A stretch of DNA of 64,000 nucleotides from Candidatus Pacearchaeota archaeon (GTDB lineage Archaea; Nanobdellota; Nanobdellia; Pacearchaeales; GW2011-AR1): assembly GCA_041660485.1 (NCBI GenBank), contig JBAZWF010000001.1, positions 474,224 to 538,223 of the forward strand. Reading direction: 5' to 3'. A program made the translations under genes and the position numbers. The notes under the pieces were generated by a model. It had not been told where the DNA came from. It made no database searches and was given only the letters and a program-made list of their open reading frames with translations. Numbering within the stretch: position 1 is the stretch's first letter; every line of letters starts with the position of its first letter. Shown here in pieces: positions 1 through 64,000 of this stretch.

Positions 1-269
1 GACACGGAATATACAGATTCACAGAAATGGCTGATTCACATATAGGATTTATCGCAGCAGCAGGAACTGTTGCAAGCCTCATTGTCGCAGTTATTTGTTA
101 TATTGCAAATTTCCCAGAAATATCAAGACTTTGTATTTATTACTCAGCATTTTCACTTGTTCCATACGGAAATCTCGACGGAACTAAAATATTCATTGGT
201 AGCAGAATACTTTGGATTTCACTTATAATCTTAGTTGCAATATTTTTCGGATTTACATTTGTTCCTTAA
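1..269 (+). CDS. membrane protein, 3' fragment open to the left window edge (possibly M50/site-2-protease-like C-terminus)
   Basis: ORF track 27..269. The same frame has no stop upstream to base 3. Hydrophobic helices; 'VPYGNLDGTKIF' resembles the PxxxLDG motif at the end of M50 peptidases. Confidence 0.35.
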   Translation, partial: HGIYRFTEMADSHIGFIAAAGTVASLIVAVICYIANFPEISRLCIYYSAFSLVPYGNLDGTKIFIGSRILWISLIILVAIFFGFTFVP

Positions 270-381
270 ATCTCATACTTCTTAAATAACTCATACGATT
301 ATAGTTTAATATATTTAAGAATAAAAATTAATATCTAAAAAATATAAAGAAAAAAAGAATAAGAAAAAAATAAAAATTTAT

Positions 382-912
382 TTATGCACACACTGCAGTA
401 AATGATGCTTTATCTACTCCACCACTCATGGAATAAACAACTGCAAGTACTTTTATTGAATTGCCATCTTTTAGTTTATGTAATTGATTTGCACGAGGAG
501 TAAGCAAAGTAGCTGCCTCATTACTTATCAAATTTCCATTAAGGTCAGCATATGATACTTTAAATGTTGCTCCATCACTACCTACATAGTCTAATTTTAC
601 AGCATATGTTCGACCGCAGAAAGTATAAGCATTCATCTCTCCTTCACTCATTGATGCTCCAAGAAGAATAGGAGCTGAATATAAAGGACCTAAATCTTTT
701 TTTGTCTGCACATAAACTGCACCTAATCTTTCATTAATCTCAGTTTGATTAAAAGTTTCAGAGGTAGTATAAACTTTATTAGTTGCAAACGGATAATTAT
801 AAGCTTTTATTGCATTTCCACTTATATTTGCACCAATAACACCTGCTAAAAGTCCAACAATAACTACTGCACCTAAAACAACCCAAATTTGTTTATTATC
901 TTCCATTTTCAC
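382..912 (-). CDS. N-terminally membrane-anchored/secreted hypothetical protein
   Basis: 176-aa ORF with one N-terminal hydrophobic helix (IWVVLGAVVIVGLLAGVIGA); no recognisable catalytic motif. Confidence 0.5.
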   Translation of the reverse strand: MKMEDNKQIWVVLGAVVIVGLLAGVIGANISGNAIKAYNYPFATNKVYTTSETFNQTEINERLGAVYVQTKKDLGPLYSAPILLGASMSEGEMNAYTFCGRTYAVKLDYVGSDGATFKVSYADLNGNLISNEAATLLTPRANQLHKLKDGNSIKVLAVVYSMSGGVDKASFTAVCA

Positions 913-1042
913 CTCCTTTCATCAAATATTAATCTTAAATGATATAAATATATCAAATAAATAGCATATTTATACCTTATTGTTTTTTAATATTAATAAA
1001 TCAAATACAAAATCTTATATAATCTTAAAATCTCAGGAGCAT

Positions 1043-2629
1043 ATGGAAGAGGACAACATTGAAAAGTTTCTTATAGATATAAAACCCCGAGATTATCAAA
1101 AAGCAATTGTAGAAAAATGTAAAAATAAAAATTCACTAATTATCCTGCCAACAGGCATAGGTAAAACCCTTATTGCTTTAATGTTAATCATTGAAAGAAT
1201 GCAGAAATTCCCTCTTGAAAAAATAGTTTTTCTTGCACCTACAAAGCCCCTAGCAGAACAACATTTTAGTTATTTTAAAAAACATCTTCCAGAGCTATTT
1301 GCCCAAATTGATTTATTTACAGGCAAAGTAGAAGCCTCAAACCGAAAAAAAATATGGCAAAGCACAGATATAATATTTTCAACACCACAATGTATTGCTA
1401 ATGACATAAAGAAAAACTTATATGATTTAAACAATGTTTCCCTATTAATTGAAGATGAAGCACATAGATGTGTTAAAAATTATTCCTATACATATGTAGC
1501 TAAAAAATATTCAGAACAAGCAGAACATCCCAGAATTCTTGGACTTACAGCTTCTCCAGGAACAGACAAAAAAACAATTAAATTAATATGTGAAAATTTA
1601 ATGATAGAAGAAGTTGAGATTCGTACAAGAGAAAGTGAAGATGTAAAAGAATATCTGCAAGAATTAGATTTTCAAACAATTAAAATTGAATTTCCAGAAA
1701 GATTTAAGCAAATTCGTGATTTGCTTCAATCAATTTTTATTAAAAAAGTAGAAGAACTAAAAAATAGAAAACTTCTTTTTGGTCCTCCAAATAAGATAGT
1801 AATTCTTGAAACTCAAAAAAGAATTATGCGTTCAATTGCAACCGGAAATAAAAATGGAAATATGTTTGCAGGAGCTTCTGCCTGTGCACAAGCACTTAAA
1901 ATACAACATGCAATTGAACTAATTGAAACTCAAACATTATATGGATTAGATAATTATCTTCAAGGCATGTTTCAACAAGCAAAAGAAAATAAAAGTAAGG
2001 CAGTAAAAATTTTAGTTTCTCTGCCAGAATTTAATAAAGCATATACAATCTTGCAAGAACTACTAGCAGAAAATCTTGAGCATCCTAAACTTTTAGAATT
2101 AAAAGATCTAATTGAATCAAGATTAAAAGAAAATCCTAAAGCAAAAACAATTATTTTCTCCCAATATAGAGATAGTGTAACAAGAATTTCAAGAGAGCTT
2201 AATAAAATTGAAAATGCAAATGCAAAAGTTTTTGTCGGACAAGCAAAAAAAACAAATAAAGGCCAAGAAGATACTGGATTATCACAAATAGAACAAAAAC
2301 AGATTATAAATCAATTTTCAACAGGAGAATTTAATATTTTATGTGCAACTTCGATTGGTGAAGAAGGTTTAGATATTCCTGAGGTCAATACAGTTATTTT
2401 TTATGAACCTGTTCCTTCAGCAATTAGAAAAATTCAGCGTGCAGGACGTACAGCACGTTTAATGCCTGGAGAATTAATAATGCTAATAACAAAAGGAACT
2501 CGAGATGAAACATATTATTGGGCAGCAAACAGCAAAGAAAAGCGAATGCACAAAGCAATTAAAGAAATCAAAGAAGATTTTGACAATAATAAAATAGATA
2601 ATTTAAGTGAGCAGAAAAAGTTATTTTAA
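1043..2629 (+). CDS. hef: Hef/FANCM-type SF2 DNA helicase (helicase part only)
   Basis: Motifs 'LPTGIGKT' (I), 'EDEAHR' (II, DEAH), 'TASP' (III), 'QRAGRTAR' (VI), with a helical insertion between the RecA lobes. The ORF-track start at 980 is a TTG; the ATG at 1043 preceded by 'caggagc' is the likelier start. Confidence 0.85.
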   Translation: MEEDNIEKFLIDIKPRDYQKAIVEKCKNKNSLIILPTGIGKTLIALMLIIERMQKFPLEKIVFLAPTKPLAEQHFSYFKKHLPELFAQIDLFTGKVEASNRKKIWQSTDIIFSTPQCIANDIKKNLYDLNNVSLLIEDEAHRCVKNYSYTYVAKKYSEQAEHPRILGLTASPGTDKKTIKLICENLMIEEVEIRTRESEDVKEYLQELDFQTIKIEFPERFKQIRDLLQSIFIKKVEELKNRKLLFGPPNKIVILETQKRIMRSIATGNKNGNMFAGASACAQALKIQHAIELIETQTLYGLDNYLQGMFQQAKENKSKAVKILVSLPEFNKAYTILQELLAENLEHPKLLELKDLIESRLKENPKAKTIIFSQYRDSVTRISRELNKIENANAKVFVGQAKKTNKGQEDTGLSQIEQKQIINQFSTGEFNILCATSIGEEGLDIPEVNTVIFYEPVPSAIRKIQRAGRTARLMPGELIMLITKGTRDETYYWAANSKEKRMHKAIKEIKEDFDNNKIDNLSEQKKLF

Positions 2630-3358
2630 ATCACTATAAATAAGTCTATGATCAGAATAGCCTTCTAAAGCTCCGCTTTTTTCAACTTTAAATCCTTTTA
2701 CAAAAATATGATCAATATCATCAAATTTAATATGTTTCAACCATCTTGTATTACTACAGGTTTTAATTTCACATGATGCTAAGTTTAACGTATCAAAAAA
2801 CTGTCCGAGTTTTTCAAAGCTCATATTAAAATCTCCCATAAGAATAAGTTTTCCTTCAATCTTTAAAATATATCTTTGTAAAAAAGCAATTTGTCTCATA
2901 TAAAGTTTTCTTTTTGTAGGAATAGCCATATGAACGTGAATAATATTAGTATCTAATTTAGGTATATAACAATGAACCATTCCTCCACCCCCATAAAAAG
3001 TATTTTTAATTGGAAACCCTTCAACTTCAATTTGCTTGCACTCAAATTTTGAAGCTATAGCAGCCATAATGCCTATTTTACTATATTTTTTAGTATGTCC
3101 ATTTGCAAAAAAAACATAAGGATAGCCAATTTGAAAAAGTTTTTCTCTAAGAGCACCTTCATGATCTTCAAGTATTTCACAAATCCCTACAATATCTGCT
3201 TTTGAACTAACAACTACCTCTGCAGTTCTATCAATTGAAGCTTTAGCATAGATATTATCTGATTTTTTCCTAAAATTTACAGATAAATAGCTTAAAACTG
3301 TTGAATGTAGTCTTGTACCATCTAATGCAAACATTTGATTATATGTCGCAATTCGCAT
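2621..3358 (-). CDS. endonuclease/exonuclease/phosphatase (EEP) family protein
   Basis: 'LMGDFN' and C-terminal 'YSDHRL' motifs typical of the EEP fold. Convergent with the helicase gene, with a 9-nt overlap. Confidence 0.7.
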   Translation of the reverse strand: MRIATYNQMFALDGTRLHSTVLSYLSVNFRKKSDNIYAKASIDRTAEVVVSSKADIVGICEILEDHEGALREKLFQIGYPYVFFANGHTKKYSKIGIMAAIASKFECKQIEVEGFPIKNTFYGGGGMVHCYIPKLDTNIIHVHMAIPTKRKLYMRQIAFLQRYILKIEGKLILMGDFNMSFEKLGQFFDTLNLASCEIKTCSNTRWLKHIKFDDIDHIFVKGFKVEKSGALEGYSDHRLIYSDLK

Positions 3359-3408
3359 CAGTTAAGGTGTAAAAGATAATATTTAAAGCTTAAGTATTTG
3401 GTTTTATC

Positions 3409-4098
3409 ATGCCAGAATTATATGAAATTTTCTCAAAAAAGAAAGCTCCAGAAACAATAAAACCTATAATTATAGTCGATAATCACGAAAAAAATTCACT
3501 AGTTGCTTCTGAAATTATTCATCAAGGAGGAGAAGTAAATTTTAAGCATTTAGAAGTTGGAGATTACCTTGTAGGAAATGCAGTTATTGAAAGAAAAACT
3601 ATAAGTGACTTTATCTCATCAATGATAAATAAACGCTTGCTGAAACAACTAGAAAATATGCTCCCAATTGAAAATAGAATATTAATTATTGAAGGCATAG
3701 AAGAACATGAATTATATCATGAACAATCAGATATAAATGAAAATGCAATTCGTGGATTCATGCTTTCAATTATATTAAAATATAAAACTCCTATTTTGTT
3801 AACAAAAGACTATATAGATACAGCAAAATTTCTTTTAGTATTAGCAAGAAGACAAGATAAAGAAACAAGTCTCTTTATAAGAAGAAAAGCTTCTAATTCA
3901 AAAGAGCAAATTCAATATATTGTTGAAGGTTTTCCAGGAATTGGCCCAAAAAGCGCAAAAAAGCTTCTTCAAGAGTTTAAAACAATAAAAAATATTATTA
4001 ATGCTTCTCAAGAAGAGTTGGAAAAAATTATAGGAAAGAAAGCTGAAATATTTAAACTTTTAAACCAAGACTTTCAAGAGTTGAATGATAATAAGTAG
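3409..4098 (+). CDS. xpf: XPF/ERCC4-type structure-specific nuclease with C-terminal (HhH)2
   Basis: ERCC4 signature 'GDY...IERKTISD' (GDXnERKX3D) and 'GFPGIGPKSAKKLLQEF' helix-hairpin-helix. Confidence 0.85.
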   Translation: MPELYEIFSKKKAPETIKPIIIVDNHEKNSLVASEIIHQGGEVNFKHLEVGDYLVGNAVIERKTISDFISSMINKRLLKQLENMLPIENRILIIEGIEEHELYHEQSDINENAIRGFMLSIILKYKTPILLTKDYIDTAKFLLVLARRQDKETSLFIRRKASNSKEQIQYIVEGFPGIGPKSAKKLLQEFKTIKNIINASQEELEKIIGKKAEIFKLLNQDFQELNDNK

Positions 4099-4459
4099 CA
4101 TTTTCATTTAAAACTTTTTTAGTTAAATTATCAATGTCTTCAGAAGTATAATCTCTTGTAACCTTTACTCTAACAACATCTCCGTGTTTTGAAGGAGAAA
4201 CAATAGTCATGTAACTTTCTTGCCCTTTATCACAGAATAACGCCCAATGACACGGATGATGTAATTGAATAACAACTTTTTTATCAATATCTAAATAATT
4301 TGAAAGTCGAGTTCTTAATTTTTCATCAAATTCTTCTAAGGGTAAATTTTTTCTAGCAAGATCAGAAGCCTCGTATATATATGTTCGAACAAATTTATCC
4401 ATATTAAACTTGCCGTTTTGTGGTTTTTTTAATGTTTCCATTAAAATAGTGTTAGTCAA
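4052..4459 (-). CDS. hypothetical protein
   Basis: 135-aa ORF with no recognisable motif; 3' end overlaps the xpf 3' end. Confidence 0.4.
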   Translation of the reverse strand: MTNTILMETLKKPQNGKFNMDKFVRTYIYEASDLARKNLPLEEFDEKLRTRLSNYLDIDKKVVIQLHHPCHWALFCDKGQESYMTIVSPSKHGDVVRVKVTRDYTSEDIDNLTKKVLNENATYYHSTLESLGLKV

Positions 4460-4696
4460 AGTTTGTTTAAAAACAAGATTATTCTAAAATATAATCATTG
4501 CACTACAAAAGTTATTTAAATCAACAAATTCTTTCTTAGTTATATTTTAACAGTATATTATTTTCCAGCTGTTAAAATGTTTGAAAAATTCTATTTTTTC
4601 TATTAAGAAGTTAATACAAATAAATAAAGTATAATCAATTTAATTAATAATAAATTAGCAATGTCAGACAGCATATATTTCCAGATATTATAATAT

Positions 4697-4715
4697 CATT
4701 TCGCTTAGCGAAATG
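4697..4715. repeat. perfect 8-bp stem / 3-nt loop hairpin (catttcgc-tta-gcgaaatg), member of a dispersed intergenic hairpin family
   Basis: Read directly. Flanks (atataat..ca(t)tttcgc) resemble the copy at 19847..19869. Confidence 0.6.
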
Positions 4716-4829
4716 GACAAAAAGTTGACTAATTAAAGGAAGGTAGAGCCGAGAAATTTTGCGAGGTTTGGCAAAGGTCTAGATGAGCAAAGTTTTGAGT
4801 AAGTAGGAAAACTTGGTTTCCTGCGCTTT

Positions 4830-5630
4830 TTAAGCAATCATCTCCCCCAACAACTTTGAACCCAGCTTAACAGTTACATTATTAAAATCTTTTTCAGGGT
4901 TTATTTCAGCTATATCAATAACTTTAACACCTTTTAACAAATTAAGCCTTTGAATAAAATAAACCAGCTGTCTGCTTGTTAATCCTCCACTTTCACTATG
5001 GGCAGTTCCAGGCACAAAAACACTATCAACAACATCAATATCAATAGAAAGATAAATTTGATATTTATTTGCCTGTTCCATAACAATATCACATATTTCT
5101 TGAAAATCAATTAAATCTTTCATTTGATAAACCCTTATTTTATTTTCCTGTAAAAACATATTTTCTTCAAGTGAGCTTTTTCTAAGCCCAATTAAAATAA
5201 TTTTGTCTTTTGGAAAACCCTTATCAATTAATTTTCTTAACCATTGAACATTATTTGCTACATTATTACCATAATCCTTGCAATCAGGATGTGCATCAAA
5301 TACAATTAAAAACGGCTGTTTATCTTCACTCTCACAAACATCTGCAAATGCTTTGCCAATTGGATAACTAATTGAGTGGTCTCCACCAAGAAAGATTACT
5401 TTATCATTATTAGAAATTAAATCCATTGACTCTTGATAAATAATTTCTTCAACATCTGCATCATTTTTACCATTAAATTCCAATTTTTTTATATCAAGTT
5501 TCTCTTTAACAGCTTGTCTTCCATTCTCGCCTGTATAAATATCATCTAAGTTTTTTACAATTTCTTCCGGCGCTTTTCTGCACCCAAGTGCATCATTACT
5601 GTTTTCTGCAGGAGCTTGAATGATTATCAT
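4830..5630 (-). CDS. arginase/agmatinase/formiminoglutamase-family ureohydrolase
   Basis: Mn-binding motifs 'GGDHSISYP', 'FDAHPD', 'SIDIDVVD'. Confidence 0.85.
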   Translation of the reverse strand: MIIIQAPAENSNDALGCRKAPEEIVKNLDDIYTGENGRQAVKEKLDIKKLEFNGKNDADVEEIIYQESMDLISNNDKVIFLGGDHSISYPIGKAFADVCESEDKQPFLIVFDAHPDCKDYGNNVANNVQWLRKLIDKGFPKDKIILIGLRKSSLEENMFLQENKIRVYQMKDLIDFQEICDIVMEQANKYQIYLSIDIDVVDSVFVPGTAHSESGGLTSRQLVYFIQRLNLLKGVKVIDIAEINPEKDFNNVTVKLGSKLLGEMIA

Positions 5631-5680
5631 GTTGATAAGTAAAACAATAAACTTATAAATATTGTTAGACTAATTAAATA

Positions 5681-6526
5681 ATGTTTGAGAAATTAGGTAC
5701 TGGATGGAATCTTACTAAACAAAGCCTTAAGGCTCTAAAGGCAGATAAAGAAATAATTTTATTTCCAATTCTCTCTGCAATAATTACTATTATTTTAACT
5801 TTAGTTTTCTTCGGACTTTTCATATTAACTTCTTTAACCGGACAGGCAATTAACCAATCACTTGGAGCAATATTGTTTTATATAATTATTTTTGTATATA
5901 TAATTTTAACTTATTTTATTACACTTTTCTTTAAATCTGCAATTATAACCTCTGCATCAATAAGATTTAATGGGCAAAATCCTTCATTTTCTCAGGGATT
6001 ATCTCTTCCATTAAAAAAGATATTTAAAATATTTTTATGGGCTATAATTTATGGAATTATTAACTCTATTATTTCCGTAATTTCAAGAGCTGGAAAGGGA
6101 AAATCAAGAAATGTTCAAATGGCTACACAAGTAGGAGGTTCAACACTTAAAACTATTTGGAACTTACTAACTTTCTTTGTATTGCCAGTAATTTTATTTG
6201 AAAATGTATCTTTTTTTAGTTCATTTGCAAGATCTAAAGAACTATTTGTAAAAAATTGGCAAGAAAGTATTGGTTCAAGGATTTCTATGGGCGGAGTATT
6301 TTCAATAATTATAATAATTGCAGCTATTCCTCTTTTAATTTCATTTTTTATTGGAATAAGTATATTAACAATAGTTATGCTACTTTTGTTTTTCTTATGT
6401 TTTACAATTGTTCTTGTTTTAGCAACAAGTGCAAATGGTATTCTTACAGCAGCACTTTATCATTATGCAACAACTGGCAAGATGCCAAGCATCTATGATA
6501 AAGAATTGACAAAGAGTTTGGAATAA
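5681..6526 (+). CDS. multi-pass membrane protein
   Basis: 281-aa ORF with at least 6 hydrophobic segments. Confidence 0.6.
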   Translation: MFEKLGTGWNLTKQSLKALKADKEIILFPILSAIITIILTLVFFGLFILTSLTGQAINQSLGAILFYIIIFVYIILTYFITLFFKSAIITSASIRFNGQNPSFSQGLSLPLKKIFKIFLWAIIYGIINSIISVISRAGKGKSRNVQMATQVGGSTLKTIWNLLTFFVLPVILFENVSFFSSFARSKELFVKNWQESIGSRISMGGVFSIIIIIAAIPLLISFFIGISILTIVMLLLFFLCFTIVLVLATSANGILTAALYHYATTGKMPSIYDKELTKSLE

Positions 6527-6529
6527 GAT

Positions 6530-6630
6530 ATTTAGTAAACATCCCATATTAGTTTGTGCTACGCAAAACCTTGCTAATTTTAAGCTGTTTAAACATAGAT
6601 GAATTAGTTATATAATCTCAATCTCATAAA
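6530..6630. repeat. about 100-nt dispersed intergenic repeat, copy A (contains bulged hairpin gtttgtgc-tac-gcaaaac)
   Basis: Aligns by eye with 19719..19815 ('ccc[a/t]tat[t/a]ag[t/a]tttgtgct[a/t]cgcaaaacc ... aattagtt[-/t]ata[t/c]aa[-/a]tctcaatc'). 'tttagtaaacatcccat' recurs at 19873..19890. Confidence 0.6.
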
Positions 6631-6714
6631 ATATTTAGGCGTATAGATTACTAATAATTGTAATAACTTGTGAAGCAAGCAAAAAAGCCGAGGGCTTTGC
6701 CCGAGGCGTATATT

Positions 6715-7362
6715 TTACACAAAAATCCCCTTTTTCAAGAACCAAAGTCCAAGTATAACTAATAATACAACCATTAATATTCTTCCGTATTTTCTTAAAA
6801 GTCTGCCTAAAAACTCAAGAATCTTCTTAGAAGATTTAGGGAAAATGAAATAAATTAAAAGAGGTAAAGCAGCAGCCATAATAAGCATTATACTAGAAAA
6901 CAAAAATAAAATAAATTGATTAAAAATAGCAATTCCAGATTCAGAAATTTCATTTATTGAAATTAAATAAAGTGCTTCAGCATCAATATTACTAATACTT
7001 GCAATAAAACCCAAACCAAAAAACAACCATAATTTAATTATATTTCCTTCTTTTTTATTAGGAGCTTTTTCTTTTCTCTCATAAAAATAAACTTTATATG
7101 CAAATACTAAAAGTAAAATTCCAAATATAATATCTAAAACCCGGACAGCACCTGAAAAATTATCATGCAAACTTGTTCCAATAAACATCCAAGCTAAAAA
7201 TAAAATAATCAAAGTTAAAATATTCCCAAGAAGAAACAAAAAGCTCTTGGTTATTGGCTTAACTTTGCTGCTTAATAAAAGAACAGCAACTGCAAATATG
7301 CCTGGAGAAAGAAGAAGCATTCCAAACCCAAGTGTCAACACCTCAATAATTAAACTTAACAT
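6715..7362 (-). CDS. multi-pass membrane protein
   Basis: 215-aa ORF with about 6 hydrophobic helices. Confidence 0.6.
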   Translation of the reverse strand: MLSLIIEVLTLGFGMLLLSPGIFAVAVLLLSSKVKPITKSFLFLLGNILTLIILFLAWMFIGTSLHDNFSGAVRVLDIIFGILLLVFAYKVYFYERKEKAPNKKEGNIIKLWLFFGLGFIASISNIDAEALYLISINEISESGIAIFNQFILFLFSSIMLIMAAALPLLIYFIFPKSSKKILEFLGRLLRKYGRILMVVLLVILGLWFLKKGIFV

Positions 7363-7423
7363 ATAATTATATTAGTTTATAGCTTAAAAATCCTTTTGAT
7401 TTCTGTTTATTACTAATTAATCT

Positions 7424-7726
7424 TCAAGCATAAACTTCTTCAACACCCTTGACTAAATTCCAATCTAATTTAATTAATTGTTTAACTGCAGGATTTTGAA
7501 CATTTAATTTATATAAATCAGATTTTCCAACTCTTCTTGTTTTTATAACAATTTTATTTTTTTCCAGCTTATCCCAAAATGTCTGCAAAGTTGAGTAGCT
7601 TACTCCAGAATTTTTAGCAATTTCAGTCATAGGATAATCAAATAACTGAAAAGTTATAAGAAAATCTAAAACTTTCATTATAGGATTGTTTCCAAATACC
7701 TCAATAAAAACTGTTTCTTCTGTCAT
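7424..7726 (-). CDS. small winged-helix transcriptional regulator
   Basis: 'MTEIAKNSGVSYSTLQTFWDKLEKNKIVIKTRRVGKSDLYKLN' reads as HTH plus wing. Confidence 0.55.
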   Translation of the reverse strand: MTEETVFIEVFGNNPIMKVLDFLITFQLFDYPMTEIAKNSGVSYSTLQTFWDKLEKNKIVIKTRRVGKSDLYKLNVQNPAVKQLIKLDWNLVKGVEEVYA

Positions 7727-7823
7727 AATTATCTTAACTAAAACCTCTTTTTAAATGTTTCTATTTATGTTTTTATATTACAATATTAGAAACATTTAAA
7801 AATACTAATTAATTATATTATTA

Positions 7824-8105
7824 ATGGATTTTAGTGATGAAGATAAAATAAAAGCTACTATCTTATATCATTTAAGAAGAAAAAAAGTAATTGGTGGAGT
7901 TCATACTCCTTTTGATACTGTTAAAAGAGGATTTCCATCACATATTGGAAAAGATATAGAAAAAACAGCTAAAGAATTAATTCGAGAAGGATTAATATTC
8001 ACAAAACCTACAAATCAGGGCATCCATATTTCACTAAATAAAGATAGATTAAAAGAAGTCGAAGAATTTATCTTCAAAGTTTTAGGATATACTTTTGAGA
8101 TTTAA
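7824..8105 (+). CDS. hypothetical protein (possible wHTH)
   Basis: 93-aa ORF divergent from 7424..7726. Confidence 0.4.
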   Translation: MDFSDEDKIKATILYHLRRKKVIGGVHTPFDTVKRGFPSHIGKDIEKTAKELIREGLIFTKPTNQGIHISLNKDRLKEVEEFIFKVLGYTFEI

Positions 8106-8109
8106 TCTC

Positions 8110-9303
8110 CTATTTCTCAGGCACCAATGCAAAAAAACTATAATCTTTTATATCTGCCATTTGTTTGACATCTTTAAGTTTAACAGCTTTTATTTTCTCA
8201 ATATATTTCTCAGCATCTCGTGCATCTTTAACCAACTCACTTGTTAACAAATTAACCATAACTCCTTGCGAATCTTCCTGAGAGATTAAATAATTCCCAA
8301 TTATCTGCTCTTTAACCTGATTAAGCTCTTTTTCCTGAAGATTATTTTTAACTTTAACAAACTCTTCTAAAATTAGTTTCTTAATAGCTTCAACATTTTC
8401 AGGCATTGCACCAACGTAAATCTGGTTGTAAGCATAATCTCTTTCAGTTGCTGTATCTCCTTTAACTGCATAAGCTAAATTTCTTTTTTCTCTTATTTCT
8501 GAAAATAATCTTGAAGACATTCCACCAGCCATTAATGTGCTTAAAACCTGTGCAGCATGATGCTTTTCTTCATTAGGCATGGGTACATGATAAGCAAAAA
8601 CTAAATTTGCCTGGTCAATGCTCTTTCTTTTTTCAATTTCACTGCCATTTTTAATTTCAACCTTAGGATAACTTGTTTTTCTATTGCCCTTTTTAAAATT
8701 CTTCTCAGCAAATTTACATAATTTATTAAAATTTGCGTCTCCAACAACACACAAGATCATATTTTCAGGAACATAAATCTCATCAAACAACTTTTTCAGT
8801 CTTTCATGAGTATTTGACATCATTGATTCGCGAGTTCCAATAATTGGAATTGAAAAGTCTCCTTTATACATTAAACTTTTAACTTTATCAAAAACATGCA
8901 TTCTTGGATTATCATGATACATTTTCATTTCTTCAAAAATAACCTGTCTTTCTTTATTCATTTCTTTTTCATTAAATAACGGGTTTTTCACCATATCACT
9001 TAAAACATTAAGGGCAATATCTAAATGCTTACTTGGCATTTTACACCAAAAAGCAGTAATTTGTTCAGCTGTAAATCCATTAAGCTCTCCCCCATTTTTT
9101 TCAATTTCCTCAGAGATTTGCTGAGTATTTCTAGTTGGTGTTCCTTTATACAACATATGCTCAATAAAATGAGCAATTCCTTTATTTTCCTTAGTCTCAT
9201 TAATTGCTCCAAAACGAACTGCAAATGCAACACTAACCACCTTATTTGCTCTTTTTTTAAAAACAACAGTCATTCCATTTTTCAGAACCTTTCTCTGTAT
9301 CAT
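8110..9303 (-). CDS. M16 (pitrilysin/insulinase) family zinc peptidase
   Basis: Inverted zinc motif 'HFIEH' (HxxEH) near the N-terminus, downstream 'E' region, and about 400-aa two-domain length. Confidence 0.85.
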   Translation of the reverse strand: MIQRKVLKNGMTVVFKKRANKVVSVAFAVRFGAINETKENKGIAHFIEHMLYKGTPTRNTQQISEEIEKNGGELNGFTAEQITAFWCKMPSKHLDIALNVLSDMVKNPLFNEKEMNKERQVIFEEMKMYHDNPRMHVFDKVKSLMYKGDFSIPIIGTRESMMSNTHERLKKLFDEIYVPENMILCVVGDANFNKLCKFAEKNFKKGNRKTSYPKVEIKNGSEIEKRKSIDQANLVFAYHVPMPNEEKHHAAQVLSTLMAGGMSSRLFSEIREKRNLAYAVKGDTATERDYAYNQIYVGAMPENVEAIKKLILEEFVKVKNNLQEKELNQVKEQIIGNYLISQEDSQGVMVNLLTSELVKDARDAEKYIEKIKAVKLKDVKQMADIKDYSFFALVPEK

Positions 9304-9414
9304 TTGGACGCTCCTTTAAGGACAAATGATATTCTAAAAATCTTTGATTTTCTCTGTATCATATTAATAAAAACATTTTATCATTTTTAAAACTGCTGGT
9401 TGAAAAATTTAATG

Positions 9415-10332
9415 TTATCCTGTCTTAAACTCAATAATATCTTTATCCTTTATCTCATGATTAATTCCAACTTTTTGATTTGGAAATTTGCTTGATGGCC
9501 CCCAAATATGAATTTCTTTAATTGTATTTATCATCTGCTTAGATATTTTATTTACAACATCTTTAATAGTTGAGTGTGGTTTCATTATCATAGGAATTTT
9601 GCTAGGTTCTCTATATGGTTCTTTAAGATAAATTCTAAGAACATCAAAATTTGAAAATATTTTCTCCTTTAAATTTTCAATATTTTCATTTGTCAAGCTT
9701 GAAACCATAATAAACTGATACTTTTTCGAACGCAAATGAGCTTCTATTTTTCTTCTTTCATTTTCATTTAGCAAATCAATTTTATTAAAAACAATTAATT
9801 TTTTACCTTTTGCTCTTTGTAAATAATTTTCCTGAATATTTTTTATATCTTCAATTGAATCAATTACAATTATAACTAAATCAGTATTATTAACTAAACC
9901 TATATCAAAACTATCGCTCTTCAAACTTGGCTGGTCAAGAATTTGAATTTTAACATTATAATAATCCATTGTTCCAATTTCTGGCTGATATGTATTAAAT
10001 GAATGGTTTGTAACCAATGGTTGAGCATTTGTTAATGCTGCTAAAAGAGAAGACTTTCCAGAACCTGTAAAACCAGTAAGAACTGCCTGCATATCTGCCT
10101 TTTTAATTCCTTCTCTTGAACCTCCTTTCTTTGATTTTTTAATTCTCTCAATTTTTTCCTGCAATTTTATTCTTCTTGTCTTTAAATTTGCAAGCATTGC
10201 TTCTGAAGATTTATGTTTAGGGCATTCACGAATCATTTCATCTAAGTAGTATAAACGCTCTTCATCTGTCTGTGCATTTAAGAAATGTTCTTCTGCTTTT
10301 TTATAAAAAGGAGATTGATTTGTTGAGGCCAT
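9415..10332 (-). CDS. DRG/Obg-class GTPase with C-terminal TGS domain
   Basis: N-terminal helical region ending in a 'KKSKKGG' linker, P-loop 'GFTGSGKSS', 'NKIDL' (G4), and a C-terminal TGS-like 'VGINHEIKDKDIIEF'. Confidence 0.7.
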   Translation of the reverse strand: MASTNQSPFYKKAEEHFLNAQTDEERLYYLDEMIRECPKHKSSEAMLANLKTRRIKLQEKIERIKKSKKGGSREGIKKADMQAVLTGFTGSGKSSLLAALTNAQPLVTNHSFNTYQPEIGTMDYYNVKIQILDQPSLKSDSFDIGLVNNTDLVIIVIDSIEDIKNIQENYLQRAKGKKLIVFNKIDLLNENERRKIEAHLRSKKYQFIMVSSLTNENIENLKEKIFSNFDVLRIYLKEPYREPSKIPMIMKPHSTIKDVVNKISKQMINTIKEIHIWGPSSKFPNQKVGINHEIKDKDIIEFKTG

Positions 10333-10424
10333 AACAATAAATGATTATTCAAGTTAAAAAGAGTTTTGGTTATAAAGAAATTTATTCGCTTAAGTATTTT
10401 AAAACCAAAATCTAAAAATTTTCC

Positions 10425-13400
10425 CTATTCAATATAAATCTCTTTGCTATACTTATTATCAAATACTCCATTTTTAACAACTCTTATTTGAATATCATTA
10501 ACCCCAGAATTAAAGTCAATATAACTAAATGTTGCACTAAATTTTCCTTGAGAATCAGTTAAACTTGAAACACTTTTTCCCACGAATGTTAATTCAACAC
10601 TACAGCTTTCACATAATAAATCTCCTGAATTTTTAGAAACAACTCCATTTACAGTTAAATTTTTTCCAGACAATATTATAACTGGATTTGGAGATTCACT
10701 TGGTCCTCCAGAACTTCCTCCCCCGCCACCGCTACTTCCTGGCCCACTAGGAGGATTTATAGGAGGCGCAGAATATCCTTCTCTAACTTCATAAGTGCTG
10801 AAATTATTTACTTCAAAAGAATAATTTCCTCCAATATAAGAAACACCATAACAATATGCTCCGCATTCAACTCCATTTCTAAATAATTTAGGCTCTCTAA
10901 ATGCAACATTAAAGAAAGTAATATTTGCTCTTTTAATAAATTCAAAATAAATATTTGTATCAATACTCAAGATATAACTGCTAAAATTAACAATGTTTCC
11001 AAGATTCATTGAACGATTAATTGTTATATTTTCCAAGAAACTAATTTTTCCAAAATCATTTTCTAAACTTAAATTAGTTATATTTGAATTACACATTACT
11101 GGATTTGACGAACCTAAAGTTGGTATTGTAAAATTAAATCCGCTTGTTATTAACCAAACCCTGTCAGTAAATCCATCACAATTACTATCAATCCCATTAC
11201 AAAATTCAGGAGCTCCTAAATAAAAATTAGCATTAGTATCATTGCAATCTACTCCAATTGAAGCATAAGGTTGTATAGAACATTGTGCAGTTTTATTATC
11301 TGGTACATAACCTGATTTACAATATCCATCACTATCAACATCTGCTAAATCCCAGCCATCACAATTTTCATCAATATGATTATAAGGAATTTCAGTTGCA
11401 TTTGGATAAATATTTGGATTTGCATCATTACAATCAATCACTCCACATTCAGTAGTTATATTAAATCCATCACCATCTGCATCAATACAACTACTATAAA
11501 CACTAACCTGATAAATTGTAGAATTAATATTTCCAGAACTATCATTAATTGAAACATTAATATTATAAGTTCCAACAGCAAGCGAAGTTATATTTTTCAA
11601 CCAACCACTTGAATTAATATTAAAGTTAGTTGTATCATTTACTTTATATGTTCCAAATTCAGTTTCATCAGCGCCAGTAAACTTAACTCCAACTTCTTGC
11701 ATATAAACAATTGAAGTAGGCGCAGGAATTAAAGTAAAATATGGAGGAGTTGTATCTGAAAATATAGGAAGATTATTAACTGTATAATATCTTATTCCAG
11801 AAAAATTATAATTTCTATTTGTCCCATTTCCATAAGCATTCCAGTAATAAGTATATGTTTTATTATATATTAAGTTTATAGAAACATTATAGTTATTTGT
11901 AGTTAAATTTCTAGCCGGATAATTTGTATTATTTATTATCAGCCATACAGTTCCATTTGTATTAGATACATTAACACTAAATAATGCAACTCCGCTTCCA
12001 ATAAGGGTAGCATTATTATCTAAGTAATTTGAAAATACTGGATAAGTTGTATCCCCACTATTTGATATAGTTATTGTTCTCTGCTCGCTTTGATTATTTC
12101 CAATATTATCAGAAGCAAATACTTGATAGGTATATGTTGCATCATCTAATCCAGTAGTTGTATTTTTACTTTGATTTACATATAATCTCCATTGAGTTTT
12201 ATTAACTTTCTGTAAATTACTAAAATATAATTCCTGAACTTCATTAGCACTAAGACTTCTATTCCAAACCATTAATTCATCAATTGTTCCATTATAATAT
12301 ATTGCAGAATTCCATCTATCTCTTCCATAACCCACATGTAAAACTGCTGATGAATATTTTGATAAATTTCCTGTTATTGTTTGATTAGCTCTCAAAATAC
12401 CATTGACATAAAGCTTTGCAGAAGTTCCATCATAAACTCCAACTCTATGTTCCCAAACATCTTTAGTTGATGCAAATGAAGGAGCAACTAAAGTTCCGCT
12501 TTCATTTACAACAGTAAATCTAAATGAATCTAAAGCTGCAGGCCTACCATTTGAATTATCAAAATTTGAAAATATAACTCCAGAATCAGTCGGATGTTTT
12601 CTATAAACCCATGCAGAAATAGTTATTTCTGTAAAATCAGATTGAAATGAATTCCATAAATTTGCTCCTAAATTAATTCTATCATTTACTCCATCATACT
12701 CATAAGCTCCTCCGTATTTTCCAGTTGCATTCCATATAGCACCAACAACTGTAAAATTATTTTCATTCTTACTTAAATCTGCAATCCTACTATCATTTTC
12801 ACCAAGGAGACTATTATTCTCAAAGTTCATCATTAAAACAAGCGAGCTATCATAAATTGGAAAATCAATACTATTCCATTTATAATTAATTTTATTTAAT
12901 GCTTTTTCAGAAATTGAAACATTAATATTAAATGATTTATCTGAAATTACAGCCATATTAGCAGGAGTTGGATAAACAAAATCAATAACTGGAGCCAAAG
13001 TATCAGTTATTTGTAGATTATTCGAATTTCCCCATCCACTATAACCTTCACCATCAAACAATTGAAGTCCGCATTTCCAAGAATCACCAACAGATAAATT
13101 ACCTTTATCAAGCACAGCTTTAAATTCAGTTCCACTAGCATAACTATTATTATAATCAACACTTAAATTTAAAACATTATTTCTATACCATGCAACACTA
13201 ACATTAAGATAATTTGAATCAACATCACTAATCACAGCAGAACAATTTAATCCAGCATTCACACTATTACTTCCATCTTCAGAAACAAGTGAAACAATCG
13301 GACTATTAGGGATACTATGTGTTTCCCCACTTTCAACTCGCAATGAAGGATCTCCATAAATATTAAATCCAATCATATTTTGCCACGATTCAAAACCCCA

Positions 13401-15470
13401 ACCTAAACCAAAATTTTCTCTGCACCAACTCAAAGATTCACCAGAAGTTTTATTTAAACTTGTATTAACCATTCTATTAAACATAAAATAAGAATAACCT
13501 GCATCATCTCCTACAGTAAAAGGCCAACTATTTTCATAATAAATTTCTCCTGCTTCTCCTTGATAATAAGAATTTCTTGAAGAAGAAATAGTTGAAATAG
13601 CTCCATTTTTTAATAATGAGTAACCTAAATTATTAGAATCTTCTGGATGTCCATTATCACAAGAAACCTGAATAACAAATGTTGGATAATTATCATCAAG
13701 AACATTTGCATCTTCATTATTAAAAAATTGAGTGGTGCTTGTCTCAGAATGCTGGCACTTTCCATCTGCATTACTATCCACTAACCATTGATGCCGATAA
13801 ACTCCTTGAAAATTCCCATGCCCTTGCCAAAGAACAAAACCATAATGATTCTGCCATTCAGAAATAACATTTGTTTTTGTTAAAGATGCATTAGATTCAA
13901 TTAAAGAATAGGCATTACCTGTACTATAAACTCCTTGTTTTTCATATAAAGTAAAAGGAATATAATTATAATTAATTGATAAATTCTTAATTTTTTCACC
14001 CCATCCAGTACCATAAGACTTTGGCATATTAGGGAAATCAGCACCAACATTAAATTCAGCAAAATTAGCAATCCCTACCGGAATCATAACTTTATTTCTC
14101 CAAGATAAATCTCCTCCTGCATCTTCATAACTAATTGTTTTATTCAAAATTTTATCTAAATCATTTATACTATTATAAAACGGAATTCTACCAACCAAAA
14201 CTTCCTGAATTTTATCAATACCCCCAACTGCAAAATCCTCAAGATAAAGCGGAGGCATTTCTTGATACTTATATTCGCAAGGATATCCATCTCCATCAAT
14301 ATCCCAATTGCCGGAAAGTTCACCATAAGCCATATCTGTTGGAACAGTAATTCCATGATTTGCAAAATCCGGATAACACATATACATTGGAACACTATTA
14401 GAAACACTAAATATTAAAGGATTAGGATCACCAATCAATAAAACATAAGAAACATTCAAAGAAATATAATAAGTTTTCAACCAGTCACGAATATTTTTTA
14501 CTCTTGTTTGCGCACGAGTTCCACTAACATAATGATAATCATCTCTATCACTTCCATTTGTAATTACACGAACACTAAATCCTTTAGCTTCTTTATGTGC
14601 AACAAATTCAGCAAGTTTTGTACTTGTGCTATTAATATAATCTGTTGTAACAATTACATAATCAATTCCTCCACCAATTCCTCCTCTTTCTCCTGGATAA
14701 AATAATTCATTGCTTTCAGGATTTATAACACTACTAGATATTTGATTATAAAATTCATCTCCACCAACACTTCGAGTTAAAGGATAATCATTTCCATCTC
14801 TTGAATAAGTTATATTAATTGTTCCTGATTTTAATTTTTTAATTGTTTTATCTTTAGCGTTATATTTTACCGGATAAAAATCAAAAGACATAATTCTCCA
14901 CTCACGATATTTAGAACTCATTAAATTTTTAAAAGGTGTTAGTGGCAAATATTCATCTTGATTATAAACTAAAGTATCTTTTCCATCAACAATATTACCA
15001 TTGTCTCCCCAAGAAACAACAATTTGCCCATCATCAGTAACAGTTGTTGCAGGTTGTCCCGGAGCAATATCAAAATTTCCAGAAACATCTTCCCAAACAC
15101 CATTATCAACAGATAATTTAATACTTGTCCAATTAATATCATCAGGAACTAAAAATTCCATTTTATATGAAGGCAACATTGGTTCTCCTGGAAAACCACT
15201 CAGAACAAATCCTGGAATTGAAACAACTTCACCTTTACTAATATTTATAGTATCAACAGGAGATGTTTGAACATCTTTAACAACTGTAACTGGCATCACA
15301 ATACTTTTATTTTCAACAATTAAATTATTCTGTTTTAATCCCTCATTAATCATTTTAACAGGAGCTTTTTCACCAAATAAAATTCCTCCAAAGAAATAAA
15401 TAGCAACTGCCAAAAATATCACAGCTACAGCAATCACGGCAAATAAAGTTATTTTAACTCCCTTTTCCAT
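10425..15470 (-). CDS. giant (1681 aa) membrane-anchored surface protein: C25 (gingipain)-like peptidase region + LamG lectin-like domain + Cys-rich metal-binding repeats + C-terminal beta domains
   Basis: N-terminal TM anchor. '[29 protein letters not shown]', 'WQGHGN' and 'QVSCDNG' resemble the C25 core. '[31 protein letters not shown]' reads as Laminin_G_3. Two 'DCND[AT]N...[ES]NCDG' repeats. Gly/Ser linker '[17 protein letters not shown]'. Dense N-x-S/T sequons. Confidence 0.85.
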
Positions 15471-15557
15471 CTTAATTAATAAGATTTTTACATTTATAAG
15501 ATATTCTATATTCTCCAGAACAGTTAAGTTTAAATCCTTTATATTAACAATAAAAAC

Positions 15558-16148
15558 ATGAATAGTATAAGAAAATCTCTATCAACAGCAGTACTTTGTT
15601 TAGGAGTTATGTGTTCTACCCCAGTTTATACTCAAGAACAAGATATTCACGAAAAAAACATTCAATTAACAAATAAAGTTGCAGAACTTGCAGAAAAAAC
15701 AGATAATAAAGAGTTCAAATTCAGCAGAGGAGAAGAAATAGAAGGTTTTAGTTATAAAAAAGCACTTAATGTTAGTCTAGATTATAAATTAGGAAAAGAA
15801 ATATTTGTAAAAATTGAAAATAAAGAGTCAAGAAACTTATTAAGAAAAAAAACTTATGCTTTAATTATAACCGATGCACCAGATAAAGAGGGCAAATATG
15901 GGACAATAGATTATGCTAAATTTAGTTATAAAGACACTTTTACTCCCGGCAAAGGCGAAGGCGGCTGGTTTGATATAAGCAAACCTGAAATAAAGGAAAT
16001 TGATGAACAATATAACAAACTTCTTGAATGGGCAGCAAATAACAATAATCCAAAAGCAGAAGAATTTTTTAATATAAGGCAATTATATAAAAAAATTTAT
16101 TCAGAAATAGAAAATAAACTTATAGAAAAAGAAAAGTTAGAAAAATAA
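15558..16148 (+). CDS. secreted hypothetical protein
   Basis: Signal-peptide-like N-terminus '[18 protein letters not shown]'; Lys/Glu-rich body. Confidence 0.5.
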
Positions 16149-16279
16149 TAAATTCTAAATCTAAAGTTATTACTTATTTTATATTAGTTTAATTATTAAT
16201 GTACACCTTGATTAAAACTAGCAATAATTAATCTATTAAGCATCAAATAAGGAGAAGATATATTATACCAAATTAATAT

Positions 16280-16726
16280 TTAACAAAACCCAATAGTTTT
16301 TGTTTCAAGTAAACACCCAGAAATCTTAGTAGTAATTGTTAAAGGTTGTTTGTCTTGATAAAAGTAATATTTTTTTGTTTCTCCAGAATTTAAAATAATA
16401 CAATTCTTACAAGATTGAGAACAACTAAATGTTTCACTTGAATCTCCAGTATCAATTATAAAGTCCATTGAAAATACAGGTATTTTTTCATCAATTGAAC
16501 GTTCTAAATTAATTTCAATATCTTTTGTCTGATTATTATAACAAACTAATTGTATTTTAATTGGAGGATTTATTTGAGCTTCAATACATGAAAACTCTGG
16601 AGATAAAGCAGGTTTAATAAATTTATTAATTGAATAAAACAAAATTCCAATAGAAGCTAATACTATTAAAATTATAAAAACAGAAGTTATAACCTGAGAC
16701 AATCCTTTTTTATTTATTTTTTGCAA
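16280..16726 (-). CDS. archaeal type IV pilin-like protein (class III signal peptide)
   Basis: 'KKGLSQVITSVFIILIVLASIGILF' reads as a basic-Gly cleavage site followed by a hydrophobic helix. 13-nt overlap with the upstream peptidase gene. Confidence 0.6.
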   Translation of the reverse strand: MQKINKKGLSQVITSVFIILIVLASIGILFYSINKFIKPALSPEFSCIEAQINPPIKIQLVCYNNQTKDIEINLERSIDEKIPVFSMDFIIDTGDSSETFSCSQSCKNCIILNSGETKKYYFYQDKQPLTITTKISGCLLETKTIGFC

Positions 16727-17826
16727 GGTCTCGCCCCCATATCTTGAAGATTTATTTCACTTAGTTTTTGAGAATCTTTTAATATTTCTAAAGTTTTTGA
16801 ATTTGAAACAATTGGTATTTTTAAGAAAAACTCTTTATCAGATTGGTAAATTTCTCCATTAATTTGAGTTTCATTTGCAGATTGTGCATCTGTAAATATT
16901 AATTCTGGATTAAATTCTCCATTAAAACTATTATTATTATCCAAAATCACATTATAATTAAATCCTCCTGAACCAGATGAACCAATGCAACCTGTTTCAA
17001 GAGTTTTATCCAGTATAGTAATTTGATTTAACTGATATTTCCCTTCAATTAGATAATAATTTTTCAAACTACAATCAACTGTTTCACTTATTGCCCTTCC
17101 AACCATTGAAGGAAATTTAGAAGAAATTTTTTCCATAATTAATCCTTCATCAAATTTACCATATTCAGTTGAACTTAATGTCCTCATAATCCCACTTTCA
17201 ATAGACCGATAATAATCTGATTTTGAACATCCTATAAAACACGAGTTATTTTCAAATTTATCACAATTTAACTGACAATTTTTTGAGCCAGCAGTAATTT
17301 CTGCAGGCACATATTCTTCTGCAAGATTTGCAAATACATGTCCAAATTCATGAGGCAAAACAGTTGGAAGATGATTCATATTAATGCTCATTACATTCAT
17401 ATAAGCAGAACTCCTAATTGTTGAATCTTTAGAATCTAAAACAATAATATAATCATTTGGACAAGAACCTGCTTTTTTTACAAGTTCTTTTGAATAACAT
17501 AATAAAGCAATCCCTTGATACAATTCGCATTTAGGTGTATAATTTTCAATAGAATATACATTAAATTCATCTTTAATATTATCAAAGGGCGCAATAGTTT
17601 CTAAAAAATCAGAATATAGCTTAGCATTTTCTCGACTTGAAAAAAATACAAGATTAATCTTTCCCTCACCACTCTCTTTTATAACATTACAATCAGTTAA
17701 TGAAGGAGACGAAGAAGGATTTAAATCTTGGTTAAGTAGAATAACTAATGCAGAAGTTAAAGCAACTAAAATAATGACTAAACAAGATATAATAAAAATT
17801 GACTTCTTTTCCATAAAACTATACAT
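16714..17826 (-). CDS. secreted zinc metallopeptidase, M64-like
   Basis: N-terminal TM/signal. 'LPHEFGHVFANLAEEY' gives HExxH followed by an acidic-aromatic, as in 'HEFGHSFGGLADEY'-type M64 enzymes. Confidence 0.55.
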   Translation of the reverse strand: MYSFMEKKSIFIISCLVIILVALTSALVILLNQDLNPSSSPSLTDCNVIKESGEGKINLVFFSSRENAKLYSDFLETIAPFDNIKDEFNVYSIENYTPKCELYQGIALLCYSKELVKKAGSCPNDYIIVLDSKDSTIRSSAYMNVMSINMNHLPTVLPHEFGHVFANLAEEYVPAEITAGSKNCQLNCDKFENNSCFIGCSKSDYYRSIESGIMRTLSSTEYGKFDEGLIMEKISSKFPSMVGRAISETVDCSLKNYYLIEGKYQLNQITILDKTLETGCIGSSGSGGFNYNVILDNNNSFNGEFNPELIFTDAQSANETQINGEIYQSDKEFFLKIPIVSNSKTLEILKDSQKLSEINLQDMGARPCKK

Positions 17827-17830
17827 AAAT

Positions 17831-18181
17831 TCAATTTAAATAGATTATCTTATCTGCCTGCAATTGAATTTTTCCATTATATTCACTTACTTTTCCATTA
17901 ATTTTCAAGGTTTTATTAATATAATTAATTAATTTTGGGCAATTACATACTATATCTATTTTAGTTGAATTGTCTAGGATTTTAGCAACTGTAAAATTAT
18001 TTTCATAAACATTAACATTAATTAATCTGCCAACAATTTGAAAATTATGATTTATTAACGTTTTATCTAAATTTTTAATATCTTTTAAGGGAGGTTCAGT
18101 TAAATTTAAAATAAGTAATATTAAAATCCCTCCAAGAGAAATTGCTAAAAAAAGTCTATTCATAAATAAACAAATATACAA
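17831..18181 (-). CDS. membrane-anchored OB-fold protein
   Basis: N-terminal helix, then 'FQIVGRLINVNV..TVAKILD..IDIV...LKINGKVSEYNGKIQLQADKI', which resembles the OB-fold (tRNA_anti-like) pattern. Confidence 0.45.
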   Translation of the reverse strand: MYICLFMNRLFLAISLGGILILLILNLTEPPLKDIKNLDKTLINHNFQIVGRLINVNVYENNFTVAKILDNSTKIDIVCNCPKLINYINKTLKINGKVSEYNGKIQLQADKIIYLN

Positions 18182-18299
18182 AAGTTTATATATTCTTTAC
18201 TTATTAATTTATAATGGCTTTAGATACCAAAAATTTCAACTGGTATTTTTATTATTTTAGCTAAAGCCCTCTAAATCTTTTAAATTTTGAGGAAAATCA

Positions 18300-18527
18300 A
18301 TGAGTTCTAATATACCTATACACAATATTGAAGATGTTTTGAATAAATCGGTTTGTGAATGTCGTTTATTAACTAAAGAAAAAATATGTATTTATGGAAA
18401 TGCATGCCCTGCAATAAAAAATCCCAATTATTCAACAGCTAATTGTGGATATTATAAAGGATATTTAGTAACAATCGATGTTTTTCAGCATTATGCAGAG
18501 AACTTATCTGCTAATCGCAATATTTAA
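18300..18527 (+). CDS. small Cys-rich hypothetical protein
   Basis: 75-aa ORF with 5 Cys, immediately upstream of tyrS. Confidence 0.3.
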   Translation: MSSNIPIHNIEDVLNKSVCECRLLTKEKICIYGNACPAIKNPNYSTANCGYYKGYLVTIDVFQHYAENLSANRNI

Positions 18528-18551
18528 GAATAAAGGATTTGTTTTTATAAC

Positions 18552-19571
18552 ATGGATATAGAAGAAAAATTTCAGCTAATAAAAAGAAACACTCAAGAAA
18601 TTGTTTCAGAAGAAGAATTAAAGAAATTATTGAAAGAAAAAAAACAGCCCGTGGTTTATTTAGGAACTGCTATAACTGGAAAACCTCATATTGGTTATTT
18701 TGTTTGGGCTTTAAAACTTGGAGATTTTTTAAAAGCAGGATTTAAAGTAAAAATTCTTCTTGCAGATTTACATGGAGCATTAGATAATACTCCTTGGGAA
18801 GTTCTTGAAAAAAGATATGATTATTACAAAGCAGTTATCCCATTAATGTTTGAATCAATTAGTGTTAGCACAAAAAACCTAGAATTTGTTAAAGGAAGTG
18901 AATTTCAATTAAAACCAGAATATATGTATGATGTTCTTCAAATGGCTACAAAAAACAACATTAATGACTGCCAGAGAGCAGCTTCAGAAGTTGTTAAATT
19001 TGGCGATAATCCTAAACTTGCAGGTTTAATTTACCCCATTATGCAGGCACTTGACGAAGAATATCTTAAAGTAGATATTCAATACGGAGGAGTTGATCAA
19101 AGAAAAATTTTAATGTTTGCTCGTGAAAACCTTCCAAAAATAGGTTATGACAGAAGAATTGAAGTTATGACTCCAATTATTCCAGGACTTATAGGAAAAA
19201 AAATGTCTGCTTCAGACCCTAAGTCAAAGATAGATTTAAGGGATGATGAGAAAATAGTTATTGAAAAAGTAAAAGCTGCAGAATGTGCAGAAGGAGATAT
19301 TGAAAATGGGATTATGGCTTTTTTAAAAAATGTAATAATGGTTATAAAACAAGATAAAAAGGAAAAGTTTATTGTAAAACGAGATAAAAAATATGGTGGA
19401 GATTTAATATTTAAAACCTATGAAGAAATTGAAGAAGCATTTAAAGATAAAAAACTTCACCCACTAGACTTAAAAAATGCATTTGCAGAAGAAATCAATA
19501 ATCTTTTATTAACATTTAGAAAAAACAAAGTAAAACTAGACAAACTAGCTAAAGAAGCTTATAATCTTTAA
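18552..19571 (+). CDS. tyrS: tyrosyl-tRNA synthetase, archaeal type
   Basis: Collinear by eye with the M. jannaschii TyrRS pattern: 'IKRNTQEIVSEEEL', 'GKPHIGY' (HIGH), 'ILLADLH', 'YPIMQ', 'GGVDQRKI', 'KMSAS' (KMSKS), 'HPLDLKNA'. Confidence 0.95.
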   Translation: MDIEEKFQLIKRNTQEIVSEEELKKLLKEKKQPVVYLGTAITGKPHIGYFVWALKLGDFLKAGFKVKILLADLHGALDNTPWEVLEKRYDYYKAVIPLMFESISVSTKNLEFVKGSEFQLKPEYMYDVLQMATKNNINDCQRAASEVVKFGDNPKLAGLIYPIMQALDEEYLKVDIQYGGVDQRKILMFARENLPKIGYDRRIEVMTPIIPGLIGKKMSASDPKSKIDLRDDEKIVIEKVKAAECAEGDIENGIMAFLKNVIMVIKQDKKEKFIVKRDKKYGGDLIFKTYEEIEEAFKDKKLHPLDLKNAFAEEINNLLLTFRKNKVKLDKLAKEAYNL

Positions 19572-19689
19572 GAAGACAATTATATCTTATCAAAAATTTC
19601 AGCAAGAAATAATTTATTTATATAAACTAATATCAATCTTAATCTTGTAAAATATTTATATATGTATATTACCAAATATTATAAAACCC

Positions 19690-19706
19690 GTTTTGCTCTG
19701 CAAAAC
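19690..19706. repeat. perfect hairpin gttttgc-tct-gcaaaac
   Basis: Read directly; lies in the convergent intergenic region after tyrS. Confidence 0.6.
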
Positions 19707-19718
19707 TGTACAGATAAA

Positions 19719-19815
19719 TGCCCTATATAGATTTGTGCTTCGCAAAACCTCCCTGATTTTTATAAGTTATATTCTAAATTAATTAGTTTATACAAATCTC
19801 AATCATCCTATAACT
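19719..19815. repeat. about 100-nt dispersed intergenic repeat, copy B
   Basis: See copy A at 6530..6630. Confidence 0.6.
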
Positions 19816-19846
19816 TTACATTCAACATTTTCTAAAGATATATAAT

Positions 19847-19869
19847 CAATTTTCGCTTTGCGAAAATTG
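19847..19869. repeat. perfect 10-bp stem hairpin caattttcgc-ttt-gcgaaaattg
   Basis: Read directly; related to the hairpin at 4697..4715. Confidence 0.6.
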
Positions 19870-20023
19870 CATAATTTAGTAAAACATCCTATGTCTGCTT
19901 AATTTTTAGTAGGTTATTGTAAAGATTAGTAAGTTGATTATTAATTCTCAATTTTTAGTATTATTAATAGTTAATAATTGCAGTTTAATTAATATAGATT
20001 TCCCGCCCACCCCAAACTAATTT

Positions 20024-21745
20024 TTACTTCTTAAACAAATGTTCCCAACCGTTCTTTTTAGTGTTATTTCTTTTCATAAAGTAAATTATAAGTCCAATAA
20101 CTGCTAAAATTACTATTACTAATCCAACCCATAACCAGACATTACTTTCTAATTGCTTTACTTCTTGACCAATAGTTTCAGGAGATTGATTTATAGTTGT
20201 CTCAGGGGCAGTAGTTCCAGGGGTTGCAACGACTGGAATCACTTCAGAAATTGAAGTGACTGTAACAGATGCTTTCCCATTAGTAATTGAATTAAGTTTA
20301 ACACTTAAATCATAAACACCATCACTATTAACATCAAATTTCTTTAAATCACCAATATTAAATGTATTTGTTTGAGGTGTTGAAGCAACAGTAATTGTTG
20401 CAGTTGATGTAGTCAAACTTATAACTCCAATAGAATGGAATTCTACACCTACCTTAGCTTTTACTTGATACTTAGCAGCTAAATTTTGAGTATATCCTGC
20501 AGTTAATTCAGAAGCTGTCGGATAAAGAGTAACATACCAATCAGAAGTGCTTCCTCCTGAGCTTGAAGAGGCAGTTGTTGTAGCTGCTGTAGTCTTCTTA
20601 ATAGAAAATGTTCTTGAAAGAGTTGTAAAATTATTACTTGCATTATCTAAACATATTACACTCCAATTATTTGCCCCAACAGATGCTGCATAAGTAATCG
20701 AATTTGTTACACCAGCATAATTAATACCTGTAGAAGCTGTACTTACAACTGTTTCATTAACAATTAAAGAACAATTTACAATTCCAAAGTTATCAGTAAC
20801 ATTATAATAAAATACTACTGAAGCAGTATCATTCAATGTTTCAAGAGAAGTAGTTGCATTATCCGGACTAATCAATGCAACAGTTGGTGCAGTAAAGTCA
20901 AGGATTATTTTTCTTGTTCCTGCAGTCCAATTTGTCATTTTTTGAGAATCATTTGAAGTTACATTCAAATAATAAATACCCTCAGTTAAATTTATATAAG
21001 TAATATAAGCAGATGCACGAAGACCTGAAGCAGGAGTTCCAGTTATATTTGAACTATTTATTAAAACATTATTGTTAGATAAATTTGTAGCATTCCATAA
21101 AGAAATTGTAAATGAATTTATTCCAATTTGATCATAAGCAGAAACATTTACAGTCATATTCATCACCTTAGTAGTATCATTATGTGCTCTGAATCCCATT
21201 ACAAAAACAGATGTACCAAATTGAGAATTATAAGGTCCAGCATATGAACCATTTATAAGGAAACTGATATTTGCAGGAGGAGCATTAACATAATAAGAAA
21301 TATTTGAATAATTTGTTGCTGATCCATTATAAGATAAAACAGATATATTGTAGAATCCTTCATTAGCCCCAGTTGCATTAAAATAAAAAGTTGTATGATT
21401 AAGTGAAGAATTAATTAATACTCTCGAAGTTCCATTTAAAAAATTCAAAACAATTAAACCAGCACCATTAGTAGAACTTGAAACAGAACAATTAGATTGA
21501 ATACAATAAGCACTTCCTGCAAGATAAGTAAATCCAGAAGGTAATGTAATATTTATAGCAGTAATATTTGCTCCACCATTTGTTTCTGTATTATTTATTG
21601 AAATATTATAAAGATAATCTTGGCTTTGATTAACATAAGTTATTGGCCCGTTATTAACTAAATGTCCTGCAAAAACAAAACCTAAAGCAATTACAATAAA
21701 TGAAAAAACTAGACATAACTTAAATAAGTTTTTACTCATCACCAT
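20024..21745 (-). CDS. surface (S-layer/adhesin-like) glycoprotein candidate with signal peptide and C-terminal TM anchor
   Basis: N-terminal 'LCLVFSFIVIALGFVFA', C-terminal 'WLWVGLVIVILAVIGLIIYFMKRNNTKK', a Thr/Ser-rich stalk 'KKTTAATTTASSSSGGS', and very many N-x-S/T sequons. Confidence 0.7.
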   Translation of the reverse strand: MVMSKNLFKLCLVFSFIVIALGFVFAGHLVNNGPITYVNQSQDYLYNISINNTETNGGANITAINITLPSGFTYLAGSAYCIQSNCSVSSSTNGAGLIVLNFLNGTSRVLINSSLNHTTFYFNATGANEGFYNISVLSYNGSATNYSNISYYVNAPPANISFLINGSYAGPYNSQFGTSVFVMGFRAHNDTTKVMNMTVNVSAYDQIGINSFTISLWNATNLSNNNVLINSSNITGTPASGLRASAYITYINLTEGIYYLNVTSNDSQKMTNWTAGTRKIILDFTAPTVALISPDNATTSLETLNDTASVVFYYNVTDNFGIVNCSLIVNETVVSTASTGINYAGVTNSITYAASVGANNWSVICLDNASNNFTTLSRTFSIKKTTAATTTASSSSGGSTSDWYVTLYPTASELTAGYTQNLAAKYQVKAKVGVEFHSIGVISLTTSTATITVASTPQTNTFNIGDLKKFDVNSDGVYDLSVKLNSITNGKASVTVTSISEVIPVVATPGTTAPETTINQSPETIGQEVKQLESNVWLWVGLVIVILAVIGLIIYFMKRNNTKKNGWEHLFKK

Positions 21746-21937
21746 TTTTTTATAATATCTAAAATAACTTAGGGTATTTAAATCTTTCTAGAGATTTTGC
21801 TCCCCATCTCAAGTTAAAAATAGGATAAAAAGATTATTTTTCCGTCGAGAAATAGAAGATTATAATTTTTATAATTTTTGAAATTAAAAAAGTTCAAAAA
21901 AATTAAAAATCAGTTATTAAAACTAAAAACAAATATT

Positions 21938-22876
21938 TTAGTTAATCTTTTTATCTCTTTTAAGTCTTTTAACCAATATTCCCAGTTTAATCTTTGAAGA
22001 ATTTTTATAAACAATATTAAAAACCTTTTCTTCACCAGTTTTTTCATTTAAAAATCCAATTCTATATGTCCTTCCATTATGCAACTTAACTTTTCTTAAA
22101 ATCTCTCGAGGATAATACCTTTCTTTTCCAATTAAATCAAAAATCTGCTCTGAATTGCTTATATTATATATATAATCTCCAATTCTCAGGCTATCATAAT
22201 CTTCGATTATTAGCAATATAAATATAATTGTAGATGAAAGAACAACAAAAAGAATATTTGTAAACCAATCTCCACGATTTAAGAATAAAAGAGAAATTAA
22301 AATTGCTCCTAAAAGATAATTAGTAAATTTCAAAGACCATTCAATTTTTCTTGAAGTTAAATATTCTAATTTTTCTCTTAAAGGTTCAAACTCTCCCAAT
22401 AGATATAAGAAAGAATCTGCAGAAGCTTTCTGATACTCATTTTTAATTTCCATGCCCCGAATATCTTGATACATTCCATAAATTGATTCTCTGCTTATAT
22501 TATAATTAGTATATTCTCTTAGAGTTTTAACTGTATAATCATCAATTCTTTCTTTTATCTTCTCATGAAACCCTTTTCCCAAATCTTTTGACAATAAATA
22601 TAAGCTAACCAATCTTCCCGCTTCAGTTGCAAGTGCATCTTTTACAGCAGAATTTTTACCAATTAACATTGAAAAAGAAATACTAATTAAAAAGCCAAAT
22701 AAAAAAGAAACAATAGAAATCATAAGTTCAATATTAAGTGCAGCAATTTTAAAATCTCTTGCAAAGTAATTAATTAATACAAATAGAATTACAACCGGGA
22801 TAGTCCAATAGTATAAATAAATATTAAATCCTTTTTTAACTAATTCAACTCTTTCTTCCATATTAATGAAACCCAT
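21938..22876 (-). CDS. membrane protein, unknown function
   Basis: 312-aa ORF with 4-5 hydrophobic helices and a soluble C-terminal domain. Confidence 0.5.
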   Translation of the reverse strand: MGFINMEERVELVKKGFNIYLYYWTIPVVILFVLINYFARDFKIAALNIELMISIVSFLFGFLISISFSMLIGKNSAVKDALATEAGRLVSLYLLSKDLGKGFHEKIKERIDDYTVKTLREYTNYNISRESIYGMYQDIRGMEIKNEYQKASADSFLYLLGEFEPLREKLEYLTSRKIEWSLKFTNYLLGAILISLLFLNRGDWFTNILFVVLSSTIIFILLIIEDYDSLRIGDYIYNISNSEQIFDLIGKERYYPREILRKVKLHNGRTYRIGFLNEKTGEEKVFNIVYKNSSKIKLGILVKRLKRDKKIN

Positions 22877-22910
22877 TATAACTATTTAAACTTTTTACTA
22901 AAAAAGAATT

Positions 22911-23153
22911 TCAATTTTTCTTCTTTTGAATCAAACTCCAAATTAAATAAACAAATATTCCTACAATTAAACTAAACACTAAAACCAGCTTATCAAATAT
23001 CATTTGATAAATAGGTGTGCAAGTATCTGTAGGTAATTTTATGTTATAGGGAACACATCTAAAAATTAATGAAAATAAAATATCAAAGCAAATAAATAAT
23101 ATAAGACATAAAACCAATTTTAATCTAGTTAATTTAAAATTCATAAATATCAA
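22911..23153 (-). CDS. small 2-TM membrane protein
   Basis: 80-aa ORF with two hydrophobic helices. Confidence 0.4.
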   Translation of the reverse strand: MIFMNFKLTRLKLVLCLILFICFDILFSLIFRCVPYNIKLPTDTCTPIYQMIFDKLVLVFSLIVGIFVYLIWSLIQKKKN

Positions 23154-23196
23154 ACCCCCTTCCAGTTTATTAATTTAACTTTAAAACTTAGAAAGA

Positions 23197-23439
23197 TTAT
23201 AAAATTCTTTCACAAGCACTAAATTCAGAAACTCTTGATAAAATTTGCCTAGGATAATCATTATCTTTAGCAATTTCTCCCGCAACTAAATAAAGCCCAT
23301 TTGCAATTGCATAGCAAAATCTGTTCCAGGAAGAATTCCCATTAAGCCCTTGCCGATTTTCGCGAGCAATTACTAAAACAGCATATTCATCTACAGGTTC
23401 AAGAAACCTTTCTAATTTTGTCTTATTTTCTAGTTCCAT
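23197..23439 (-). CDS. hypothetical protein
   Basis: 80-aa ORF with no motif. Confidence 0.35.
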   Translation of the reverse strand: MELENKTKLERFLEPVDEYAVLVIARENRQGLNGNSSWNRFCYAIANGLYLVAGEIAKDNDYPRQILSRVSEFSACERIL

Positions 23440-23577
23440 AATAGCTATAATTCATTTACATATAAATAGTTTTTTCGTAGTTTATTAAACAAATAGCTAT
23501 TTATTACCATTAAATTTATATATATGTATGGTTTTAACATTAAATATTTAAACAAATAATACAAATGTTAAGAAAAA

Positions 23578-24021
23578 ATGACACATGATGACGTCGATAA
23601 ACGGCTGATAAATGCACTAATTAAAGACCCAAGAAAATCTTATCGCCAGCTAGCCCATGAATCAAAAGTTAGTGTAGCAACTATCTCAAATCGTCTAAAA
23701 GAGCTTTCAAAAAAACAAATTTTAAAAGATTATACTTCAATTGTAGACTATGATAAACTCGGATATGAAATTCATGTAATGGTTAATATAAGAGTATCAA
23801 AAAGCAAAGAGCTTTTTGTTGCAGAAAAACTCAATAGCCCAAATGTTACTGCAATTTATGATATAACAGGAGATTTTGATTTAATGGTAATTGCCCGTTT
23901 TAAAAATCGCAGAGCCCTTGACAATTATGTTAAGAAAATTCAAACTTACGAGTTTATAGAACGCACTCAAACTCTCTTAATTCTAAACACTATTAAAGAA
24001 CATCCGATTGAAGTTGAATAA
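23578..24021 (+). CDS. Lrp/AsnC family transcriptional regulator
   Basis: N-terminal HTH 'DPRKSYRQLAHESKVSVATISNRLKELSKKQIL' plus a C-terminal RAM/AsnC ligand domain pattern ('VTAIYDITGDFDLMV'). Confidence 0.85.
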   Translation: MTHDDVDKRLINALIKDPRKSYRQLAHESKVSVATISNRLKELSKKQILKDYTSIVDYDKLGYEIHVMVNIRVSKSKELFVAEKLNSPNVTAIYDITGDFDLMVIARFKNRRALDNYVKKIQTYEFIERTQTLLILNTIKEHPIEVE

Positions 24022-24291
24022 TTATTTTTTATTCTTAATCCTATTAATAATCCAACCAACTATTGCACCAATAATAAACCAAAATATTGCAGAACCCAAT
24101 ATCATTAATACAAAATATCCTGTAAAAATAGTTGAACTATTCATTATATCATATCCAAACAAAGCTGCTAAGAAAAGACCTGCAAAATCAATAGGTACGA
24201 TTATCCCTATTGCTCCAATAGGTAAAAAAATTATATTTATTAATGCAAATATACCTGAAAAAATTAAACCAAATTTCAACCATGTTTTCAT
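24022..24291 (-). CDS. small 3-TM membrane protein
   Basis: 89-aa ORF with a membrane-protein-like sequence; preferred over the overlapping + strand ORF 24008..24307. Confidence 0.45.
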   Translation of the reverse strand: MKTWLKFGLIFSGIFALINIIFLPIGAIGIIVPIDFAGLFLAALFGYDIMNSSTIFTGYFVLMILGSAIFWFIIGAIVGWIINRIKNKK

Positions 24292-24390
24292 ACTTAATTT
24301 AATATAAAGTTATTTATAAATTGTTTGTTTGTTTATTATGTCTAAAATAAAACTAAAAAGTATTTAAACTAAATATAATTTAAGAGAGTT

Positions 24391-24771
24391 ATGAAAAAGA
24401 ATTATCCCATAAGATTATTTATTATTTTAACAGTAATAATATTAATTATAATTTTAGGAATATTCTTTTATTATAATCTAGAGACTAAAAGTAATCTTGT
24501 TGTAATTAAAATGGGTTATTTTAGTGATGAAACTGGAAAAGAATTGGGCAAATGTAATGTTACTATAACTCAACTTCAAAATAGCCCAGGCGTAACTAAA
24601 AAAATTTTATTTTATAGACCAAATGGAGAATTAATAGGAGAATGTAATGAAGTTTCTGCCCCAGGAACAGCCCAACATTGTTCAGGAACTTGCGATTCAA
24701 AAGAACTTCTTCAAGACTTAGAAACAGAAGGTTGTAACCATAATCTTCCAAAATATTCTTGTACATATTAA
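24391..24771 (+). CDS. membrane-anchored Cys-containing extracellular protein
   Basis: N-terminal TM helix and 6 Cys in the ectodomain. Confidence 0.45.
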   Translation: MKKNYPIRLFIILTVIILIIILGIFFYYNLETKSNLVVIKMGYFSDETGKELGKCNVTITQLQNSPGVTKKILFYRPNGELIGECNEVSAPGTAQHCSGTCDSKELLQDLETEGCNHNLPKYSCTY

Positions 24772-24795
24772 AAAACCAGAAAAATAAATAATCTT

Positions 24796-25074
24796 ATGGA
24801 CATAGCACAAATACTTGGATGGACTGCAACAATTTTATTTTCTATAATGATAATACCTCAGATAATAAAAACAATAAAATCAAAAGACACTAAGGGTGTT
24901 AGTTTATTATTATTTATAATATTTTTAATTGCAAATATAATTGCTTTAATTTATGCAATTATGATAAATCAAAGTCCTTTAATGATAAAATATACTATTG
25001 CCATAGTTACAACTTTATTCTACATAGGATTATTTATTTATTATAAAAAACAGACAAAATCACAATTTAGATAA
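24796..25074 (+). CDS. PQ-loop / SemiSWEET-type 3-TM transporter
   Basis: 92 aa, three helices, 'IIPQIIKTIKSKDTKGVS' PQ motif after TM1. Confidence 0.65.
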   Translation: MDIAQILGWTATILFSIMIIPQIIKTIKSKDTKGVSLLLFIIFLIANIIALIYAIMINQSPLMIKYTIAIVTTLFYIGLFIYYKKQTKSQFR

Positions 25075-25112
25075 TTTCGAATAATTATTAAATTCCCTTT
25101 ATTTAGCATAAT

Positions 25113-26306
25113 ATGCTAATAGAACTAATCTTAGCACTTCTCCTTGGCATTCTCGCCGGCACAATCACTGGCCTCGCGCCCGCCATTCATATAAATCTTG
25201 TTGGGGCGCTCGTACTATCAGCTTCTGCATTTCTTCTATCAATCTCATCACCAGAAGCAATAATTGTTTTTATTGTTGCAATGTCAATAGCACATACATT
25301 CATTGATTTTATTCCGAGTGTTTTTCTTGGAGCTCCAGATGAAGAAACTGCACTTTCAGTTCTTCCTGGACATGAATTATTAAAACAAGGAAAAGGATAT
25401 GAAGCAGTTTTTTATTCAAGTTTAGGAAGTCTTTTAGCAATGCCCTTGTTAACCATTATAATTCCATTATTTATTCTATTTCTGCCAAAAGCTGAAAACA
25501 TAATAATTTTTTTCATCCCATTTATTTTAATTATCTCAAGTTCATTTATTATTTTTACAGACAAAAATAAATTTTCTGCATTTCTTGTTTTTATCCTCTC
25601 TGGATTTTTAGGAATTGCAGTTTTAAATTCAAATATTAATGAACCTCTTCTGCCTTTATTCAGTGGTTTATTTGGAGCATCATCGCTTATTTTAAGTATA
25701 AAAACAAAAATAACTATTCCTGAACAAAAAATAGAAAAAATTAAATTAAACAAAAGAATAATTATTCCTCCAATTTTTGCTTCATTATTAACTGCACCGC
25801 TTTGTAGTTTTATTCCTGCTTTAGGTAGCGGACAAGCAGCAACAATTTCAACAACATTAATTAAAACAACAAAAAGAAGATTTCTTATTTTATTAGGCTC
25901 AACAAATATTCTAGTTTTAACACTAAGTTTTATTGTTTTATATTCTATTGGAAAATCACGTACAGGAATAGCAGTATTTATTGGAGAACTAGCACCTAAA
26001 ATAAGTCAACAAACTCTTTTAATAATTATTTGGGTAATTATTTTCACAACAATTATCAGTTTTTTCTGGACACTTTATCTAACTAAAATATTTTCAAAAT
26101 TAATCTCTAAAGTAAACTATTCAATAATTTCAATTTTCGTTTTAATTTTTATTTTAATAGTTGTAATAATATTTTCCGGATTTTTAGGCTTTTTAATATT
26201 TATCACCTCAACTGCAACTGGAGTTTATGGAATCTCCACAGAAGTAAAAAGAATTAATTTAATGGGATGTTTGCTTATTCCAACTATTTTAATTTATTTA
26301 ATATAA
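25113..26306 (+). CDS. TctA-like (DUF112) multi-pass membrane protein
   Basis: About 10 TM. 'GTITGLAPAIHINL' and 'LGAPDEETALSVLPGHELLKQGKGYEA' resemble TctA-family motifs. Confidence 0.5.
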   Translation: MLIELILALLLGILAGTITGLAPAIHINLVGALVLSASAFLLSISSPEAIIVFIVAMSIAHTFIDFIPSVFLGAPDEETALSVLPGHELLKQGKGYEAVFYSSLGSLLAMPLLTIIIPLFILFLPKAENIIIFFIPFILIISSSFIIFTDKNKFSAFLVFILSGFLGIAVLNSNINEPLLPLFSGLFGASSLILSIKTKITIPEQKIEKIKLNKRIIIPPIFASLLTAPLCSFIPALGSGQAATISTTLIKTTKRRFLILLGSTNILVLTLSFIVLYSIGKSRTGIAVFIGELAPKISQQTLLIIIWVIIFTTIISFFWTLYLTKIFSKLISKVNYSIISIFVLIFILIVVIIFSGFLGFLIFITSTATGVYGISTEVKRINLMGCLLIPTILIYLI

Positions 26307-26397
26307 AAAAATTTTACAATAATAATCTATATATTTTGATTATTCCCAATTTTTCAAAACCCATAATGTTTATAATAATTGATTTTTTAGTATAATT

Positions 26398-26808
26398 ATG
26401 AAAAAAAATATTTCAAAAATAAAAAAGTACTTCCTAATAGGATTTTTTATTATTTTTCTTATTTTTGGATGTATTTTTATTTTCTGTAGAAGTAATGAAG
26501 ATAATTGGATAAAAGATGATAGGGGAGTTTGGATGAAACACGGAAATCCCAGTGAAACTCCTGATGAAATTAAAGAACAGCAACAAGCAATTATAAATGC
26601 ATTTGCTCTTTATAATAATCAAAAAAATAGCACCCAATTTTACAGTCAGTGTTTAGGTAATGTAGGAAATTATGCAGTAGATATTGCTCATAGGCCAAGA
26701 ATTGCAGAAGACAATTTAAAAGAAAATCAGTGTGAAAATTATCTCTCCGAGAAAGTCAATCATTTTATTGAATTAGATTTAGATGGAAATTTAATTAGGA
26801 TTGTATAA
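26398..26808 (+). CDS. membrane-anchored hypothetical protein
   Basis: 136-aa ORF with an N-terminal TM helix. Confidence 0.45.
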   Translation: MKKNISKIKKYFLIGFFIIFLIFGCIFIFCRSNEDNWIKDDRGVWMKHGNPSETPDEIKEQQQAIINAFALYNNQKNSTQFYSQCLGNVGNYAVDIAHRPRIAEDNLKENQCENYLSEKVNHFIELDLDGNLIRIV

Positions 26809-26840
26809 ATATTTAAAAACTACTTTTATTTTTAAAAATT

Positions 26841-27023
26841 ATGAACTCAGAACAAAAATCAAGATTAATTAAGGGAATTTCTAAAGCTGCAGAGGATATT
26901 CGAGCTGGAAAAGAAGATAGAACTGCAATAATTTGTATGAATAATTATTTTATACAACATTTAAGGGAAGTTGAAAAAGCCCAAGAATATGAAGTTGCAA
27001 AAGAGAATTCTTTGTATCATTGA
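26841..27023 (+). CDS. small hypothetical protein
   Basis: 60-aa ORF only. Confidence 0.3.
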   Translation: MNSEQKSRLIKGISKAAEDIRAGKEDRTAIICMNNYFIQHLREVEKAQEYEVAKENSLYH

Positions 27024-27146
27024 GGGATTTTTATATTTAGATACCTTTAAATAGCTTAAAAAATTAGTTTTTTCAGCTACGAAGGTAGAGGAGATTGAAA
27101 GATTGAGTCGATTTCTAGCAAATACATTGAGTGTAAGGAGATATAA

Positions 27147-27527
27147 ATGAGCAAAAAGTTATACGTAGGAAATCTTCCTTTCAGCGTAACTATGGAAAAG
27201 CTTAAAGAACTTTTCTCGAGCTACGGAGAACTTGGAGAAGTAACTGTTATCACAAACAAATACACTGGCAAATCTAAAGGATTTGGTTTTGTAACTGTTG
27301 AAGATGATAGTGAAGCTGACAAAGCTATTTCAGAAATGAATGGCAAAGAAATTGAAGGAAGAGCTTTGACCGTTAATGAAGCAAAACCTTTTGACCCTGA
27401 CAAACCTAGACCCCCTAGAAGAGATTTTGGTGGTGGAAGAAGATTTGGCGGCGGAGATAGAGGCGGTTTCGGCGGCGGAGATAGAGGCGGTTTCGGCGGC
27501 GGAAGAAGATTCAGCAGACGAGATTAA
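27147..27527 (+). CDS. RRM-domain RNA-binding protein with Arg/Gly-rich (RGG) tail
   Basis: RNP-2 'LYVGNL', RNP-1 'KGFGFVTV', and the tail 'FGGGRRFGGGDRGGFGGGDRGGFGGGRRF'. SD 'aaggag' lies 7 nt upstream of the ATG. Confidence 0.9.
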   Translation: MSKKLYVGNLPFSVTMEKLKELFSSYGELGEVTVITNKYTGKSKGFGFVTVEDDSEADKAISEMNGKEIEGRALTVNEAKPFDPDKPRPPRRDFGGGRRFGGGDRGGFGGGDRGGFGGGRRFSRRD

Positions 27528-27586
27528 AAATTAATCGCATTAATTTTATTTTTTTGATTAATTTTATTTTTTTAAAAGAGAAAAAG

Positions 27587-28075
27587 TTATCTTTTTTTAA
27601 TATTAGTTAAACTATTTTTAATTCTACTTAGATTAAAATTTTCAGAATCCTTCCTTAAAGGAAATAAATAAATTATTAAAATAAGATTAATAAGACAAAA
27701 TGTCCCAAGGAAAATTTTAATAGCTAAATAAGGCAAAAAACCAATCATATCAATAAGAATAGTAAAACTAAGAATAATAAACTCAATAGTTATAATAATT
27801 AAAAAAGTCATAATTTTTTTAATTGCTTTATTAAAACTTTTATTTATTTGACTAATTACTTTAAATCCAAATAATCCCGATGCAAAAACTATTGCACTAA
27901 ATAAAATAACCGGAATAAGATCACTAAATGAATGACTCTGACCATAAGGAGGACTAAAAATTGCCCAAACCCCTATCCATAAAATGCCTATAATTACAAA
28001 AAAACCCATTATGATAGATTCAAGAATTAAGACTATTCTAATTAATTCCTGCATAAATAAATCTCTTTCTACCAT
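27587..28075 (-). CDS. multi-pass membrane protein
   Basis: 162-aa ORF with about 4 TM. Confidence 0.5.
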   Translation of the reverse strand: MVERDLFMQELIRIVLILESIIMGFFVIIGILWIGVWAIFSPPYGQSHSFSDLIPVILFSAIVFASGLFGFKVISQINKSFNKAIKKIMTFLIIITIEFIILSFTILIDMIGFLPYLAIKIFLGTFCLINLILIIYLFPLRKDSENFNLSRIKNSLTNIKKR

Positions 28076-28185
28076 TTTTTATATAAAATTTAAGAGTTTA
28101 AATATATTTCTTAAAATAAGTTTCAAATTTTTAAAACTTATTTCTTTTTAATAATAAAAATCTCTAATAGAGTATATATTGATTC

Positions 28186-28953
28186 TTAGACTTTAAACAA
28201 TTCTGTTGGAGCAAATCTTTCAGAAACTGAAATTATTGGTTTTAAATCTCTGCGTTCTTTTATTAAATCTCTAAATGTTTCAAATGCTTTTTTAGGAGTA
28301 TTATTATTTTGGCTAATATGTGAAAGCATTAAATTTTTAAGCTTAGGGTTTCCATGTTCTAAAACACAAAGTGCTGCTTGCATATTAGATAAATGCCCGT
28401 TATCACTTTTTATCCATTTTTTTAAATAATAGGGATAAGGACCATTTTCAAGCATTTCTAAATCATAATTAGATTCTAAACAGAGAAAATCAGCATCTTT
28501 TACATTACTAATTATATTATTACAAACATGTCCTGCATCAGTTATAATTGAAATCCTTTTTCCATTGCAGATATTATAAGAAACCGGTTCAACAGCTTTA
28601 TGAATTTTAGAAAAAGATTCGATTTCCATGCCACAAAGTTTGATAGTTTCACCCGGATTAATTGAATTAATAAGTTCTTCATTAGAACATAAGAAATTTT
28701 CTTTTACCGTTTTTTTAGTTGCAAAAATAGGGATATTAAAATTTCTTGCAAAAACATCTGCCCCTTTAATATGATCAGAATGTTCATGAGTAATAAAAAT
28801 ACCTTTAATATTTTGAGGGCTTTTACCAATAATTTCAAGTCTTTCAACAATCTGTTTGCAGCTTATTCCAGCATCAATTAAAATTCCTTCTTTTTTATTT
28901 TCTACAAAAAAACAATTTCCTGAAGAACCTGAGGCCAATGCAGATATTTTCAT
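28186..28953 (-). CDS. metallo-beta-lactamase fold hydrolase
   Basis: 'ITHEHSDH' (HxHxDH), with downstream His/Asp ligands ('TDAGH', 'SH'). Confidence 0.85.
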   Translation of the reverse strand: MKISALASGSSGNCFFVENKKEGILIDAGISCKQIVERLEIIGKSPQNIKGIFITHEHSDHIKGADVFARNFNIPIFATKKTVKENFLCSNEELINSINPGETIKLCGMEIESFSKIHKAVEPVSYNICNGKRISIITDAGHVCNNIISNVKDADFLCLESNYDLEMLENGPYPYYLKKWIKSDNGHLSNMQAALCVLEHGNPKLKNLMLSHISQNNNTPKKAFETFRDLIKERRDLKPIISVSERFAPTELFKV

Positions 28954-29024
28954 CTTTGAATAAATCTAATAGGCTATTTAAGAATATAGTCAAGGTTTTT
29001 AAATGATAAACTCTTAAAGATATT

Positions 29025-29225
29025 ATGAAAATTAATATGGAACTTAAACAAAATGTAGGTATTATTGATAAAATAATTAGAATAATTTTAGGAGTTCTGA
29101 TATTAAGTTTAGGTATAATTTATAATAATTGGTGGGGATTAGTAGGACTTATTCCTCTTGCAACCGGACTTGCTGGCTGGTGCCCAATTTATTCTTTCTT
29201 AAAAATTTCAACTTGTAAAAAATAA
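29025..29225 (+). CDS. DUF2892 (YgaP-like) small membrane protein
   Basis: 'IDKIIRIILG...LIPLATGLAGWCPIYSFL' pattern. Confidence 0.55.
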   Translation: MKINMELKQNVGIIDKIIRIILGVLILSLGIIYNNWWGLVGLIPLATGLAGWCPIYSFLKISTCKK

Positions 29226-29229
29226 TAAG

Positions 29230-38853: not shown

Positions 38854-39687
38854 ATGGATCAATCAATCCCCATTAAAGAGGCATTTCAAAAAGTTAAAGA
38901 AGATGTATCAAATCTCAAATTTGAACTCTCAAGTATAAAATCTGAGCTTGATGAAATACAGCGTTCTATTTTATTACTTTTGTCATCATTAGATTCAGTT
39001 AAATATCAGCAAAAAACATTTATTCAACAAATTCAACAGACAGACAATCAGACAGACAGACAATCAGACACTTCGACACATAATCAGACACATAATTCGA
39101 CAGAAAACCCTAAAAATTCAACACTTCGACACATAAATAAGACAGAAAAAGCCTCTTCAACACATCCTTCGACACATAATTATGGCTTTCAGGACTTAAA
39201 AGGGTTAAATATCCATATTTCCACAGGAAATAGGGGGGTTTCGACAGACAGACAGACAGACAATCAGACAGACACTTCGACAGGAAATAGGGGGGTTTCG
39301 ACACATCCTTCGACACATAATTTATCCTCGACAATCAAGGAATCTACACAAATTACCTCTCCAAATCCTTTAGCTGTTCTTAATCAGCTTGATAATCTCA
39401 AAAAAGAGATACGTCTTAAATTTAAACGTCTAACTCCTCAAGAAATGCTTGTTTTTTCTTCCATATATCAATTTGAGGATCAAGGTCATCTCGTGGATTA
39501 TACCCTACTTTCAACTCATTTAAACATCTCTGAAAGCTCAATTCGAGATTATATTCAAAGACTCATAATTAAAGGAATTCCCCTCGATAAAGAGAAAATT
39601 AATAACAAAAAAATAGTTCTTCATATCTCGCAGGAATTAAGAAAACTTGCAACCCTTGATACGTTAATTAGCCTAAGAGACCTTTGA
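38854..39687 (+). CDS. coiled-coil / repeat-linker / C-terminal wHTH protein (paralog type A)
   Basis: N-terminal heptad-like 'VSNLKFELSSIKSELDEIQRSI'. Thr/His/Asn/Gln linker built from DNA repeats (TTCGACA x9, two 21-nt and two 18-nt modules). C-terminal 'LTPQEMLVFSSIY...LLSTHLNISESSIRDYIQRLIIKG'. Confidence 0.6.
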   Translation: MDQSIPIKEAFQKVKEDVSNLKFELSSIKSELDEIQRSILLLLSSLDSVKYQQKTFIQQIQQTDNQTDRQSDTSTHNQTHNSTENPKNSTLRHINKTEKASSTHPSTHNYGFQDLKGLNIHISTGNRGVSTDRQTDNQTDTSTGNRGVSTHPSTHNLSSTIKESTQITSPNPLAVLNQLDNLKKEIRLKFKRLTPQEMLVFSSIYQFEDQGHLVDYTLLSTHLNISESSIRDYIQRLIIKGIPLDKEKINNKKIVLHISQELRKLATLDTLISLRDL

Positions 39688-39951
39688 TATCTCTTCCTAA
39701 ATCGCTCTACCGAATAATTATTCCCACTACTTTTTTTATACTTTTCTCTTTTATTTTTCCAAAATTTTTCTTTGAAAACTTGGTTTTAAATTTAACTATT
39801 AATAGATTTAAATAACTTTAGCCCCTACAATCACCTCCTTTACCCACTACATCTTCTCTCTTTTTCCCCTGAGTAATTAATTTTCTTCTTTCCCCAAAGA
39901 AGTAACTAACCTCATTATCATTTATTTTTTTCTTCATTTTTGATATTTTGC

Positions 39952-40240
39952 CTCACTTTTACTTGTTCACTACATTTTTCTTGTTTTTTATCACTTTTTA
40001 ACCACTAACAAACTCTCACTTTTACGTTTTCCCCTATATTTTGCTTACATATTTTATCCTTTTTTCAGTGATCTTTTGCCTATTTAACTCTCACTTTTAC
40101 GTTTTAAGCCCATTTTTCCCCAAAAATAGCTTCTTTAACTCTCACTTTCACTGTTTTGAGCACTTTTTCCCCTATTTTTTACTCTTTTTCTCAGGTTTTA
40201 CTCTCACTTTCACTGTTTTGAGTATTTTTTCCCTCATTTC
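39952..40240. repeat. five direct copies of a CTCACTTT[T/C]AC.. unit (spacing 63/75/51/62 bp) in a pyrimidine-skewed non-coding tract
   Basis: 'ctcact' occurs at 39952, 40015, 40090, 40141 and 40203. Copies 2-3 share 'aactctcacttttacgtttt'; copies 4-5 share '[a/t]actctcactttcactgttttgag'. In addition, '[c/t][c/t]cactac' occurs at 39723, 39843 and 39966 (about 120-bp period). Confidence 0.7.
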
Positions 40241-40789
40241 TCCCGGGATATATACTCTTTTCTTTCCGCTTAGCTCCACAGACTCCTCTATTAGGCCCTC
40301 ACTTTTCTGTTTTATGCTATTTATTTGGCCTCGAATAGTTGACCGAGTTTTTCCTAACATCGCAGCTAAATCATCATAACTTAGCTTAAGATCATTGTTT
40401 GCCAATACCCATATTATTGCTCTTTCAGTTACAGATAAATTTGAAAATCCATTAAAATTACCTGTTTGAACAGCTGTTTGAACAGCTGTTTGAACACCTT
40501 CAACAGCTGTTTGTTTATGATAAACAGGCTTAGCTGTTTTAAACAGCTGCTTAGAAACATTTTCCCCATACATTGCCATAACATCTTTAAGCTGTTCAAT
40601 CTCATCTTTCATCGACGTAATATCTCCCTTAAGCTCATCTAAACGGGTGTTTAAAGTAATATCTTGGTTGTTTAAGTGAGTTACCCAAGCACCAACTTTG
40701 TCAATATCATTTTTTACGAGTTCAAAAGACCTTTTTGTCTCTTCATGCATAGAATTAAGTTCTCTTTTTTTTGAAAACCAGTTAAACAT
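40172..40789 (-). CDS. coiled-coil / repeat-linker / C-terminal wHTH protein (paralog type B)
   Basis: N-terminal 'LNTRLDELKGDITSMKDEIEQLKDV'. Linker 'QTAVEGVQTAVQTAVQT' encoded by tandem CAGCTGTTTGAA. C-terminal 'LSVTERAIIWVLA...LAAMLGKTRSTIRGQINSIKQKS'. The 3' end runs into the repeat array. Confidence 0.6.
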   Translation of the reverse strand: MFNWFSKKRELNSMHEETKRSFELVKNDIDKVGAWVTHLNNQDITLNTRLDELKGDITSMKDEIEQLKDVMAMYGENVSKQLFKTAKPVYHKQTAVEGVQTAVQTAVQTGNFNGFSNLSVTERAIIWVLANNDLKLSYDDLAAMLGKTRSTIRGQINSIKQKSEGLIEESVELSGKKRVYIPGEMREKILKTVKVRVKPEKKSKK

Positions 40790-40828
40790 ATTATTTATTG
40801 ACGGAGATACTATATAAATGTTTCGTTT

Positions 40829-40980
40829 TAAACAGCTGTTTAAACACTCATAAACACCATTTTATTAACTTAAACACCCGCCAATTTGAAAAAAACAGCT
40901 GTTTAAACACCCATAAACACCCATTTTATCGTCGATAAATTAAAAAATATCAAAAAAAACCATAAACACCCTCATTTTCA
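40829..40980. repeat. iteron-like direct repeats upstream of 40172..40789
   Basis: 'aaacagctgtttaaacac[t/c]cataaacacc[-/c]attttat' occurs at 40829 and 40893 (64-bp period), with a third 'cataaacaccctcatttt' at 40961. TAAACAC occurs 6 times in about 130 bp. Confidence 0.7.
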
Positions 40981-41280
40981 TCATTTTCTCCTCATTTTTT
41001 AACCTATTTTTGTCCATTTTTTACAATTTCCTATTTTTTCACAACCTTTTTCTAATTTTTCTTAAATTAAAAATCCTATTTTTGCCCCTTTTTAGGCCTG
41101 TCAAAACCTTTAAATATCTCAAAATCTTAGTACTTTTAGGCTAAAAAAGAGATCAAGAAACAGACTAAACTAGGGTAAGAACTCCCTTAGTTGAGGTTAG
41201 TTGAGTCTATGTTTGTTATGGGCAAAATAGTCAGCTACCTATAAATTAAGTTCACTAAAAAAATAAAAAGAGGTAAAAAA

Positions 41281-41460
41281 ATGGCAAAATTAACAGCATG
41301 GCTGGTGACAGTTATTGGAGTACTTTTAGTGCTAGCTTTAATTGGCGTTGATATAAACAGTTTCGGAATCGCTAATTTAAGTGCATGGCTTATAGCGCTT
41401 TGTGTACTGGTAATTGGTATCACTAAGCTAATGAGAAACTATAACAAAAAGAGAAAATAA
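41281..41460 (+). CDS. 59-aa 2-TM membrane miniprotein (below ORF-track cutoff)
   Basis: My own translation: MAKLTAWLVTVIGVLLVLALIGVDINSFGIANLSAWLIALCVLVIGITKLMRNYNKKRK*. 'agaggt' lies upstream of the ATG. Preferred over the antisense ORF 41235..41423. Confidence 0.5.
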   Translation: MAKLTAWLVTVIGVLLVLALIGVDINSFGIANLSAWLIALCVLVIGITKLMRNYNKKRK

Positions 41461-41659
41461 TTCTCTGAACTAATTTAATTTTCATTTTTAATTAGATAAG
41501 CTTTAGTTAAATATTTTAATCAATGATAGAAAGTTTTAGCAAAGCAAATATGTAGTCTAATTCTATGCACCAAGAGGATTTAATACCCTTAGTGCACAAA
41601 ATTTTCAAAAATCTTAAAATTATCTAAATATTTAAAAAACCACATTCTTAAATATCTTT

Positions 41660-42052
41660 ATGGATTATTCAAAGGACCAAGAAGAACTAAGAAGAGAAGT
41701 ACTTCGTAAAACTTATCTTGTAGATTATATTGGAAATGACTTGACTCCAGGATTTTATGTTGATAGTTCTTCATTTTCTCACTATTATTTTACCGGACAA
41801 ATCTTTTCTGGAAAATTTGCAGTTTGTCATAGCTCATCTGGGACTAATCACCATTTTTCCTCTTCTGCAACAAAAAACTTTCAAAGAATTGAAAACCCTC
41901 AAGAATATTTAAAAAACTTAAGAGAAGATGTAGACTGCCTAGACAAACTTATCAAAAGATATTACCCAGATACCCGCAAACAAAAAGCCTTAGACAAAGA
42001 AGCTCAAGAAGCAGACAAAGATTTAATTAGGCTTGAAGGAGGATTTAAGTAA
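41660..42052 (+). CDS. hypothetical protein
   Basis: 130-aa ORF with no motif. Confidence 0.45.
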   Translation: MDYSKDQEELRREVLRKTYLVDYIGNDLTPGFYVDSSSFSHYYFTGQIFSGKFAVCHSSSGTNHHFSSSATKNFQRIENPQEYLKNLREDVDCLDKLIKRYYPDTRKQKALDKEAQEADKDLIRLEGGFK

Positions 42053-42053
42053 A

Positions 42054-42317
42054 ATGACAAACAAAAACCCTACACTAACCGAGCTAATAAAAGAATCAAT
42101 AGTGGGGAAATACTTTCAAGATACAAGAAATAAAAGTATACTTTTTTGTAATATTGTCGATTTTTCTCCTTCTCAAGAGAGGGATAAACAATATATTGAT
42201 ATTCAAATGTATTCTAACCAAGGAGAAAACCTAGGCAAACATCTGATAAACCTAGCAAACACCAACTTTTACAGAGAAGTGCCAGAACAAGAATTGCCCT
42301 GGATAAAAAAGAGCTAA
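42054..42317 (+). CDS. hypothetical protein
   Basis: The ORF-track start 42033 is a TTG. The ATG at 42054 follows a 'ggagga' SD and lies 1 nt after the upstream stop, which suggests coupling. Confidence 0.4.
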   Translation: MTNKNPTLTELIKESIVGKYFQDTRNKSILFCNIVDFSPSQERDKQYIDIQMYSNQGENLGKHLINLANTNFYREVPEQELPWIKKS

Positions 42318-42377
42318 AACCTTTTGCTTTTGCTTAAATATTTCAGCATAAGGAAAACCTAAGAAAATCTTAAAAAA

Positions 42378-42734
42378 ATGGAAGATAAAAATCAACAAAC
42401 TTATTCCTCATGCAGGTTATGTATAGATTACTCTCCACACTATTCCTCAAGAGAAAAGGGATTCTGTCAAAGAGTAGATGATGCAAATTTTGTCTTTCCA
42501 GCTTACACAGACTCAAGGTTTGAGTGCCATTTTAATAGCCCAAGACATCTAATTTCAGAGCAAGAAGCAGAACAAAGATACCAAGAGGTCCAAGCCAGAC
42601 ACGAGTCTTTTACAAAGTCCTTAGAACAAGCATCAAAGATTGTTCAAAGTTGGCCTGCTTGGAAACAGCAACTTATGCACGAGATAATCCGCCCCCAATA
42701 CGGGCCTAACCTAAGAAAAAATCAGCCAGACTAA
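42378..42734 (+). CDS. hypothetical Cys/His-containing protein
   Basis: 118-aa ORF; 'CRLC...H..........C....' is a possible metal site. Confidence 0.4.
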   Translation: MEDKNQQTYSSCRLCIDYSPHYSSREKGFCQRVDDANFVFPAYTDSRFECHFNSPRHLISEQEAEQRYQEVQARHESFTKSLEQASKIVQSWPAWKQQLMHEIIRPQYGPNLRKNQPD

Positions 42735-42784
42735 TTTTTCTCTATTCCCGACGGAAAACCCCTCATAAATCGCAATATTTATAT

Positions 42785-42833
42785 ACTAAGGGCACCTATA
42801 ATGCACGTGAACAAGGCATTTTATGCCCTTAGT
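42785..42833. promoter_or_regulatory. 10-bp perfect inverted repeat actaagggca / tgcccttagt (29-nt spacer) carrying the recurrent CCCTTAGTGCAC motif
   Basis: Read directly. Related imperfect copy at 41565..41597; CCCTTAGT also at 41184..41191. Confidence 0.55.
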
Positions 42834-42955
42834 GCACGAATATTAGTTAAAGATTAAGTCAATTGACTAATAAAAATATAAAAAAAGAGAAAAATTACAA
42901 GCTAAAACATTTAGTCAAAAACTAAAAGTTTCAGCATGAATAAGTAATACCTAAA

Positions 42956-43630
42956 ATGATAAAAAAATTTAAAAAAGTAGTGGATAAACACCCATCTAAA
43001 CACCTGTTTAAAAGTCAAACAAATACTAAAGAAATTAAAGTAATTATTTTTGATGTTGGAGGAGTTTTGCTAAAAAGTAGAAACAAGTCTATACATGAAT
43101 ATATGTCTAAAAAATTAAAAGTTAGCTTAGAAGATTGGTTTGACTCAATTGAACAATACTGGGATGAAATGATAAAAGATGAATCAACAACTAACTATGG
43201 GTTAACCCAAATAGCAAGACATTATCATATTCCCAAGTATAAATTAGAAGCTATGTTTACTAAAGGTTTTAAAAAAATATTTAGAAAAGACTATAGAATG
43301 TTCAGACTTTTAAAAAAGCTAAAGAAAACCTATAAAATAGCTATACTTTCAGACCAGCTACTAATGTCTTATAATGCCTTTAAAAAATATAGATTTGATG
43401 AAAGAGTTGATTTAGCTATTTGGTCTCATAAAGAAGGGGTTAGAAAACCAAATATTGAAATTTATCAACTTATTGTTAAGCGCTTAAAAGTTCCTGCTGA
43501 AAGTTGTCTGTTTATTGACAACCGGGACTGGAATTTAATACCTGCAAAAAAAATTGGCATGAAGTTTATTCTTTTTCAAAATTTTAGACAGTTGTTTAAT
43601 CAGCTTAAAGTTTTGGGGGTGAAAATATGA
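42956..43630 (+). CDS. HAD-superfamily hydrolase
   Basis: Motif I variant 'IIFDVGGVL', 'ILSDQ', 'KPNIEIY', 'FIDNRDWN'. ATGA overlap with the recombinase gene. Confidence 0.7.
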   Translation: MIKKFKKVVDKHPSKHLFKSQTNTKEIKVIIFDVGGVLLKSRNKSIHEYMSKKLKVSLEDWFDSIEQYWDEMIKDESTTNYGLTQIARHYHIPKYKLEAMFTKGFKKIFRKDYRMFRLLKKLKKTYKIAILSDQLLMSYNAFKKYRFDERVDLAIWSHKEGVRKPNIEIYQLIVKRLKVPAESCLFIDNRDWNLIPAKKIGMKFILFQNFRQLFNQLKVLGVKI

Positions 43631-44379
43631 CTAACCCCTTAGCAGCAATTTATATAAGAGTTTCAACAGAAGATCAGGTAAAATTTGGAATTTCTCTAAA
43701 TGCCCAACAAGAAGCACTTGAAAACTATTGCAAAGCATTAAGCTATGATATTTTTAAGCTCTATAAAGATGAAGGAAAATCAGGCAAGGATCTCACCCAT
43801 CGCCCAGCAATGCAAGAAATGTTAAGGGATGCAGAATCTCATAAATTTCAAGCAATTTTTATTTATAAGCTTGATAGATTTTCAAGAAGTTTAATGGATT
43901 TAATAACTACAATTGACAAACTTAAAACTTTAGGGGTTGATTTTGTTTCTCTACAAGATAAACTTGAAACAACTTCTGCATCAGGTAAATTAATGTTTCA
44001 TATTATCTCTGCATTTGCAGAATTTGAAAGAAATGTTACAAGTGAAAGGACTAAGTTTACCATGTCAAAAAAAGCCCGTGATGGAAGCGTTGTAACCCGT
44101 GCACCTTTAGGCTATAAAATATCTGATAAAAAGCTAGTTCCTGCTGAAAATTCTTTTATCATCTCTGAAATTTATCATAGTTTTATTAATAACAATATAA
44201 GCCTAACTCAACTAAGCAAGAAGTATAATCTTTCTGTTAATGGGCTGAAAAAAGTTCTTACAAATCAGACATATTTAGGTAAAATAAAGTTTAGCGGAGG
44301 AATTTCCCAAGGCACTCATCCTCCTCTTCTTTCAGAAGAGCTTTTTAATAAAGTTCAGGGAAAGCTAAATAAAAGTTAA
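43627..44379 (+). CDS. serine recombinase (resolvase/invertase-type catalytic domain + C-terminal extension)
   Basis: 'AAIYIRVSTEDQ' (catalytic Ser), 'YKLDRFSRS', 'AEFERNVTSERTK'. Confidence 0.85.
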   Translation: MTNPLAAIYIRVSTEDQVKFGISLNAQQEALENYCKALSYDIFKLYKDEGKSGKDLTHRPAMQEMLRDAESHKFQAIFIYKLDRFSRSLMDLITTIDKLKTLGVDFVSLQDKLETTSASGKLMFHIISAFAEFERNVTSERTKFTMSKKARDGSVVTRAPLGYKISDKKLVPAENSFIISEIYHSFINNNISLTQLSKKYNLSVNGLKKVLTNQTYLGKIKFSGGISQGTHPPLLSEELFNKVQGKLNKS

Positions 44380-44403
44380 ATAAAAATCAATTAATTCTAA
44401 TCT

Positions 44404-44907
44404 TTATATAAAGAAATTTCTTACTGTTTTATTAAACCAAAGATAGTATAACAATATTCCATAGATAATCAAGGATATTATTGCTGAAAAAGGATTAAGT
44501 ATAAAGGTCATAAGAGCATTTAATATGCCAAATATAACTAATATTAATGCCACAACATAAGCCCATTTCTTTCCTTTCATTAAATCTCTTCCAATAAACC
44601 ACTCAACACCTCCAATCAATATTGCAATTACTCCTGCAAAAATTATTGTAATAAATGCAATTTCCCCTACAATTACTTGAGAAAGGTCTAAACCCGGAAC
44701 TAGTTGCATAACTTGATCTACCCCAAGCATACCAATTAATGCAGTTCCTGTAATTCCTCCAAGCATCATAAGAAGTCCACTAATTACACTTAATACTGCA
44801 AAAATATAGAATAATATTGATAAAACTTTAACTTCTTTAGGAGCAGATTTTTTAAAGTTATTTTTAATATTCATAACTTTATTTTTTACCTTCCTCTTTT
44901 TAACCAT
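44404..44907 (-). CDS. 4-TM membrane protein, paralog of 45697..46203
   Basis: Shared 'MVKKRK' N-terminus, 'VLSI[LI][FL]YI' first helix, 'GR[DG]L[MW]KG[KQ]KW' loop and 'YYLWFNKTVRNFF'/'WYLFFVEEVKKFF' ends. Confidence 0.55.
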   Translation of the reverse strand: MVKKRKVKNKVMNIKNNFKKSAPKEVKVLSILFYIFAVLSVISGLLMMLGGITGTALIGMLGVDQVMQLVPGLDLSQVIVGEIAFITIIFAGVIAILIGGVEWFIGRDLMKGKKWAYVVALILVIFGILNALMTFILNPFSAIISLIIYGILLYYLWFNKTVRNFFI

Positions 44908-44985
44908 ATCTAATTTAGGTTTTTAACCTTTTTAAATATATCTGATGCAATATATACTTTAGAATATTACCTTAAAAATAAAATA

Positions 44986-45480
44986 TTAAATAAAATTTAT
45001 TTTGTCTCCGATAGAAATATTATTTTTTTCAACTTCCCCTGCATTTAATTCTAAAACATATATTGTATTTTCATTTGGTTTATATATTTCACATTTACTT
45101 TCTTTACAAGGCAGAGCATTTTCTTTAATATAAACAACCTTTTTATTTTCATCAATCCAGATTATATCTAAAGCAATTAAAGTGTTTTTCATCCAGAAAT
45201 TATAAATCCCTTTATCCTCAAAAATAAACAACATGCCACTATTTTCATTTAATTTTTCTCTAAACATTAATCCTCTTTCTCTTTCAACACTTGTTTGTGC
45301 TAACTCTACCGAAAAACAACGCTGTTTGAAGCATACTTTATTTGTTTGAACAGCTGTTTGTTTAATTATTTGCCCTGTTTGAACAGCTGTTTGCTGTTTA
45401 ACTAGATTATAAACAACTAAAAATGTAATGATTATCACTAAAATTATTAATAGATAATTAATTTTATTTAATCTTTTCAT
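44986..45480 (-). CDS. DUF192 family protein with N-terminal anchor
   Basis: 'RERGLMFRE...GMLFIF......FWMKNTLIALDIIWID' pattern. The N-terminal linker carries the QTAVQT/CAGCTG repeats. Confidence 0.7.
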   Translation of the reverse strand: MKRLNKINYLLIILVIIITFLVVYNLVKQQTAVQTGQIIKQTAVQTNKVCFKQRCFSVELAQTSVERERGLMFREKLNENSGMLFIFEDKGIYNFWMKNTLIALDIIWIDENKKVVYIKENALPCKESKCEIYKPNENTIYVLELNAGEVEKNNISIGDKINFI

Positions 45481-45494
45481 AATATTATAGCTAA

Positions 45495-45695
45495 CTAAGT
45501 GACAAAATAAATCTTTCCATAACTAGAATTAAAAATATAAGTTATTTCCCTGCCCCCGTCATTTGTAGGTCCACTAGGAGACATAACTAATTTTTTTCCA
45601 GTTGTTTTTTCTATATATTTTATTACAAAAAATCCAGCTAGGAGTAAGATTAATATAATTATTGTCACAATTAGCACAACTTTCTTTTTGTTCAT
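45495..45695 (-). CDS. small membrane-anchored protein
   Basis: 66-aa ORF with one TM helix. Confidence 0.35.
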   Translation of the reverse strand: MNKKKVVLIVTIIILILLLAGFFVIKYIEKTTGKKLVMSPSGPTNDGGREITYIFNSSYGKIYFVT

Positions 45696-45696
45696 T

Positions 45697-46203
45697 TTAA
45701 GAAAAGAATTTTTTTACTTCTTCAACAAAGAAAAGATACCAGATAATAAAACAATAAACTATTATCGAGATTATATTAAAAAATTTCCCATGGATTAAAC
45801 TTGAAAGTGAGTTAAAAAAGAAAAATACAATCATAATTGTAAATAAAATCCTACTCCATTTTTGTCCTTTCCATAATCCTCTTGCAATAAAAAAGTCAAG
45901 TATTGCTCCTAATATAAAAATAATCCCGATTAAACCAATTAAAGGAACAATTAAATTTTGAAAAGCAACAATTTCTTCCGGAGTATATCCATTTTCTTGT
46001 AATTGGGAGGTAATGTTTGAGGAACTTATTTGGGAATTGATTATATTTCCCTCAAAAATTGTAACTATTACAATTAATAATCCTAAAATTAAACATATTC
46101 CAGAAATAATGTATAATATAATAGATAAAACTTGTACCCCTGCAGGAATTTTTCCTTTATTTACAGGTTTTCCTTCCTTCCTTATCTTCCTCTTTTTAAC
46201 CAT
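45697..46203 (-). CDS. 4-TM membrane protein, paralog of 44404..44907
   Basis: See 44404..44907. Confidence 0.55.
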   Translation of the reverse strand: MVKKRKIRKEGKPVNKGKIPAGVQVLSIILYIISGICLILGLLIVIVTIFEGNIINSQISSSNITSQLQENGYTPEEIVAFQNLIVPLIGLIGIIFILGAILDFFIARGLWKGQKWSRILFTIMIVFFFFNSLSSLIHGKFFNIISIIVYCFIIWYLFFVEEVKKFFS

Positions 46204-46288
46204 TATTTAAATAGTCATAACTTATTTTTAAACCTATCTAGCTTTCAGATATTTTAAAAACCCTTATGGTATCTAAAAAGCAACTAAA

Positions 46289-47407
46289 ATGAACCAAAAA
46301 ATCGTTTTTATCAAAAATCAAGTATTTAGTTGGATTTATATAAACACATTAAGACCAATTTTTTTCTTAGTTGATGCTGAAGTAATTCATGATCAATTTA
46401 CATTTCTTGGAAAAGTTTTAGGTTCTAATTTTATCACAAAGTTTTTTACAAGAATATTTTTTAGCTATTCAAATCCTAGATTAACTCAGAAAATTCTTGG
46501 TATTGAATTTAAAAATCCAGTAGGTTTAGCAGCAGGTTTTGATAAAGGGGCTAATTTAGTTAATATATTACCTGATGTAGGATTTGGTTTTGAAGAAATT
46601 GGTTCTATAACTGGCGAACCATGCGAAGGAAACCCCAAACCTAGATTATGGCGCCTAAAAGAATCAAAATCTCTTGCAGTTTACTATGGTTTGAAAAATG
46701 AAGGCTGTGAAAAAGCATATGAAAAATTAAAAAATATGAAATTTATAATTCCTATCTGGACAAGTATTGCAAAAACAAATTCTCCAGAAACCGCAGACAC
46801 TAATAAAGGTATTGAAGATTATATTAAAGCATATAAAACTCTTTCAGGTATTGGAAGTATTTCAGTACTTAATATTAGCTGTCCAAATGCTTTTGGTGGG
46901 CAACCATTTCATGATAAAGAAAAATTAGAAAAACTTTTAAAAGAAATTTCAAAAATCAAATCAAGCAAACCCCTTCTACTTAAACTTTCTCCTGATTTAA
47001 ATAAAAAACAATTAGATGATATTATTATTCTTTCAAAGAAATATAATGTTAAAGGATTTATTTGTTCAAATTTAACAAAAGAAAATAAACCTGTTGAAAA
47101 AGATGTTTCATATAAAGGGGGCTTAAGCGGAAAACTTGTTGAAAATCTGTCAAATGAACAAATAAGCTATATTTATAATAAAACTAAAGGCAAATTTATA
47201 ATAATTGGCACTGGCGGAATTTTTTCAGCAGAAGATGCTTATAAGAAAATTAAGCTTGGAGCTTCACTTGTTCAATTAATTACAGGTATGATTTATCAAG
47301 GTCCCCAGTTAATAAGTGAAATCAACCAAGGATTGGTTGAACTTCTTGAAAAAGATAGATATAATAATATTTCAGAAGCAATTGGTAAAGAATCAAAATT
47401 AAATTAA
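46289..47407 (+). CDS. pyrD: dihydroorotate dehydrogenase, class 2-like
   Basis: Collinear with the E. coli PyrD pattern: 'FKNPVGLAAGFDK', 'GFGFEEIGSIT', 'NPKPRLWRL', 'NISCPN', 'GGLSG', 'IIGTGGI', 'GASLVQL'. Confidence 0.9.
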   Translation: MNQKIVFIKNQVFSWIYINTLRPIFFLVDAEVIHDQFTFLGKVLGSNFITKFFTRIFFSYSNPRLTQKILGIEFKNPVGLAAGFDKGANLVNILPDVGFGFEEIGSITGEPCEGNPKPRLWRLKESKSLAVYYGLKNEGCEKAYEKLKNMKFIIPIWTSIAKTNSPETADTNKGIEDYIKAYKTLSGIGSISVLNISCPNAFGGQPFHDKEKLEKLLKEISKIKSSKPLLLKLSPDLNKKQLDDIIILSKKYNVKGFICSNLTKENKPVEKDVSYKGGLSGKLVENLSNEQISYIYNKTKGKFIIIGTGGIFSAEDAYKKIKLGASLVQLITGMIYQGPQLISEINQGLVELLEKDRYNNISEAIGKESKLN

Positions 47408-47459
47408 TAATAGTGTTATACCTTAATTATTTTTATAAACCCTCTTTAATATTTAATTT

Positions 47460-47975
47460 ATGCCAGCATTATATATTGGAGGAGATGAATCTAATAACGG
47501 ACATATTCCTGAGATTCATTCAGCAGTTTTTTCTTACATTCAATCAGATATAGCTTTTGGGGATTTTCCAAAAATTCGTGATGGAGATTATAAATGGGAT
47601 TTAACAGTTGGAAAAAATAGGTGGTTTAGGTTTTTAATTAATTCAAACAGAAGAAATTCAAAGTCAAACAAAGACCTTATTGGAAGAATTTATGGAAGTT
47701 TATTATATGAAGAAATTTCTCCAGATGTCTCTGAAATTAATTTTTATATTGATGGACATATTTCAAATCCTGAGAAAAACTCGCTTCTAGGTATAGTGTC
47801 TGAAGTTTCAAATTTATCCCATAAGTATATAAAAATTAATTTTGGTCCGCATTATGATGAAAGAATATCTCTAGTAAATAAAGCAGACAAAATTGCTAAT
47901 TATTTATTTAGGAAGAAAACAACTCTTGAAACTCTTTCTCAGGATAGTCGTATAAAGCCTCTTTTATCTTTCTAA
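47460..47975 (+). CDS. hypothetical protein (weak DUF3800-like features)
   Basis: 'LYIGGDESNNG' N-terminus and 'ADKIANYLFR' near the C-terminus; assignment is weak. Confidence 0.4.
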   Translation: MPALYIGGDESNNGHIPEIHSAVFSYIQSDIAFGDFPKIRDGDYKWDLTVGKNRWFRFLINSNRRNSKSNKDLIGRIYGSLLYEEISPDVSEINFYIDGHISNPEKNSLLGIVSEVSNLSHKYIKINFGPHYDERISLVNKADKIANYLFRKKTTLETLSQDSRIKPLLSF

Positions 47976-48472
47976 CTCCATTTACATCCAATTCCATTAA
48001 TTATTGCATTTTTCTCCGCTTTTTGAATTTCTTCTTTATACTTAGACTCTCCCACAAATCTTGCAACACAATATCCCTCTTCTACTAATTGCAAATTTAT
48101 ATTATTTCCATTAAGAAAAATCCATCTTAATTGTCTATCATACATATCTCTATCTTCTTTTTCCATTTCTAATTCAACTGTTTTTCCTAATAACAACTCA
48201 TCAATTCTTTTTTTAGCAGGAGTAAAACATTCTTTTCCCTTTTCATCACAATCAATTCCCAATAATCTTACGCTTTCTCCTCCTTCAACAATTACTGTAT
48301 CTCCATCAATTATCTTGGTAACAATTTTTTCTTCTTTTTGAGATTCAGATAAACCAATTATATTTCCACTAATTCCCATACCTATTATCAGATATAATGA
48401 AATATACATACTAATAAAAAGAACTATTACAATTAATAAAACTAGAATAATTTTCGCCCCCCTTTTTTCCAT
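47972..48472 (-). CDS. membrane-anchored staphylococcal-nuclease (SNase/thermonuclease)-like nuclease
   Basis: TM anchor, then 'VTKIIDGDTVIVEGGESVRLLGIDCDE' and 'DRQLRWIFLNGNNINLQLVEEGYC'. Confidence 0.75.
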   Translation of the reverse strand: MEKRGAKIILVLLIVIVLFISMYISLYLIIGMGISGNIIGLSESQKEEKIVTKIIDGDTVIVEGGESVRLLGIDCDEKGKECFTPAKKRIDELLLGKTVELEMEKEDRDMYDRQLRWIFLNGNNINLQLVEEGYCVARFVGESKYKEEIQKAEKNAIINGIGCKWS

Positions 48473-48548
48473 AGTTTATTTAATTTAAGAAATATTTTAA
48501 ATTTAACTATTCCACAAGTTTTTTATATGCCTTTAGCCATATAAATAA

Positions 48549-49004
48549 ATGGAAAAAGAATACCGTCATAAGATGTTTGATCCAAAAGTAATTAATCAGA
48601 ATATTCTTGCCCCAGAACATTTTCATAAGCTTTTCAGTAAGAAAGAACTTACATTCAGCCAAAAAGCATCTGATACATTGACCAGTTTTATTGGAAGTTG
48701 GAAATTTATTTTTATTTTCCTTTTCTTTTTGCTACTCTGGATTTCTGTTAATGTTTATTTAGTTGTTGAATTTGAAATAGGAGATCCTTTTGACCCATAT
48801 CCATTTGTTTTTCTTAATTTAATTTTAGCTGCAATAACCTCAATTCAAGCACCAATAATTATGATGAGTCAGAACAGGCAGGCAGAGCGCGAGCGAATCC
48901 GCGCAGAATACGATTATGCAATTAATAGAAAAACCGAAAAAGAAGTTCGTGAAATTAAAAATGATATTGAAAACATTAAGCAGATGTTGAGGGGAAGGAA
49001 GTAA
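48549..49004 (+). CDS. DUF1003 membrane protein
   Basis: 'GSWKFIF', 'DPYPFVFLNLILAAITSIQAPIIMMSQNRQAERER' pattern. Confidence 0.65.
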   Translation: MEKEYRHKMFDPKVINQNILAPEHFHKLFSKKELTFSQKASDTLTSFIGSWKFIFIFLFFLLLWISVNVYLVVEFEIGDPFDPYPFVFLNLILAAITSIQAPIIMMSQNRQAERERIRAEYDYAINRKTEKEVREIKNDIENIKQMLRGRK

Positions 49005-49009
49005 ATTTC

Positions 49010-49618
49010 TTAATTACGAATTGCCGAGATTAAATTAAATCTATCTTTCCATATTCTTACAAGATTAAATATTAAAATAATTGCTGCAAGAATTAAAGAG
49101 ATATAAAAATAAATTATTTTAGTCTCAATAAAAAATATTCCAATAAAGATTATAATAACTGCAAGGATAATTGTCCAAGAAATATAATCTTTAGTTATTG
49201 ATTTGTTCTTTTTTATAACTGGTTTTCTTATCCAAATAAAAATAAAGAGAACTATTCCTATTACAAAAAAAGGAATAAGTAAGAAGGGGTTAAATGGCTT
49301 ACCATAAACTAATTTTCTTAAAAATCCAAATAGTTCAACAAGTATTATAAGTCCCAAAATAATTCCTAAGGAACTTAAATAATATTGTTTTTTAGTCTCT
49401 GGACCAATTGAATTAAAAAAATCCCAATAACTATTATTATCTTTAATTTTTTGATAATATAAAAAGGATATAATTCCTGCAATTACAGAAAATATTAATA
49501 AATTTGGATTTTTATAGTATAAACCTACAATAAAATAAAATAGTACAAAAAAAACACTTGAACCAATATATCTTTTTTTAATCAAGGCATAATTTTGAGA
49601 GACTAATGTTTTTTTCAT
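49010..49618 (-). CDS. multi-pass membrane protein
   Basis: 202-aa ORF with about 5 TM. Confidence 0.5.
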   Translation of the reverse strand: MKKTLVSQNYALIKKRYIGSSVFFVLFYFIVGLYYKNPNLLIFSVIAGIISFLYYQKIKDNNSYWDFFNSIGPETKKQYYLSSLGIILGLIILVELFGFLRKLVYGKPFNPFLLIPFFVIGIVLFIFIWIRKPVIKKNKSITKDYISWTIILAVIIIFIGIFFIETKIIYFYISLILAAIILIFNLVRIWKDRFNLISAIRN

Positions 49619-49656
49619 GTAAGCTTTAGTAAAGTAATTAATTTAAAGCTTTCCTA

Positions 49657-49977
49657 TTAATTAAACTCTACGCAAAGTTTTACCAATCTATTACTATCAA
49701 ATAAATAATTTGAATATATGTCTTTAACTTTCCCTTTCTCACTTTCATTTGAAGGAGTTGTATGTAAGCAAATTCCCCTTTGTTTTATTTTAAAACCAAT
49801 TTTATCTCTTATATTTATTTGCCCCTGATAATATCCATAACATTCTCCAACTAATATTAGTGAATTAAGTTGAATACCCTTTAAATCTTCAATTGATTTT
49901 ATTTCTTTTGCTTTAGCTCTTTCAGCTGGTGTTGGTCCACTAACTATTTTTCCCAATAGTTCCTGATATGTTTCCAT
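49657..49977 (-). CDS. hypothetical protein
   Basis: 106-aa ORF with no motif. Confidence 0.4.
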   Translation of the reverse strand: METYQELLGKIVSGPTPAERAKAKEIKSIEDLKGIQLNSLILVGECYGYYQGQINIRDKIGFKIKQRGICLHTTPSNESEKGKVKDIYSNYLFDSNRLVKLCVEFN

Positions 49978-50018
49978 AATTAAAGAGATTAAATAAAGAT
50001 ATTTAAGTTTTTATATTA

Positions 50019-50663
50019 TCAAGTCTTCTTTTCAAAATTTCTAAATAATACCTGCCCCATTTTATATGAACCATAAGTTATAAAGAACGCCGCAAAAACA
50101 TCAATGCTATAATGGAGGTGCATGGATAATACAGTTATTGCCATTATAACTGACATTGCTAAGAAAAAATATTTTATTTTCTTATTTTCAAATATTAAAA
50201 AACCTAAAAAAGGAACAGCTACATGCCCAGAGAAAAATAAATCATTTCCAAATGCAAAGTTCTGAATCCCTCCAGGGAATACAGGCAATATTGCATCAGT
50301 AGGAAGTTTTAGGTGAGTTAAACATATAAAAATACTTCTTATAATAACTAATAAACTAAATTGACTAATTACTTTATGTAATTGATGAACTTTAAAAAAT
50401 AAAGGATATAAAAACATAAATAAGAAAATTAAAATAAAACCATAGACAAATAAATAACTTAAATCAGTCGGAGGCAATAAATCTAAAAATAAATCTGTAA
50501 CTTCTACTCCTCCTGCTTTATCAACATAATTTCCAGAAATATATTCTAATATAATTGCTAAACCTAAAAAAAGTAAAGATAATATAATTAGTTTTTTATG
50601 CCCATATAACTCTATTCCCCAGGATTTCACTCTTGAAACAAACTTTTCGCCTAATTTCTCCAT
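50019..50663 (-). CDS. PAP2_C / sphingomyelin-synthase-like membrane phosphatase-fold protein
   Basis: 'FFSGHVAVPF' (SGH) and 'HLHYSIDVFAAFF' (HYxxD) motifs in a 6-TM protein. Confidence 0.55.
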   Translation of the reverse strand: MEKLGEKFVSRVKSWGIELYGHKKLIILSLLFLGLAIILEYISGNYVDKAGGVEVTDLFLDLLPPTDLSYLFVYGFILIFLFMFLYPLFFKVHQLHKVISQFSLLVIIRSIFICLTHLKLPTDAILPVFPGGIQNFAFGNDLFFSGHVAVPFLGFLIFENKKIKYFFLAMSVIMAITVLSMHLHYSIDVFAAFFITYGSYKMGQVLFRNFEKKT

Positions 50664-50758
50664 ATAAATATAGGGAGTTGAGATTTATAAGGGTTTCAAT
50701 AATTAGGTAACATGCCCCCACGAGGAGTTTGACTAAAAGGTACTACTCCTTAAATCCC

Positions 50759-50923
50759 TCATAACCTAGTAGAAATAAAGAAACCAATTACTCCTCCACC
50801 AATTACTCCTAGAGTTCTATCTATACCTATCGCTCCAGCAATAAAATAACCAAGTATAGACCCAATTATAGTAAATAATACTGGGGGTGAAGTTACAGCT
50901 TGTAATTGTGCTTTTTTATTCAT
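50759..50923 (-). CDS. 54-aa 2-TM Gly-rich miniprotein (below ORF-track cutoff)
   Basis: My own translation: MNKKAQLQAVTSPPVLFTIIGSILGYFIAGAIGIDRTLGVIGGGVIGFFISTRL*. SD GGAGGG upstream; ATGA overlap with the stop of 50920..51132. Confidence 0.45.
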   Translation of the reverse strand: MNKKAQLQAVTSPPVLFTIIGSILGYFIAGAIGIDRTLGVIGGGVIGFFISTRL

Positions 50924-51132
50924 TTTTTCTCCCTCCAAATATATACCCCTATACCACCAAGGGTAGTACCAATAATAAAAGTGATTAATGGCAAAACTTC
51001 ATTTGAGGGGACTTTTTGAATAATGATGTAAGTAAAAGAAGCTAATACAAACACTATAACAAAGATGAGTGTCAATATTCTTAGCAAGTTTTTAACAGCT
51101 CTATCATTATAAAGAAATCCTTTCTTTTCCAT
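50920..51132 (-). CDS. 70-aa 2-TM miniprotein
   Basis: ORF track; two hydrophobic helices with basic termini. Confidence 0.5.
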   Translation of the reverse strand: MEKKGFLYNDRAVKNLLRILTLIFVIVFVLASFTYIIIQKVPSNEVLPLITFIIGTTLGGIGVYIWREKK

Positions 51133-51202
51133 GTTCTTGCATTGTTATTATACAATTATTCACCCTATTTATTTATGAAAACCTATTATAAAAAACTATC
51201 AT

Positions 51203-51901
51203 TTATGGGGATTCATCCCCTTTAAAGTACTTAATGGCAAATTCTCTTACAAATTTGTCTATTTCTAAGAAAATGGGGATTGCTTTAATTTTATCTTCTT
51301 CGCTCTTAACTGCTTGTGCTATAGGTCTAAATTCTTTTGAACTCTTAAACATTAATGGTTGTCCTTTTATTAATTCTTTTCTCGCTTGTTCTTCTGTAAT
51401 TTTTCCACTTGTAACTAATCCAGCTAATTCTATCAATTTCTCAACAGCATTTGGAACTTCCCATGTTGGAACATATTTATCTTTAGTTAGTTTAATTTTG
51501 TTATAGTGAGCGTAAGGATTTCTTAACTCGTCTCTTTTAGATTCCAAAAAGTTTAACTCTTCTGGAATTAAACAATTTAACGATTTACATTTAGAAATAG
51601 CGTTCCCAAAATTCATTTTTTCTATTTCTTCATCTTTTACACCTTCGATAAATAATTTTTCTTTTGTAATAACCTCTAAAAGTATACCACAAAGAACCAA
51701 TGAAGCATTATAAAATCCATAAGCAGTTAAAAAATAAGCCTGAAAATATAAGGCTCTTAAATGACTTTCCATAAATGGAAGTTCTTCGTTTGGTAATTTA
51801 TCGAGATTTTCATTCAACTTTACTTTTAAGTTTTCTAATTCTATCTCAATCAATTTATTCTTATCCTCAAAGAGTTTATTTGTCATCTCTTTCACCACCA
51901 T
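51203..51901 (-). CDS. HEPN-motif protein (putative RNase)
   Basis: 'RDELRNPYAHYNK' gives R-x4-H (RNxxAH variant) in a predicted all-helical protein. 26-nt overlap with the upstream gene. Confidence 0.5.
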   Translation of the reverse strand: MVVKEMTNKLFEDKNKLIEIELENLKVKLNENLDKLPNEELPFMESHLRALYFQAYFLTAYGFYNASLVLCGILLEVITKEKLFIEGVKDEEIEKMNFGNAISKCKSLNCLIPEELNFLESKRDELRNPYAHYNKIKLTKDKYVPTWEVPNAVEKLIELAGLVTSGKITEEQARKELIKGQPLMFKSSKEFRPIAQAVKSEEDKIKAIPIFLEIDKFVREFAIKYFKGDESP

Positions 51902-52202
51902 TTAACAATGCAAATATACAAGTCACCAAGACAACACATAGAATATATGCTCCAAATGTTTTAGCAGGTTCAGTTAATAAGTCAACCCACCAAGGTAGTA
52001 AATTAAATGCCGTTGACTCTCCAAATTTTTCTAATAAGCTAGGAGTTTTAAAAACTATATACAAAATTGATAGTATAAACCACTTAATTATTGGTAAAGA
52101 TAACAGTAGACCAAATGATAGTGTTAAAATTCTCCACCAATTATGTATAAATACTTCTAAAAGAAAATTCAATGATGTTTCTATTTCTTCCCAGTCAACC
52201 AT
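51876..52202 (-). CDS. 3-TM membrane protein
   Basis: 108-aa ORF; its start abuts the rhomboid stop (52203/52202). Confidence 0.5.
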   Translation of the reverse strand: MVDWEEIETSLNFLLEVFIHNWWRILTLSFGLLLSLPIIKWFILSILYIVFKTPSLLEKFGESTAFNLLPWWVDLLTEPAKTFGAYILCVVLVTCIFALLNGGERDDK

Positions 52203-53120
52203 TTAATCTCTCCATTTCTTATTTATAAAAATGAAATAACTACCGCAAACAATAATCCCATAAGCTATTCCTATATAGTGCATAAAGAAATCAATAAATG
52301 TTCCACTCTTAAACATAAGATTGAAAGATGGAAAAATAATTTTTGGTGTCATAAAGAAAAGTATGGGTGTAGTAATTAAAAAGAATGCCCATATAACTCC
52401 CCTCTTTGATTCTTTTGATATTTCAATTATAATATTTTTAATATTAGAAATTAAGGTTAATAGAAATATGAAAAATAAAATTGACACAAAAATAAGCAGA
52501 CTTGATAAGCCCTTGCTGTAATAAAAGACAAATAATAAAGCTACATATATCATACAAAATAAACTTGTTCTTACATCAAAACTAATCTTATTGTCTATTT
52601 TATTAAAATACATTGCCCAAAAGATTATTGTAAATCCTGCTAATGCAGATACTATGCCAGACGCTCCTGCTGAATGTTGTAGATTAGGAAGCCAGCTTAA
52701 GATGATTGGATATAATTTCACTTGGATAAATGAGCTTAGTATTGGTAATGAGATTACTAAGAATAAAAATAACCTGTAGAACTCCTTTTTCAAGTTCAAT
52801 TTATTAACAAATATTATTATTAATATTAAATACAAAAAATATCCAAATAGATTGGAACTTAAATGACTCCAACTATTATGAACAAATGATTGAGTAAGAT
52901 ATTGCCACCAAATAGGGTTTTTAATATCAAGTTGTAGTATATTCCTAATATTCAAAGGAAGAATCATAATTAGAGTCGTTAAAACAGGAAGTATTAACAT
53001 AAGCACAATATCTACCTTGTTTATTCCTTTAATTAATTCTAAGACTTGTGTCTTTAAGGAGGAGATGCTTAATTGTCTTTTCAGTTCTTCCTTAACATTT
53101 CTAAAGTTAAACTTCTGCAT
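52203..53120 (-). CDS. rhomboid-family intramembrane serine protease
   Basis: 'WWQYLTQSFVHNSWSHLSSNLFGYF' (W.xxT..F.H....H...N), 'HSAGASGIVSALAG' (GxSG) and 'MHYIGIAYG' (HxxGxxxG). All three signatures are present in a 6-7 TM protein. Confidence 0.75.
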   Translation of the reverse strand: MQKFNFRNVKEELKRQLSISSLKTQVLELIKGINKVDIVLMLILPVLTTLIMILPLNIRNILQLDIKNPIWWQYLTQSFVHNSWSHLSSNLFGYFLYLILIIIFVNKLNLKKEFYRLFLFLVISLPILSSFIQVKLYPIILSWLPNLQHSAGASGIVSALAGFTIIFWAMYFNKIDNKISFDVRTSLFCMIYVALLFVFYYSKGLSSLLIFVSILFFIFLLTLISNIKNIIIEISKESKRGVIWAFFLITTPILFFMTPKIIFPSFNLMFKSGTFIDFFMHYIGIAYGIIVCGSYFIFINKKWRD

Positions 53121-53157
53121 ATCTACCCTAATAAAATGATGCTATAAAGAATTTTCG

Positions 53158-54066
53158 TTATTTGTTTTCTTCAACTTTTTTCTTCAAATCTTCAAGTTCC
53201 TTTTTCAATTCCTCAAGTTCCTTCTCTTGTTTTGCTATATCTTCCTTACTAAAATAAGGTACATCTTTTAACGACTTCAATTTTGCTAGATGTTCTTCTT
53301 TATTCTTCTTCAAAATTTCAAGTTCAGTTATTCTTTTTACCATTGTTCTAAGCGCTCTATTGACCTCTATATCTGTTTTAACATTCAAACATAAAGACAA
53401 TACTTCAAATATTTCTAAGACCCTATCTTTGAACACCTCTTCTTTTAGTGGAAATTCTGCTTCCATTAGGTTAATAGATGGACCTTCAAAATAATATTTT
53501 GGTTTTCTTTTATCTCTTTCATTTAAACCTTGCTCTCTAATGTTATTTCCCAATTTTATTATCTCATCAACAATCGTATCGTTTATTTGATTAGAACTCC
53601 ATTCCTTCTCCAATTTGTAAGTGGGTGTTTGAGCATAATTAAATTCTTTAATTTTCCTTTGAATGTTTATTTTCCAATCATTATTGAGGTTTGTAAGTTT
53701 ATTAGAGATTTTATTTTTAACATCTTTATTCAATCCCCTCATTATTGTTTTGAATCTTTCATAAGACCTAAGATTGTTAAATGTCAAACCTAATCTACCT
53801 GTGCCTTCTAAGTTGCCTTCTCTACTTAATACATCAAAGAAAACATTAGGTTCATCTTTAGCTATTGCAACATCACGAGTTTCATCTTTTTGACAAAACA
53901 TAAGCCAATTCTCTTGACTTACAATATCAAAAATTTCTTCGTTGGTCCTAGAAGGAATAATCTCTTCATTCTTTATAGTCTCTTTTGCTAAGTTATACCA
54001 TTTAGCATACACTTTTTTGTCTACTAATTTTGTTCTATCTTTAGCCATTTTATTCTCCATCTTCAC
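53158..54066 (-). CDS. hypothetical protein with C-terminal coiled coil
   Basis: 302-aa ORF with the tail 'KQEKELEELKKELEDLKKKVEENK' and no recognisable catalytic motif. 17-nt overlap with the upstream nuclease gene. Confidence 0.55.
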   Translation of the reverse strand: MKMENKMAKDRTKLVDKKVYAKWYNLAKETIKNEEIIPSRTNEEIFDIVSQENWLMFCQKDETRDVAIAKDEPNVFFDVLSREGNLEGTGRLGLTFNNLRSYERFKTIMRGLNKDVKNKISNKLTNLNNDWKINIQRKIKEFNYAQTPTYKLEKEWSSNQINDTIVDEIIKLGNNIREQGLNERDKRKPKYYFEGPSINLMEAEFPLKEEVFKDRVLEIFEVLSLCLNVKTDIEVNRALRTMVKRITELEILKKNKEEHLAKLKSLKDVPYFSKEDIAKQEKELEELKKELEDLKKKVEENK

Positions 54067-54730
54067 TTTCTATTAAGCGACACCATTCACACTCTTCTTC
54101 TTTCCCACTATCTTTTGGACAAGGTCCACATAATAATTTGAGTGCTTTATTCCATACCTTTTCTGCATTTTTAACATTGATTTGAAGTTTTAATAATTTT
54201 GTATCAAAGATTACTTCGCCAGTAGTGGTAACTTCCTTAGGAATATAGAACAATAAAAAGCCATAGTCTTCTGTTTCATAACCATTCTTCCTTAATAAGA
54301 AGTTGTAAGTATCTAATTGCAATCTATAGTGTTCATGAGTATCTTCTTTAAGTGGGAAGCCACGAGTTTTATAATCCAAAACTATTAGTTTTTTTCCTTT
54401 CATTAAAATGTTATCAACAGCACCATGTAATATGTTTCCTTCTTCGTCCGCCCATGTGATACCTTTAAGGTTATTTCTCCATACTTTCAATAATTCTTTG
54501 TTATCAAATAGTTTACAATCCTTACAATCACCATTCTCTTTTAATTCAGGTGGTAGTTCATTCTTATCTCTAAACTTATCAAAGTGTGTTTTCAGTATGT
54601 TGTCCATTCCAGAGGGTAAGCTTGGAAATATAGAATCGGGTCTCTTCTTATGTTCATTTTGATGTAACCAAAAACATCTAGGGCATTCCTCCATAAGATT
54701 GAGTGATGATGGTGACAATTTGAATACCAT
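54050..54730 (-). CDS. Cas4/RecB-like PD-(D/E)XK nuclease with Fe-S cysteines
   Basis: 'EECPRCFW' (N-terminal Cys), 'HGAVDNIL...LIVLDYKTR' (D...DxK), 'YRLQLDTYNFLL' (QxxxY), 'CGPCPKDSGKEEECEWC' (C-terminal Cys cluster). The likely start is ATG 54730 ('MVFKLSPSSL'); the ORF track extends to 54796. Confidence 0.7.
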   Translation of the reverse strand: MVFKLSPSSLNLMEECPRCFWLHQNEHKKRPDSIFPSLPSGMDNILKTHFDKFRDKNELPPELKENGDCKDCKLFDNKELLKVWRNNLKGITWADEEGNILHGAVDNILMKGKKLIVLDYKTRGFPLKEDTHEHYRLQLDTYNFLLRKNGYETEDYGFLLFYIPKEVTTTGEVIFDTKLLKLQINVKNAEKVWNKALKLLCGPCPKDSGKEEECEWCRLIESEDGE

Positions 54731-54893
54731 TTTAGTCACTAGAATTAAGATAGAGAGGTTATAAAAGTCTTTGGATTTCACCCCATAGAAAACCATTAGT
54801 GAACTTATTATTCTTTCCTATAAGTCATTTATGGAAATAAATAAGAATGTTTATAAGATAAGTATACTCTAATTTTAATAAGAGAAACTTAAA

Positions 54894-55070
54894 ATGAAAT
54901 TCAACTATATCAAAGCGGTTATTAGAATGTTAACAATAATCTTTGGTTCATTTTTTGTTTGGGTTGTTGCTTCAAACGACTCTAATTTATTGATTACTTC
55001 TATTACACTGATTTTGTTTATTGCTACCGCATTAATTGATACTTCAACTAATGAAACGAGAAAAAGGTGA
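54894..55070 (+). CDS. 58-aa 2-TM miniprotein (below ORF-track cutoff)
   Basis: My own translation: MKFNYIKAVIRMLTIIFGSFFVWVVASNDSNLLITSITLILFIATALIDTSTNETRKR*. Confidence 0.35.
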   Translation: MKFNYIKAVIRMLTIIFGSFFVWVVASNDSNLLITSITLILFIATALIDTSTNETRKR

Positions 55071-55071
55071 A

Positions 55072-55356
55072 TTATTCACAATCATCCACAATTTTAATCT
55101 TATTTGGTTTCTTTTTCTTCTCTTTAGAATACTTCCATTTTTGGATTTTGAGGTATAGTAACTTTACTTCTTTCTTATTTAACTTAGGATAAGCTAGTTG
55201 TAAGTCTTCCTCATCATAATCACTCCTATCTTCTAATAGGTCTTCTTTAAGAAAGGAATTGAACAACTTATCAACCTTCTTTTTGTTAATTGTTTGTTTA
55301 TTATTTTTCATAATAAAATAAAAAGAAGCTGGATTATAAAGATTGCTCGACGACAA
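55072..55356 (-). CDS. hypothetical Lys/Asp/Glu-rich protein
   Basis: 94-aa ORF. Confidence 0.4.
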   Translation of the reverse strand: MSSSNLYNPASFYFIMKNNKQTINKKKVDKLFNSFLKEDLLEDRSDYDEEDLQLAYPKLNKKEVKLLYLKIQKWKYSKEKKKKPNKIKIVDDCE

Positions 55357-55384
55357 ATTATAAAATATTAATAATAATTTAAGA

Positions 55385-55567
55385 TTATCTTTTAGTTAGA
55401 ATTAAAGTGCTTCCATCTTTTTTTATTTTTAATTTTCCACAATCAAAGTCTTTGTATTTTTTATTAAGATAACTTCCCATATTTAAAACCTTATCAACAC
55501 TTTCATCAATCTCTTTTTGAGAAGATTTAAAACCTTTTTCAGTTTTAATGGTTAAAGTAATTTTCAT
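55385..55567 (-). CDS. small hypothetical protein
   Basis: 60-aa ORF. Confidence 0.35.
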   Translation of the reverse strand: MKITLTIKTEKGFKSSQKEIDESVDKVLNMGSYLNKKYKDFDCGKLKIKKDGSTLILTKR

Positions 55568-55611
55568 ACAACATTAAACTATAACTTCTTTATATTAATT
55601 CCGTTTAGTTA

Positions 55612-55764
55612 TCATAAGGGTATGTGCCACATAACATAAGCTTGAACTTTTTTCATAATTTCACAAGTGCATCTCCAACAATAACCAAACTTCTTATATG
55701 CCTGTTTATCCATGACTTTTATTGTTCTTCTACATCGTTTACATTTTGGAGTATGTGTTTTCAT
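55612..55764 (-). CDS. 50-aa zinc-ribbon miniprotein (below ORF-track cutoff)
   Basis: My own translation: MKTHTPKCKRCRRTIKVMDKQAYKKFGYCWRCTCEIMKKVQAYVMWHIPL*, with a CxxC...CxxC pair. Preferred over the antisense ORF 55624..55806. Confidence 0.4.
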   Translation of the reverse strand: MKTHTPKCKRCRRTIKVMDKQAYKKFGYCWRCTCEIMKKVQAYVMWHIPL

Positions 55765-55877
55765 AACTATATGACCCTAATTCTGTTTTTAATTTTTGCT
55801 CGTTAGCTAAGCTTATTATAAATAGTCGTTGGTTATTGTTAGCTTAGCAAATCTTTTAGAGCATTTTTCCAACCCAT

Positions 55878-55910
55878 ATATGAATGAAGTTAAACTTTTG
55901 GGAGGGTTTA
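55878..55910 (+). repeat. 33-bp direct repeat, copy 1
   Basis: atatgaatgaagttaaacttttgggagggttta; 32/33 identical to 56037..56069. Confidence 0.8.
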
Positions 55911-56036
55911 ACAAAATTTCCTGCAAGAGAACTTAATTTATTATTTTAGTTAGTTTGTATGTATGATTCATATATGAGTATCCCATAACAAAACATTATG
56001 AGTATCATACATAGAGATGTCTATTTTGGTTCCTTA

Positions 56037-56069
56037 ATATGAATGAAGTTAAACTTTTGGGAGTGTTTA
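56037..56069 (+). repeat. 33-bp direct repeat, copy 2
   Basis: atatgaatgaagttaaacttttgggagtgttta; 159 bp downstream of copy 1 and 140 bp upstream of the REase ATG. Confidence 0.8.
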
Positions 56070-56208
56070 GAGAAAATCTTTTGAGAAGAGGTATTTTCAA
56101 ATAAACTAATGTTTATTTGTTTTCTAATTCTCCTATTGTGAAGTATCAAAAAACGATGGGGGTAGTTTATTTACAAAGAGTTATAAATATATGATTTATT
56201 GAATTATT

Positions 56209-57264
56209 ATGGAATGTGAGTTTAAGCAAGAAGACTTCAAGCGACTAATCTATTGGATTACTCTAAAGTTTAAAGAAGATGAATTCCATCACCAAGCAGC
56301 ATCTACTAAGAGCGATTTAATTGGTGGTTTCTTCGATAGATGGTTTAATAGGGCTTCAGAATTTATAATCTTTCGAGAACTATTAAAGAACAAAGACTAT
56401 GATGTTGTGATTGATAACTTCTTATATGGCCAAGATACAAAGAAGAATGCTCCTGATGTCATTGGATTGAAAGATAGGAAAGAGAATACTCTAGTTCAAT
56501 TTACACTTTTTAATAATGGAGATTGGGAAGTAATTCCTTCAATGCCGTTTATTGAAGTAAAAACTAATAGAGAGAAACAAAAGTTAATATCTATTGGAGA
56601 TACACAAATGAATAAAGACCATTATTATGTTATTGTGGAGTCTCACATTAGGGAAGATTATCTTATAACCCTTTTTGAAGATTCTGTTTTTAGTCAAGAC
56701 ACATTTAATTCTTTAAAAGTTAGTAAAGACTTTATAAAATCTGATGCTAACAATCAAATAATCACACCTAAACCCTTGCAAATTAAAAAGAATCTAGGTT
56801 CATTTAGACTTATTGGGATTTTTAGCGGTGAGGAAATAAAGAAGTATTGTTTATTAGTTGGAGTTGATGGAGAGGGAAATACACAAAAACCATACTATTT
56901 TGATACTATTGAGAAGACAAAACCCAATTCTAATGATGGAGAGGAAATAAAAGAAGGTTGTTATTCCTATGGTGGTGAGTACATTCCTTTTTGTATAGAA
57001 TTCGTTGATAAGAAATCAAAGGTTAGTCTAGTAAAGAGATTGAAAGGTCATATGGTTATTAATGTTGAAGGAACTATTAAGATAAATGGAATTGAAGCAA
57101 GTGATGGGTTCTATAAAGTGATGTTTAAAAAATTTGATAGAAGCTCTAAAAAGAAGGAATATATTGGAGATAAATATCTATTTGATTGTATCGCCGTAGA
57201 TAAAACAAACGAACTTATCTCCAAATTTGACGATTTAGTAAAGAAAGCAAAGTCTAAAAGATAG
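56209..57264 (+). CDS. putative type II restriction endonuclease (PD-(D/E)XK candidate)
   Basis: Position next to vsr and convergent with a C5-MTase. 'APDVIGL...(about 30 aa)...FIEVKT' fits PD...ExK. No other family assignment is possible by eye. Confidence 0.5.
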   Translation: MECEFKQEDFKRLIYWITLKFKEDEFHHQAASTKSDLIGGFFDRWFNRASEFIIFRELLKNKDYDVVIDNFLYGQDTKKNAPDVIGLKDRKENTLVQFTLFNNGDWEVIPSMPFIEVKTNREKQKLISIGDTQMNKDHYYVIVESHIREDYLITLFEDSVFSQDTFNSLKVSKDFIKSDANNQIITPKPLQIKKNLGSFRLIGIFSGEEIKKYCLLVGVDGEGNTQKPYYFDTIEKTKPNSNDGEEIKEGCYSYGGEYIPFCIEFVDKKSKVSLVKRLKGHMVINVEGTIKINGIEASDGFYKVMFKKFDRSSKKKEYIGDKYLFDCIAVDKTNELISKFDDLVKKAKSKR

Positions 57265-57281
57265 TTTACTCTACTTCTATT

Positions 57282-57629
57282 ATGGTTGATAATCTAACTA
57301 GCAGTCAAAGAAGTTATTGTATGTCTAAGATTAGAAGTAAAAATACTTCGCCAGAATTAATCTTAAAGAAACAATTTAAATCATGGGTTTATCAACCAAA
57401 AGAATTTGGAAAGCCCGACTTTATTGATTATAAAAAGAAGTTGGTGGTATTTATTGATGGATGTTTTTGGCATAAGTGTCCTATTCATGGAAACAAGCCC
57501 AAGTCAAATAAAAAATATTGGCTTCCTAAATTAGAAAGAAATGTTATTAGAGATAGAGAAGTAGATTTAACATACAAATTCGCTGGATGGAAAACTAAAA
57601 GAATTTGGGAACACGAGTTAGGTAATTAG
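57282..57629 (+). CDS. vsr: very-short-patch repair endonuclease
   Basis: 'RSYCMSKIRSKNTSPE', 'GKPDFI', 'VFIDGCFWHKCP', 'YWLPKLERNVIRD', 'GWKTKRIWEHE' read as the Vsr signature. Confidence 0.9.
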   Translation: MVDNLTSSQRSYCMSKIRSKNTSPELILKKQFKSWVYQPKEFGKPDFIDYKKKLVVFIDGCFWHKCPIHGNKPKSNKKYWLPKLERNVIRDREVDLTYKFAGWKTKRIWEHELGN

Positions 57630-57634
57630 ATTGT

Positions 57635-58615
57635 TTAGCTTTCTGCGCATAATACCATCATCATATTATTAGCTATTCTTTCAATAACTGGAACAACTAC
57701 ACTATTTCCAGCTTGATGATATAATTTACTATCGGCTAATTGAGGAAGTTTAAACTCTTTTGGAAATCCCTGCAATGAAAAACATTCTTTAGGCGTGAGC
57801 TTCCTAATTCCTTTTCCATTTTTTATTATTGGAACATTGTGTCCTCCAAGCCCCATATTTGCTGTTAGTGTTGGACAAACTCCTTTCTTATTAGCTCTAA
57901 CATACTTTCTTCTCCATTGATAAACAGTCTCTTCGGAGTTAATGTCATTCTTTATTCTTTCATAAAGAGGTTTATCATTATAGTAGTATTTATCACCAGC
58001 TTCATTTGCTACATATTCTTTAAAACTTTTTGTTAATTTTATTTCATCTGGAAAATTAAAAGCTTCTGATTTAGATTTGTCTAAGAACCCCACAATAAAT
58101 ATTCTCTCTCTATTCTGCGGGACATTTCCATGAGTCATACTATTAAGAACTTCTGTTTTAACGTGGTATCCCAATTTTTCCAATGTTTCTTTTATAACCT
58201 TAAAGGTGTTTCCTTTGTCGTGTCCTTTTAGATTTTTTACATTCTCAAGAAGTATTGCTTTAGGTTTTTTAGCTTCTATAATTTCTGCAATTCTAAAGAA
58301 CAAATTGCCTCTTCCTTTTTCATCTTTAAATCCTTCCATATAACCTGCAACAGAAAAGGGCTGGCATGGGAATCCTCCAAGTAGAATATCAAAAATTGGA
58401 AGTGTGCTAAGGTCTAATTTATTTACATCTTCAGTGTTAAGCTTTGGTTCTGAAAAATTTAAGTCATAAGTCTCTTTACACGTTTTATCAAAATCATTTG
58501 AAAATACCGTAACGAAACCCGCTTTCTCAAATCCTAATCTTATACCGCCTACTCCTGCAAATAAGTCAATAGTTCTAAACTCTTTTTTCGCCATATTATT
58601 GTTATGTTTCACCAT
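57635..58615 (-). CDS. dcm: DNA (cytosine-5)-methyltransferase
   Basis: Motif I 'DLFAGVGG', IV 'GGFPCQPFS', VI 'LLENVKNL', VIII 'QNRERIFIVG', X 'AGNSVVVPV'. Confidence 0.95.
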   Translation of the reverse strand: MVKHNNNMAKKEFRTIDLFAGVGGIRLGFEKAGFVTVFSNDFDKTCKETYDLNFSEPKLNTEDVNKLDLSTLPIFDILLGGFPCQPFSVAGYMEGFKDEKGRGNLFFRIAEIIEAKKPKAILLENVKNLKGHDKGNTFKVIKETLEKLGYHVKTEVLNSMTHGNVPQNRERIFIVGFLDKSKSEAFNFPDEIKLTKSFKEYVANEAGDKYYYNDKPLYERIKNDINSEETVYQWRRKYVRANKKGVCPTLTANMGLGGHNVPIIKNGKGIRKLTPKECFSLQGFPKEFKLPQLADSKLYHQAGNSVVVPVIERIANNMMMVLCAES

Positions 58616-58618
58616 TTT

Positions 58619-59146
58619 TTAATCTTTATTATAACGTAAATAATAGCCTCCTTTGTTCCTATATTTTTTATCTTTAGACCCAATAGGTCTACCTAATTTC
58701 TTACCTTCTTTCTTTCTTCTCTCTAATCCTAATTTGATTCGTTCTTTTAAAACTTCCCTTTCCATTTCTCCAAAACTGGCGAGTATAGTGAAGAAGAATT
58801 TACCCATAGGAGAGAAAGTATCTATATTCTGACTCGTAGCTATTAAACGAACCTCCTTATTTTTTAACTCTTCTAAGACTTGTAAAAGGTGTTGTGTGCT
58901 TCGCCCGAGTCTATCAAATTTCCAAACAATAATAGTGTCAAAACATTTATTTCTCATATCTTGCAACATAATATCTAATTGTGGCCTAGATGTCTTCACG
59001 CCAGAAACACCCTCATCTTTGTATACTTTAAAGATTTCATAACTTTCTCTTTCACAATAAGCTTTAAGTTCTAGTTCTTGATTTAAAGTAGTTTGGTCGT
59101 TAGTTGAAACTCTTGTATATATTGCACATATTTTTTTATTTTCCAT
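58619..59146 (-). CDS. small serine recombinase (resolvase/invertase catalytic domain)
   Basis: 'CAIYTRVSTNDQ', 'WKFDRLGRS', 'GEMEREVLKERIK'. Starts 3 nt after... that is, lies directly downstream of the MTase gene on the same strand. Confidence 0.85.
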   Translation of the reverse strand: MENKKICAIYTRVSTNDQTTLNQELELKAYCERESYEIFKVYKDEGVSGVKTSRPQLDIMLQDMRNKCFDTIIVWKFDRLGRSTQHLLQVLEELKNKEVRLIATSQNIDTFSPMGKFFFTILASFGEMEREVLKERIKLGLERRKKEGKKLGRPIGSKDKKYRNKGGYYLRYNKD

Positions 59147-59299
59147 TTACGAATCTCCTTCAATCAGTTTTAAATTAACAATAATTAATATTAATAACAA
59201 TGCTACAAACCACCAATACTCTTTAATTCTAAATGAGTTTATAGTTACAACTACCAAAACAATATCAACAACCAATATCAACTCTTTATTGTATTCCAT
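59147..59299 (-). CDS. small TM miniprotein
   Basis: ORF track 59147..59332. The internal ATG at 59299 ('MEYNKE') reduces the overlap with the upstream ORF. Two hydrophobic helices. Confidence 0.35.
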   Translation of the reverse strand: MEYNKELILVVDIVLVVVTINSFRIKEYWWFVALLLILIIVNLKLIEGDS

Positions 59300-59492
59300 T
59301 TTGTGATTTTGTATCTCCTTTATTTTTTTCAAGAAGCTTGAAAATTATTATTAATAAAATAATGATTAGTATAAGTGAAATCATTCCCCAAACTGCTAAA
59401 ACCAAAACAACATCACCTAAGTAAGTTTTTTGTAAACACTCAATTCCACTTATAGTATTGTTAATTGTTTGATTCATTTTTACCCCCATCAT
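59286..59492 (-). CDS. small TM miniprotein
   Basis: 68-aa ORF with one long hydrophobic helix. Confidence 0.35.
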   Translation of the reverse strand: MMGVKMNQTINNTISGIECLQKTYLGDVVLVLAVWGMISLILIIILLIIIFKLLEKNKGDTKSQNGIQ

Positions 59493-59498
59493 TATTTA

Positions 59499-59577
59499 CT
59501 TTGGAAGCACTTAGATATTCAGCAAGAGCGGTCCATCTCCCAACATGGCATATTATTTTATCCTCATGCTTCCAAAG
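59499..59577. repeat. 11-bp perfect inverted repeat ctttggaagca / tgcttccaaag with 57-nt relatively GC-richer spacer
   Basis: Read directly. It occupies the whole intergenic gap between 59492 and 59579. Confidence 0.7.
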
Positions 59578-59578
59578 A

Positions 59579-59782
59579 TTATTCTTTTTCATTTTCATCT
59601 CCTTTAGTTGATTGAATCATTCCAATAAAGTCACATTCTACATCTGCCATGTCCCCATATTTATCAATAATCTCAAAAGATGTTCCATTAAATTTTGGAA
59701 TTGTTGCAGTGTAATTGTAATTATTTTTTAAAACAATTTTACATCTTTTACCAATATATTTTTTTACAGACTCAACATCCAT
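59579..59782 (-). CDS. small hypothetical protein
   Basis: 67-aa ORF; 11-nt overlap with the upstream ORF. Confidence 0.4.
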   Translation of the reverse strand: MDVESVKKYIGKRCKIVLKNNYNYTATIPKFNGTSFEIIDKYGDMADVECDFIGMIQSTKGDENEKE

Positions 59783-60059
59783 TTTCTAATTCCTCCCTTT
59801 GTTTAATAGAGTAATTTTCTAATTTAGTTTGAGGATTTAGCCAAGTGAATTTATAACCATTAAAGTGACCATCAAAATCTATAAGACCCTCTACCTCGAC
59901 CTTATCTCCAATTTTGAATCTATTAGGTATGAACCTACAATAAATTCTAACTCCACTATCCAATATGAACTCACAACTATCTTGGTAAATTGATTTGTTT
60001 TTGGAAACAATTTCTTTAATTCTTCCAACTACAACATCTAACTCTCTTTCTTCAATCAT
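59772..60059 (-). CDS. small hypothetical protein
   Basis: 95-aa ORF within the operon. Confidence 0.4.
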   Translation of the reverse strand: MIEERELDVVVGRIKEIVSKNKSIYQDSCEFILDSGVRIYCRFIPNRFKIGDKVEVEGLIDFDGHFNGYKFTWLNPQTKLENYSIKQREELENGC

Positions 60060-60286
60060 CTTAATATGACCTCCTTAGTTTTATACAGATTATACTTAGT
60101 GTCAAAATCAATCATATTTGATGAAAATCCACCTAAACTTATACGTATAATTAGTAATGAAGAAAAATCATTTATACACCTTATACTCTTTATACACCTA
60201 TCTTTACGTATCTTATCTATAAAGAAGCCTAAGTAAGAAGAAGTGTATAATTGGTATAATCTGTAATACCTATTAATTTTCATCAT
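60056..60286 (-). CDS. small hypothetical protein (doubtful)
   Basis: 76-aa ORF bridging the primase stop and the next gene. Odd composition. Confidence 0.25.
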   Translation of the reverse strand: MMKINRYYRLYQLYTSSYLGFFIDKIRKDRCIKSIRCINDFSSLLIIRISLGGFSSNMIDFDTKYNLYKTKEVILR

Positions 60287-62444
60287 TTTTTACACCCTCC
60301 TTTAATTTTATACCAATTCTAAATCTTTGAGAGGAAGTCCCAATAGGAATTACTTTTGATTCATAACCCATATTTGTGAGTATTCTCCCCACCATATTAT
60401 CGCTCATTTCTTTGTGACCATTCGTTTCTAAGAATAATTTATACTCTTCATAAAAGTCTCCAAATTGTACTCTAAACTCCTTCCCAATGTCACATTTAGC
60501 CCTAATAAAATGACTAATGGGGTTACTTCGTTCTTTGTATCTTTCTTCTCTTTGTTCAATACTTCCATCATTAACAAATTCACCTCTTTGTAAAAGTTCT
60601 CTTAAGATTTTTGGTATTTGTTTACAAAAATTACTAAATTCTTGCTCAGGTACATCCTTTATGATGTCTTTCTTTTCATTAAATTGGTTGGGAAAATCAA
60701 CTATAGTCCATCTTCTATAGAATCCTTTAGAATTATCAGTAGACTCTGGCAGTGCGTTTGTAGCAATGATTGGTGTAGCATATAAGTGGGCATTCCAAGA
60801 ATCTTTGCCTTTAAATTCAATAGGGAGTAAATCATCGCCAGACAATGCTTTTAACAAAGCTGTCCTGCTAAAAATACTCTTATCTATTTCTCCAATAATA
60901 GCTACTAATTTTTTATAAAGTTTAGAGGTTTCAAATTGTCCTTTAGTTAATCTTTCAATAGTGGTAGATGTTGCGTTTTCTTCACCAACAAATTTTTCTA
61001 TTAATCTTAAATATGAACCTTTGCCATTTAGACCACTTCCAATTAAACAAAATATTCTATGTATTGGAATATAGGTTAGAGTACAATAGGCCATAATTTC
61101 CTTTAATGTTGTTACATACTCTTTTCCAACCCATTCTTCAAATATTCTATCTAAATTTGGTGTTTCTTCACTCTCTCCTATTTGCCAAGGAAGAGGATTA
61201 GTTATAAAATATTCTGGAGTTGCTGGAAAATAATTCCCATTTTCTATATCAACAATAGTGTCGTAAAATTGAACCCAAACTTTTTTTGGTTCCTTTGGAG
61301 TATTTAACCTTCCTACTCTCTTTAATGCCTCAAGGATTTTCCCCTTAATTTTTGAATCAATAGTTCCACTCCATTTTAAGCCCCTATCAATTTCATTCAT
61401 TACATCGACGTCATCAACAATCTCCCATTTAAAATTAGCATGATTCCAAAACCACCAAAGGTGATGCTTGTCATAAAAGTAGGGTTGGTCCATTAAGAAT
61501 ATTTTAGCCATAAGTTGATAGTCAACTTGTATTATCCCTTGCGGGCTTGATTTGAAAATAGAGGAGTATCTACCATCATCACTTAAACCAGCTTTCTCAA
61601 TTAATTTGTGTATTGCTTCTTTTCTTGAGATACTTTCTAATTCAGCTACAAAATCAATAATGTTTCCACTCTTACCACATGAACTTGCAAAACATTTAAA
61701 CCAACCTAAAGCATCGTTCAAACTTAAACTTGGGTGTTTGTCATTATGAAAAGGACAATGATAATTATTTGTTTCTTTTCCTTTTATAACTCCATATTCA
61801 TTTGCTAAATCAGTTATCTTTATTTTTTCTTTAATCTTATCAGTTATGCTTGTGGTCCTTTTAGAATCAATTTTTTTCTCAATTACTTCCTCTTTCCCAT
61901 ATTTTTCATCTTCTACATCTATAATAAGCCCACCTTTATTTTTAATTAAATCCTTTATGGTTCCATATTTATAATGTGGTGAATAAGGAACTGCTATTAA
62001 ATGAGAACCACATAAACTAGTATCAACAAATTCCCAACTATCTTTAGGGAAGTAATACTTTAATATTGATTCCTTCTTATTTTTGTTAGCTTCTTTATTT
62101 AGAAATAAATGTATGTGGGGACATTTTCCTTTATGGTCAAATAAGTCATAACCTACATTCTCGCTTTCCAATTTAGCAATCGTTTCATCAATCCATTTAT
62201 ATCTCTCTTCTTTAGTACATACTTTTCCCCTATTCTCTTTAATTTTGCTTTCCTCGTCAATTTCTCCAACCAATTCATTTTCATTAATCTCAATTAGATT
62301 AATTTGAGGGTCATATTTTTCATCTCTATAATCCTTCTTCCATTTAGATTTGTCAATATTCTCTTTCTTATCACAAACCTTATACCTCTTGCCTTCATGT
62401 GATTTAAGCCATTCTCTATGTTTATTTTGTATTTGTTCTTCCAT
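60273..62444 (-). CDS. replicative primase-helicase: AEP/prim-pol-like N-terminus + CHC2 zinc finger + D5/P4-type SF3 helicase
   Basis: 'CPFHNDKHPSLSLN....FKCFASSCGKSGNIIDF' (zf-CHC2). 'IGSGLNGKGS' (Walker A), 'VAIIGEID' (Walker B) and 'FYRRWTIVDF' (P4-primase C-terminal pattern). N-terminal 'GEIDEE', 'CPHIHLF' and 'FVDTS' are candidate AEP motifs. Confidence 0.85.
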   Translation of the reverse strand: MEEQIQNKHREWLKSHEGKRYKVCDKKENIDKSKWKKDYRDEKYDPQINLIEINENELVGEIDEESKIKENRGKVCTKEERYKWIDETIAKLESENVGYDLFDHKGKCPHIHLFLNKEANKNKKESILKYYFPKDSWEFVDTSLCGSHLIAVPYSPHYKYGTIKDLIKNKGGLIIDVEDEKYGKEEVIEKKIDSKRTTSITDKIKEKIKITDLANEYGVIKGKETNNYHCPFHNDKHPSLSLNDALGWFKCFASSCGKSGNIIDFVAELESISRKEAIHKLIEKAGLSDDGRYSSIFKSSPQGIIQVDYQLMAKIFLMDQPYFYDKHHLWWFWNHANFKWEIVDDVDVMNEIDRGLKWSGTIDSKIKGKILEALKRVGRLNTPKEPKKVWVQFYDTIVDIENGNYFPATPEYFITNPLPWQIGESEETPNLDRIFEEWVGKEYVTTLKEIMAYCTLTYIPIHRIFCLIGSGLNGKGSYLRLIEKFVGEENATSTTIERLTKGQFETSKLYKKLVAIIGEIDKSIFSRTALLKALSGDDLLPIEFKGKDSWNAHLYATPIIATNALPESTDNSKGFYRRWTIVDFPNQFNEKKDIIKDVPEQEFSNFCKQIPKILRELLQRGEFVNDGSIEQREERYKERSNPISHFIRAKCDIGKEFRVQFGDFYEEYKLFLETNGHKEMSDNMVGRILTNMGYESKVIPIGTSSQRFRIGIKLKEGVKNDEN

Positions 62445-62501
62445 TTTGTTATTGTTCTAACTCGATTTATCTTCATGACAAATTTTAAAAAAAAATTGTT
62501 T

Positions 62502-62804
62502 CTACCTTTTTTCAATGAGCAGTACTTTTCCTTTTTCTTTGGTTTCTTCCAAGTTAAAAACTTTAATCAATTTTCTTTTGAACTTGCCACCGCCATACCA
62601 AGTAGCTCCAAAAAGTTGTTTTTTCATTTCACCAAAGTTAAAAGCAGCACCATCTACTTCGTCCAAAAATTCTTTTATCTTCTTTTCAATTTCTGGCCTA
62701 AAATAAGGTACTCTTATTTTTTTCTCTTTGTTTGTCATTTTGTTAAGTAATGGTTGAATAACTTCCTCAGTTGAGCCTATCTCTTTAGAGTCTTTAGTAT
62801 TCAT
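62502..62804 (-). CDS. hypothetical protein
   Basis: 100-aa ORF; ATGA coupling to the upstream miniprotein. Confidence 0.45.
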   Translation of the reverse strand: MNTKDSKEIGSTEEVIQPLLNKMTNKEKKIRVPYFRPEIEKKIKEFLDEVDGAAFNFGEMKKQLFGATWYGGGKFKRKLIKVFNLEETKEKGKVLLIEKR

Positions 62805-62980
62805 TTTTGTACTTGAATATCTTTCTCCAAGAGATAGCGACGAATTGCCCTAATTCCAGGACCATTAACAATGTTCTTTATTTCGCTCAAATTCTTACCT
62901 TGTTTTCCTAATTCACAACATTGTTGTTTAATTTCATCGCAATAGGTTCTTCCTTTTCGTTTTGAAAGTTGCTCTTCCAT
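62801..62980 (-). CDS. 59-aa HTH-like miniprotein (below ORF-track cutoff)
   Basis: My own translation: MEEQLSKRKGRTYCDEIKQQCCELGKQGKNLSEIKNIVNGPGIRAIRRYLLEKDIQVQK*. Confidence 0.4.
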   Translation of the reverse strand: MEEQLSKRKGRTYCDEIKQQCCELGKQGKNLSEIKNIVNGPGIRAIRRYLLEKDIQVQK

Positions 62981-62992
62981 TTTTATGTAGGT

Positions 62993-63349
62993 TTATTTTA
63001 CCTCCCCCTCATTTAGTTTATTTTGACTTTCGTCAATATGATATTTGTCTGCTGTTACAAAATCAGGTGATTTTATATCTCCAAAAATTACCGAAGAATC
63101 AACACCCAAGGATGTTGCAATTTTTACCTTTAATTCTAAAGTGCAATCCCAAATACCCCAAGAAATACAATACCAATATTGTTTAGTCAAACCCAAACTA
63201 TTGTAGAAATCAGCTTCACTCATTCCTTTAGACTTTATTAGTGTCCTAATTCTATCCTTAAGTGTGGGATTTTTAGTCTTATAGATACGTTTGTATACCT
63301 TTCTATTTAAAAAAAATGTCTTACCTTGTGAATTATCTTGTTCCGCCAT
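62993..63349 (-). CDS. XRE/Cro-type HTH regulator
   Basis: 'IRTLIKSKGMSEADFYNSLGLTKQYWYCISWG....LELKVKIATSLGVDSSVIFG' fits the HTH_3 pattern. Confidence 0.55.
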   Translation of the reverse strand: MAEQDNSQGKTFFLNRKVYKRIYKTKNPTLKDRIRTLIKSKGMSEADFYNSLGLTKQYWYCISWGIWDCTLELKVKIATSLGVDSSVIFGDIKSPDFVTADKYHIDESQNKLNEGEVK

Positions 63350-63444
63350 TTTCCACCTCGTTTTGATACCTAATTATAATCTGGTCACATATCGCAATTT
63401 GCTCTTCAATTATCCCAATCATCTTTTGATAGTTCTCCTCTTTT

Positions 63445-63624
63445 TCATTTCCCATCTCTCTGTCCCCCATTTCTTTTAGTCAATCTTTCAATTTTTTCCA
63501 TAATCGCATTTCTCATAAATTCTGCCATAGAAAGCATTTCTTCAATTGAAGCTCTTTCTAGTTCTTTTTTTTGCTCTTCCGATAACGAAACAATCACCTT
63601 TTTTGTGTATATTTTTGGTTTCAT
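63445..63624 (-). CDS. 59-aa ribbon-helix-helix (CopG/Arc-like) protein (below ORF-track cutoff)
   Basis: My own translation: MKPKIYTKKVIVSLSEEQKKELERASIEEMLSMAEFMRNAIMEKIERLTKRNGGQRDGK*. Reads as a beta-strand 'VIVSL' followed by two helices. Confidence 0.5.
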   Translation of the reverse strand: MKPKIYTKKVIVSLSEEQKKELERASIEEMLSMAEFMRNAIMEKIERLTKRNGGQRDGK

Positions 63625-63764
63625 CTTTTTTTAACCTCTTAAGGTCTATACCTTAAAGATATATACATTAAATGTATGTACTATATAAATGTTTCTATAT
63701 GTAGGTATATAGAGTACATACCTTTAAGCGACATATTTATAAAGATAGATACCCTCAATAGACC

Positions 63765-64000
63765 ATGACAATAAAAAGAAAGAGTGGAGAGAAGAGTGAA
63801 AACGTCCTTAGCAAATTTGACTTAATGATTTTAAAAGTTCTCAATGAATCTAAAGATGATGTTGGAATTTTGGAACTCGCTCGTAGATTAAGTATAGGAC
63901 ATAGAGGAATTAAAAGACACATAATTAGATTAAATGATTATGGCCTTATCACAAAGAACCCAACTGGCAAGAACAAAATGATTGTACTAAAGATAACTGA
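63765..64000 (+). CDS. wHTH (MarR/ArsR-like) regulator, 5' fragment running off the window
   Basis: My own translation from ATG 63765: MTIKRKSGEKSENVLSKFDLMILKVLNESKDDVGILELARRLSIGHRGIKRHIIRLNDYGLITKNPTGKNKMIVLKIT... Divergent from the RHH gene. Confidence 0.5.
   Translation, partial: MTIKRKSGEKSENVLSKFDLMILKVLNESKDDVGILELARRLSIGHRGIKRHIIRLNDYGLITKNPTGKNKMIVLKIT

What the first reader, a model, noticed from the sequence alone, without database searches (positions are those of the whole stretch)
38854..40789. Convergent pair of coiled-coil / wHTH proteins whose central linkers are built from different short DNA repeats
38854..39687 (+) and 40172..40789 (-) share one architecture: an N-terminal heptad-like coiled coil, a low-complexity linker, and a C-terminal HTH with matching spacing (L[TS]..E......L........L...L.IS.S.IR..I). 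The linkers, however, are unrelated and are made of nucleotide repeats. Gene A contains TTCGACA (or TCGACA) 9 times in about 260 bp. It also has duplicated modules ggaaataggggggtttcgaca (x2, with G7 runs unusual for this genome), acacatccttcgacacataat (x2) and cagacagacaatcagaca (x2). Gene B contains tandem CAGCTGTTTGAA, encoding QTAV repeats. Repeat-driven linker variation in paralogous DNA-binding proteins suggests rapidly evolving, possibly phase-variable or length-variable regulators or segregation proteins. Another possibility is that cis-acting DNA sites are embedded in the genes.
Basis: partly seen in the sequence, partly recalled or inferred. Interest (0 to 1): 0.7.

Follow-up and report, generated by a model that had tools for sequence, protein, structure and literature searches.

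The report
Replication-origin DNA sites hidden inside two genes
Two neighbouring DNA-binding-protein genes beside the replication origin of a tiny (DPANN) archaeon have middle sections that look like floppy protein linkers, but these sections are arrays of conserved DNA motifs, including a copy of the origin-recognition box, so one stretch of DNA is selected both as a code for protein and as probable docking sites for proteins.

Summary
Gene A (38854-39687, +) and gene B (40172-40789, -) are distant paralogues. Each has an N-terminal long helix, a disordered middle and a C-terminal winged helix. Both middles are built from short DNA repeats.

The main interpretation (fast-evolving or phase-variable linkers) is not supported.

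- Across 75-81 species-level genomes the "linkers" are the only parts of these genes with frozen synonymous sites. There are 13 such codon columns in each gene, against 0 of 400 in four neighbouring genes.
- The same motifs recur in flanking non-coding DNA and are read in two reading frames.
- A's conserved peptide ISTGNxGV is encoded by TTTCCAnnGGAAAT-NNN-GGGG. This matches the two inverted Orc1/Cdc6 origin recognition boxes that flank the AT-rich unwinding element 1.85 kb away, beside cdc6-dp1-dp2.
- B's (VQTx)n is encoded by a 12-bp unit, GSTGTTYAAACA. Its perfect-palindrome form, TGTTTAAACAGCTGTTTAAACA, sits upstream of B in most genomes.

Best reading: an origin-proximal cluster of protein-binding DNA sites co-encoded with disordered linkers. 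No binding was tested. It is a new variant of a known kind; the nearest precedent is the ORB cluster inside dp1 in Thermococcales.

The parts
38854..39687 (+). Gene A (277 aa): N-terminal long helix, disordered middle (aa 62-171), C-terminal winged helix. It belongs to a DPANN-specific family with no Pfam model.
   Evidence: ORF. About 1989 homologues and 914 clusters at 50% identity. AlphaFold2 model. HTH hits all fall below the Pfam cut-offs. Synonymous sites vary freely in aa 176-277, so the protein is under ordinary purifying selection there.
39217..39246 (+). ORB-like box inside gene A, ATTTCCACAGGAAATAGGGGGGTTTCGACA, covering codons 122-131 (ISTGNRGVST). It has a mini-ORB dyad core, a 3-nt spacer and a G-string, followed by TTCGACA.
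   Evidence: It is the only match in 64 kb, apart from the two oriC boxes, to an ORB pattern. Codons are frozen across species: TCC 75/75, GGA 68/68, GGG 74/75, GTT 69/69. A weight matrix trained only on oriC intergenic boxes hits gene A 87 times and no other gene.
39280..39303 (+). Second, partial ORB copy (ACAGGAAATAGGGGGGTTTCGACA), 57 bp downstream of the first and in direct orientation.
   Evidence: Weaker second hits occur in the same position in L006, L007 and L013. An inverted second ORB 57 bp away occurs in L015, L036 and L042.
39036..39070 (+). First CAGACA/(GACA)n tract of gene A (QTDNQTDRQSD).
   Evidence: Tandem Repeats Finder: period 16, 2.2 copies, 100% identity. (GACA)2-3 runs.
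39243..39274 (+). (GACA)5-ATCA-(GACA)2 tract directly after the ORB G-string, encoding DRQTDNQTD.
   Evidence: Across 80 loci, (GACA)3 occurs 210 times in gene A and once elsewhere. Codons GAC, AGA, CAG and ACA are frozen.
39072..39333 (+). Nine TCGACA copies (8 as TTCGACA), five of them within (A/C)(C/T)TTCGACACATAA units. In orthologues they are written as TTCGACA or TCCAACA.
   Evidence: Family-wide frozen ACA codons at T83, T107 and T131. Spacing peaks at 12 and 72 bp, and 10% of copies lie in other reading frames. About 20 copies lie in non-coding DNA upstream of B.
40172..40789 (-). Gene B (205 aa): N-terminal long helix (2-76), disordered middle (77-119), C-terminal winged helix (120-192), basic tail.
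   Evidence: ORF. About 2642 homologues. AlphaFold2 model. Foldseek top hits are MarR, Lrs14/AbfR2 and ORC2 winged helices. Convergent with A in 80 of 80 loci.
40462..40513 (-). Tandem 12-bp units GSTGTTCAAACA, three exact (codons 98-109, GVQT-AVQT-AVQT), plus the preceding AAACAAACAGCTGTT (KQTAV).
   Evidence: Codon freezing in 70 orthologues: CAA 208/208, GCT 74/74, GGT 49/49, GTA 0/210.
40538..40557 (-). The same unit read in another reading frame: AAGCAGCTGTTTAAAACA = K-Q-L-F-K-T (codons 80-85).
   Evidence: Across B orthologues CAGSTGTT is read as T-A/G-V 150 times and as Q-L/V-F 54 times.
40827..40970 (.). Non-coding array upstream of B. It holds two copies of the perfect palindrome TTTAAACAGCTGTTTAAA(CAC) 63 bp apart (40827-40848, 40890-40911), GGTGTTTA half units (40851, 40871, 40914, 40963) and the palindrome TTATCGTCGATAA (40926-40938).
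   Evidence: In 80 loci AACA[GC][GCT]TGTT occurs at 2.2 per kb in the 600 bp upstream of B against 0.057 per kb elsewhere. The upstream consensus, GGSTGTTTAAACAGSTGTTTA, equals the coding consensus with CAA replaced by TAA. TTATCGWCGATAA is also found at B codons 57-60 in orthologues.
39951..40305 (-). AAAGTGAG(A/G)G units on the B-sense strand. Two lie inside B (40296-40305, codons 162-165; 40201-40210, codons 194-197, KVRV). Three or four lie in the A|B spacer (40139, 40088, 40013, with a degenerate copy at 39951).
   Evidence: The k-mer AAAGTGAG is in the spacer of 66 of 80 loci. AAAGTGAGAG occurs 62 times at the 3' end of B, 51 times in the spacer and 3 times elsewhere. Codons AAA 80/80 and GTG 78/79 are frozen.
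37170..37386 (.). Predicted oriC core: inverted ORBs TTTCCAGTAGAAATGAGGGT (37170-37189, -) and TTTCTATAAGAAACCAAGGG (37367-37386, +) flanking the AT-rich unwinding element.
   Evidence: The longest A/T-only run of the window (37281-37332) and its most AT-rich 100-bp windows lie between the two boxes.
35722..36930 (-). orc1/cdc6 initiator gene, the presumed reader of the ORB boxes.
   Evidence: Pfam Cdc6_C 2e-27 and Cdc6_lid 3e-26. It is followed by PolD DP1 and DP2.

Best explanation
The middle sections of genes A and B serve two purposes. Each is an array of conserved cis-acting DNA motifs that is also translated, as a disordered linker between an N-terminal dimerising helix and a C-terminal winged helix.

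Gene A carries an Orc1/Cdc6 origin recognition box (mini-ORB dyad, 3-nt spacer, G-string), followed by TTCGACA(CAT) units and a (GACA)n tract. It lies 1.85 kb from the two ORBs that flank the unwinding element of oriC.

Gene B carries a 12-bp unit, GSTGTTYAAACA, whose palindromic form is repeated in its upstream non-coding DNA. It also carries a TTATCGWCGATAA palindrome, and AAAGTGAGAGT units that continue into the spacer downstream of B.

Proposed mechanism:
- Orc1/Cdc6 occupies the box in A as an outlying initiator site.
- Dimeric coiled-coil winged-helix proteins (B, A or both) occupy the palindromic units.
- Together they form an origin-proximal nucleoprotein domain. Because the sites lie in and around the two genes, occupancy would also feed back on their transcription.

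Shown here: the motifs, their selection at the nucleotide level, their presence in non-coding DNA and in two reading frames, their match to the oriC boxes, and the conserved position next to oriC.

Inferred: who binds, and what binding does.
For: (1) Frozen synonymous sites are confined to the linkers.
- Codon columns with at least 80% of codon entropy removed: A 13 of 91, all at aa 83-139; B 13 of 101, at aa 85-111, 163, 187 and 194-195.
- Controls from the same genomes: cdc6 0/269, PRC-barrel protein 0/58, the 151-aa protein 0/30, the 87-aa winged-helix protein 0/43.
- Rare codons are fixed: Ser TCC 75/75, Gly GGG 74/75, Asp GAC 68/68, Gln CAA 208/208 against 63% outside the motif.

(2) The same motif is read in two frames: CAGSTGTT as T-A/G-V 150 times and as Q-L/V-F 54 times.

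(3) Non-coding copies exist.
- The B unit is 38-fold enriched upstream of B. Its consensus there equals the coding consensus with CAA replaced by TAA, which gives a perfect palindrome that could not be translated.
- AAAGTGAGAG occurs in the A|B spacer.
- An ORB followed by CTTCGACACAT lies upstream of B in L041 and L047, with weaker ORB-like hits there in L024 and L080.

(4) ORB identity.
- In the window only three sites match the ORB pattern: the two oriC boxes and the site in A.
- A matrix trained only on oriC intergenic boxes scores at least 16 bits 87 times in A and 0 times in any other gene, over 835 kb.
- The core and G-string fit the published consensus GTTCCAGTGGAAAC...GGGGG (PMC1868953) and the conserved TTCC/GAA motifs (PMC1904270).
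- The amino-acid positions that vary (x in GNxG; T/I/S/N at position 124) are the degenerate positions of the box.

(5) Context. oriC-cdc6-dp1-dp2 lies on one side and PRC-u151-wH87-A then B on the other. A is convergent with B in 80 of 80 loci, and the median distance from the box in A to the oriC boxes is 1.8 kb.

(6) The conserved peptides fall in low-confidence, coil-predicted regions.

(7) A 29-nt stretch is 100% identical across genes whose C-terminal domains are only about 20-70% identical to the window's.

(8) Precedent: in Thermococcales an ORB3/mini-ORB cluster inside dp1 is bound by Cdc6 in vivo (PMC1904270).
Against: - No binding was or could be tested.
- In the window alone the ORB match in A is only modestly improbable: 0.37 matches are expected at the tolerance needed when the pattern is built from the oriC boxes only.
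- The box in A differs from the oriC boxes after the G-string (GGGGTTTCGACA against GGGGTCAGGG).
- The published euryarchaeal consensus has a longer gap before the G-string than the 3 nt seen here.
- All AAAGTGAGAGT units are on one strand, in and downstream of B, which fits an RNA or termination role as well as a DNA role.
- Upstream B units usually lie 100-290 nt before the start codon, which is far for a simple archaeal operator.
- The B unit also occurs in the linker of an unrelated DUF192 protein as QTAVQT. This could point to a peptide function.
- GC skew does not switch at the predicted oriC.
Confidence: 0.6

Rival explanations
1. Protein-level explanation. STGNxGVSTDRQTDRQTD and KQTAVxxVQTxVQTxVQT are short linear peptide motifs in disordered linkers (for example partner-binding or modification sites). 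The uniform codons come from repeat homogenisation plus codon bias.
For: - The peptides are near-invariant in both families.
- Units within one gene share the same variant (GTC or GTT; GCT, GGT or CCT), which shows concerted evolution.
- QTAVQT recurs in the linker of an unrelated DUF192 protein.
Against: - Homogenisation cannot keep the same codons in about 80 species while synonymous sites elsewhere in the same genes are unconstrained.
- The motif is used in two reading frames, giving different peptides.
- Copies lie in non-coding DNA with stop codons in the corresponding frame.
- The sequence matches the oriC ORBs.
- The variable residues coincide with the degenerate positions of the DNA motif.
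- AlphaFold2 gives the motifs low confidence.
Confidence: 0.08
2. RNA-level explanation. The conserved nucleotides are mRNA elements, such as hairpins, binding sites for RNA-binding proteins or small RNAs, UTR elements or terminator context, rather than DNA sites.
For: - Every AAAGTGAGAGT unit is on the B-sense strand, in the 3' end of B and downstream of it.
- The complementary strand there is T-rich, as expected near the end of the gene A transcript.
- The ORB dyad UUUCC-NNN-GGAAA could form a small hairpin.
Against: - The upstream B units are perfect palindromes, typical of sites for dimeric DNA-binding proteins.
- ORB-type boxes occur in both orientations at oriC, and in some A genes as inverted pairs.
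- No Rfam family matches.
- The invariant stems give no covariation to test.
Confidence: 0.12
3. Contingency locus. Slippage in (GACA)n and the other repeats switches the linkers, or changes their length, within populations.
For: - A 4-nt unit in an ORF would shift the reading frame.
- The longest (GACA)n run ranges from 0 to 10 units, TYCRACA from 0 to 17 copies and gene A from 215 to 387 aa between species.
Against: - All 75 full-length orthologues are in frame, and the core is conserved.
- B's unit is 12 nt, so changes stay in frame, and the array is fixed at about three copies.
- One strain recovered from three samples is identical over 4 kb.
- The window's tract has only 5 units.
Confidence: 0.07
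4. Duplication debris. The non-coding copies are decaying fragments of the coding repeats, copied into the flanks by recombination and without function.
For: - The flanking copies resemble the coding units closely.
- The spacers vary in length from 51 to 785 bp.
Against: - The non-coding copies are conserved in 66-73 of 80 species-level genomes.
- They have their own consensus (TTTAAA rather than TTCAAA), which makes a perfect palindrome.
- This reading does not explain frozen synonymous sites inside the genes.
Confidence: 0.03

Closest known systems
ORB3/mini-ORB cluster inside the dp1 gene of Pyrococcus and Thermococcus (Matsunaga et al. 2007, PMC1904270)
   Same: - Origin recognition boxes lie inside a protein-coding gene a few kb from oriC, in an oriC-cdc6-dp1-dp2 island.
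- The arrangement is conserved across an order.
- In Pyrococcus the cluster is bound by Cdc6/Orc1 in vivo and in vitro.
   Different: - Here the box is on the other side of oriC, in a winged-helix gene rather than dp1. dp1 gives only a few weak hits.
- The box sits in a disordered linker and dictates a family-wide peptide.
- It comes with other motif families and with a paralogous gene carrying its own array.
- Binding is untested.
parS inside spo0J (parB) of Bacillus subtilis, and origin-proximal parS clusters (from general knowledge, not a tool result)
   Same: A cis-acting site for an origin-proximal DNA-binding protein lies inside the coding sequence of that protein's own gene, near the origin.
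   Different: - There is no ParA partner in the cluster.
- A and B are not ParB-fold proteins; only 3 of 46 B members give weak HTH_ParB hits.
- Several motif families are present, arranged as arrays rather than one 16-bp site.
Iteron-type replicons and bipartite bacterial origins (initiator boxes on both sides of, and within, initiator-region genes; from general knowledge)
   Same: - Directly repeated units of about 12 bp, and inverted copies, lie near an origin.
- They are associated with winged-helix proteins encoded next to them.
- The promoter-proximal copies suggest autoregulation.
   Different: - The initiator here is Orc1/Cdc6 with canonical ORBs.
- The 12-bp arrays lie 3 kb from the unwinding element and largely inside a coding sequence.
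MarR / Lrs14 (AbfR2, Sta1) winged-helix regulators
   Same: - The fold of B's C-terminal domain matches by Foldseek: MepR E 4e-4, AbfR2 1.4e-3.
- NCBIfam gives weak Sta1 and Lrs14 hits.
- Both are dimeric proteins that bind palindromes.
   Different: - No family cut-off is reached.
- Dimerisation here would go through a 60-75-residue N-terminal helix separated from the winged helix by a 40-110-residue disordered linker.
UBP and the ucm motif of Sulfolobus origins (Dhanaraju et al. 2025, PMC12141716)
   Same: It shows that archaeal origins use non-ORB motifs bound by a non-initiator protein that also binds many other chromosomal sites.
   Different: No sequence or fold relation was tested. The motifs here are different and lie mostly within coding DNA.

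Membership tests
Archaeal origin recognition box (ORB) | Mini-ORB core with dyad symmetry and the conserved TTCC...GAA motifs | tested here: met
   The site in gene A is TTTCCACAGGAAAT. Orthologues have TTCCAGTGGAAAT, TTTCCATAGGAAAT and similar. The conserved motifs are as described in PMC1904270, and the consensus GTTCCAGTGGAAAC is from PMC1868953.
Archaeal origin recognition box (ORB) | G-string 3' of the core, at the same spacing as in the genome's own oriC boxes | tested here: met
   The spacer is 3 nt before GGGG(GG) in gene A, and 3 nt in both oriC boxes (GAAAT-GAG-GGT, GAAAC-CAA-GGG). The published euryarchaeal consensus shows a longer gap.
Archaeal origin recognition box (ORB) | Located at an origin: flanking an AT-rich unwinding element next to orc1/cdc6 | tested here: inconclusive
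   The two boxes at 37170 and 37367 meet this. The box in gene A lies 1.85 kb away (median 1.8 kb in 51 loci) and has no unwinding element of its own. It therefore counts as an outlying box, like ORB3 in dp1.
Archaeal origin recognition box (ORB) | Bound by Orc1/Cdc6 | not testable with these tools
   Needs EMSA, footprinting or ChIP.
MarR / Lrs14-type winged-helix regulators | Sequence match above the curated family threshold | tested here: not met
   Best hits are HTH_36 at 23.4 bits (cut-off 25), HTH_11 at 20.3 bits (cut-off 25), Sta1 at 19.6 bits (cut-off 80) and Lrs14 at 14.1 bits (cut-off 90).
MarR / Lrs14-type winged-helix regulators | Winged helix-turn-helix fold | tested here: met
   AlphaFold2 gives H-H-H-strand-strand topology. 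Foldseek hits MepR, MarR, AbfR2 and ORC2-WH over about 76-92 columns.
Simple-sequence contingency (phase-variable) locus | Tract length polymorphic within populations, switching the reading frame | tested here: inconclusive
   Only one strain was seen in several samples, and it was identical. An exact 40-mer search for further strains found nothing.
Simple-sequence contingency (phase-variable) locus | Repeat tract not conserved in sequence or position between species | tested here: not met
   The core motifs are frozen across 75-81 species-level genomes.
ParABS-type partition system | ParA/SegA-type ATPase encoded with the DNA-binding protein | tested here: not met
   The conserved cluster is PRC-barrel, the 151-aa protein, the 87-aa winged-helix protein, then A and B. 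No ATPase is present apart from Orc1/Cdc6.
Paralogy of A and B (one family) | Profile-profile similarity beyond a generic winged-helix resemblance | tested here: met
   C-terminal regions 96%. N-terminal regions 94.9%, against 2% for a reversed profile. The neighbouring winged-helix family gives 0.1-0.3%.

The most novel reading that the evidence does not exclude
The A-B locus is a dedicated origin-control or segregation element of Pacearchaeales. It would be an initiator-titrating or centromere-like DNA domain (functionally comparable to datA or parS) in which the binding sites for Orc1/Cdc6 and for the two coiled-coil winged-helix proteins are written into the disordered linkers of those same proteins. 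The linkers would then exist mainly as DNA, and the expression of A and B would be mechanically coupled to initiator occupancy and to the cell cycle.
Probability: 0.2. Interest if true: 0.85.

Novelty: new variant of a known kind. Interest (0 to 1): 0.72.

Why it matters
- It locates oriC and its recognition boxes in an uncultivated, reduced-genome archaeal order, and names two or three candidate origin-associated proteins that can be tested in vitro.
- It is a clean natural case of overlapping codes. A family-wide "protein motif" in a disordered region is better explained as a DNA element. This is a warning for motif and IDR annotation, and for the design of recoded genomes.
- It extends the Thermococcales observation of ORBs inside dp1. 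Outlying initiator sites inside origin-proximal genes may therefore be a wider archaeal feature, with a possible role in controlling initiation.

Tried and rejected
- BLASTP of A against B: no alignment. Only the family profiles revealed the relationship.
- tRNA scan and Rfam scan of the window: nothing. The large spacers are therefore not known RNA genes.
- PDB sequence searches with both family profiles: only coiled-coil noise and HTH hits with E above 0.005.
- Pfam and NCBIfam: no family reaches its cut-off.
- Viral contigs: no relative of B. A virus or plasmid module is unlikely.
- A second origin at the A|B or B-upstream spacers: rejected. Their GC is 0.28-0.29 and they have no AT-only stretch, against 0.19 and a 52-nt A/T run at oriC.
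- GC skew: no switch at oriC, so uninformative.
- Exact 40-mer search for further strains of this species in metagenomes: no hits.
- Literature: no paper found that describes this gene pair or ORBs in DPANN coding sequences. The Nanobdellota preprint only rotates genomes to ORC1.
- Relation of the 87-aa winged-helix protein, the 151-aa protein or the PRC-barrel protein to A or B: none.


Full report
**What is there**

The window comes from a Pacearchaeota (DPANN) genome. Proteins identical to A and B carry NCBI tags WC781_03210 and WC781_03215 on an 856,651-bp contig. Gene A (38854-39687, +, 277 aa) and gene B (40172-40789, -, 205 aa) are convergent ORFs.

- In A, TCGACA occurs 9 times on the + strand between 39073 and 39328, 8 of them as TTCGACA. 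Only 2 other copies exist in 64 kb.
- In A there are two G6 runs (not G7) and three duplicated modules.
- In B there is a perfect 12-nt tandem, 2.9 copies, at 40462-40496.

**The proteins**

AlphaFold2 models built with family alignments give the same plan for both proteins: a long N-terminal helix, a low-confidence coil and a C-terminal winged helix.
- B: helix 2-76, coil 77-119, winged helix 120-192.
- A: helix 4-61, coil 62-171, winged helix 195-258.

BLASTP does not align the two, but profile-profile comparison does.
- C-terminal domains: 96% probability.
- N-terminal [AS]F..VK.DI helices: 94.9% probability.
- Controls: a reversed profile gives 2%. The neighbouring 87-aa winged-helix family gives 0.1-0.3%.

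A and B are therefore genuine distant paralogues. Neither reaches any Pfam or NCBIfam cut-off. No solved structure is related by sequence. By fold, B's C-terminal domain is a generic MarR/Lrs14/ORC2-type winged helix.

Both families are large. About 2000 and 2600 clusters at 90% identity were found. A has 914 clusters at 50% identity.

**Genomic setting**

A scan of species-representative genomes found 476 stretches that encode a relative of B, and 80 loci were fetched. Conservation of neighbours in those 80 loci:
- A is convergent with B in 80.
- The 87-aa winged-helix gene is present in 72.
- The PRC-barrel gene is present in 64.
- The 151-aa gene is present in 63.
- orc1/cdc6 is present in 51, limited by the ends of contigs.

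The genes beyond cdc6 are PolD DP1 and DP2, the latter with an intein.

The 830-bp cdc6|PRC spacer has the anatomy of an archaeal oriC. Two inverted boxes, TTTCCAGTAGAAATGAGGGT (37170-37189, -) and TTTCTATAAGAAACCAAGGG (37367-37386, +), flank the longest A/T-only run and the most AT-rich stretch of the window. The finding therefore lies 1.5-3.5 kb from the predicted origin, in a conserved replication island.

**The linkers are conserved, and conserved as DNA**

Family alignments show that the middles are not free low-complexity sequence.
- A has a near-invariant ISTGNxGV(S/P)TDRQTDxQTD.
- B has a near-invariant KQTAVxxVQTxVQTxVQT.
- Nearly all of 134 further representatives of family A carry the A motif or a close variant.

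Codon-level alignments of 75 A genes and 81 B genes give the decisive result.
- In the helices and winged helices, synonymous codons vary as in the background.
- In the linkers they are frozen. In A: Ser123 TCC 75/75, Gly125 GGA 68/68, Gly128 GGG 74/75, Val129 GTT 69/69, Asp132 GAC 68/68, Thr ACA throughout.
- In B: Gln104 and Gln108 CAA 80/80, Val96 GTT 78/79, Lys194 AAA 80/80, Val195 GTG 78/79.
- In B's repeat, Ala is always GCT (74/74) and Gly always GGT (49/49). Val is never GTA (0/210, against 26% outside) and Gln is always CAA (208/208, against 63% outside).
- Thirteen columns in each gene lose at least 80% of their codon entropy.
- None of 400 conserved columns does so in cdc6, the PRC-barrel gene, the 151-aa gene or the 87-aa gene from the same genomes.

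Three further observations point to selection on the nucleotides rather than on the peptide.
- The B unit is read in two frames: CAG-STG-TTT-AAA (Q-L/V-F-K/N, codons 81-84 and 88-91) and ACA-GST-GTT (T-A/G-V, codons 94-109). Across orthologues the counts are 54 and 150. In A, 10% of TYCRACA copies are in other frames, for example CTT-CGA-CAC = LRH at 39124.
- The residues that do vary (x in GNxG; T/I/S/N at position 124) are the degenerate positions of the DNA motif.
- A 29-nt stretch of A's linker is 100% identical in 14 metagenome contigs. Among the 11 with a complete C-terminal domain, that domain matches the window's at only 22-73 of 105 residues.

**The same motifs occur in non-coding DNA**

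- Upstream of B, AACA[GC][GCT]TGTT occurs at 2.2 per kb against 0.057 per kb in the rest of the loci. TGTTTAAA is present there in 73 of 80 loci.
- The upstream consensus, GGSTGTTTAAACAGSTGTTTA, is the coding consensus, GSTGTTCAAACAGSTGTTCA, with CAA replaced by TAA. The non-coding form is thus the perfect palindrome, which a reading frame cannot carry.
- In the window the two copies lie at 40827-40848 and 40890-40911, with GGTGTTTA half units and a TTATCGTCGATAA palindrome nearby. The proximal copy sits immediately upstream of a TATA-like TTTATATA about 25-30 nt before the start codon. This is read directly from the sequence.
- TTATCGWCGATAA is also encoded at B codons 57-60 in orthologues, with the rare TCG codon at Ser58 in 67 of 75.
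- AAAGTGAGAGT is encoded at B codons 194-197 and 162-165, and is repeated one to five times in the A|B spacer of most genomes.
- (GACA)3 is essentially exclusive to gene A: 210 hits against 1 elsewhere.

**The box in gene A is an ORB**

The DNA encoding ISTGNRGV reads ATTTCCACAGGAAATAGGGGGGTT. This has the mini-ORB dyad with the conserved TTCC and GAA motifs (PMC1904270). It fits the consensus GTTCCAGTGGAAAC...GGGGG (PMC1868953). Its G-string lies after a 3-nt spacer, as in the genome's own oriC boxes.

In the window, an ORB pattern matches only the two oriC boxes and this site: 3 matches against 0.11 expected. When the pattern is built from the oriC boxes only and 2 mismatches are allowed, the result is again these three against 0.37 expected. 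The window alone is therefore only suggestive.

The comparative data are decisive.
- A matrix built from the gene A sites finds its other hits almost only in cdc6|PRC spacers: 22 there, plus 5 upstream of B.
- A matrix trained only on oriC-spacer boxes scores at least 16 bits 87 times in A genes, 19 times in other spacers (the best-scoring of these lie just beyond the PRC gene at locus ends, where oriC is expected) and never in any other gene, over 835 kb.
- The box in A lies a median of 1.8 kb from the oriC boxes.
- Some A genes carry a second box 57 bp away, either direct (as in the window, 39280) or inverted (L015, L036, L042).

**How it most likely works**

Shown:
- Several families of nucleotide motifs are under selection in and around the two genes.
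- One of them is indistinguishable from the origin's initiator boxes.
- Another is a palindromic 12-bp unit of the kind bound by dimeric winged-helix proteins.
- The translated products of these stretches are predicted to be disordered.

Inferred:
- Orc1/Cdc6 occupies the box in A as an outlying initiator site. The ORB3/mini-ORB cluster inside dp1 in Pyrococcus, which Cdc6 binds in vivo, is the precedent.
- B, A or both, dimerised through their long helices, occupy the palindromic arrays in and upstream of B.
- The resulting origin-proximal nucleoprotein domain helps organise or control the origin region and feeds back on transcription of A and B.

The disordered linkers would tolerate whatever peptide the DNA sites dictate. 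This explains why the sites accumulate there. I put about 0.9 on the motifs being selected at the nucleotide level rather than as peptides. I put about 0.6 on Orc1/Cdc6 binding the box in A, and about 0.5 on A or B binding the 12-bp unit. The overall explanation gets 0.6.

**Rivals**

- Peptide motifs plus repeat homogenisation would explain the within-gene uniformity at the two free positions. It would not explain frozen codons across about 80 species, the use of two frames, the non-coding copies or the ORB match.
- An RNA-level role remains plausible for the single-stranded-looking AAAGTGAGAGT family. It is less plausible for the palindromes and the boxes.
- Phase variation has no support beyond copy-number differences between species in A's flanks. 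One strain seen in three samples is unchanged.
- Neutral duplication debris is contradicted by the conservation and the distinct consensus of the flanking copies.

**Comparison with what is known, and novelty**

ORBs inside a coding gene next to oriC are documented for dp1 in Thermococcales. Binding sites inside the binder's own gene are known from parS in spo0J (general knowledge). Non-ORB origin motifs bound by an abundant protein are known from UBP and ucm.

The new elements here are:
- the host gene, a coiled-coil winged-helix family specific to DPANN;
- the placement in disordered linkers, such that a family-wide "protein motif" is really a DNA element;
- the paralogous partner gene with a different array that spills into both flanks;
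- conservation of the whole arrangement across several hundred species-level genomes.

I found no description of it. I classify it as a new variant of a known kind.

**Limits**

- Nothing about binding or function was tested.
- The statistics on codons do not correct for phylogeny, although the controls come from the same genomes.
- Only 12-kb loci and one 64-kb window were scanned, so genome-wide motif densities are unknown.
- Promoter and transcript ends are unknown.

Noticed in passing
window 36931-37762: This is the predicted chromosomal oriC. Two inverted ORBs (37170-37189 on the - strand, 37367-37386 on the + strand) flank the longest A/T-only run of the window (37281-37332). It lies between orc1/cdc6 and a PRC-barrel gene.
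   Followed up: yes
window 29230-36930 (-): A replication island, cdc6 - PolD DP1 (34109-35692) - PolD DP2 (29230-34170). DP2 contains an intein with a LAGLIDADG domain. The gene order is the same as next to oriC in Thermococcales.
   Followed up: partly
window 44986-45480 (-), sites at 45343-45354 and 45376-45387: A DUF192 membrane protein carries two exact GCTGTTCAAACA units in the linker after its membrane helix (QTAVQT twice). Orthologues in L002 and L010 have KQQTPVQT at the same place. The B-type unit is therefore not confined to gene B.
   Followed up: partly
L003, L007, L008, L009, L040, L079 (several positions); window 6584-6595: Further copies of TGTTTAAACAGCTGTTT lie in other spacers within 6 kb of the pair, and one exact GCTGTTTAAACA lies in a spacer of the window. 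This suggests a dispersed set of sites (a regulon or nucleoid-protein sites).
   Followed up: no
window 39708-39722; 35 of 80 loci: A conserved CTACCGAATAAYT lies about 20 nt after the stop codon of gene A (k-mer TATTCGGT on the other strand). Its function is unknown.
   Followed up: no
L015 ~7000-7084, L036 ~7247-7331, L042 ~7031-7115: In these genomes gene A contains two inverted ORBs 57 bp apart, with the G-strings facing inward and the (GACA/AACA)n tract between them.
   Followed up: partly
window 42956-44379; 27-30 of 80 loci: A HAD-family hydrolase and a serine recombinase recur a few kb upstream of B in many genomes. A recombinase conserved near the origin region is unusual.
   Followed up: no
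window 37763-38799: A PRC-barrel protein, a 151-aa protein with no family match and an 87-aa winged-helix protein (HTH_69, below cut-off) are conserved between oriC and gene A in 63-72 of 80 loci. None shows frozen synonymous sites.
   Followed up: partly
gene A orthologues: Successive TYCRACA units are most often 12 or 72 bp apart. The three family-wide copies (codons 82-83, 106-107 and 130-131) are exactly 72 bp apart in the window.
   Followed up: no
window, whole: GC skew stays negative across the predicted oriC and shows no sign change.
   Followed up: no

What the first reader, a model, noticed from the sequence alone, without database searches (positions are those of the whole stretch)
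39688..41100. Iteron-like direct-repeat arrays and strong pyrimidine strand skew around the wHTH gene: possible plasmid-type origin or partition site
Downstream of, and overlapping, the 3' end of 40172..40789 there are five copies of CTCACTTT[T/C]AC.. (39952, 40015, 40090, 40141, 40203). There is also a periodicity of about 120 bp in [c/t][c/t]cactac (39723, 39843, 39966). Upstream of the gene, a 38-39-bp unit aaacagctgtttaaacac[t/c]cataaacacc.attttat is repeated with a 64-bp period (40829, 40893), with a third half-copy at 40961. The plus strand across 39.7-40.3 kb and 40.96-41.1 kb is almost entirely T/C. Arrays of spaced direct repeats beside a winged-helix protein gene are the hallmark of iteron-type replicons and of centromere-like partition sites. 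The block lies only 2-4 kb from the predicted chromosomal origin and about 3 kb from a serine recombinase.
Basis: partly seen in the sequence, partly recalled or inferred. Interest (0 to 1): 0.65.

Follow-up and report, generated by a model that had tools for sequence, protein, structure and literature searches.

The report
Conserved phased binding-site arrays near oriC
The repeats are real: they are short DNA motifs, conserved across about 80 related tiny archaea (Pacearchaeota), spaced by whole turns of the DNA helix on curved DNA around and inside the genes of two DNA-binding proteins next to the chromosome's replication origin, so they look like a chromosomal protein-docking platform, not a plasmid.

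Summary
CTCACTTTYAC occurs 5 times where 0.04 are expected, the 64-bp-period units are 91% identical, and the pyrimidine skew is the strongest in the window.

The window is a Pacearchaeota (DPANN) chromosome. In 80 other species the 205-aa coiled-coil/winged-helix gene (p205) lies convergent with a paralogue-like gene (p277), usually 2.2-4.6 kb from orc1/oriC.

Comparison shows several motif families:
- A (AAAGTGAGRGTT) lies downstream of p205, 147 sense and 0 antisense copies. Spacings are whole helical turns (period about 10.3 bp). It sits in DNA with phased A-tracts.
- B (GSTGTTTA / AAACAGCTGTTT) forms arrays at 10-bp spacing upstream of p205.
- C, D and E are further motifs.

A, B and D also occur inside the p205 coding sequence, where synonymous codons are nearly invariant. 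An Orc1-type ORB is embedded in p277.

No relatives were found in plasmid or viral collections, and there is no Rep or ParA gene.

Best reading: a chromosomal, origin-adjacent nucleoprotein platform. It is iteron-like in architecture but is not a plasmid replicon. Its exact role (origin control, origin segregation or autoregulation) is inferred, not shown.

The parts
39688..40171 (-). Convergent intergenic gap between p277 and p205. It is purine-rich on the p205-sense (-) strand, carries phased A-tracts (curved DNA), and holds motifs E, C and A.
   Evidence: Purine fraction is 0.71 here; the median is 0.688 in 81 orthologous gaps, against 0.544 for the purine-richer strand of other intergenic DNA. 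A-tract centre distances peak at 10, 20-21, 30-31 and 41-42 bp, with power 0.20 against at most 0.146 in matched controls.
39948..39959 (-). Motif A copy (degenerate: AAAGTGAGGCAA), the copy furthest from p205.
40011..40022 (-). Motif A copy (AAAGTGAGAGTT).
40086..40097 (-). Motif A copy (AAAGTGAGAGTT).
40137..40148 (-). Motif A copy (AAAGTGAGAGTT), just after the p205 stop codon.
40199..40210 (-). Motif A copy inside the p205 coding sequence (codons K194-V195-R196-V197 of the disordered basic tail).
   Evidence: V195 is GTG in 78 of 79 sequences (background 0.12) and K194 is AAA in 80 of 80. The extended flank CTMAAAAAR is shared with the intergenic copies.
40294..40305 (-). Motif A-like copy inside the p205 coding sequence (codons K162-S163-E164-G165).
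   Evidence: S163 is AGT in 69 of 72 and E164 is GAG in 54 of 65 (background 0.27). Weaker evidence, because conserved serines tend to keep their codon family anyway.
39818..39850 (-). Two motif C copies (GTAGGGGCTAA, GTAGTGGGTAA) flanking a Shine-Dalgarno-like GGAGGTGAT (39830-39838).
   Evidence: The motif is clade-specific (the roughly 15 closest species), always on the sense strand, and copies within one genome resemble each other.
39720..39730 (-). Third motif C copy (GTAGTGGGAAT).
39695..39717 (.). Motif E (TTATTCGGT...; family consensus is the palindrome TTATTCG-N6-CGAAWAA), just after the p277 stop codon.
   Evidence: Found in 62 of 81 loci, mostly 7-50 nt from the p277 stop codon.
40172..40789 (-). 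p205 gene: N-terminal coiled coil, disordered (VQTx)n linker, winged helix-turn-helix, basic tail.
40462..40513 (.). Motif B copies inside the p205 coding sequence: (CTGTTCAAACAG)n, encoding VQTAVQTAVQT.
   Evidence: TRF finds period 12 at 100% match. Codons are T=ACA (67-79 of 71-81), A=GCT (100%) and Q=CAA (97-100%) across 81 species. The segment is predicted disordered.
40610..40621 (-). Position of the coding-sequence-embedded motif D (family consensus TTA TCG TCG ATA = L-S-S-I). The window has the variant ATT ACG TCG ATG.
   Evidence: S58 is TCG in 67 of 74 and S59 is TCG in 50 of 58 (background 0.07).
40809..40831 (-). p205 promoter (conserved GAAACATTTAWATA, a TATA box about 30 nt before the ATG).
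   Evidence: Conserved in the upstream sequences of the relatives. Assignment as a TATA box is inference.
40829..40930 (.). Two motif B units (GGTGTTTATGRGTGTTTAAACAGCTGTTT) 63-64 bp apart, plus extra GSTGTTTA half-sites.
   Evidence: In the family, TGTTTR is 474 sense and 214 antisense, concentrated at -100 to -300, with spacing peaks at 10, 12-13, 20-21 and 31 bp.
40924..40940 (.). Motif D palindrome (TTTATCGTCGATAAA).
40954..41100 (-). Half-copy of the B unit (40954-40987), followed by a further purine-rich stretch on the - strand with AAAAATAGG-type repeats.
   Evidence: Only partly conserved (shared with L001).
38854..39687 (+). p277 gene: same architecture as p205 (coiled coil, low-complexity linker, winged helix).
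   Evidence: The HTH cores are homologous (hhalign probability 91%).
39219..39296 (+). Two ORB-like (Orc1/Cdc6 origin recognition box) elements inside the p277 linker-coding DNA (39219-39239 and 39276-39296).
   Evidence: The pattern TTCCANNGGAAAYNNNGGKGT has 5 hits in 64 kb, all between 37035 and 39296, against 0.05 expected. Codons are invariant: TCC 76/76, GGG 75/76, GAC 69/69. Present in 76 of 81 loci.
37035..37388 (.). Canonical orc1-adjacent origin: ORBs at 37035(-), 37168(-) and 37368(+) around a (TA)n unwinding element at 37248-37322.

Best explanation
The repeats are sequence-specific protein-binding sites in double-stranded DNA. Together they form a conserved chromosomal platform for a protein-DNA complex beside the Orc1/Cdc6 origin of Pacearchaeota.

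Layout, in the direction of p205 transcription:
- an upstream array of motif B half-sites at about 10-bp spacing, with AAACAGCTGTTT palindromic cores and a D palindrome, at -60 to -300 of the p205 promoter;
- B, D and A copies embedded in the p205 coding sequence;
- a downstream array of 2-6 asymmetric A sites, all in one orientation and spaced by whole helical turns, within A-tract-curved DNA;
- clade-specific C sites;
- an E palindrome;
- one or two Orc1-type ORBs inside the linker-coding DNA of the convergent paralogue-like gene p277.

Inferred binders: the most likely binders of A to E are the two flanking coiled-coil/winged-helix proteins (p205, p277) and perhaps the small winged-helix protein wH87. 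Orc1 would bind the ORBs.

Inferred mechanism:
1. Coiled-coil-mediated oligomers bind cooperatively on one face of the curved DNA and wrap or loop it.
2. This autoregulates p205.
3. It also acts on the neighbouring origin, either controlling firing or handling the newly replicated origin.

Shown here: the conservation, the orientation, the phasing, the curvature signal, the selection at the nucleotide level inside the coding sequences, and the chromosomal context.

Inferred only: which protein binds which motif, and the biological role. It is not a plasmid or integrated replicon.
For: Real and locus-specific
- AAAGTGAG occurs 142 times in 71 of 81 gaps, against 11 times in 632 kb elsewhere. 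GGTGTTTA occurs 127 times against 22.
- All 6 motif A hits in the 64-kb window lie at 40.0-41.0 kb: four intergenic/tail copies, one coding-sequence copy, and a one-mismatch hit at 40968 upstream of p205.

Signs of a DNA-level element
- Motif A is 147 sense and 0 antisense in the gaps.
- Spacings cluster at about 42, 53, 63.5, 74, 84 and 94 bp. Best period is 10.2-10.5 bp, R = 0.51; none of 5000 jittered sets reached this; the bootstrap over loci gives a lower bound of 0.40.
- A-tracts are phased at 10.5 bp with power 0.20, against a mean of 0.073 and a maximum of 0.146 in matched intergenic controls.
- Upstream TGTTTR spacing peaks at 10, 20-21 and 31 bp.

Copies embedded in coding sequence are under nucleotide-level selection
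- V195 GTG 78/79 (background 0.12).
- S58 and S59 TCG 67/74 and 50/58 (background 0.07).
- Linker codons T=ACA, A=GCT, Q=CAA nearly invariant.
- p277: TCC 76/76, GGG 75/76, GAC 69/69.
- Five control genes show no such peaks except Ser-AGT columns.
- Two embedded motifs lie in segments AlphaFold2 predicts as disordered (residues 77-111 and 194-205). There, amino-acid conservation is otherwise unexpected.

Context
- Synteny with p277 in 80 of 80 loci and with orc1 in 50 loci at 2.2-4.6 kb.
- ORB-like sites occur only at 37.0-39.3 kb.
- There is a precedent for ORBs inside a gene next to oriC that are bound by Cdc6 (PMC1904270).
- p205 is a MarR-like winged helix with a 75-residue N-terminal helix.
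- p205 and p277 share a homologous HTH core.

Not RNA, not mobile
- No Rfam hit.
- Folding of the gap RNA gives z = -1.4.
- Stop codons occur in all frames.
- No relatives in IMG/VR, PLSDB or PHROGs.
Against: - There are no binding data of any kind, so the assignment of proteins to motifs is a guess.
- Motifs A and B are different sequences. The classical iteron/operator relation (one Rep protein, one site type) therefore does not hold.
- All A copies lie on the sense strand, within or after the p205 coding sequence. That is also what a 3'-UTR element would look like.
- In 8-10 species with about 6 kb of flanking DNA, the p205-p277 module has no orc1 nearby. Linkage to the origin is therefore frequent but not obligatory.
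- Cumulative GC skew shows no inflection at 37 kb. That this origin is active rests on ORB/unwinding-element/orc1-polD synteny only.
- The species are related, so the phasing and codon statistics are not from independent samples. Background-like codon use in control columns and control genes argues against simple inheritance, however.
- The codon change GTT to GTC in the linker repeats correlates only weakly with the upstream motif variant (rho = 0.24).
Confidence: 0.55

Rival explanations
1. Plain transcriptional autoregulation. The arrays are operators for p205 and/or p277 that only tune expression of these two genes (and a few neighbours). They have nothing to do with replication or segregation.
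For: - B arrays sit at -60 to -300 of a conserved p205 promoter and contain palindromes typical of dimeric winged-helix regulators.
- The winged helix is MarR-like.
- Further B palindromes occur near other genes upstream of p205 (51 hits), as a small regulon would show.
- 8-10 species keep the module without orc1 nearby.
Against: - A simple operator does not explain a phased, curved array of up to 6 A sites at the 3' end of two convergent genes.
- It does not explain the embedded ORB in p277.
- It does not explain the near-universal placement 2.2-4.6 kb from orc1.
- It does not explain the one-sided distribution of B sites, 51 against 1.
Confidence: 0.2
2. A second Orc1-dependent origin, or an extended arm of oriC. 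The ORBs in p277 together with the adjacent curved repeat region would be where initiation or helicase loading takes place.
For: - ORB-like sites inside p277 occur in 76 of 81 species, sometimes as inverted pairs (L015, L031, L064).
- The module keeps its ORB even where orc1 is not nearby.
- Pyrococcus has a second Cdc6-bound ORB cluster 1.5 kb from oriC (PMC1904270).
Against: - The gap is not more AT-rich than the genome (GC 0.23-0.35 against about 0.28). The orc1-adjacent region, in contrast, has a pure (TA)n unwinding element flanked by inverted ORBs.
- Motifs A to E lack the TTCC/GAA core that defines ORBs.
Confidence: 0.1
3. An RNA-level element. The purine-rich region would be a long p205 3' UTR or a separate non-coding RNA, with the repeated AAAGUGAGRGUU bound by an RNA-binding protein.
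For: - All A copies are on the p205-sense strand, starting inside the coding sequence and continuing after the stop codon.
- The sense strand has few T-runs, so archaeal termination would be inefficient.
Against: - Helical-turn quantisation of the motif spacing and 10.5-bp phasing of A-tracts are properties of double-stranded DNA, not of RNA.
- There is no Rfam family.
- There is no significant fold (z = -1.4).
- A sequence that is 70% purine cannot form extended helices.
Confidence: 0.07
4. One reading: an iteron-type plasmid replicon or partition cassette of an integrated mobile element, bounded by the serine recombinase.
For: - The architecture (direct repeats next to a winged-helix gene, palindromes at its promoter) resembles iteron plasmids.
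- A serine recombinase lies 2.8 kb away, and in 35 of 81 loci within 6 kb.
Against: - The genes are core and syntenic across at least 80 species.
- There are no relatives in 2.9 million viral contigs or 72,556 plasmids.
- There are no Rep_3, RepA or ParA/ParM/TubZ domains.
- There is no composition break and no tRNA or att-like boundary.
Confidence: 0.03
5. Decayed duplications of pieces of the p205 gene (for example remnants of repeated integration at its 3' end), with no function.
For: The downstream units translate to KVRVK-like peptides in other frames, and the upstream units to 'V*TAV'.
Against: - Neutral remnants would not keep the core motif, the orientation and the helical phasing across species whose proteins are only 51-75% identical.
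- The direction of constraint is from DNA to protein, since the synonymous sites are fixed.
Confidence: 0.02

Closest known systems
Iteron arrays of theta-type plasmids (pPS10, F, P1, R6K, RK2) with their winged-helix Rep initiators (established knowledge)
   Same: - Direct repeats in one orientation, in helical phase, on bent DNA.
- They lie next to the gene of a winged-helix protein whose promoter carries palindromic sites.
   Different: - It is chromosomal and core, not on a plasmid.
- No Rep_3/RepA-type protein.
- Repeats lie 4-9 helical turns apart rather than contiguous 19-22-bp units.
- The downstream (A) and promoter (B) motifs are unrelated sequences.
- A canonical Orc1 origin lies 2.5 kb away.
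Phage lambda ori inside gene O, and cis-acting initiators with the origin in or just after their own gene, such as R1 RepA/oriR and phiX174 gene A (established knowledge)
   Same: - Binding sites lie inside the coding sequence of a DNA-binding protein, in the part that encodes a flexible linker, and directly downstream of the gene.
- The protein sequence is therefore partly dictated by the DNA sites.
   Different: - There is no evidence that p205 or p277 initiates replication.
- Several motif families are involved rather than one.
- The element is conserved in a cellular chromosome across an order.
Centromere-like sites near their binding-protein genes: parS within spo0J and around oriC in bacteria; R1 parC/ParR (established knowledge); Sulfolobus SegB sites (PMC12284271)
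   Same: - Palindromic or repeated sites clustered around, and inside, the gene of the binding protein.
- Many sites are intragenic.
- They are origin-proximal.
- Motif B forms a dispersed, one-sided cluster over about 6 kb.
   Different: - No ParA/SegA-type ATPase in the 64 kb.
- The proteins are coiled-coil winged helices, not ParB or ribbon-helix-helix folds.
- Segregation was not tested.
Cluster of ORBs and mini-ORBs inside the dp1 gene of Pyrococcus/Thermococcales, bound by Cdc6/Orc1 (PMC1904270)
   Same: Origin recognition boxes lie inside a protein-coding gene 1.5-2 kb from oriC and are conserved in an order. This matches the ORBs found here inside p277.
   Different: - This applies to the neighbouring ORBs only. 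The repeats of the finding (motifs A to E) lack the TTCC/GAA ORB core.
- The host gene here is a DNA-binding protein, not a polymerase subunit.

Membership tests
Iteron-type plasmid replicon | Array of at least 3 direct repeats in one orientation and in helical phase | tested here: met
   Five or six A copies in the window. In the family, 147 sense and 0 antisense copies with a spacing period of about 10.3 bp. The spacing is 4-9 helical turns, not the usual 2.
Iteron-type plasmid replicon | Adjacent Rep initiator of the Rep_3/RepA (WH1-WH2) type | tested here: not met
   Pfam, NCBIfam and PHROGs give only weak generic HTH hits (HTH_11, HTH_36, DnaD_N, all below their cut-offs). Foldseek best matches are MarR/MepR.
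Iteron-type plasmid replicon | Resides on a plasmid or mobile element | tested here: not met
   Core synteny in 80 species. No relatives in IMG/VR or PLSDB.
Iteron-type plasmid replicon | AT-rich unwinding element next to the iterons; autonomous replication | not testable with these tools
   The gap is no more AT-rich than the genome. Replication cannot be tested here.
Partition (centromere) cassette | Repeated binding sites next to the gene of a centromere-binding protein | tested here: inconclusive
   The arrays and two DNA-binding genes are present, but binding is not shown.
Partition (centromere) cassette | Partner NTPase (ParA/SegA, ParM or TubZ) encoded alongside | tested here: not met
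   No such Pfam domain in the ten neighbouring proteins. No deviant Walker A motif (KGGxGK[ST]) in any ORF of at least 100 aa in the 64 kb.
Archaeal oriC (ORB / unwinding element / orc1) | ORB with a TTCC...GAA dyad core and a G-rich 3' part | tested here: not met
   Motifs A to E lack the core. The pattern TTCCANNGGAAAYNNNGGKGT hits only 37035-39296, just outside the finding. The core definition comes from PMC1904270.
Archaeal oriC (ORB / unwinding element / orc1) | Location next to orc1/cdc6 | tested here: met
   orc1 lies 2.2-4.6 kb from the p205 end in 50 loci and is absent within about 6 kb in 8-10 loci.
Autoregulatory operator of a winged-helix regulator | Palindromic or repeated sites in the regulator's own promoter region | tested here: met
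   B arrays at -60 to -300 contain AAACAGCTGTTT palindromes upstream of a conserved TATA-like element. This is true for the upstream repeats only.
Structured non-coding RNA | Match to a curated family, or significant or covarying secondary structure | tested here: not met
   No Rfam match at gathering score in 64 kb. Fold z-score is -1.4. The partner of the motif E stem shifts register between species.

The most novel reading that the evidence does not exclude
The module is a ParA-independent, centromere-like handle for the replication origin of DPANN archaea.
- The coiled-coil winged-helix paralogues p205 and p277 would coat the phased A and B arrays, including a one-sided, roughly 6-kb cluster of mostly intragenic B sites.
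- The complex would cooperate with Orc1 bound at the ORB embedded in p277.
- It would couple the newly replicated origin to the division machinery, for example through the PRC-barrel protein encoded in the same operon as p277.

A corollary is that parts of both proteins (the VQTA and STGNxGVPTDRQT linkers and the KVRVK tail) are 'translated binding sites': their amino-acid sequence would be conserved because the DNA is.
Probability: 0.2. Interest if true: 0.9.

Novelty: new variant of a known kind. Interest (0 to 1): 0.68.

Why it matters
How archaea regulate origin firing and separate their origins is largely unknown outside Sulfolobus. For the host-dependent DPANN archaea with very small genomes it is not known at all.

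This locus offers a compact, conserved and directly testable system:
- two or three small DNA-binding proteins;
- five defined DNA motifs, plus an Orc1 box;
- all within 2 kb, next to the origin, and present in roughly 80 or more species.

It is also an unusually clear case of DNA-binding sites constraining protein-coding sequence. Synonymous sites are frozen across species whose proteins are only about 50% identical. That matters for how conserved 'disordered' peptide motifs, and dN/dS-type analyses, are interpreted.

I found no description of these arrays in the searched literature.

Tried and rejected
- Hidden gene or frameshifted extension in the gap: rejected. There are stop codons in all three minus-strand frames.
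- tRNA or known RNA family: none in the window.
- Structured RNA in the gap: z = -1.4. A hairpin at motif E does not hold, because the 3' partner shifts register between species. It looks more like a TTATTCG-N6-CGAAWAA palindrome.
- Bacterial-type promoter and terminator scan: uninformative, and the wrong model for an archaeon.
- Direct BLASTP of p205 against p277: not significant. Only the profile-profile comparison shows the shared HTH.
- PDB sequence searches with both families: only coiled-coil noise.
- Co-variation between the linker codon variant (GTT/GTC) and the upstream motif variant: weak (rho = 0.24). It does not prove that one protein reads both.
- Small start-stop ORF after the GGAGGTGAT box (ATG/TTG followed by TAG in several species): judged a by-product of the wTGTAG start of motif C.
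- Motif C as a degenerate mini-ORB (shared AGTGG): rejected, because the TTCC/GAA core is missing.
- Metagenome-wide pattern scan for motif A: not run, because a 15-mer would be swamped by chance hits.
Full report
**Observation**

- CTCACTTTYAC has five exact copies (39952, 40015, 40090, 40141, 40203), all on the + strand, against 0.04 expected.
- The upstream unit AAACAGCTGTTTAAACAC... occurs at 40830 and 40893 (91% identical over 34 nt, 63 bp apart), with a 65% half-copy at 40954. The 18-mer has 2 exact and 5 two-mismatch hits where none is expected.
- The 500-bp windows at 39.65-40.0 kb are the most pyrimidine-rich of the whole window (0.73; mean 0.525, sd 0.061). 'Almost entirely T/C' is really 63-76%.
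- The '[c/t]ccactac every 120 bp' motif is real (39720, 39818, 39840). The period is not a conserved feature.

**What the surroundings are**

The window is a low-GC (about 28%) archaeal chromosome. The 205-aa protein (p205) is identical to a protein of a Candidatus Pacearchaeota genome on an 856,651-bp contig.

Genes and elements to the left of the finding:
- orc1/cdc6 lies at 35722-36930 (Cdc6_C, Cdc6_lid, AAA), followed by the PolD small subunit.
- Between orc1 and a PRC-barrel gene there is a textbook origin. ORB-like boxes at 37035(-), 37168(-) and 37368(+) surround a (TA)n tract at 37248-37322.
- To the right run PRC-barrel, p151, a small winged-helix protein (wH87) and the 277-aa protein (p277), all on the + strand.
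- p205 is convergent with them on the - strand.

The two flanking proteins:
- p205 is a 75-residue N-terminal helix, a disordered linker (residues 77-111), a winged helix-turn-helix and a disordered basic tail (AlphaFold2, pLDDT 70). Its fold neighbours are MarR/MepR-type regulators.
- p277 has the same layout. Its HTH core is homologous to that of p205 (hhalign probability 91%).

**Comparative evidence**

p205 has more than 2600 homologues. A scan of one genome per species gave 429 relatives, of which the best 80 loci (51-75% identity) were kept.
- Synteny is strong: p277 is convergent with p205 in 80 of 80 loci, wH87 is present in 72, PRC in 61 and orc1 in 50, the last limited mainly by contig ends.
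- orc1 starts 2.2-4.6 kb from the end of p205. In 8-10 loci with about 6 kb of DNA it is not nearby, yet the p205-p277-wH87 trio and its repeats persist.
- The convergent gap is purine-rich on the p205-sense strand in nearly all species: median 0.688, with 75 of 81 at or above 0.60. The purine-richer strand of 319 other intergenic segments has a median of 0.544.

**The motifs**

Read in the p205 direction, the flanks resolve into motif families.

- Motif A, AAAGTGAGRGTT, with an A-rich 5' extension:
  - It lies downstream of p205. AAAGTGAG occurs 142 times in 71 of 81 gaps, against 11 times in 632 kb elsewhere.
  - Copies are 147 sense and 0 antisense.
  - In the 64-kb window all six hits lie at 40.0-41.0 kb.
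- Motif B, GSTGTTTA half-sites and AAACAGCTGTTT palindromes:
  - It lies at -60 to -300 of the p205 start: 127 occurrences against 22 elsewhere.
  - TGTTTR is 474 sense and 214 antisense.
- Motif D, TTATCGWCGATAA, lies next to the B arrays.
- Motif C, GTAGnnnnTAA:
  - It occurs two or three times per gap in the roughly 15 closest species.
  - It is always on the sense strand, and the copies within one genome resemble each other.
- Motif E, TTATTCG-N6-CGAAWAA, is found in 62 of 81 loci, mostly 7-50 nt from the p277 stop codon.

**DNA or RNA?**

Three results point to double-stranded DNA.
1. Successive A copies are separated by about 42, 53, 63.5, 74, 84 or 94 bp.
   - The best period is 10.2-10.5 bp (R = 0.51).
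   - None of 5000 jittered data sets reached this.
   - A bootstrap over loci gives a lower bound of 0.40.
2. Runs of four or more A in the gaps are themselves phased at about 10.5 bp.
   - Centre-to-centre distances peak at 10, 20-21, 30-31 and 41-42 bp.
   - The power is 0.20. Matched samples of other intergenic DNA give a mean of 0.073 and a maximum of 0.146. The rest of the loci give 0.02-0.04.
   - This is the signature of intrinsically curved DNA.
3. Upstream B half-sites are spaced 10, 20-21 and 31 bp apart.

Against RNA:
- There is no Rfam family.
- The gap RNA does not fold better than shuffles (z = -1.4).
- A strand that is 70% purine cannot make extended helices.
- All three frames carry stop codons.

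**Motifs inside the genes**

The arrays do not stop at the gene borders. In a codon alignment of 81 p205 genes, synonymous sites are nearly frozen exactly where the coding sequence spells a flank motif:

| Residues | Codons | Motif spelled |
|---|---|---|
| K194-V195-R196-V197 | AAA (80/80), GTG (78/79, background 0.12), AGR, GTT | A |
| K162-S163-E164 | AAA, AGT (69/72), GAG (54/65) | A-like copy, 96 nt (about 9 turns) upstream of the copy above |
| (VQTA)n linker | T=ACA, A=GCT (100%), Q=CAA (97-100%), i.e. ACAGCTGTTCAAACAGCTGTT | B |
| S58-S59 | TCG, TCG (67/74 and 50/58, background 0.07), within TTATCGTCGATA | D |
| V179-F-I | GTG, TTT, ATA | B half-site |

- The tail and the linker are predicted disordered, so their amino-acid conservation is best explained by the DNA.
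- Control genes (orc1, PRC, wH87, p151, PolD small subunit) have a median divergence from background codon use of 0.04-0.10. They show no such peaks apart from a few Ser-AGT columns.

p277 shows the same effect.
- Its conserved linker peptide S-T-G-N-x-G-V-P-T-D-R-Q-T-x-x-Q-T-D is encoded by invariant codons: TCC 76/76, GGA 69/69, GGG 75/76, GTT 71/71, GAC 69/69.
- These codons spell TTCCAnnGGAAAT-N3-GGGGTT, the same box as beside orc1.
- The pattern TTCCANNGGAAAYNNNGGKGT hits five times in 64 kb, all between 37035 and 39296. Two of the hits are inside p277, at 39219 and 39276. The expectation is 0.05.
- It is present in 76 of 81 loci.
- A precedent exists. In Pyrococcus, an ORB cluster inside the dp1 gene about 1.5 kb from oriC is bound by Cdc6/Orc1 in vivo and in vitro (PMC1904270).

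**Is it a plasmid or integrated element?**

No.
- Besides the synteny, p205 has no relatives in 2.9 million viral contigs or 72,556 plasmids, and no PHROG family.
- There is no Rep-type or ParA-type protein nearby.
- There is no composition break.
- The serine recombinase is often nearby (35 of 81 loci within 6 kb), but on the variable side of p205.

**How it most likely works**

*Shown:*
- a conserved, orientation-specific, helically phased set of motifs on curved DNA;
- the set runs through two convergent genes for coiled-coil winged-helix proteins;
- it lies next to an Orc1 origin in most species;
- nucleotide-level selection acts on the copies inside the coding sequences.

*Inferred:*
1. 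The motifs are bound by p205, p277 and perhaps wH87, while Orc1 binds the embedded ORB.
2. Coiled-coil-mediated oligomers bind one face of the DNA and wrap or loop it.
3. The B array autoregulates p205.
4. The whole complex acts on the origin, either regulating it or serving as a handle for the duplicated origins.

Useful analogies, none of which implies membership:
- iteron arrays;
- lambda ori inside the linker-coding part of gene O, and cis-acting initiators whose sites lie in or just after their own gene;
- parS within spo0J;
- SegB sites, which are mostly intragenic and concentrated near segAB (PMC12284271).

Motif B fits this last picture. Outside the p205 promoter and coding sequence, B palindromes occur 51 times in 374 kb on the p205-upstream side and once in 398 kb on the origin side.

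**Limits**

- There are no binding data.
- The assignment of proteins to motifs is unknown.
- The sequences are related, so the statistics are not from independent samples. The control columns and control genes argue against simple inheritance.
- GC skew does not mark the origin.
- In a minority of species the module is not beside orc1.

**Verdict**

- The 'iteron-like' description of the architecture holds. The 'plasmid-type origin' reading does not. 'Partition site' remains open.
- I found no description of these arrays in the searched literature.
- I rate it a new variant of a known kind (phased binding-site arrays around the genes of their likely binders, beside an origin), with interest of about 0.7.

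Noticed in passing
window 39219-39239 and 39276-39296 (+), inside the p277 coding sequence (38854-39687): Two Orc1/Cdc6-type ORB boxes (TTCCACAGGAAATAGGGGGGT) are embedded in the linker-coding DNA of p277. The codons are invariant across 76 species, and the peptide STGNxGVP(T/S)TDRQT looks like a 'translated ORB'. This resembles the ORB cluster in the Pyrococcus dp1 gene (PMC1904270).
   Followed up: yes
window 37035-37388: A canonical origin lies next to orc1 and the PolD genes: ORB-like boxes at 37035(-), 37168(-) and 37368(+) around a (TA)n tract at 37248-37322. The cumulative GC skew of the window shows no inflection there.
   Followed up: partly
window 43010, 45349 and 45382; loci L002-L079, upstream side of p205: Motif B palindromes (YAAACAGSTGTTYA) form a one-sided, dispersed and often intragenic cluster: 51 hits in 374 kb upstream of p205 against 1 hit in 398 kb on the origin side. 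About 40% are in or next to HAD-hydrolase and serine-recombinase genes. It is unresolved whether they belong to p205, to the recombinase, or to a small regulon.
   Followed up: partly
window 44986-45480 (-), p164: An unrelated membrane-anchored protein carries 'KQQTAVQTGQIIKQTAVQTNK' after its transmembrane helix. This stretch is encoded by the same DNA (AAACAGCTGTTCAAACA) as the p205 linker. Homologues in L002 and L010 keep QQTPVQT. The same DNA motif seems to have been written into the linkers of different proteins.
   Followed up: partly
window 43627-44379 (+), and 35 of 81 related loci: A small serine recombinase (Resolvase plus a partial Recombinase domain, 250 aa) recurs within 6 kb upstream of p205 in many species, often after a HAD hydrolase gene that it overlaps. 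It lies on the side where gene content varies between species.
   Followed up: no
window 37763-38799 (+): p277 appears to be the last gene of a conserved origin-proximal operon: PRC-barrel protein (86 aa), p151 (no family hit), wH87 (HTH_69-like), then p277. PRC-barrel proteins act in archaeal cell division in haloarchaea (bioRxiv 10.1101/2023.03.28.534520). This neighbourhood is not mentioned in that paper.
   Followed up: partly
window 37492-37546: Tandem TTTACCCCA / TTTACCTTATTTTTACCCCA repeats lie between the origin and the PRC-barrel gene. Their reverse complement, TGGGGTAAA, resembles the GTGGGTAAA end of motif C.
   Followed up: no
p205 linker codons in loci L002, L004, L005, L006, L010, L016, L017, L027, L036, L051, L053: Within a species, the three valine codons of the (VQTx)3 repeat are all GTT or all GTC. 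This is concerted change of the 12-nt repeats. It correlates only weakly with the upstream motif variant (rho = 0.24).
   Followed up: partly
window 39830-39838 (-), and the same place in L001, L002, L005, L008, L010, L012, L013: A perfect Shine-Dalgarno-like GGAGGTGAT lies between two motif C copies. It is often followed at once by ATG/TTG then TAG (a start-stop), and no ORF follows. Its meaning is unknown.
   Followed up: partly
window 39036-39102 and 39243-39274: The p277 linker is built from ACAGACAGACAATCAG / GACA tandem repeats, which encode QTD/STH-rich low-complexity peptide. The length of this region varies greatly between species; L008, for example, has three extra 23-residue repeats.
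   Followed up: no

What the first reader, a model, noticed from the sequence alone, without database searches (positions are those of the whole stretch)
40471..45389. Eight CAGCTG palindromes with shared flanks (GTTTGAACAGCTGTTTG / AAACAGCTGTTTAAACAC) clustered in 5 kb, in both coding and non-coding DNA
CAGCTG occurs at 40471, 40483, 40504, 40544 (inside gene 40172..40789), at 40833 and 40896 (its upstream region), and at 45351 and 45384 (inside the N-terminal linker of the DUF192 gene, giving the same QTAVQT peptide). A GC-rich hexamer should be rare in a genome this AT-rich, so eight flank-conserved copies are unlikely by chance. The same DNA motif written into two unrelated ORFs suggests selection at the DNA level (protein-binding site, methylation/restriction target, recombination hot-spot), or recent repeat spread. 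Related half-motifs occur at 6586 (aagctgtttaaaca), 4566 (ccagctgtt) and 43003 (aaacacctgtttaaaag).
Basis: seen in the sequence. Interest (0 to 1): 0.6.

Follow-up and report, generated by a model that had tools for sequence, protein, structure and literature searches.

The report
Conserved DNA-binding motif array overlapping genes
A 12-base DNA word is repeated upstream of and inside a DNA-binding-protein gene beside the replication origin of a tiny groundwater archaeon, and related genomes keep it even at silent codon positions, so the same DNA appears to be both protein code and a protein-binding array.

Summary
All eight CAGCTG sites are where stated. The extended palindrome AACAGCTGTT occurs 7 times against 0.06 expected, only in this cluster.

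CAGCTG is not the unit. It is the junction between tandem 12-bp units, SSTGTTYRAACA. The window is from a Pacearchaeota (DPANN) genome. The cluster lies 3-8 kb from a canonical oriC/cdc6.

Gene 40172-40789 encodes a long helix, a disordered linker and a MarR-like winged helix. It belongs to a family of more than 2,600 proteins.

In 61 related genomes:
- The same palindromes sit upstream of the orthologue, at 2.5 per kb against 0.13 per kb background.
- The linker peptide KQLFKT...KQTAVxxVQTxVQTxVQT is conserved.
- Silent codon positions in that peptide are nearly frozen, unlike five neighbouring genes.

So the QTAV repeat is ancient, not an insertion, and selection acts on the DNA. DUF192 orthologues in the closest clade carry the same word.

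The most likely reading is a binding-site array for the gene's own product, giving autoregulation or an origin-proximal nucleoprotein domain. Binding itself is inferred, not shown. I found no support for an RNA structure, recombination, copy-number variation or restriction/methylation. A convergent paralogue has its own frozen (ACAG)n array.

The parts
40172..40789 (-). Gene 'wHTH-1' (205 aa). It has a conserved MFxWF-KK N-terminus, one long helix (residues 3-76), a disordered linker (77-112) and a C-terminal MarR/Lrs14-like winged helix (120-194).
   Evidence: ORF. Family of more than 2,600 proteins. Alignment. AlphaFold model. Foldseek hits to MepR, MarR and AbfR2. Pfam gives only weak HTH_11, below its cut-off.
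40463..40552 (-). Intragenic array of about 7-8 tandem 12-bp units (AAACAGSTGTTY). It encodes KQLFKT (aa 80-85) and KQTAVEGVQTAVQTAVQT (aa 92-109). It holds CAGCTG at 40471, 40483, 40504 and 40544, and a perfect 12-nt x2.9 tandem repeat at 40462-40496.
   Evidence: Silent-site constraint. The region is predicted disordered.
40826..40975 (.). Upstream non-coding array. It has two 18-mers AAACAGCTGTTTAAACAC (40830-40847, 40893-40910) inside a 63-nt duplication. It also has six TAAACACC half-sites (40841, 40851, 40871, 40904, 40914, 40963). In gene sense these read GGTGTTTA.
   Evidence: (family D6). The same architecture is found upstream of orthologues.
40811..40818 (-). TATA-like box (TTTATATA in gene sense), about 25 nt upstream of the ATG. 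The proximal palindrome lies just upstream of it.
   Evidence: Read from the sequence. Similar TTTAAATA/TTTATAAA boxes are seen in orthologous loci. Promoter function is inferred.
40928..40936 (.). Element A, ATCGTCGAT (TTATCGWCGATAA in relatives). The same word is frozen in codons 58-61 of orthologues (TCG TCG ATA AAA). In the window the coding copy is degenerate (40607-40618).
45344..45393 (-). Two 17-mers GTTTGAACAGCTGTTTG (45344-45360, 45377-45393) in the DUF192 gene. They encode KQQTAVQT and KQTAVQT just after the membrane anchor.
   Evidence: (family D2). K(Q)QTxVQT is present in the closest DUF192 clade, written CAA ACA NNT GTT CAA ACA where the motif is complete.
44986..45480 (-). DUF192 gene (164 aa, signal anchor plus DUF192 domain).
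   Evidence: Pfam PF02643, E = 9e-35.
42996..43012 (.). Single full unit of the G/C-centre type, TAAACACCTGTTTAAAA, in the N-terminus of the HAD hydrolase gene (codons KHLFKS).
   Evidence: In relatives, sites flank HAD hydrolase genes.
35628..35643 (.). Single unit TTTAAACACCTGTTTA in the N-terminus of the PolD small-subunit gene (codons KQVFK), on the other side of oriC. No site lies on that side in the 61 related loci.
40005..40222 (-). Element C, AAAGTGAGAGTT in gene sense. One copy lies in the C-terminal codons KVRV (40199-40210). Three exact copies lie downstream of the stop codon (40137, 40086, 40011), within repeat units whose starts are 51-75 nt apart.
   Evidence: (families D3, D4). 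V195 is GTG in 51 of 52 orthologues against a 22% background. 100 of 102 copies in the loci are on the sense strand between 0 and +1 kb.
38854..39687 (+). Convergent paralogue (277 aa) with coiled coil, low-complexity linker and winged helix. Its linker DNA holds its own frozen word, GGGGTTTCGACAGACAGACAGACA (39235-39262; a second array at 39036-39070).
   Evidence: (present in 61 of 61 loci).
37160..37410 (.). Probable replication origin. An AT-only stretch (37248-37330) is flanked by inverted ORB-like boxes: CCCTGACACCC..TTTCTACTGGAAA at 37163 and GGGGTCAGGG at 37384-37393. It lies between cdc6 (35722-36930) and the PRC-barrel operon.
   Evidence: Calling these ORB boxes rests on my own knowledge of archaeal ORB elements.

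Best explanation
The CAGCTG hexamers are the joints between tandem 12-bp units of consensus SSTGTTYRAACA. Two adjacent units read ...TGTTTAAACAG|CTGTTTAAACA.... These units are most likely binding sites for a dimeric winged-helix protein, most probably the product of gene 40172-40789 itself.

Perfect units (TGTTTAAACA) form an array just upstream of the gene's TATA box. Coding-compatible units form a second array about 300 bp downstream, inside the DNA for the protein's disordered linker. In the QTxV frame these read TGTTCAAACA, because the T-to-C change avoids an in-frame TAA stop. In the KQLFK frame the perfect unit is kept.

The protein's long N-terminal helix would let winged-helix pairs bridge the two arrays. 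This would work like an auxiliary operator inside a gene, or block elongation, and so give feedback control of the gene.

Weaker satellite sites in neighbouring genes (DUF192, HAD hydrolase) extend the bound zone over 5-6 kb on the side away from oriC.

Shown here: the motif, its conservation across 61 related genomes, selection on the nucleotides inside coding DNA, the winged-helix fold, and the position next to oriC. Inferred: which protein binds, looping or roadblock, and autoregulation.
For: 1. Excess and locality. AACAGCTGTT occurs 7 times against 0.06 expected. AACAGSTGTT gives 9 sites, all within 35.6-45.4 kb.

2. Conservation. In 61 related genomes CAGCTG density is 2.48/kb in the 400 nt upstream of the orthologue and 3.23/kb in its CDS, against 0.127/kb elsewhere. 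In the 59 upstream sites, each position of AAACAGCTGTTT is kept in 52-59 of them. They are flanked by GGTGTTTA/GCTGTTTA half-sites at an 10-12 nt period.

3. Selection on nucleotides in the CDS (53 orthologues):
- Q is CAA in 157 of 157 cases (background 64%).
- V is never GTA (background 26%).
- The x codon ends in T in all 106 cases: GCT 57/57 (50%), GGT 38/38 (32%), CCT 9/9.
- In KQLFKT, L is CTG 10/10 (6%) and Q is CAG 19/21 (36%).

4. Pairs under 60% protein identity share the codon at 0.87-0.94 of identical residues in the motif, against 0.58 elsewhere and 0.56 in the winged-helix domain. Five neighbouring genes have no 6-codon window at 0.85 or above (maximum 0.73). This gene has six.

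5. The same C/G ambiguity at the unit centre appears in non-coding and coding copies. The rare TGTCC variant co-occurs upstream and in the CDS of the same genomes (Fisher p = 7e-4).

6. The motif region is predicted disordered (pLDDT below 50 for residues 77-112), so protein structure is an unlikely cause of the conservation.

7. The C-terminal domain matches MarR, MepR and AbfR2, which in my own knowledge bind palindromes as dimers. Its putative recognition helix STIRGQINxIKQKS is nearly invariant, as is the motif.

8. In the source metagenome, k-mer depth triples exactly over the array (59.8 against about 20). This suggests other community members share the same 31-mers.
Against: - No binding data exist. 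The binder could be another protein, such as the paralogue or the HTH_69 protein encoded next door.
- A position upstream of the TATA box suits an activator or an architectural role as well as a repressor.
- The peptide itself is conserved (V, Q and T invariant). A 4-residue QTxx period also occurs in the paralogue, so a protein-level role may coexist.
- The codon statistics treat related sequences as independent. I controlled for this only by using pairs under 60% identity and neighbouring control genes.
- The genome-wide distribution could not be checked beyond the 64-kb window and about 700 kb of related loci.
Confidence: 0.6

Rival explanations
1. The same protein-DNA binding takes place, but its purpose is chromosome organisation rather than gene control. 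The array would be a centromere-like or anchoring site next to oriC, comparable to parS/ParB, the SegB sites or RacA/ram. The coiled-coil winged-helix protein would bridge DNA. Its conserved MFxWF-KK N-terminus might tether DNA to the membrane or to a partner.
For: - The cluster lies 3-8 kb from a canonical oriC.
- Gene order with cdc6 is conserved. The paralogue is present in 61 of 61 loci, and cdc6 lies within 6 kb in 41.
- Sites spread over 5-6 kb in coding and non-coding DNA, only on one side.
- The operon next door starts with a PRC-barrel protein.
- SegB sites are palindromes with a central S, sit upstream of segAB, and cluster around oriC1 (PMC12284271).
- The family is widespread: 351 GTDB species matched.
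Against: - No ParA/SegA-type ATPase is encoded in the 64-kb window.
- Most sites are concentrated at one promoter and gene, as for an autoregulator.
- The satellite sites often lie in promoter regions of HAD hydrolase and rubrerythrin genes, which looks like a regulon.
- There is no localisation or genome-wide data.
Confidence: 0.2
2. Selection acts only on the peptide. QTAVQT/VQTxVQT would be a functional short linear motif, for example a modification, cleavage or interaction site, shared by two proteins. The DNA identity would be a side effect of AT-biased codon use.
For: - V, Q and T of the repeat are invariant in the family.
- The paralogue has an analogous TDRQ repeat.
- DUF192 relatives keep K(Q)QTxVQT.
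Against: - Silent positions are frozen far beyond codon bias. Different codons for the same residue are fixed at different positions: Q is CAA in VQT but CAG in KQLFK.
- Rare codons are fixed: CTG at a 6% background and GTG at 22%.
- Non-coding copies of the same word lie upstream in most of the 61 loci.
- One protein is cytoplasmic, and the DUF192 motif lies outside the membrane anchor.
- The region is predicted disordered.
Confidence: 0.07
3. Selection acts on the mRNA. The palindromes would form a hairpin, or be bound by a protein or small RNA, to control translation or stability.
For: The window's own linker RNA folds strongly (-33.9 kcal/mol for 102 nt). Element C copies lie in the sense orientation in the probable 3' UTR.
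Against: - The consensus structure over 54 orthologues is only -1.1 kcal/mol, with no compensatory pairs.
- Centre changes GCT to GGT break the hairpin and are frequent (AGG 8, GGG 6). CCT does not pair preferentially with GGT.
- The perfect copies lie upstream of the TATA-like box, so they are probably not transcribed with the gene.
Confidence: 0.05
4. The sites are substrates for site-specific recombination by the adjacent serine recombinase, or they vary in copy number by slippage. Either would give deletion or inversion between the in-frame QTAVQT copies, or phase variation.
For: - A serine recombinase gene (43627-44379) lies between the two coding clusters.
- The 56-nt stretches at 40458 and 45338 are direct repeats in the same reading frame.
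- Recombinases (serine or tyrosine type) are common in this interval.
Against: - Only 23 of 61 loci have the serine recombinase within 6 kb, yet the orthologues in these loci keep the coding array and most keep upstream sites.
- Gene order and orientation are constant.
- The repeat number is fixed at QTxV plus three VQT units in 51 of 62 sequences.
- The assembled contigs of the source run show no well-supported alternative joint. That evidence is weak, since only contigs and no reads were available.
Confidence: 0.03
5. CAGCTG is the target of a restriction-modification or methylation system (PvuII-type).
For: CAGCTG is a classic type II palindrome (my own knowledge). A C5 methylase gene is in the window (57635-58615).
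Against: - That methylase matches M.HhaI over its full length (E = 5e-58).
- CAGCTG outside the cluster is at the chance level, neither avoided nor enriched.
- The conserved word is 12 bp or longer and tolerates C or G at the centre, which destroys CAGCTG.
Confidence: 0.02

Closest known systems
Archaeal SegB centromere-like sites (Saccharolobus solfataricus; PMC12284271)
   Same: Both have a palindromic motif with a tolerated central S (TCTAGA-S-TCTAGA). Both have sites just upstream of the binding protein's own operon, plus a cluster of further sites around the locus and oriC1.
   Different: SegB is a ribbon-helix-helix protein that works with the ParA-type ATPase SegA. Here the candidate binder is a coiled-coil winged-helix protein, and no ParA-type gene is in the window. 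Here the array is written into about 100 nt of the binder's own coding sequence. I did not check whether SegB sites lie in coding DNA.
Bacterial parS/ParB, including the parS inside the B. subtilis spo0J gene (my own knowledge, not checked here)
   Same: Both have a short palindrome clustered near the origin. Both occur in coding DNA, including the gene of the binding protein itself, and both are conserved across a large clade.
   Different: There is no ParB N-terminal or HTH domain (Pfam). Here the units form tandem arrays at a 12-bp period rather than single 16-bp sites. Spreading or CTPase activity is unknown.
RacA/ram sites of B. subtilis (my own knowledge, not checked here)
   Same: Both combine a winged-helix-type DNA-binding domain with a long coiled coil. 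Both have a GC-containing palindrome in origin-proximal DNA, and the RacA system anchors the chromosome.
   Different: The domain order is reversed. There is no detectable sequence relationship. ram sites are spread over hundreds of kb, whereas here most sites sit at one gene.
MarR / Lrs14 (AbfR) type autoregulated winged-helix regulators
   Same: The best structural matches of the C-terminal domain are MepR, MarR and AbfR2. Those are dimers that bind palindromes, often at their own promoters (my own knowledge).
   Different: No Pfam MarR-family match appears among the hits listed at E <= 0.01; the only HTH hit, HTH_11, is below its cut-off. The dimerisation module is a separate 75-residue N-terminal helix joined by a 35-residue disordered linker. 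The operator array extends into the coding region.
Auxiliary operators inside genes (lac O2 in lacZ) and dual-use codons (my own knowledge, not checked here)
   Same: A second binding site sits a few hundred bp downstream inside coding DNA, where it could loop to the promoter-proximal site. Codon choice is constrained by the binding site.
   Different: Here there are 7-8 tandem units, not a single site. They shape a conserved peptide repeat, and they have been kept across hundreds of species-level genomes.
Iteron-type replicons (rep gene flanked by an inverted-repeat operator and direct-repeat iterons; my own knowledge)
   Same: A winged-helix gene has palindromes at its promoter and a different direct repeat (element C) at its other end.
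   Different: There is no Rep family match, though the paralogue has weak sub-threshold hits to HTH_36 and DnaD_N. No AT-rich unwinding stretch adjoins element C. A canonical oriC lies 3 kb away.

Membership tests
Autoregulated winged-helix transcription factor with a palindromic operator | Winged helix-turn-helix DNA-binding fold | tested here: met
   In the AlphaFold model, residues 120-194 have block-mean pLDDT 80-91. Foldseek matches MepR, MarR, AbfR2 and SlyA (E about 2e-4 to 1e-3).
Autoregulated winged-helix transcription factor with a palindromic operator | Palindromic sites at the regulator's own promoter, conserved in relatives | tested here: met
   There are 61 CAGCTG-centred palindromes in the 400 nt upstream of the orthologues in 61 loci plus the window. 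That is 20 times the flanking density.
Autoregulated winged-helix transcription factor with a palindromic operator | The protein binds these sites and changes its own transcription | not testable with these tools
   This needs a gel-shift or footprint assay and a reporter. No transcriptome was found for this organism.
MarR family (Pfam PF01047 / PF12802) | Sequence match to the family model above its threshold | tested here: not met
   Pfam gives only HTH_11 at 20.3 bits, below the cut-off of 25. NCBIfam gives only sub-threshold Sta1 and Csa3 hits.
ParABS partition system | ParB-type protein (ParB N-terminal domain plus HTH) and a ParA ATPase | tested here: not met
   No ParB domain was found in the protein. 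No ORF in the window has a deviant Walker A motif.
ParABS partition system | Palindromic sites clustered near the replication origin | tested here: inconclusive
   All 9 sites in the window lie within 8 kb of oriC. Only 64 kb of the 857-kb contig could be examined.
SegAB segrosome | Ribbon-helix-helix SegB plus ParA-like SegA in an operon | tested here: not met
   The fold is a winged helix, not ribbon-helix-helix. There is no ParA-like gene.
Restriction-modification target (CAGCTG) | A cognate methylase or nuclease, and a genome-wide effect on site frequency | tested here: not met
   The only methylase in the window resembles M.HhaI. The four sites outside the cluster fit the expectation of 4.5 for the whole window. 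The rest of the genome was not examined.
Site-specific recombination sites (serine recombinase) | Sites co-occur with the recombinase, and rearranged forms exist | tested here: not met
   The recombinase is near the gene in 23 of 61 loci, while the orthologues keep the coding array with or without it. Synteny is constant. The contigs show no supported alternative joints; raw reads were not available.
Contingency locus (slipped-strand tandem repeat) | Repeat copy number varies between close relatives | tested here: not met
   The pattern QTxV-xx-VQTx-VQTx-VQT is kept in 51 of 62 sequences, with a fixed number of units.
Structured RNA element | Conserved secondary structure with compensatory changes | tested here: not met
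   RNAalifold gives -1.1 kcal/mol, and all predicted pairs are invariant, with none compensatory. There is no Rfam match in 36.8-46.0 kb apart from one chance-level hit.
Iteron replicon | Rep-family initiator, and iterons next to an AT-rich unwinding element | tested here: not met
   There is no Rep family match. The AT-only stretch with ORB-like boxes lies at 37.2-37.4 kb, not next to the arrays.

The most novel reading that the evidence does not exclude
Pacearchaeota and Woesearchaeota may carry a previously undescribed origin-proximal nucleoprotein module. It would consist of two convergent coiled-coil winged-helix paralogues next to oriC/cdc6. Each would have its cognate DNA array written into the coding sequence of its own disordered linker: (SSTGTTYRAACA)n for one and GGGGTTYCR(ACAG)n for the other. 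Further frozen words (AAAGTGAGAGTT, TCGWCGATAA) lie at the gene ends. The module would act as a centromere or anchoring device, with the conserved MFxWF-KK N-terminus serving as a membrane or partner tether. That would make it a ParA-independent way to organise or segregate the chromosome in DPANN archaea.
Probability: 0.15. Interest if true: 0.85.

Novelty: new variant of a known kind. Interest (0 to 1): 0.62.

Why it matters
DPANN archaea are uncultivated, and almost nothing is known about their gene regulation or chromosome biology. This locus offers a testable protein-DNA pair: a 205-residue protein and an 18-bp site. The pair is conserved in hundreds of species-level genomes and sits beside the replication origin.

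It is also an unusually clean natural case of dual-use sequence. About 100 nt of coding DNA is constrained at nearly every silent position, and the DNA word appears to dictate a conserved peptide repeat in a disordered linker. That matters in three practical ways:
- Conserved 'motifs' in disordered regions may need a DNA-level reading.
- Codon-based selection tests can be misled at such loci.
- Annotation of compact genomes should allow regulatory sites to hide inside genes.

If the origin-proximal reading is right, the locus would point to a segregation or anchoring device in archaea that lack SegAB or ParAB.

Tried and rejected
- Chance or general genomic word: rejected.
- Recent insertion or repeat spread: rejected, because the peptide and the DNA are conserved in orthologues.
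- Codon bias or translational pausing: rejected for this gene. The frozen codons are position-specific and include both common and rare ones. Control genes show no such windows.
- Overlapping gene in another frame: rejected. Alternative-frame open stretches have a median of 7-35 codons.
- RNA hairpin: no covariation. Rfam found nothing relevant.
- Methylation or restriction: the methylase resembles M.HhaI, and the site is not avoided.
- Recombination or phase variation: synteny and repeat number are constant.
- Read-level test for rearrangements: only assembler contigs of one groundwater metagenome were available. The joints had 20-23 nt support and are not credible.
- DUF192 locus scan in GTDB: it returned mostly distant lineages without the motif. 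This showed only that the motif is clade-restricted.
- Co-evolution of the recognition helix with site variants: uninformative, because the helix is nearly invariant.
- Literature search for the motif and for Pacearchaeota origins: nothing relevant.
- Homologue search for the neighbouring 151-aa protein: 2 hits only, so no structure prediction was attempted.

Full report
**Observation**

All eight CAGCTG sites are at the stated coordinates. The window has 12 copies against 4.5 +/- 2.1 expected. The four outside the cluster lack the flanks and fit the background.

The extended palindrome AACAGCTGTT occurs 7 times against 0.06 expected, and only in the cluster. When the centre may be C or G (AACAGSTGTT), there are 9 distinct sites against 0.24 strand matches expected. 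All lie between 35.6 and 45.4 kb.

The 17-mer GTTTGAACAGCTGTTTG occurs twice in gene 40172-40789 and twice in the DUF192 gene. The 18-mer AAACAGCTGTTTAAACAC occurs twice upstream of the first gene. Three of the CAGCTG sites in that gene belong to a perfect 12-nt tandem repeat at 40462-40496.

**Where this is**

The window is about 28% GC. The closest relatives of its proteins are from Pacearchaeota and 'Woesearchaeota' metagenome-assembled genomes, which are DPANN archaea. The source contig is 856,651 bp and comes from a groundwater metagenome.

cdc6/orc1 is at 35722-36930, followed by the two PolD subunit genes. The 830-nt gap beyond cdc6 holds an AT-only stretch (37248-37330). Inverted boxes flank it: CCCTGACACCC..TTTCTACTGGAAA on one side and TTTCTATAAGAAACCAAGGGGTCAGGG on the other. 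This is the usual anatomy of an archaeal origin with ORB elements; the ORB identification rests on my own knowledge. The motif cluster therefore starts about 3 kb from the probable oriC.

**The gene**

ORF 40172-40789 (-) encodes 205 residues. The AlphaFold model built from 30 relatives gives:
- one long helix (residues 3-76);
- a segment with pLDDT below 50 (residues 77-112);
- a confident winged helix-turn-helix (residues 120-194).

The winged helix best matches MepR, MarR, SlyA and the archaeal Lrs14-type AbfR2. No curated family claims the protein. Pfam gives HTH_11 below its cut-off, and NCBIfam gives only sub-threshold hits. The PDB sequence search finds mainly coiled coils.

The family has more than 2,600 members in the protein collection. 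It matched in 351 GTDB species genomes.

**The QTAV repeat is ancient, not an insertion**

In the alignment, the linker reads KQLFKT-x6-KQTAV-xx-VQTx-VQTx-VQT in every member.

**The same word is a conserved non-coding element**

I fetched 80 related loci, found the gene in 61, and analysed those together with the window.
- CAGCTG density is 2.48/kb in the 400 nt upstream of the gene and 3.23/kb in the gene. It is 0.127/kb in the remaining 644 kb.
- The 59 upstream sites all read (T/C)AAACAGCTGTTT(A/G).
- They are usually embedded in runs of GGTGTTTA or GCTGTTTA at a 10-12 nt period, upstream of a TTTAAATA/TTTATAAA box.
- Genomes whose coding repeat has no CAGCTG at all (x = G) still have the upstream palindromes.

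**Selection on the nucleotides inside the coding sequence**

In 53 orthologues with VQTxVQTxVQT:

| Codon position | Observed | Background in the rest of the gene |
|---|---|---|
| Q = CAA | 157 of 157 | 64% |
| T = ACA | 147 of 158 | 60% |
| V = GTA | never | 26% |
| x = GCT (Ala) | 57 of 57 | 50% |
| x = GGT (Gly) | 38 of 38 | 32% |
| x = CCT (Pro) | 9 of 9 | 54% |

In KQLFKT the opposite Q codon is fixed (CAG 19/21). The next codon always ends in G: CTG 10/10 against 6%, and GTG 8/8.

A column-by-column test shows the same picture. It adds two further frozen spots: TCG TCG at residues 58-59, and GTG at V195.

Among sequence pairs under 60% protein identity, identical residues use the identical codon at these rates:
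- 0.94 in KQLFKT;
- 0.87 in KQTAV..VQT;
- 0.58 elsewhere in the gene;
- 0.56 in the well-conserved winged-helix domain.

As a control, five neighbouring genes from the same loci were tested: PRC barrel, the 151-aa protein, the HTH_69 protein, HAD hydrolase and the serine recombinase. None has a 6-codon window at 0.85 or above (maximum 0.73). This gene has six such windows, with a maximum of 0.94. These tests do not model phylogeny, so the contrast is what counts, not the nominal p-values.

**What the unit is**

Laid out as DNA, the linker of any orthologue is a run of 7-8 units of AAACAG-S-TGTTY. The upstream arrays are the same run with TGTTTAAACA.

The perfect unit CAGCTGTTTAAA has an in-frame stop (TAA) in one of its three frames. 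The gene uses the two possible solutions:
- the frame CAG CTG TTT AAA (= QLFK), which keeps the perfect unit;
- the frame CAA ACA GCT GTT (= QTAV), in which the T of TAA is replaced by C.

The centre base pair is free (C or G) in both coding and non-coding copies. This is why x is Ala (GCT), Gly (GGT) or Pro (CCT). CAGCTG is simply the joint of two units when the centre is C.

A rarer half-site variant, TGTCC, tends to occur both upstream and in the CDS of the same genomes. All 5 genomes with at least two upstream copies also have at least two in the CDS, against 11 of 57 others (Fisher p = 7e-4). This is modest evidence, because the genomes are related.

**DUF192**

The gene 44986-45480 encodes a membrane anchor, then KQQTAVQT-GQII-KQTAVQT, then the DUF192 domain.
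- Among 120 homologues, K(Q)QTxVQT-like linkers are found mainly in the closest roughly 20 homologues, at about 50% identity or more.
- Distant lineages lack them.
- Where DNA was available (window, L002, L010/L161, L162, L164), complete copies are written CAA ACA NNT GTT CAA ACA. The sample is small, so this is consistent with the DNA-level reading but is not proof.
- DUF192 keeps its place about 4 kb upstream of the winged-helix gene in the close relatives.

**Satellite sites**

Across the 61 loci, AACAGSTGTT density varies with position relative to the gene:
- 2.6/kb in the gene;
- 1.3/kb in the first kb upstream;
- 0.07-0.26/kb from -2 to -6 kb, which is 33 sites and far above chance;
- zero in 282 kb on the oriC side.

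The satellites lie at the ends of HAD hydrolase genes, inside recombinase genes, and in promoter gaps next to a HAD hydrolase and rubrerythrin. The window's sites at 43003 (HAD) and 45344/45377 (DUF192) belong to this class. The site at 35631 in PolD DP1 lies on the oriC side, where none of the 61 related loci has a site.

**Mechanism**

The simplest reading is that the units are binding sites for a dimeric winged-helix protein. The motif follows this gene through hundreds of genomes, and the gene's recognition helix is as invariant as the motif. The gene's own product is therefore the first candidate.

The proximal palindrome abuts the TATA-like box, and the coding array lies about 300 bp downstream. 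A protein whose DNA-binding domains hang on 35-residue flexible linkers from a long coiled coil could bridge the two arrays. It could also sit on the coding array as a roadblock. Either would give feedback control.

All of this step is inference, because there are no binding or expression data. I put 0.6 on 'protein-binding array, most likely autoregulatory'. I put a further 0.2 on the same binding serving an origin-proximal organising or centromere-like role.

The second reading has these points in its favour:
- the position next to oriC;
- conserved linkage with cdc6 and a PRC-barrel operon;
- the spread of sites over several kb in coding and non-coding DNA;
- the parallel with SegB, whose 13-bp palindrome with a central S lies upstream of segAB and clusters around oriC1 (PMC12284271).

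Against it, the window encodes no ParA-type ATPase, and many satellite sites look like ordinary promoter sites.

**Rivals tested**

- RNA structure. The window's linker RNA folds well. Over 54 orthologues, however, the consensus is -1.1 kcal/mol, no pair covaries, and the frequent GCT-to-GGT changes break the hairpin.
- Overlapping gene. None is conserved.
- Copy-number variation. The unit number is fixed.
- Recombination. The serine recombinase (43627-44379) is near the gene in only 23 of 61 loci, and gene order never changes. Only assembler contigs were available for the source run, and they show no credible alternative joints.
- Restriction or methylation. The only methylase in the window is M.HhaI-like over its whole length, and CAGCTG is not avoided.

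One incidental observation supports extreme nucleotide conservation. In the source metagenome the assembler's word depth is 59.8 over the coding array and 30.7 over the paralogue's array, against about 20 elsewhere. This suggests other organisms in the sample share those 31-mers.

**More of the same kind nearby**

The convergent paralogue (38854-39687) is present in 61 of 61 loci. It has its own conserved linker peptide, GNxGV(S/P)TDRQTDRQTD, written as GGAAATnnnGGGGTTYCRACAGACAGACAGACA. Its silent sites are frozen even harder:
- D = GAC 44/44 against 31%;
- N = AAC 38/38 against 28%;
- Q = CAG 85/90 against 30%;
- G = GGG 46/46 against 25%.

It has 14 windows at 0.85 or above. That word occurs nowhere else in the loci.

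A third word, AAAGTGAGRGTT, is frozen in the C-terminal KVRV codons of the first gene. It is repeated 1-3 times downstream of the stop codon in 34 of 62 loci, always in the sense orientation.

A fourth word, TCGWCGATAA, is shared between codons 58-61 and the upstream region.

The finding is therefore one visible part of a 3-kb stretch in which coding DNA is densely overwritten with conserved nucleotide words.

**Novelty and verdict**

No paper in the searchable library mentions the motif or this gene family. Operators, intragenic auxiliary sites and centromere sites inside the binder's own gene are known kinds. What is new is the scale and depth: tandem arrays of about 100 nt that dictate a conserved peptide repeat in a disordered linker, in two paralogues, next to oriC, across a major DPANN lineage. 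I rate it a new variant of a known kind, with interest 0.62.

Noticed in passing
window 38854-39687 (arrays at 39036-39070 and 39235-39262): The convergent paralogue (coiled coil, linker, winged helix) carries a different word in its linker DNA, GGGGTTYCR(ACAG)n, encoding GV(S/P)TDRQTDRQTD. Its silent codon positions are nearly invariant in 46 orthologues. The word occurs nowhere else in the 62 loci.
   Followed up: partly
window 40005-40222: Element C, AAAGTGAGRGTT, is frozen in the C-terminal KVRV codons of the winged-helix gene. It is repeated in sense orientation downstream of the stop codon: 3 exact copies here, and at least one copy in 34 of 62 loci. The downstream copies look like decayed duplicates of the gene's last 50-60 nt. 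Function is unknown.
   Followed up: partly
window 41587-41597 and 42827-42837; loci L015-L079, from -200 to -1300 relative to the gene: Another conserved word, TTGTGCACTWAGGTTAnCTTWGTT, has 35 copies in 25 of 62 loci, always on the same strand and often as a pair 400-900 nt apart. In the window each copy lies about 60-120 nt upstream of a + strand gene (the ORF at 41660 and the HAD hydrolase at 42956). It may be an operator of a different regulator.
   Followed up: partly
window 37160-37410: Probable oriC. An AT-only stretch (37248-37330) is flanked by inverted ORB-like boxes between cdc6 and a PRC-barrel operon. The PolD DP1 and DP2 genes lie downstream of cdc6.
   Followed up: partly
window 41660-42734: Three small ORFs at slightly higher GC (about 31.5%). 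One of them has a single match (in L011) and the other two have none in the 61 related loci. They are flanked by the two copies of the GTGCACTAAGG word and lie next to a HAD hydrolase and a 250-aa serine recombinase. This may be a variable or inserted segment.
   Followed up: no
window 29230-34170: The PolD large-subunit ORF is 1,646 aa, several hundred residues longer than usual. This suggests an intein.
   Followed up: no
window 56209-62444: A cluster of three genes plus a 351-aa ORF without family matches. The genes are an M.HhaI-like C5 cytosine methylase (57635-58615), a 175-aa resolvase (58619-59146) and a primase-type protein with a DnaG zinc ribbon and DUF5906 (60273-62444). It is probably an integrated mobile element carrying a restriction-modification module.
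   Followed up: partly
window 27447-27503: A perfect 24-nt tandem repeat (2.4 copies), GGCGGCGGAGATAGAGGCGGTTTC, lies at the 3' end of ORF 27147-27527. It is GC-rich in a 28% GC genome.
   Followed up: no
window 44404-44907 and 45697-46203: Two paralogous membrane proteins (167 and 168 aa, weak DUF7144 match, both starting MVKKRK) bracket the DUF192 gene on the same strand.
   Followed up: no
window 6585-6595: A single perfect unit, CTGTTTAAACA, lies in the gap between ORFs 5681-6526 and 6715-7362, far from the cluster. It may be chance or a distant satellite site.
   Followed up: no
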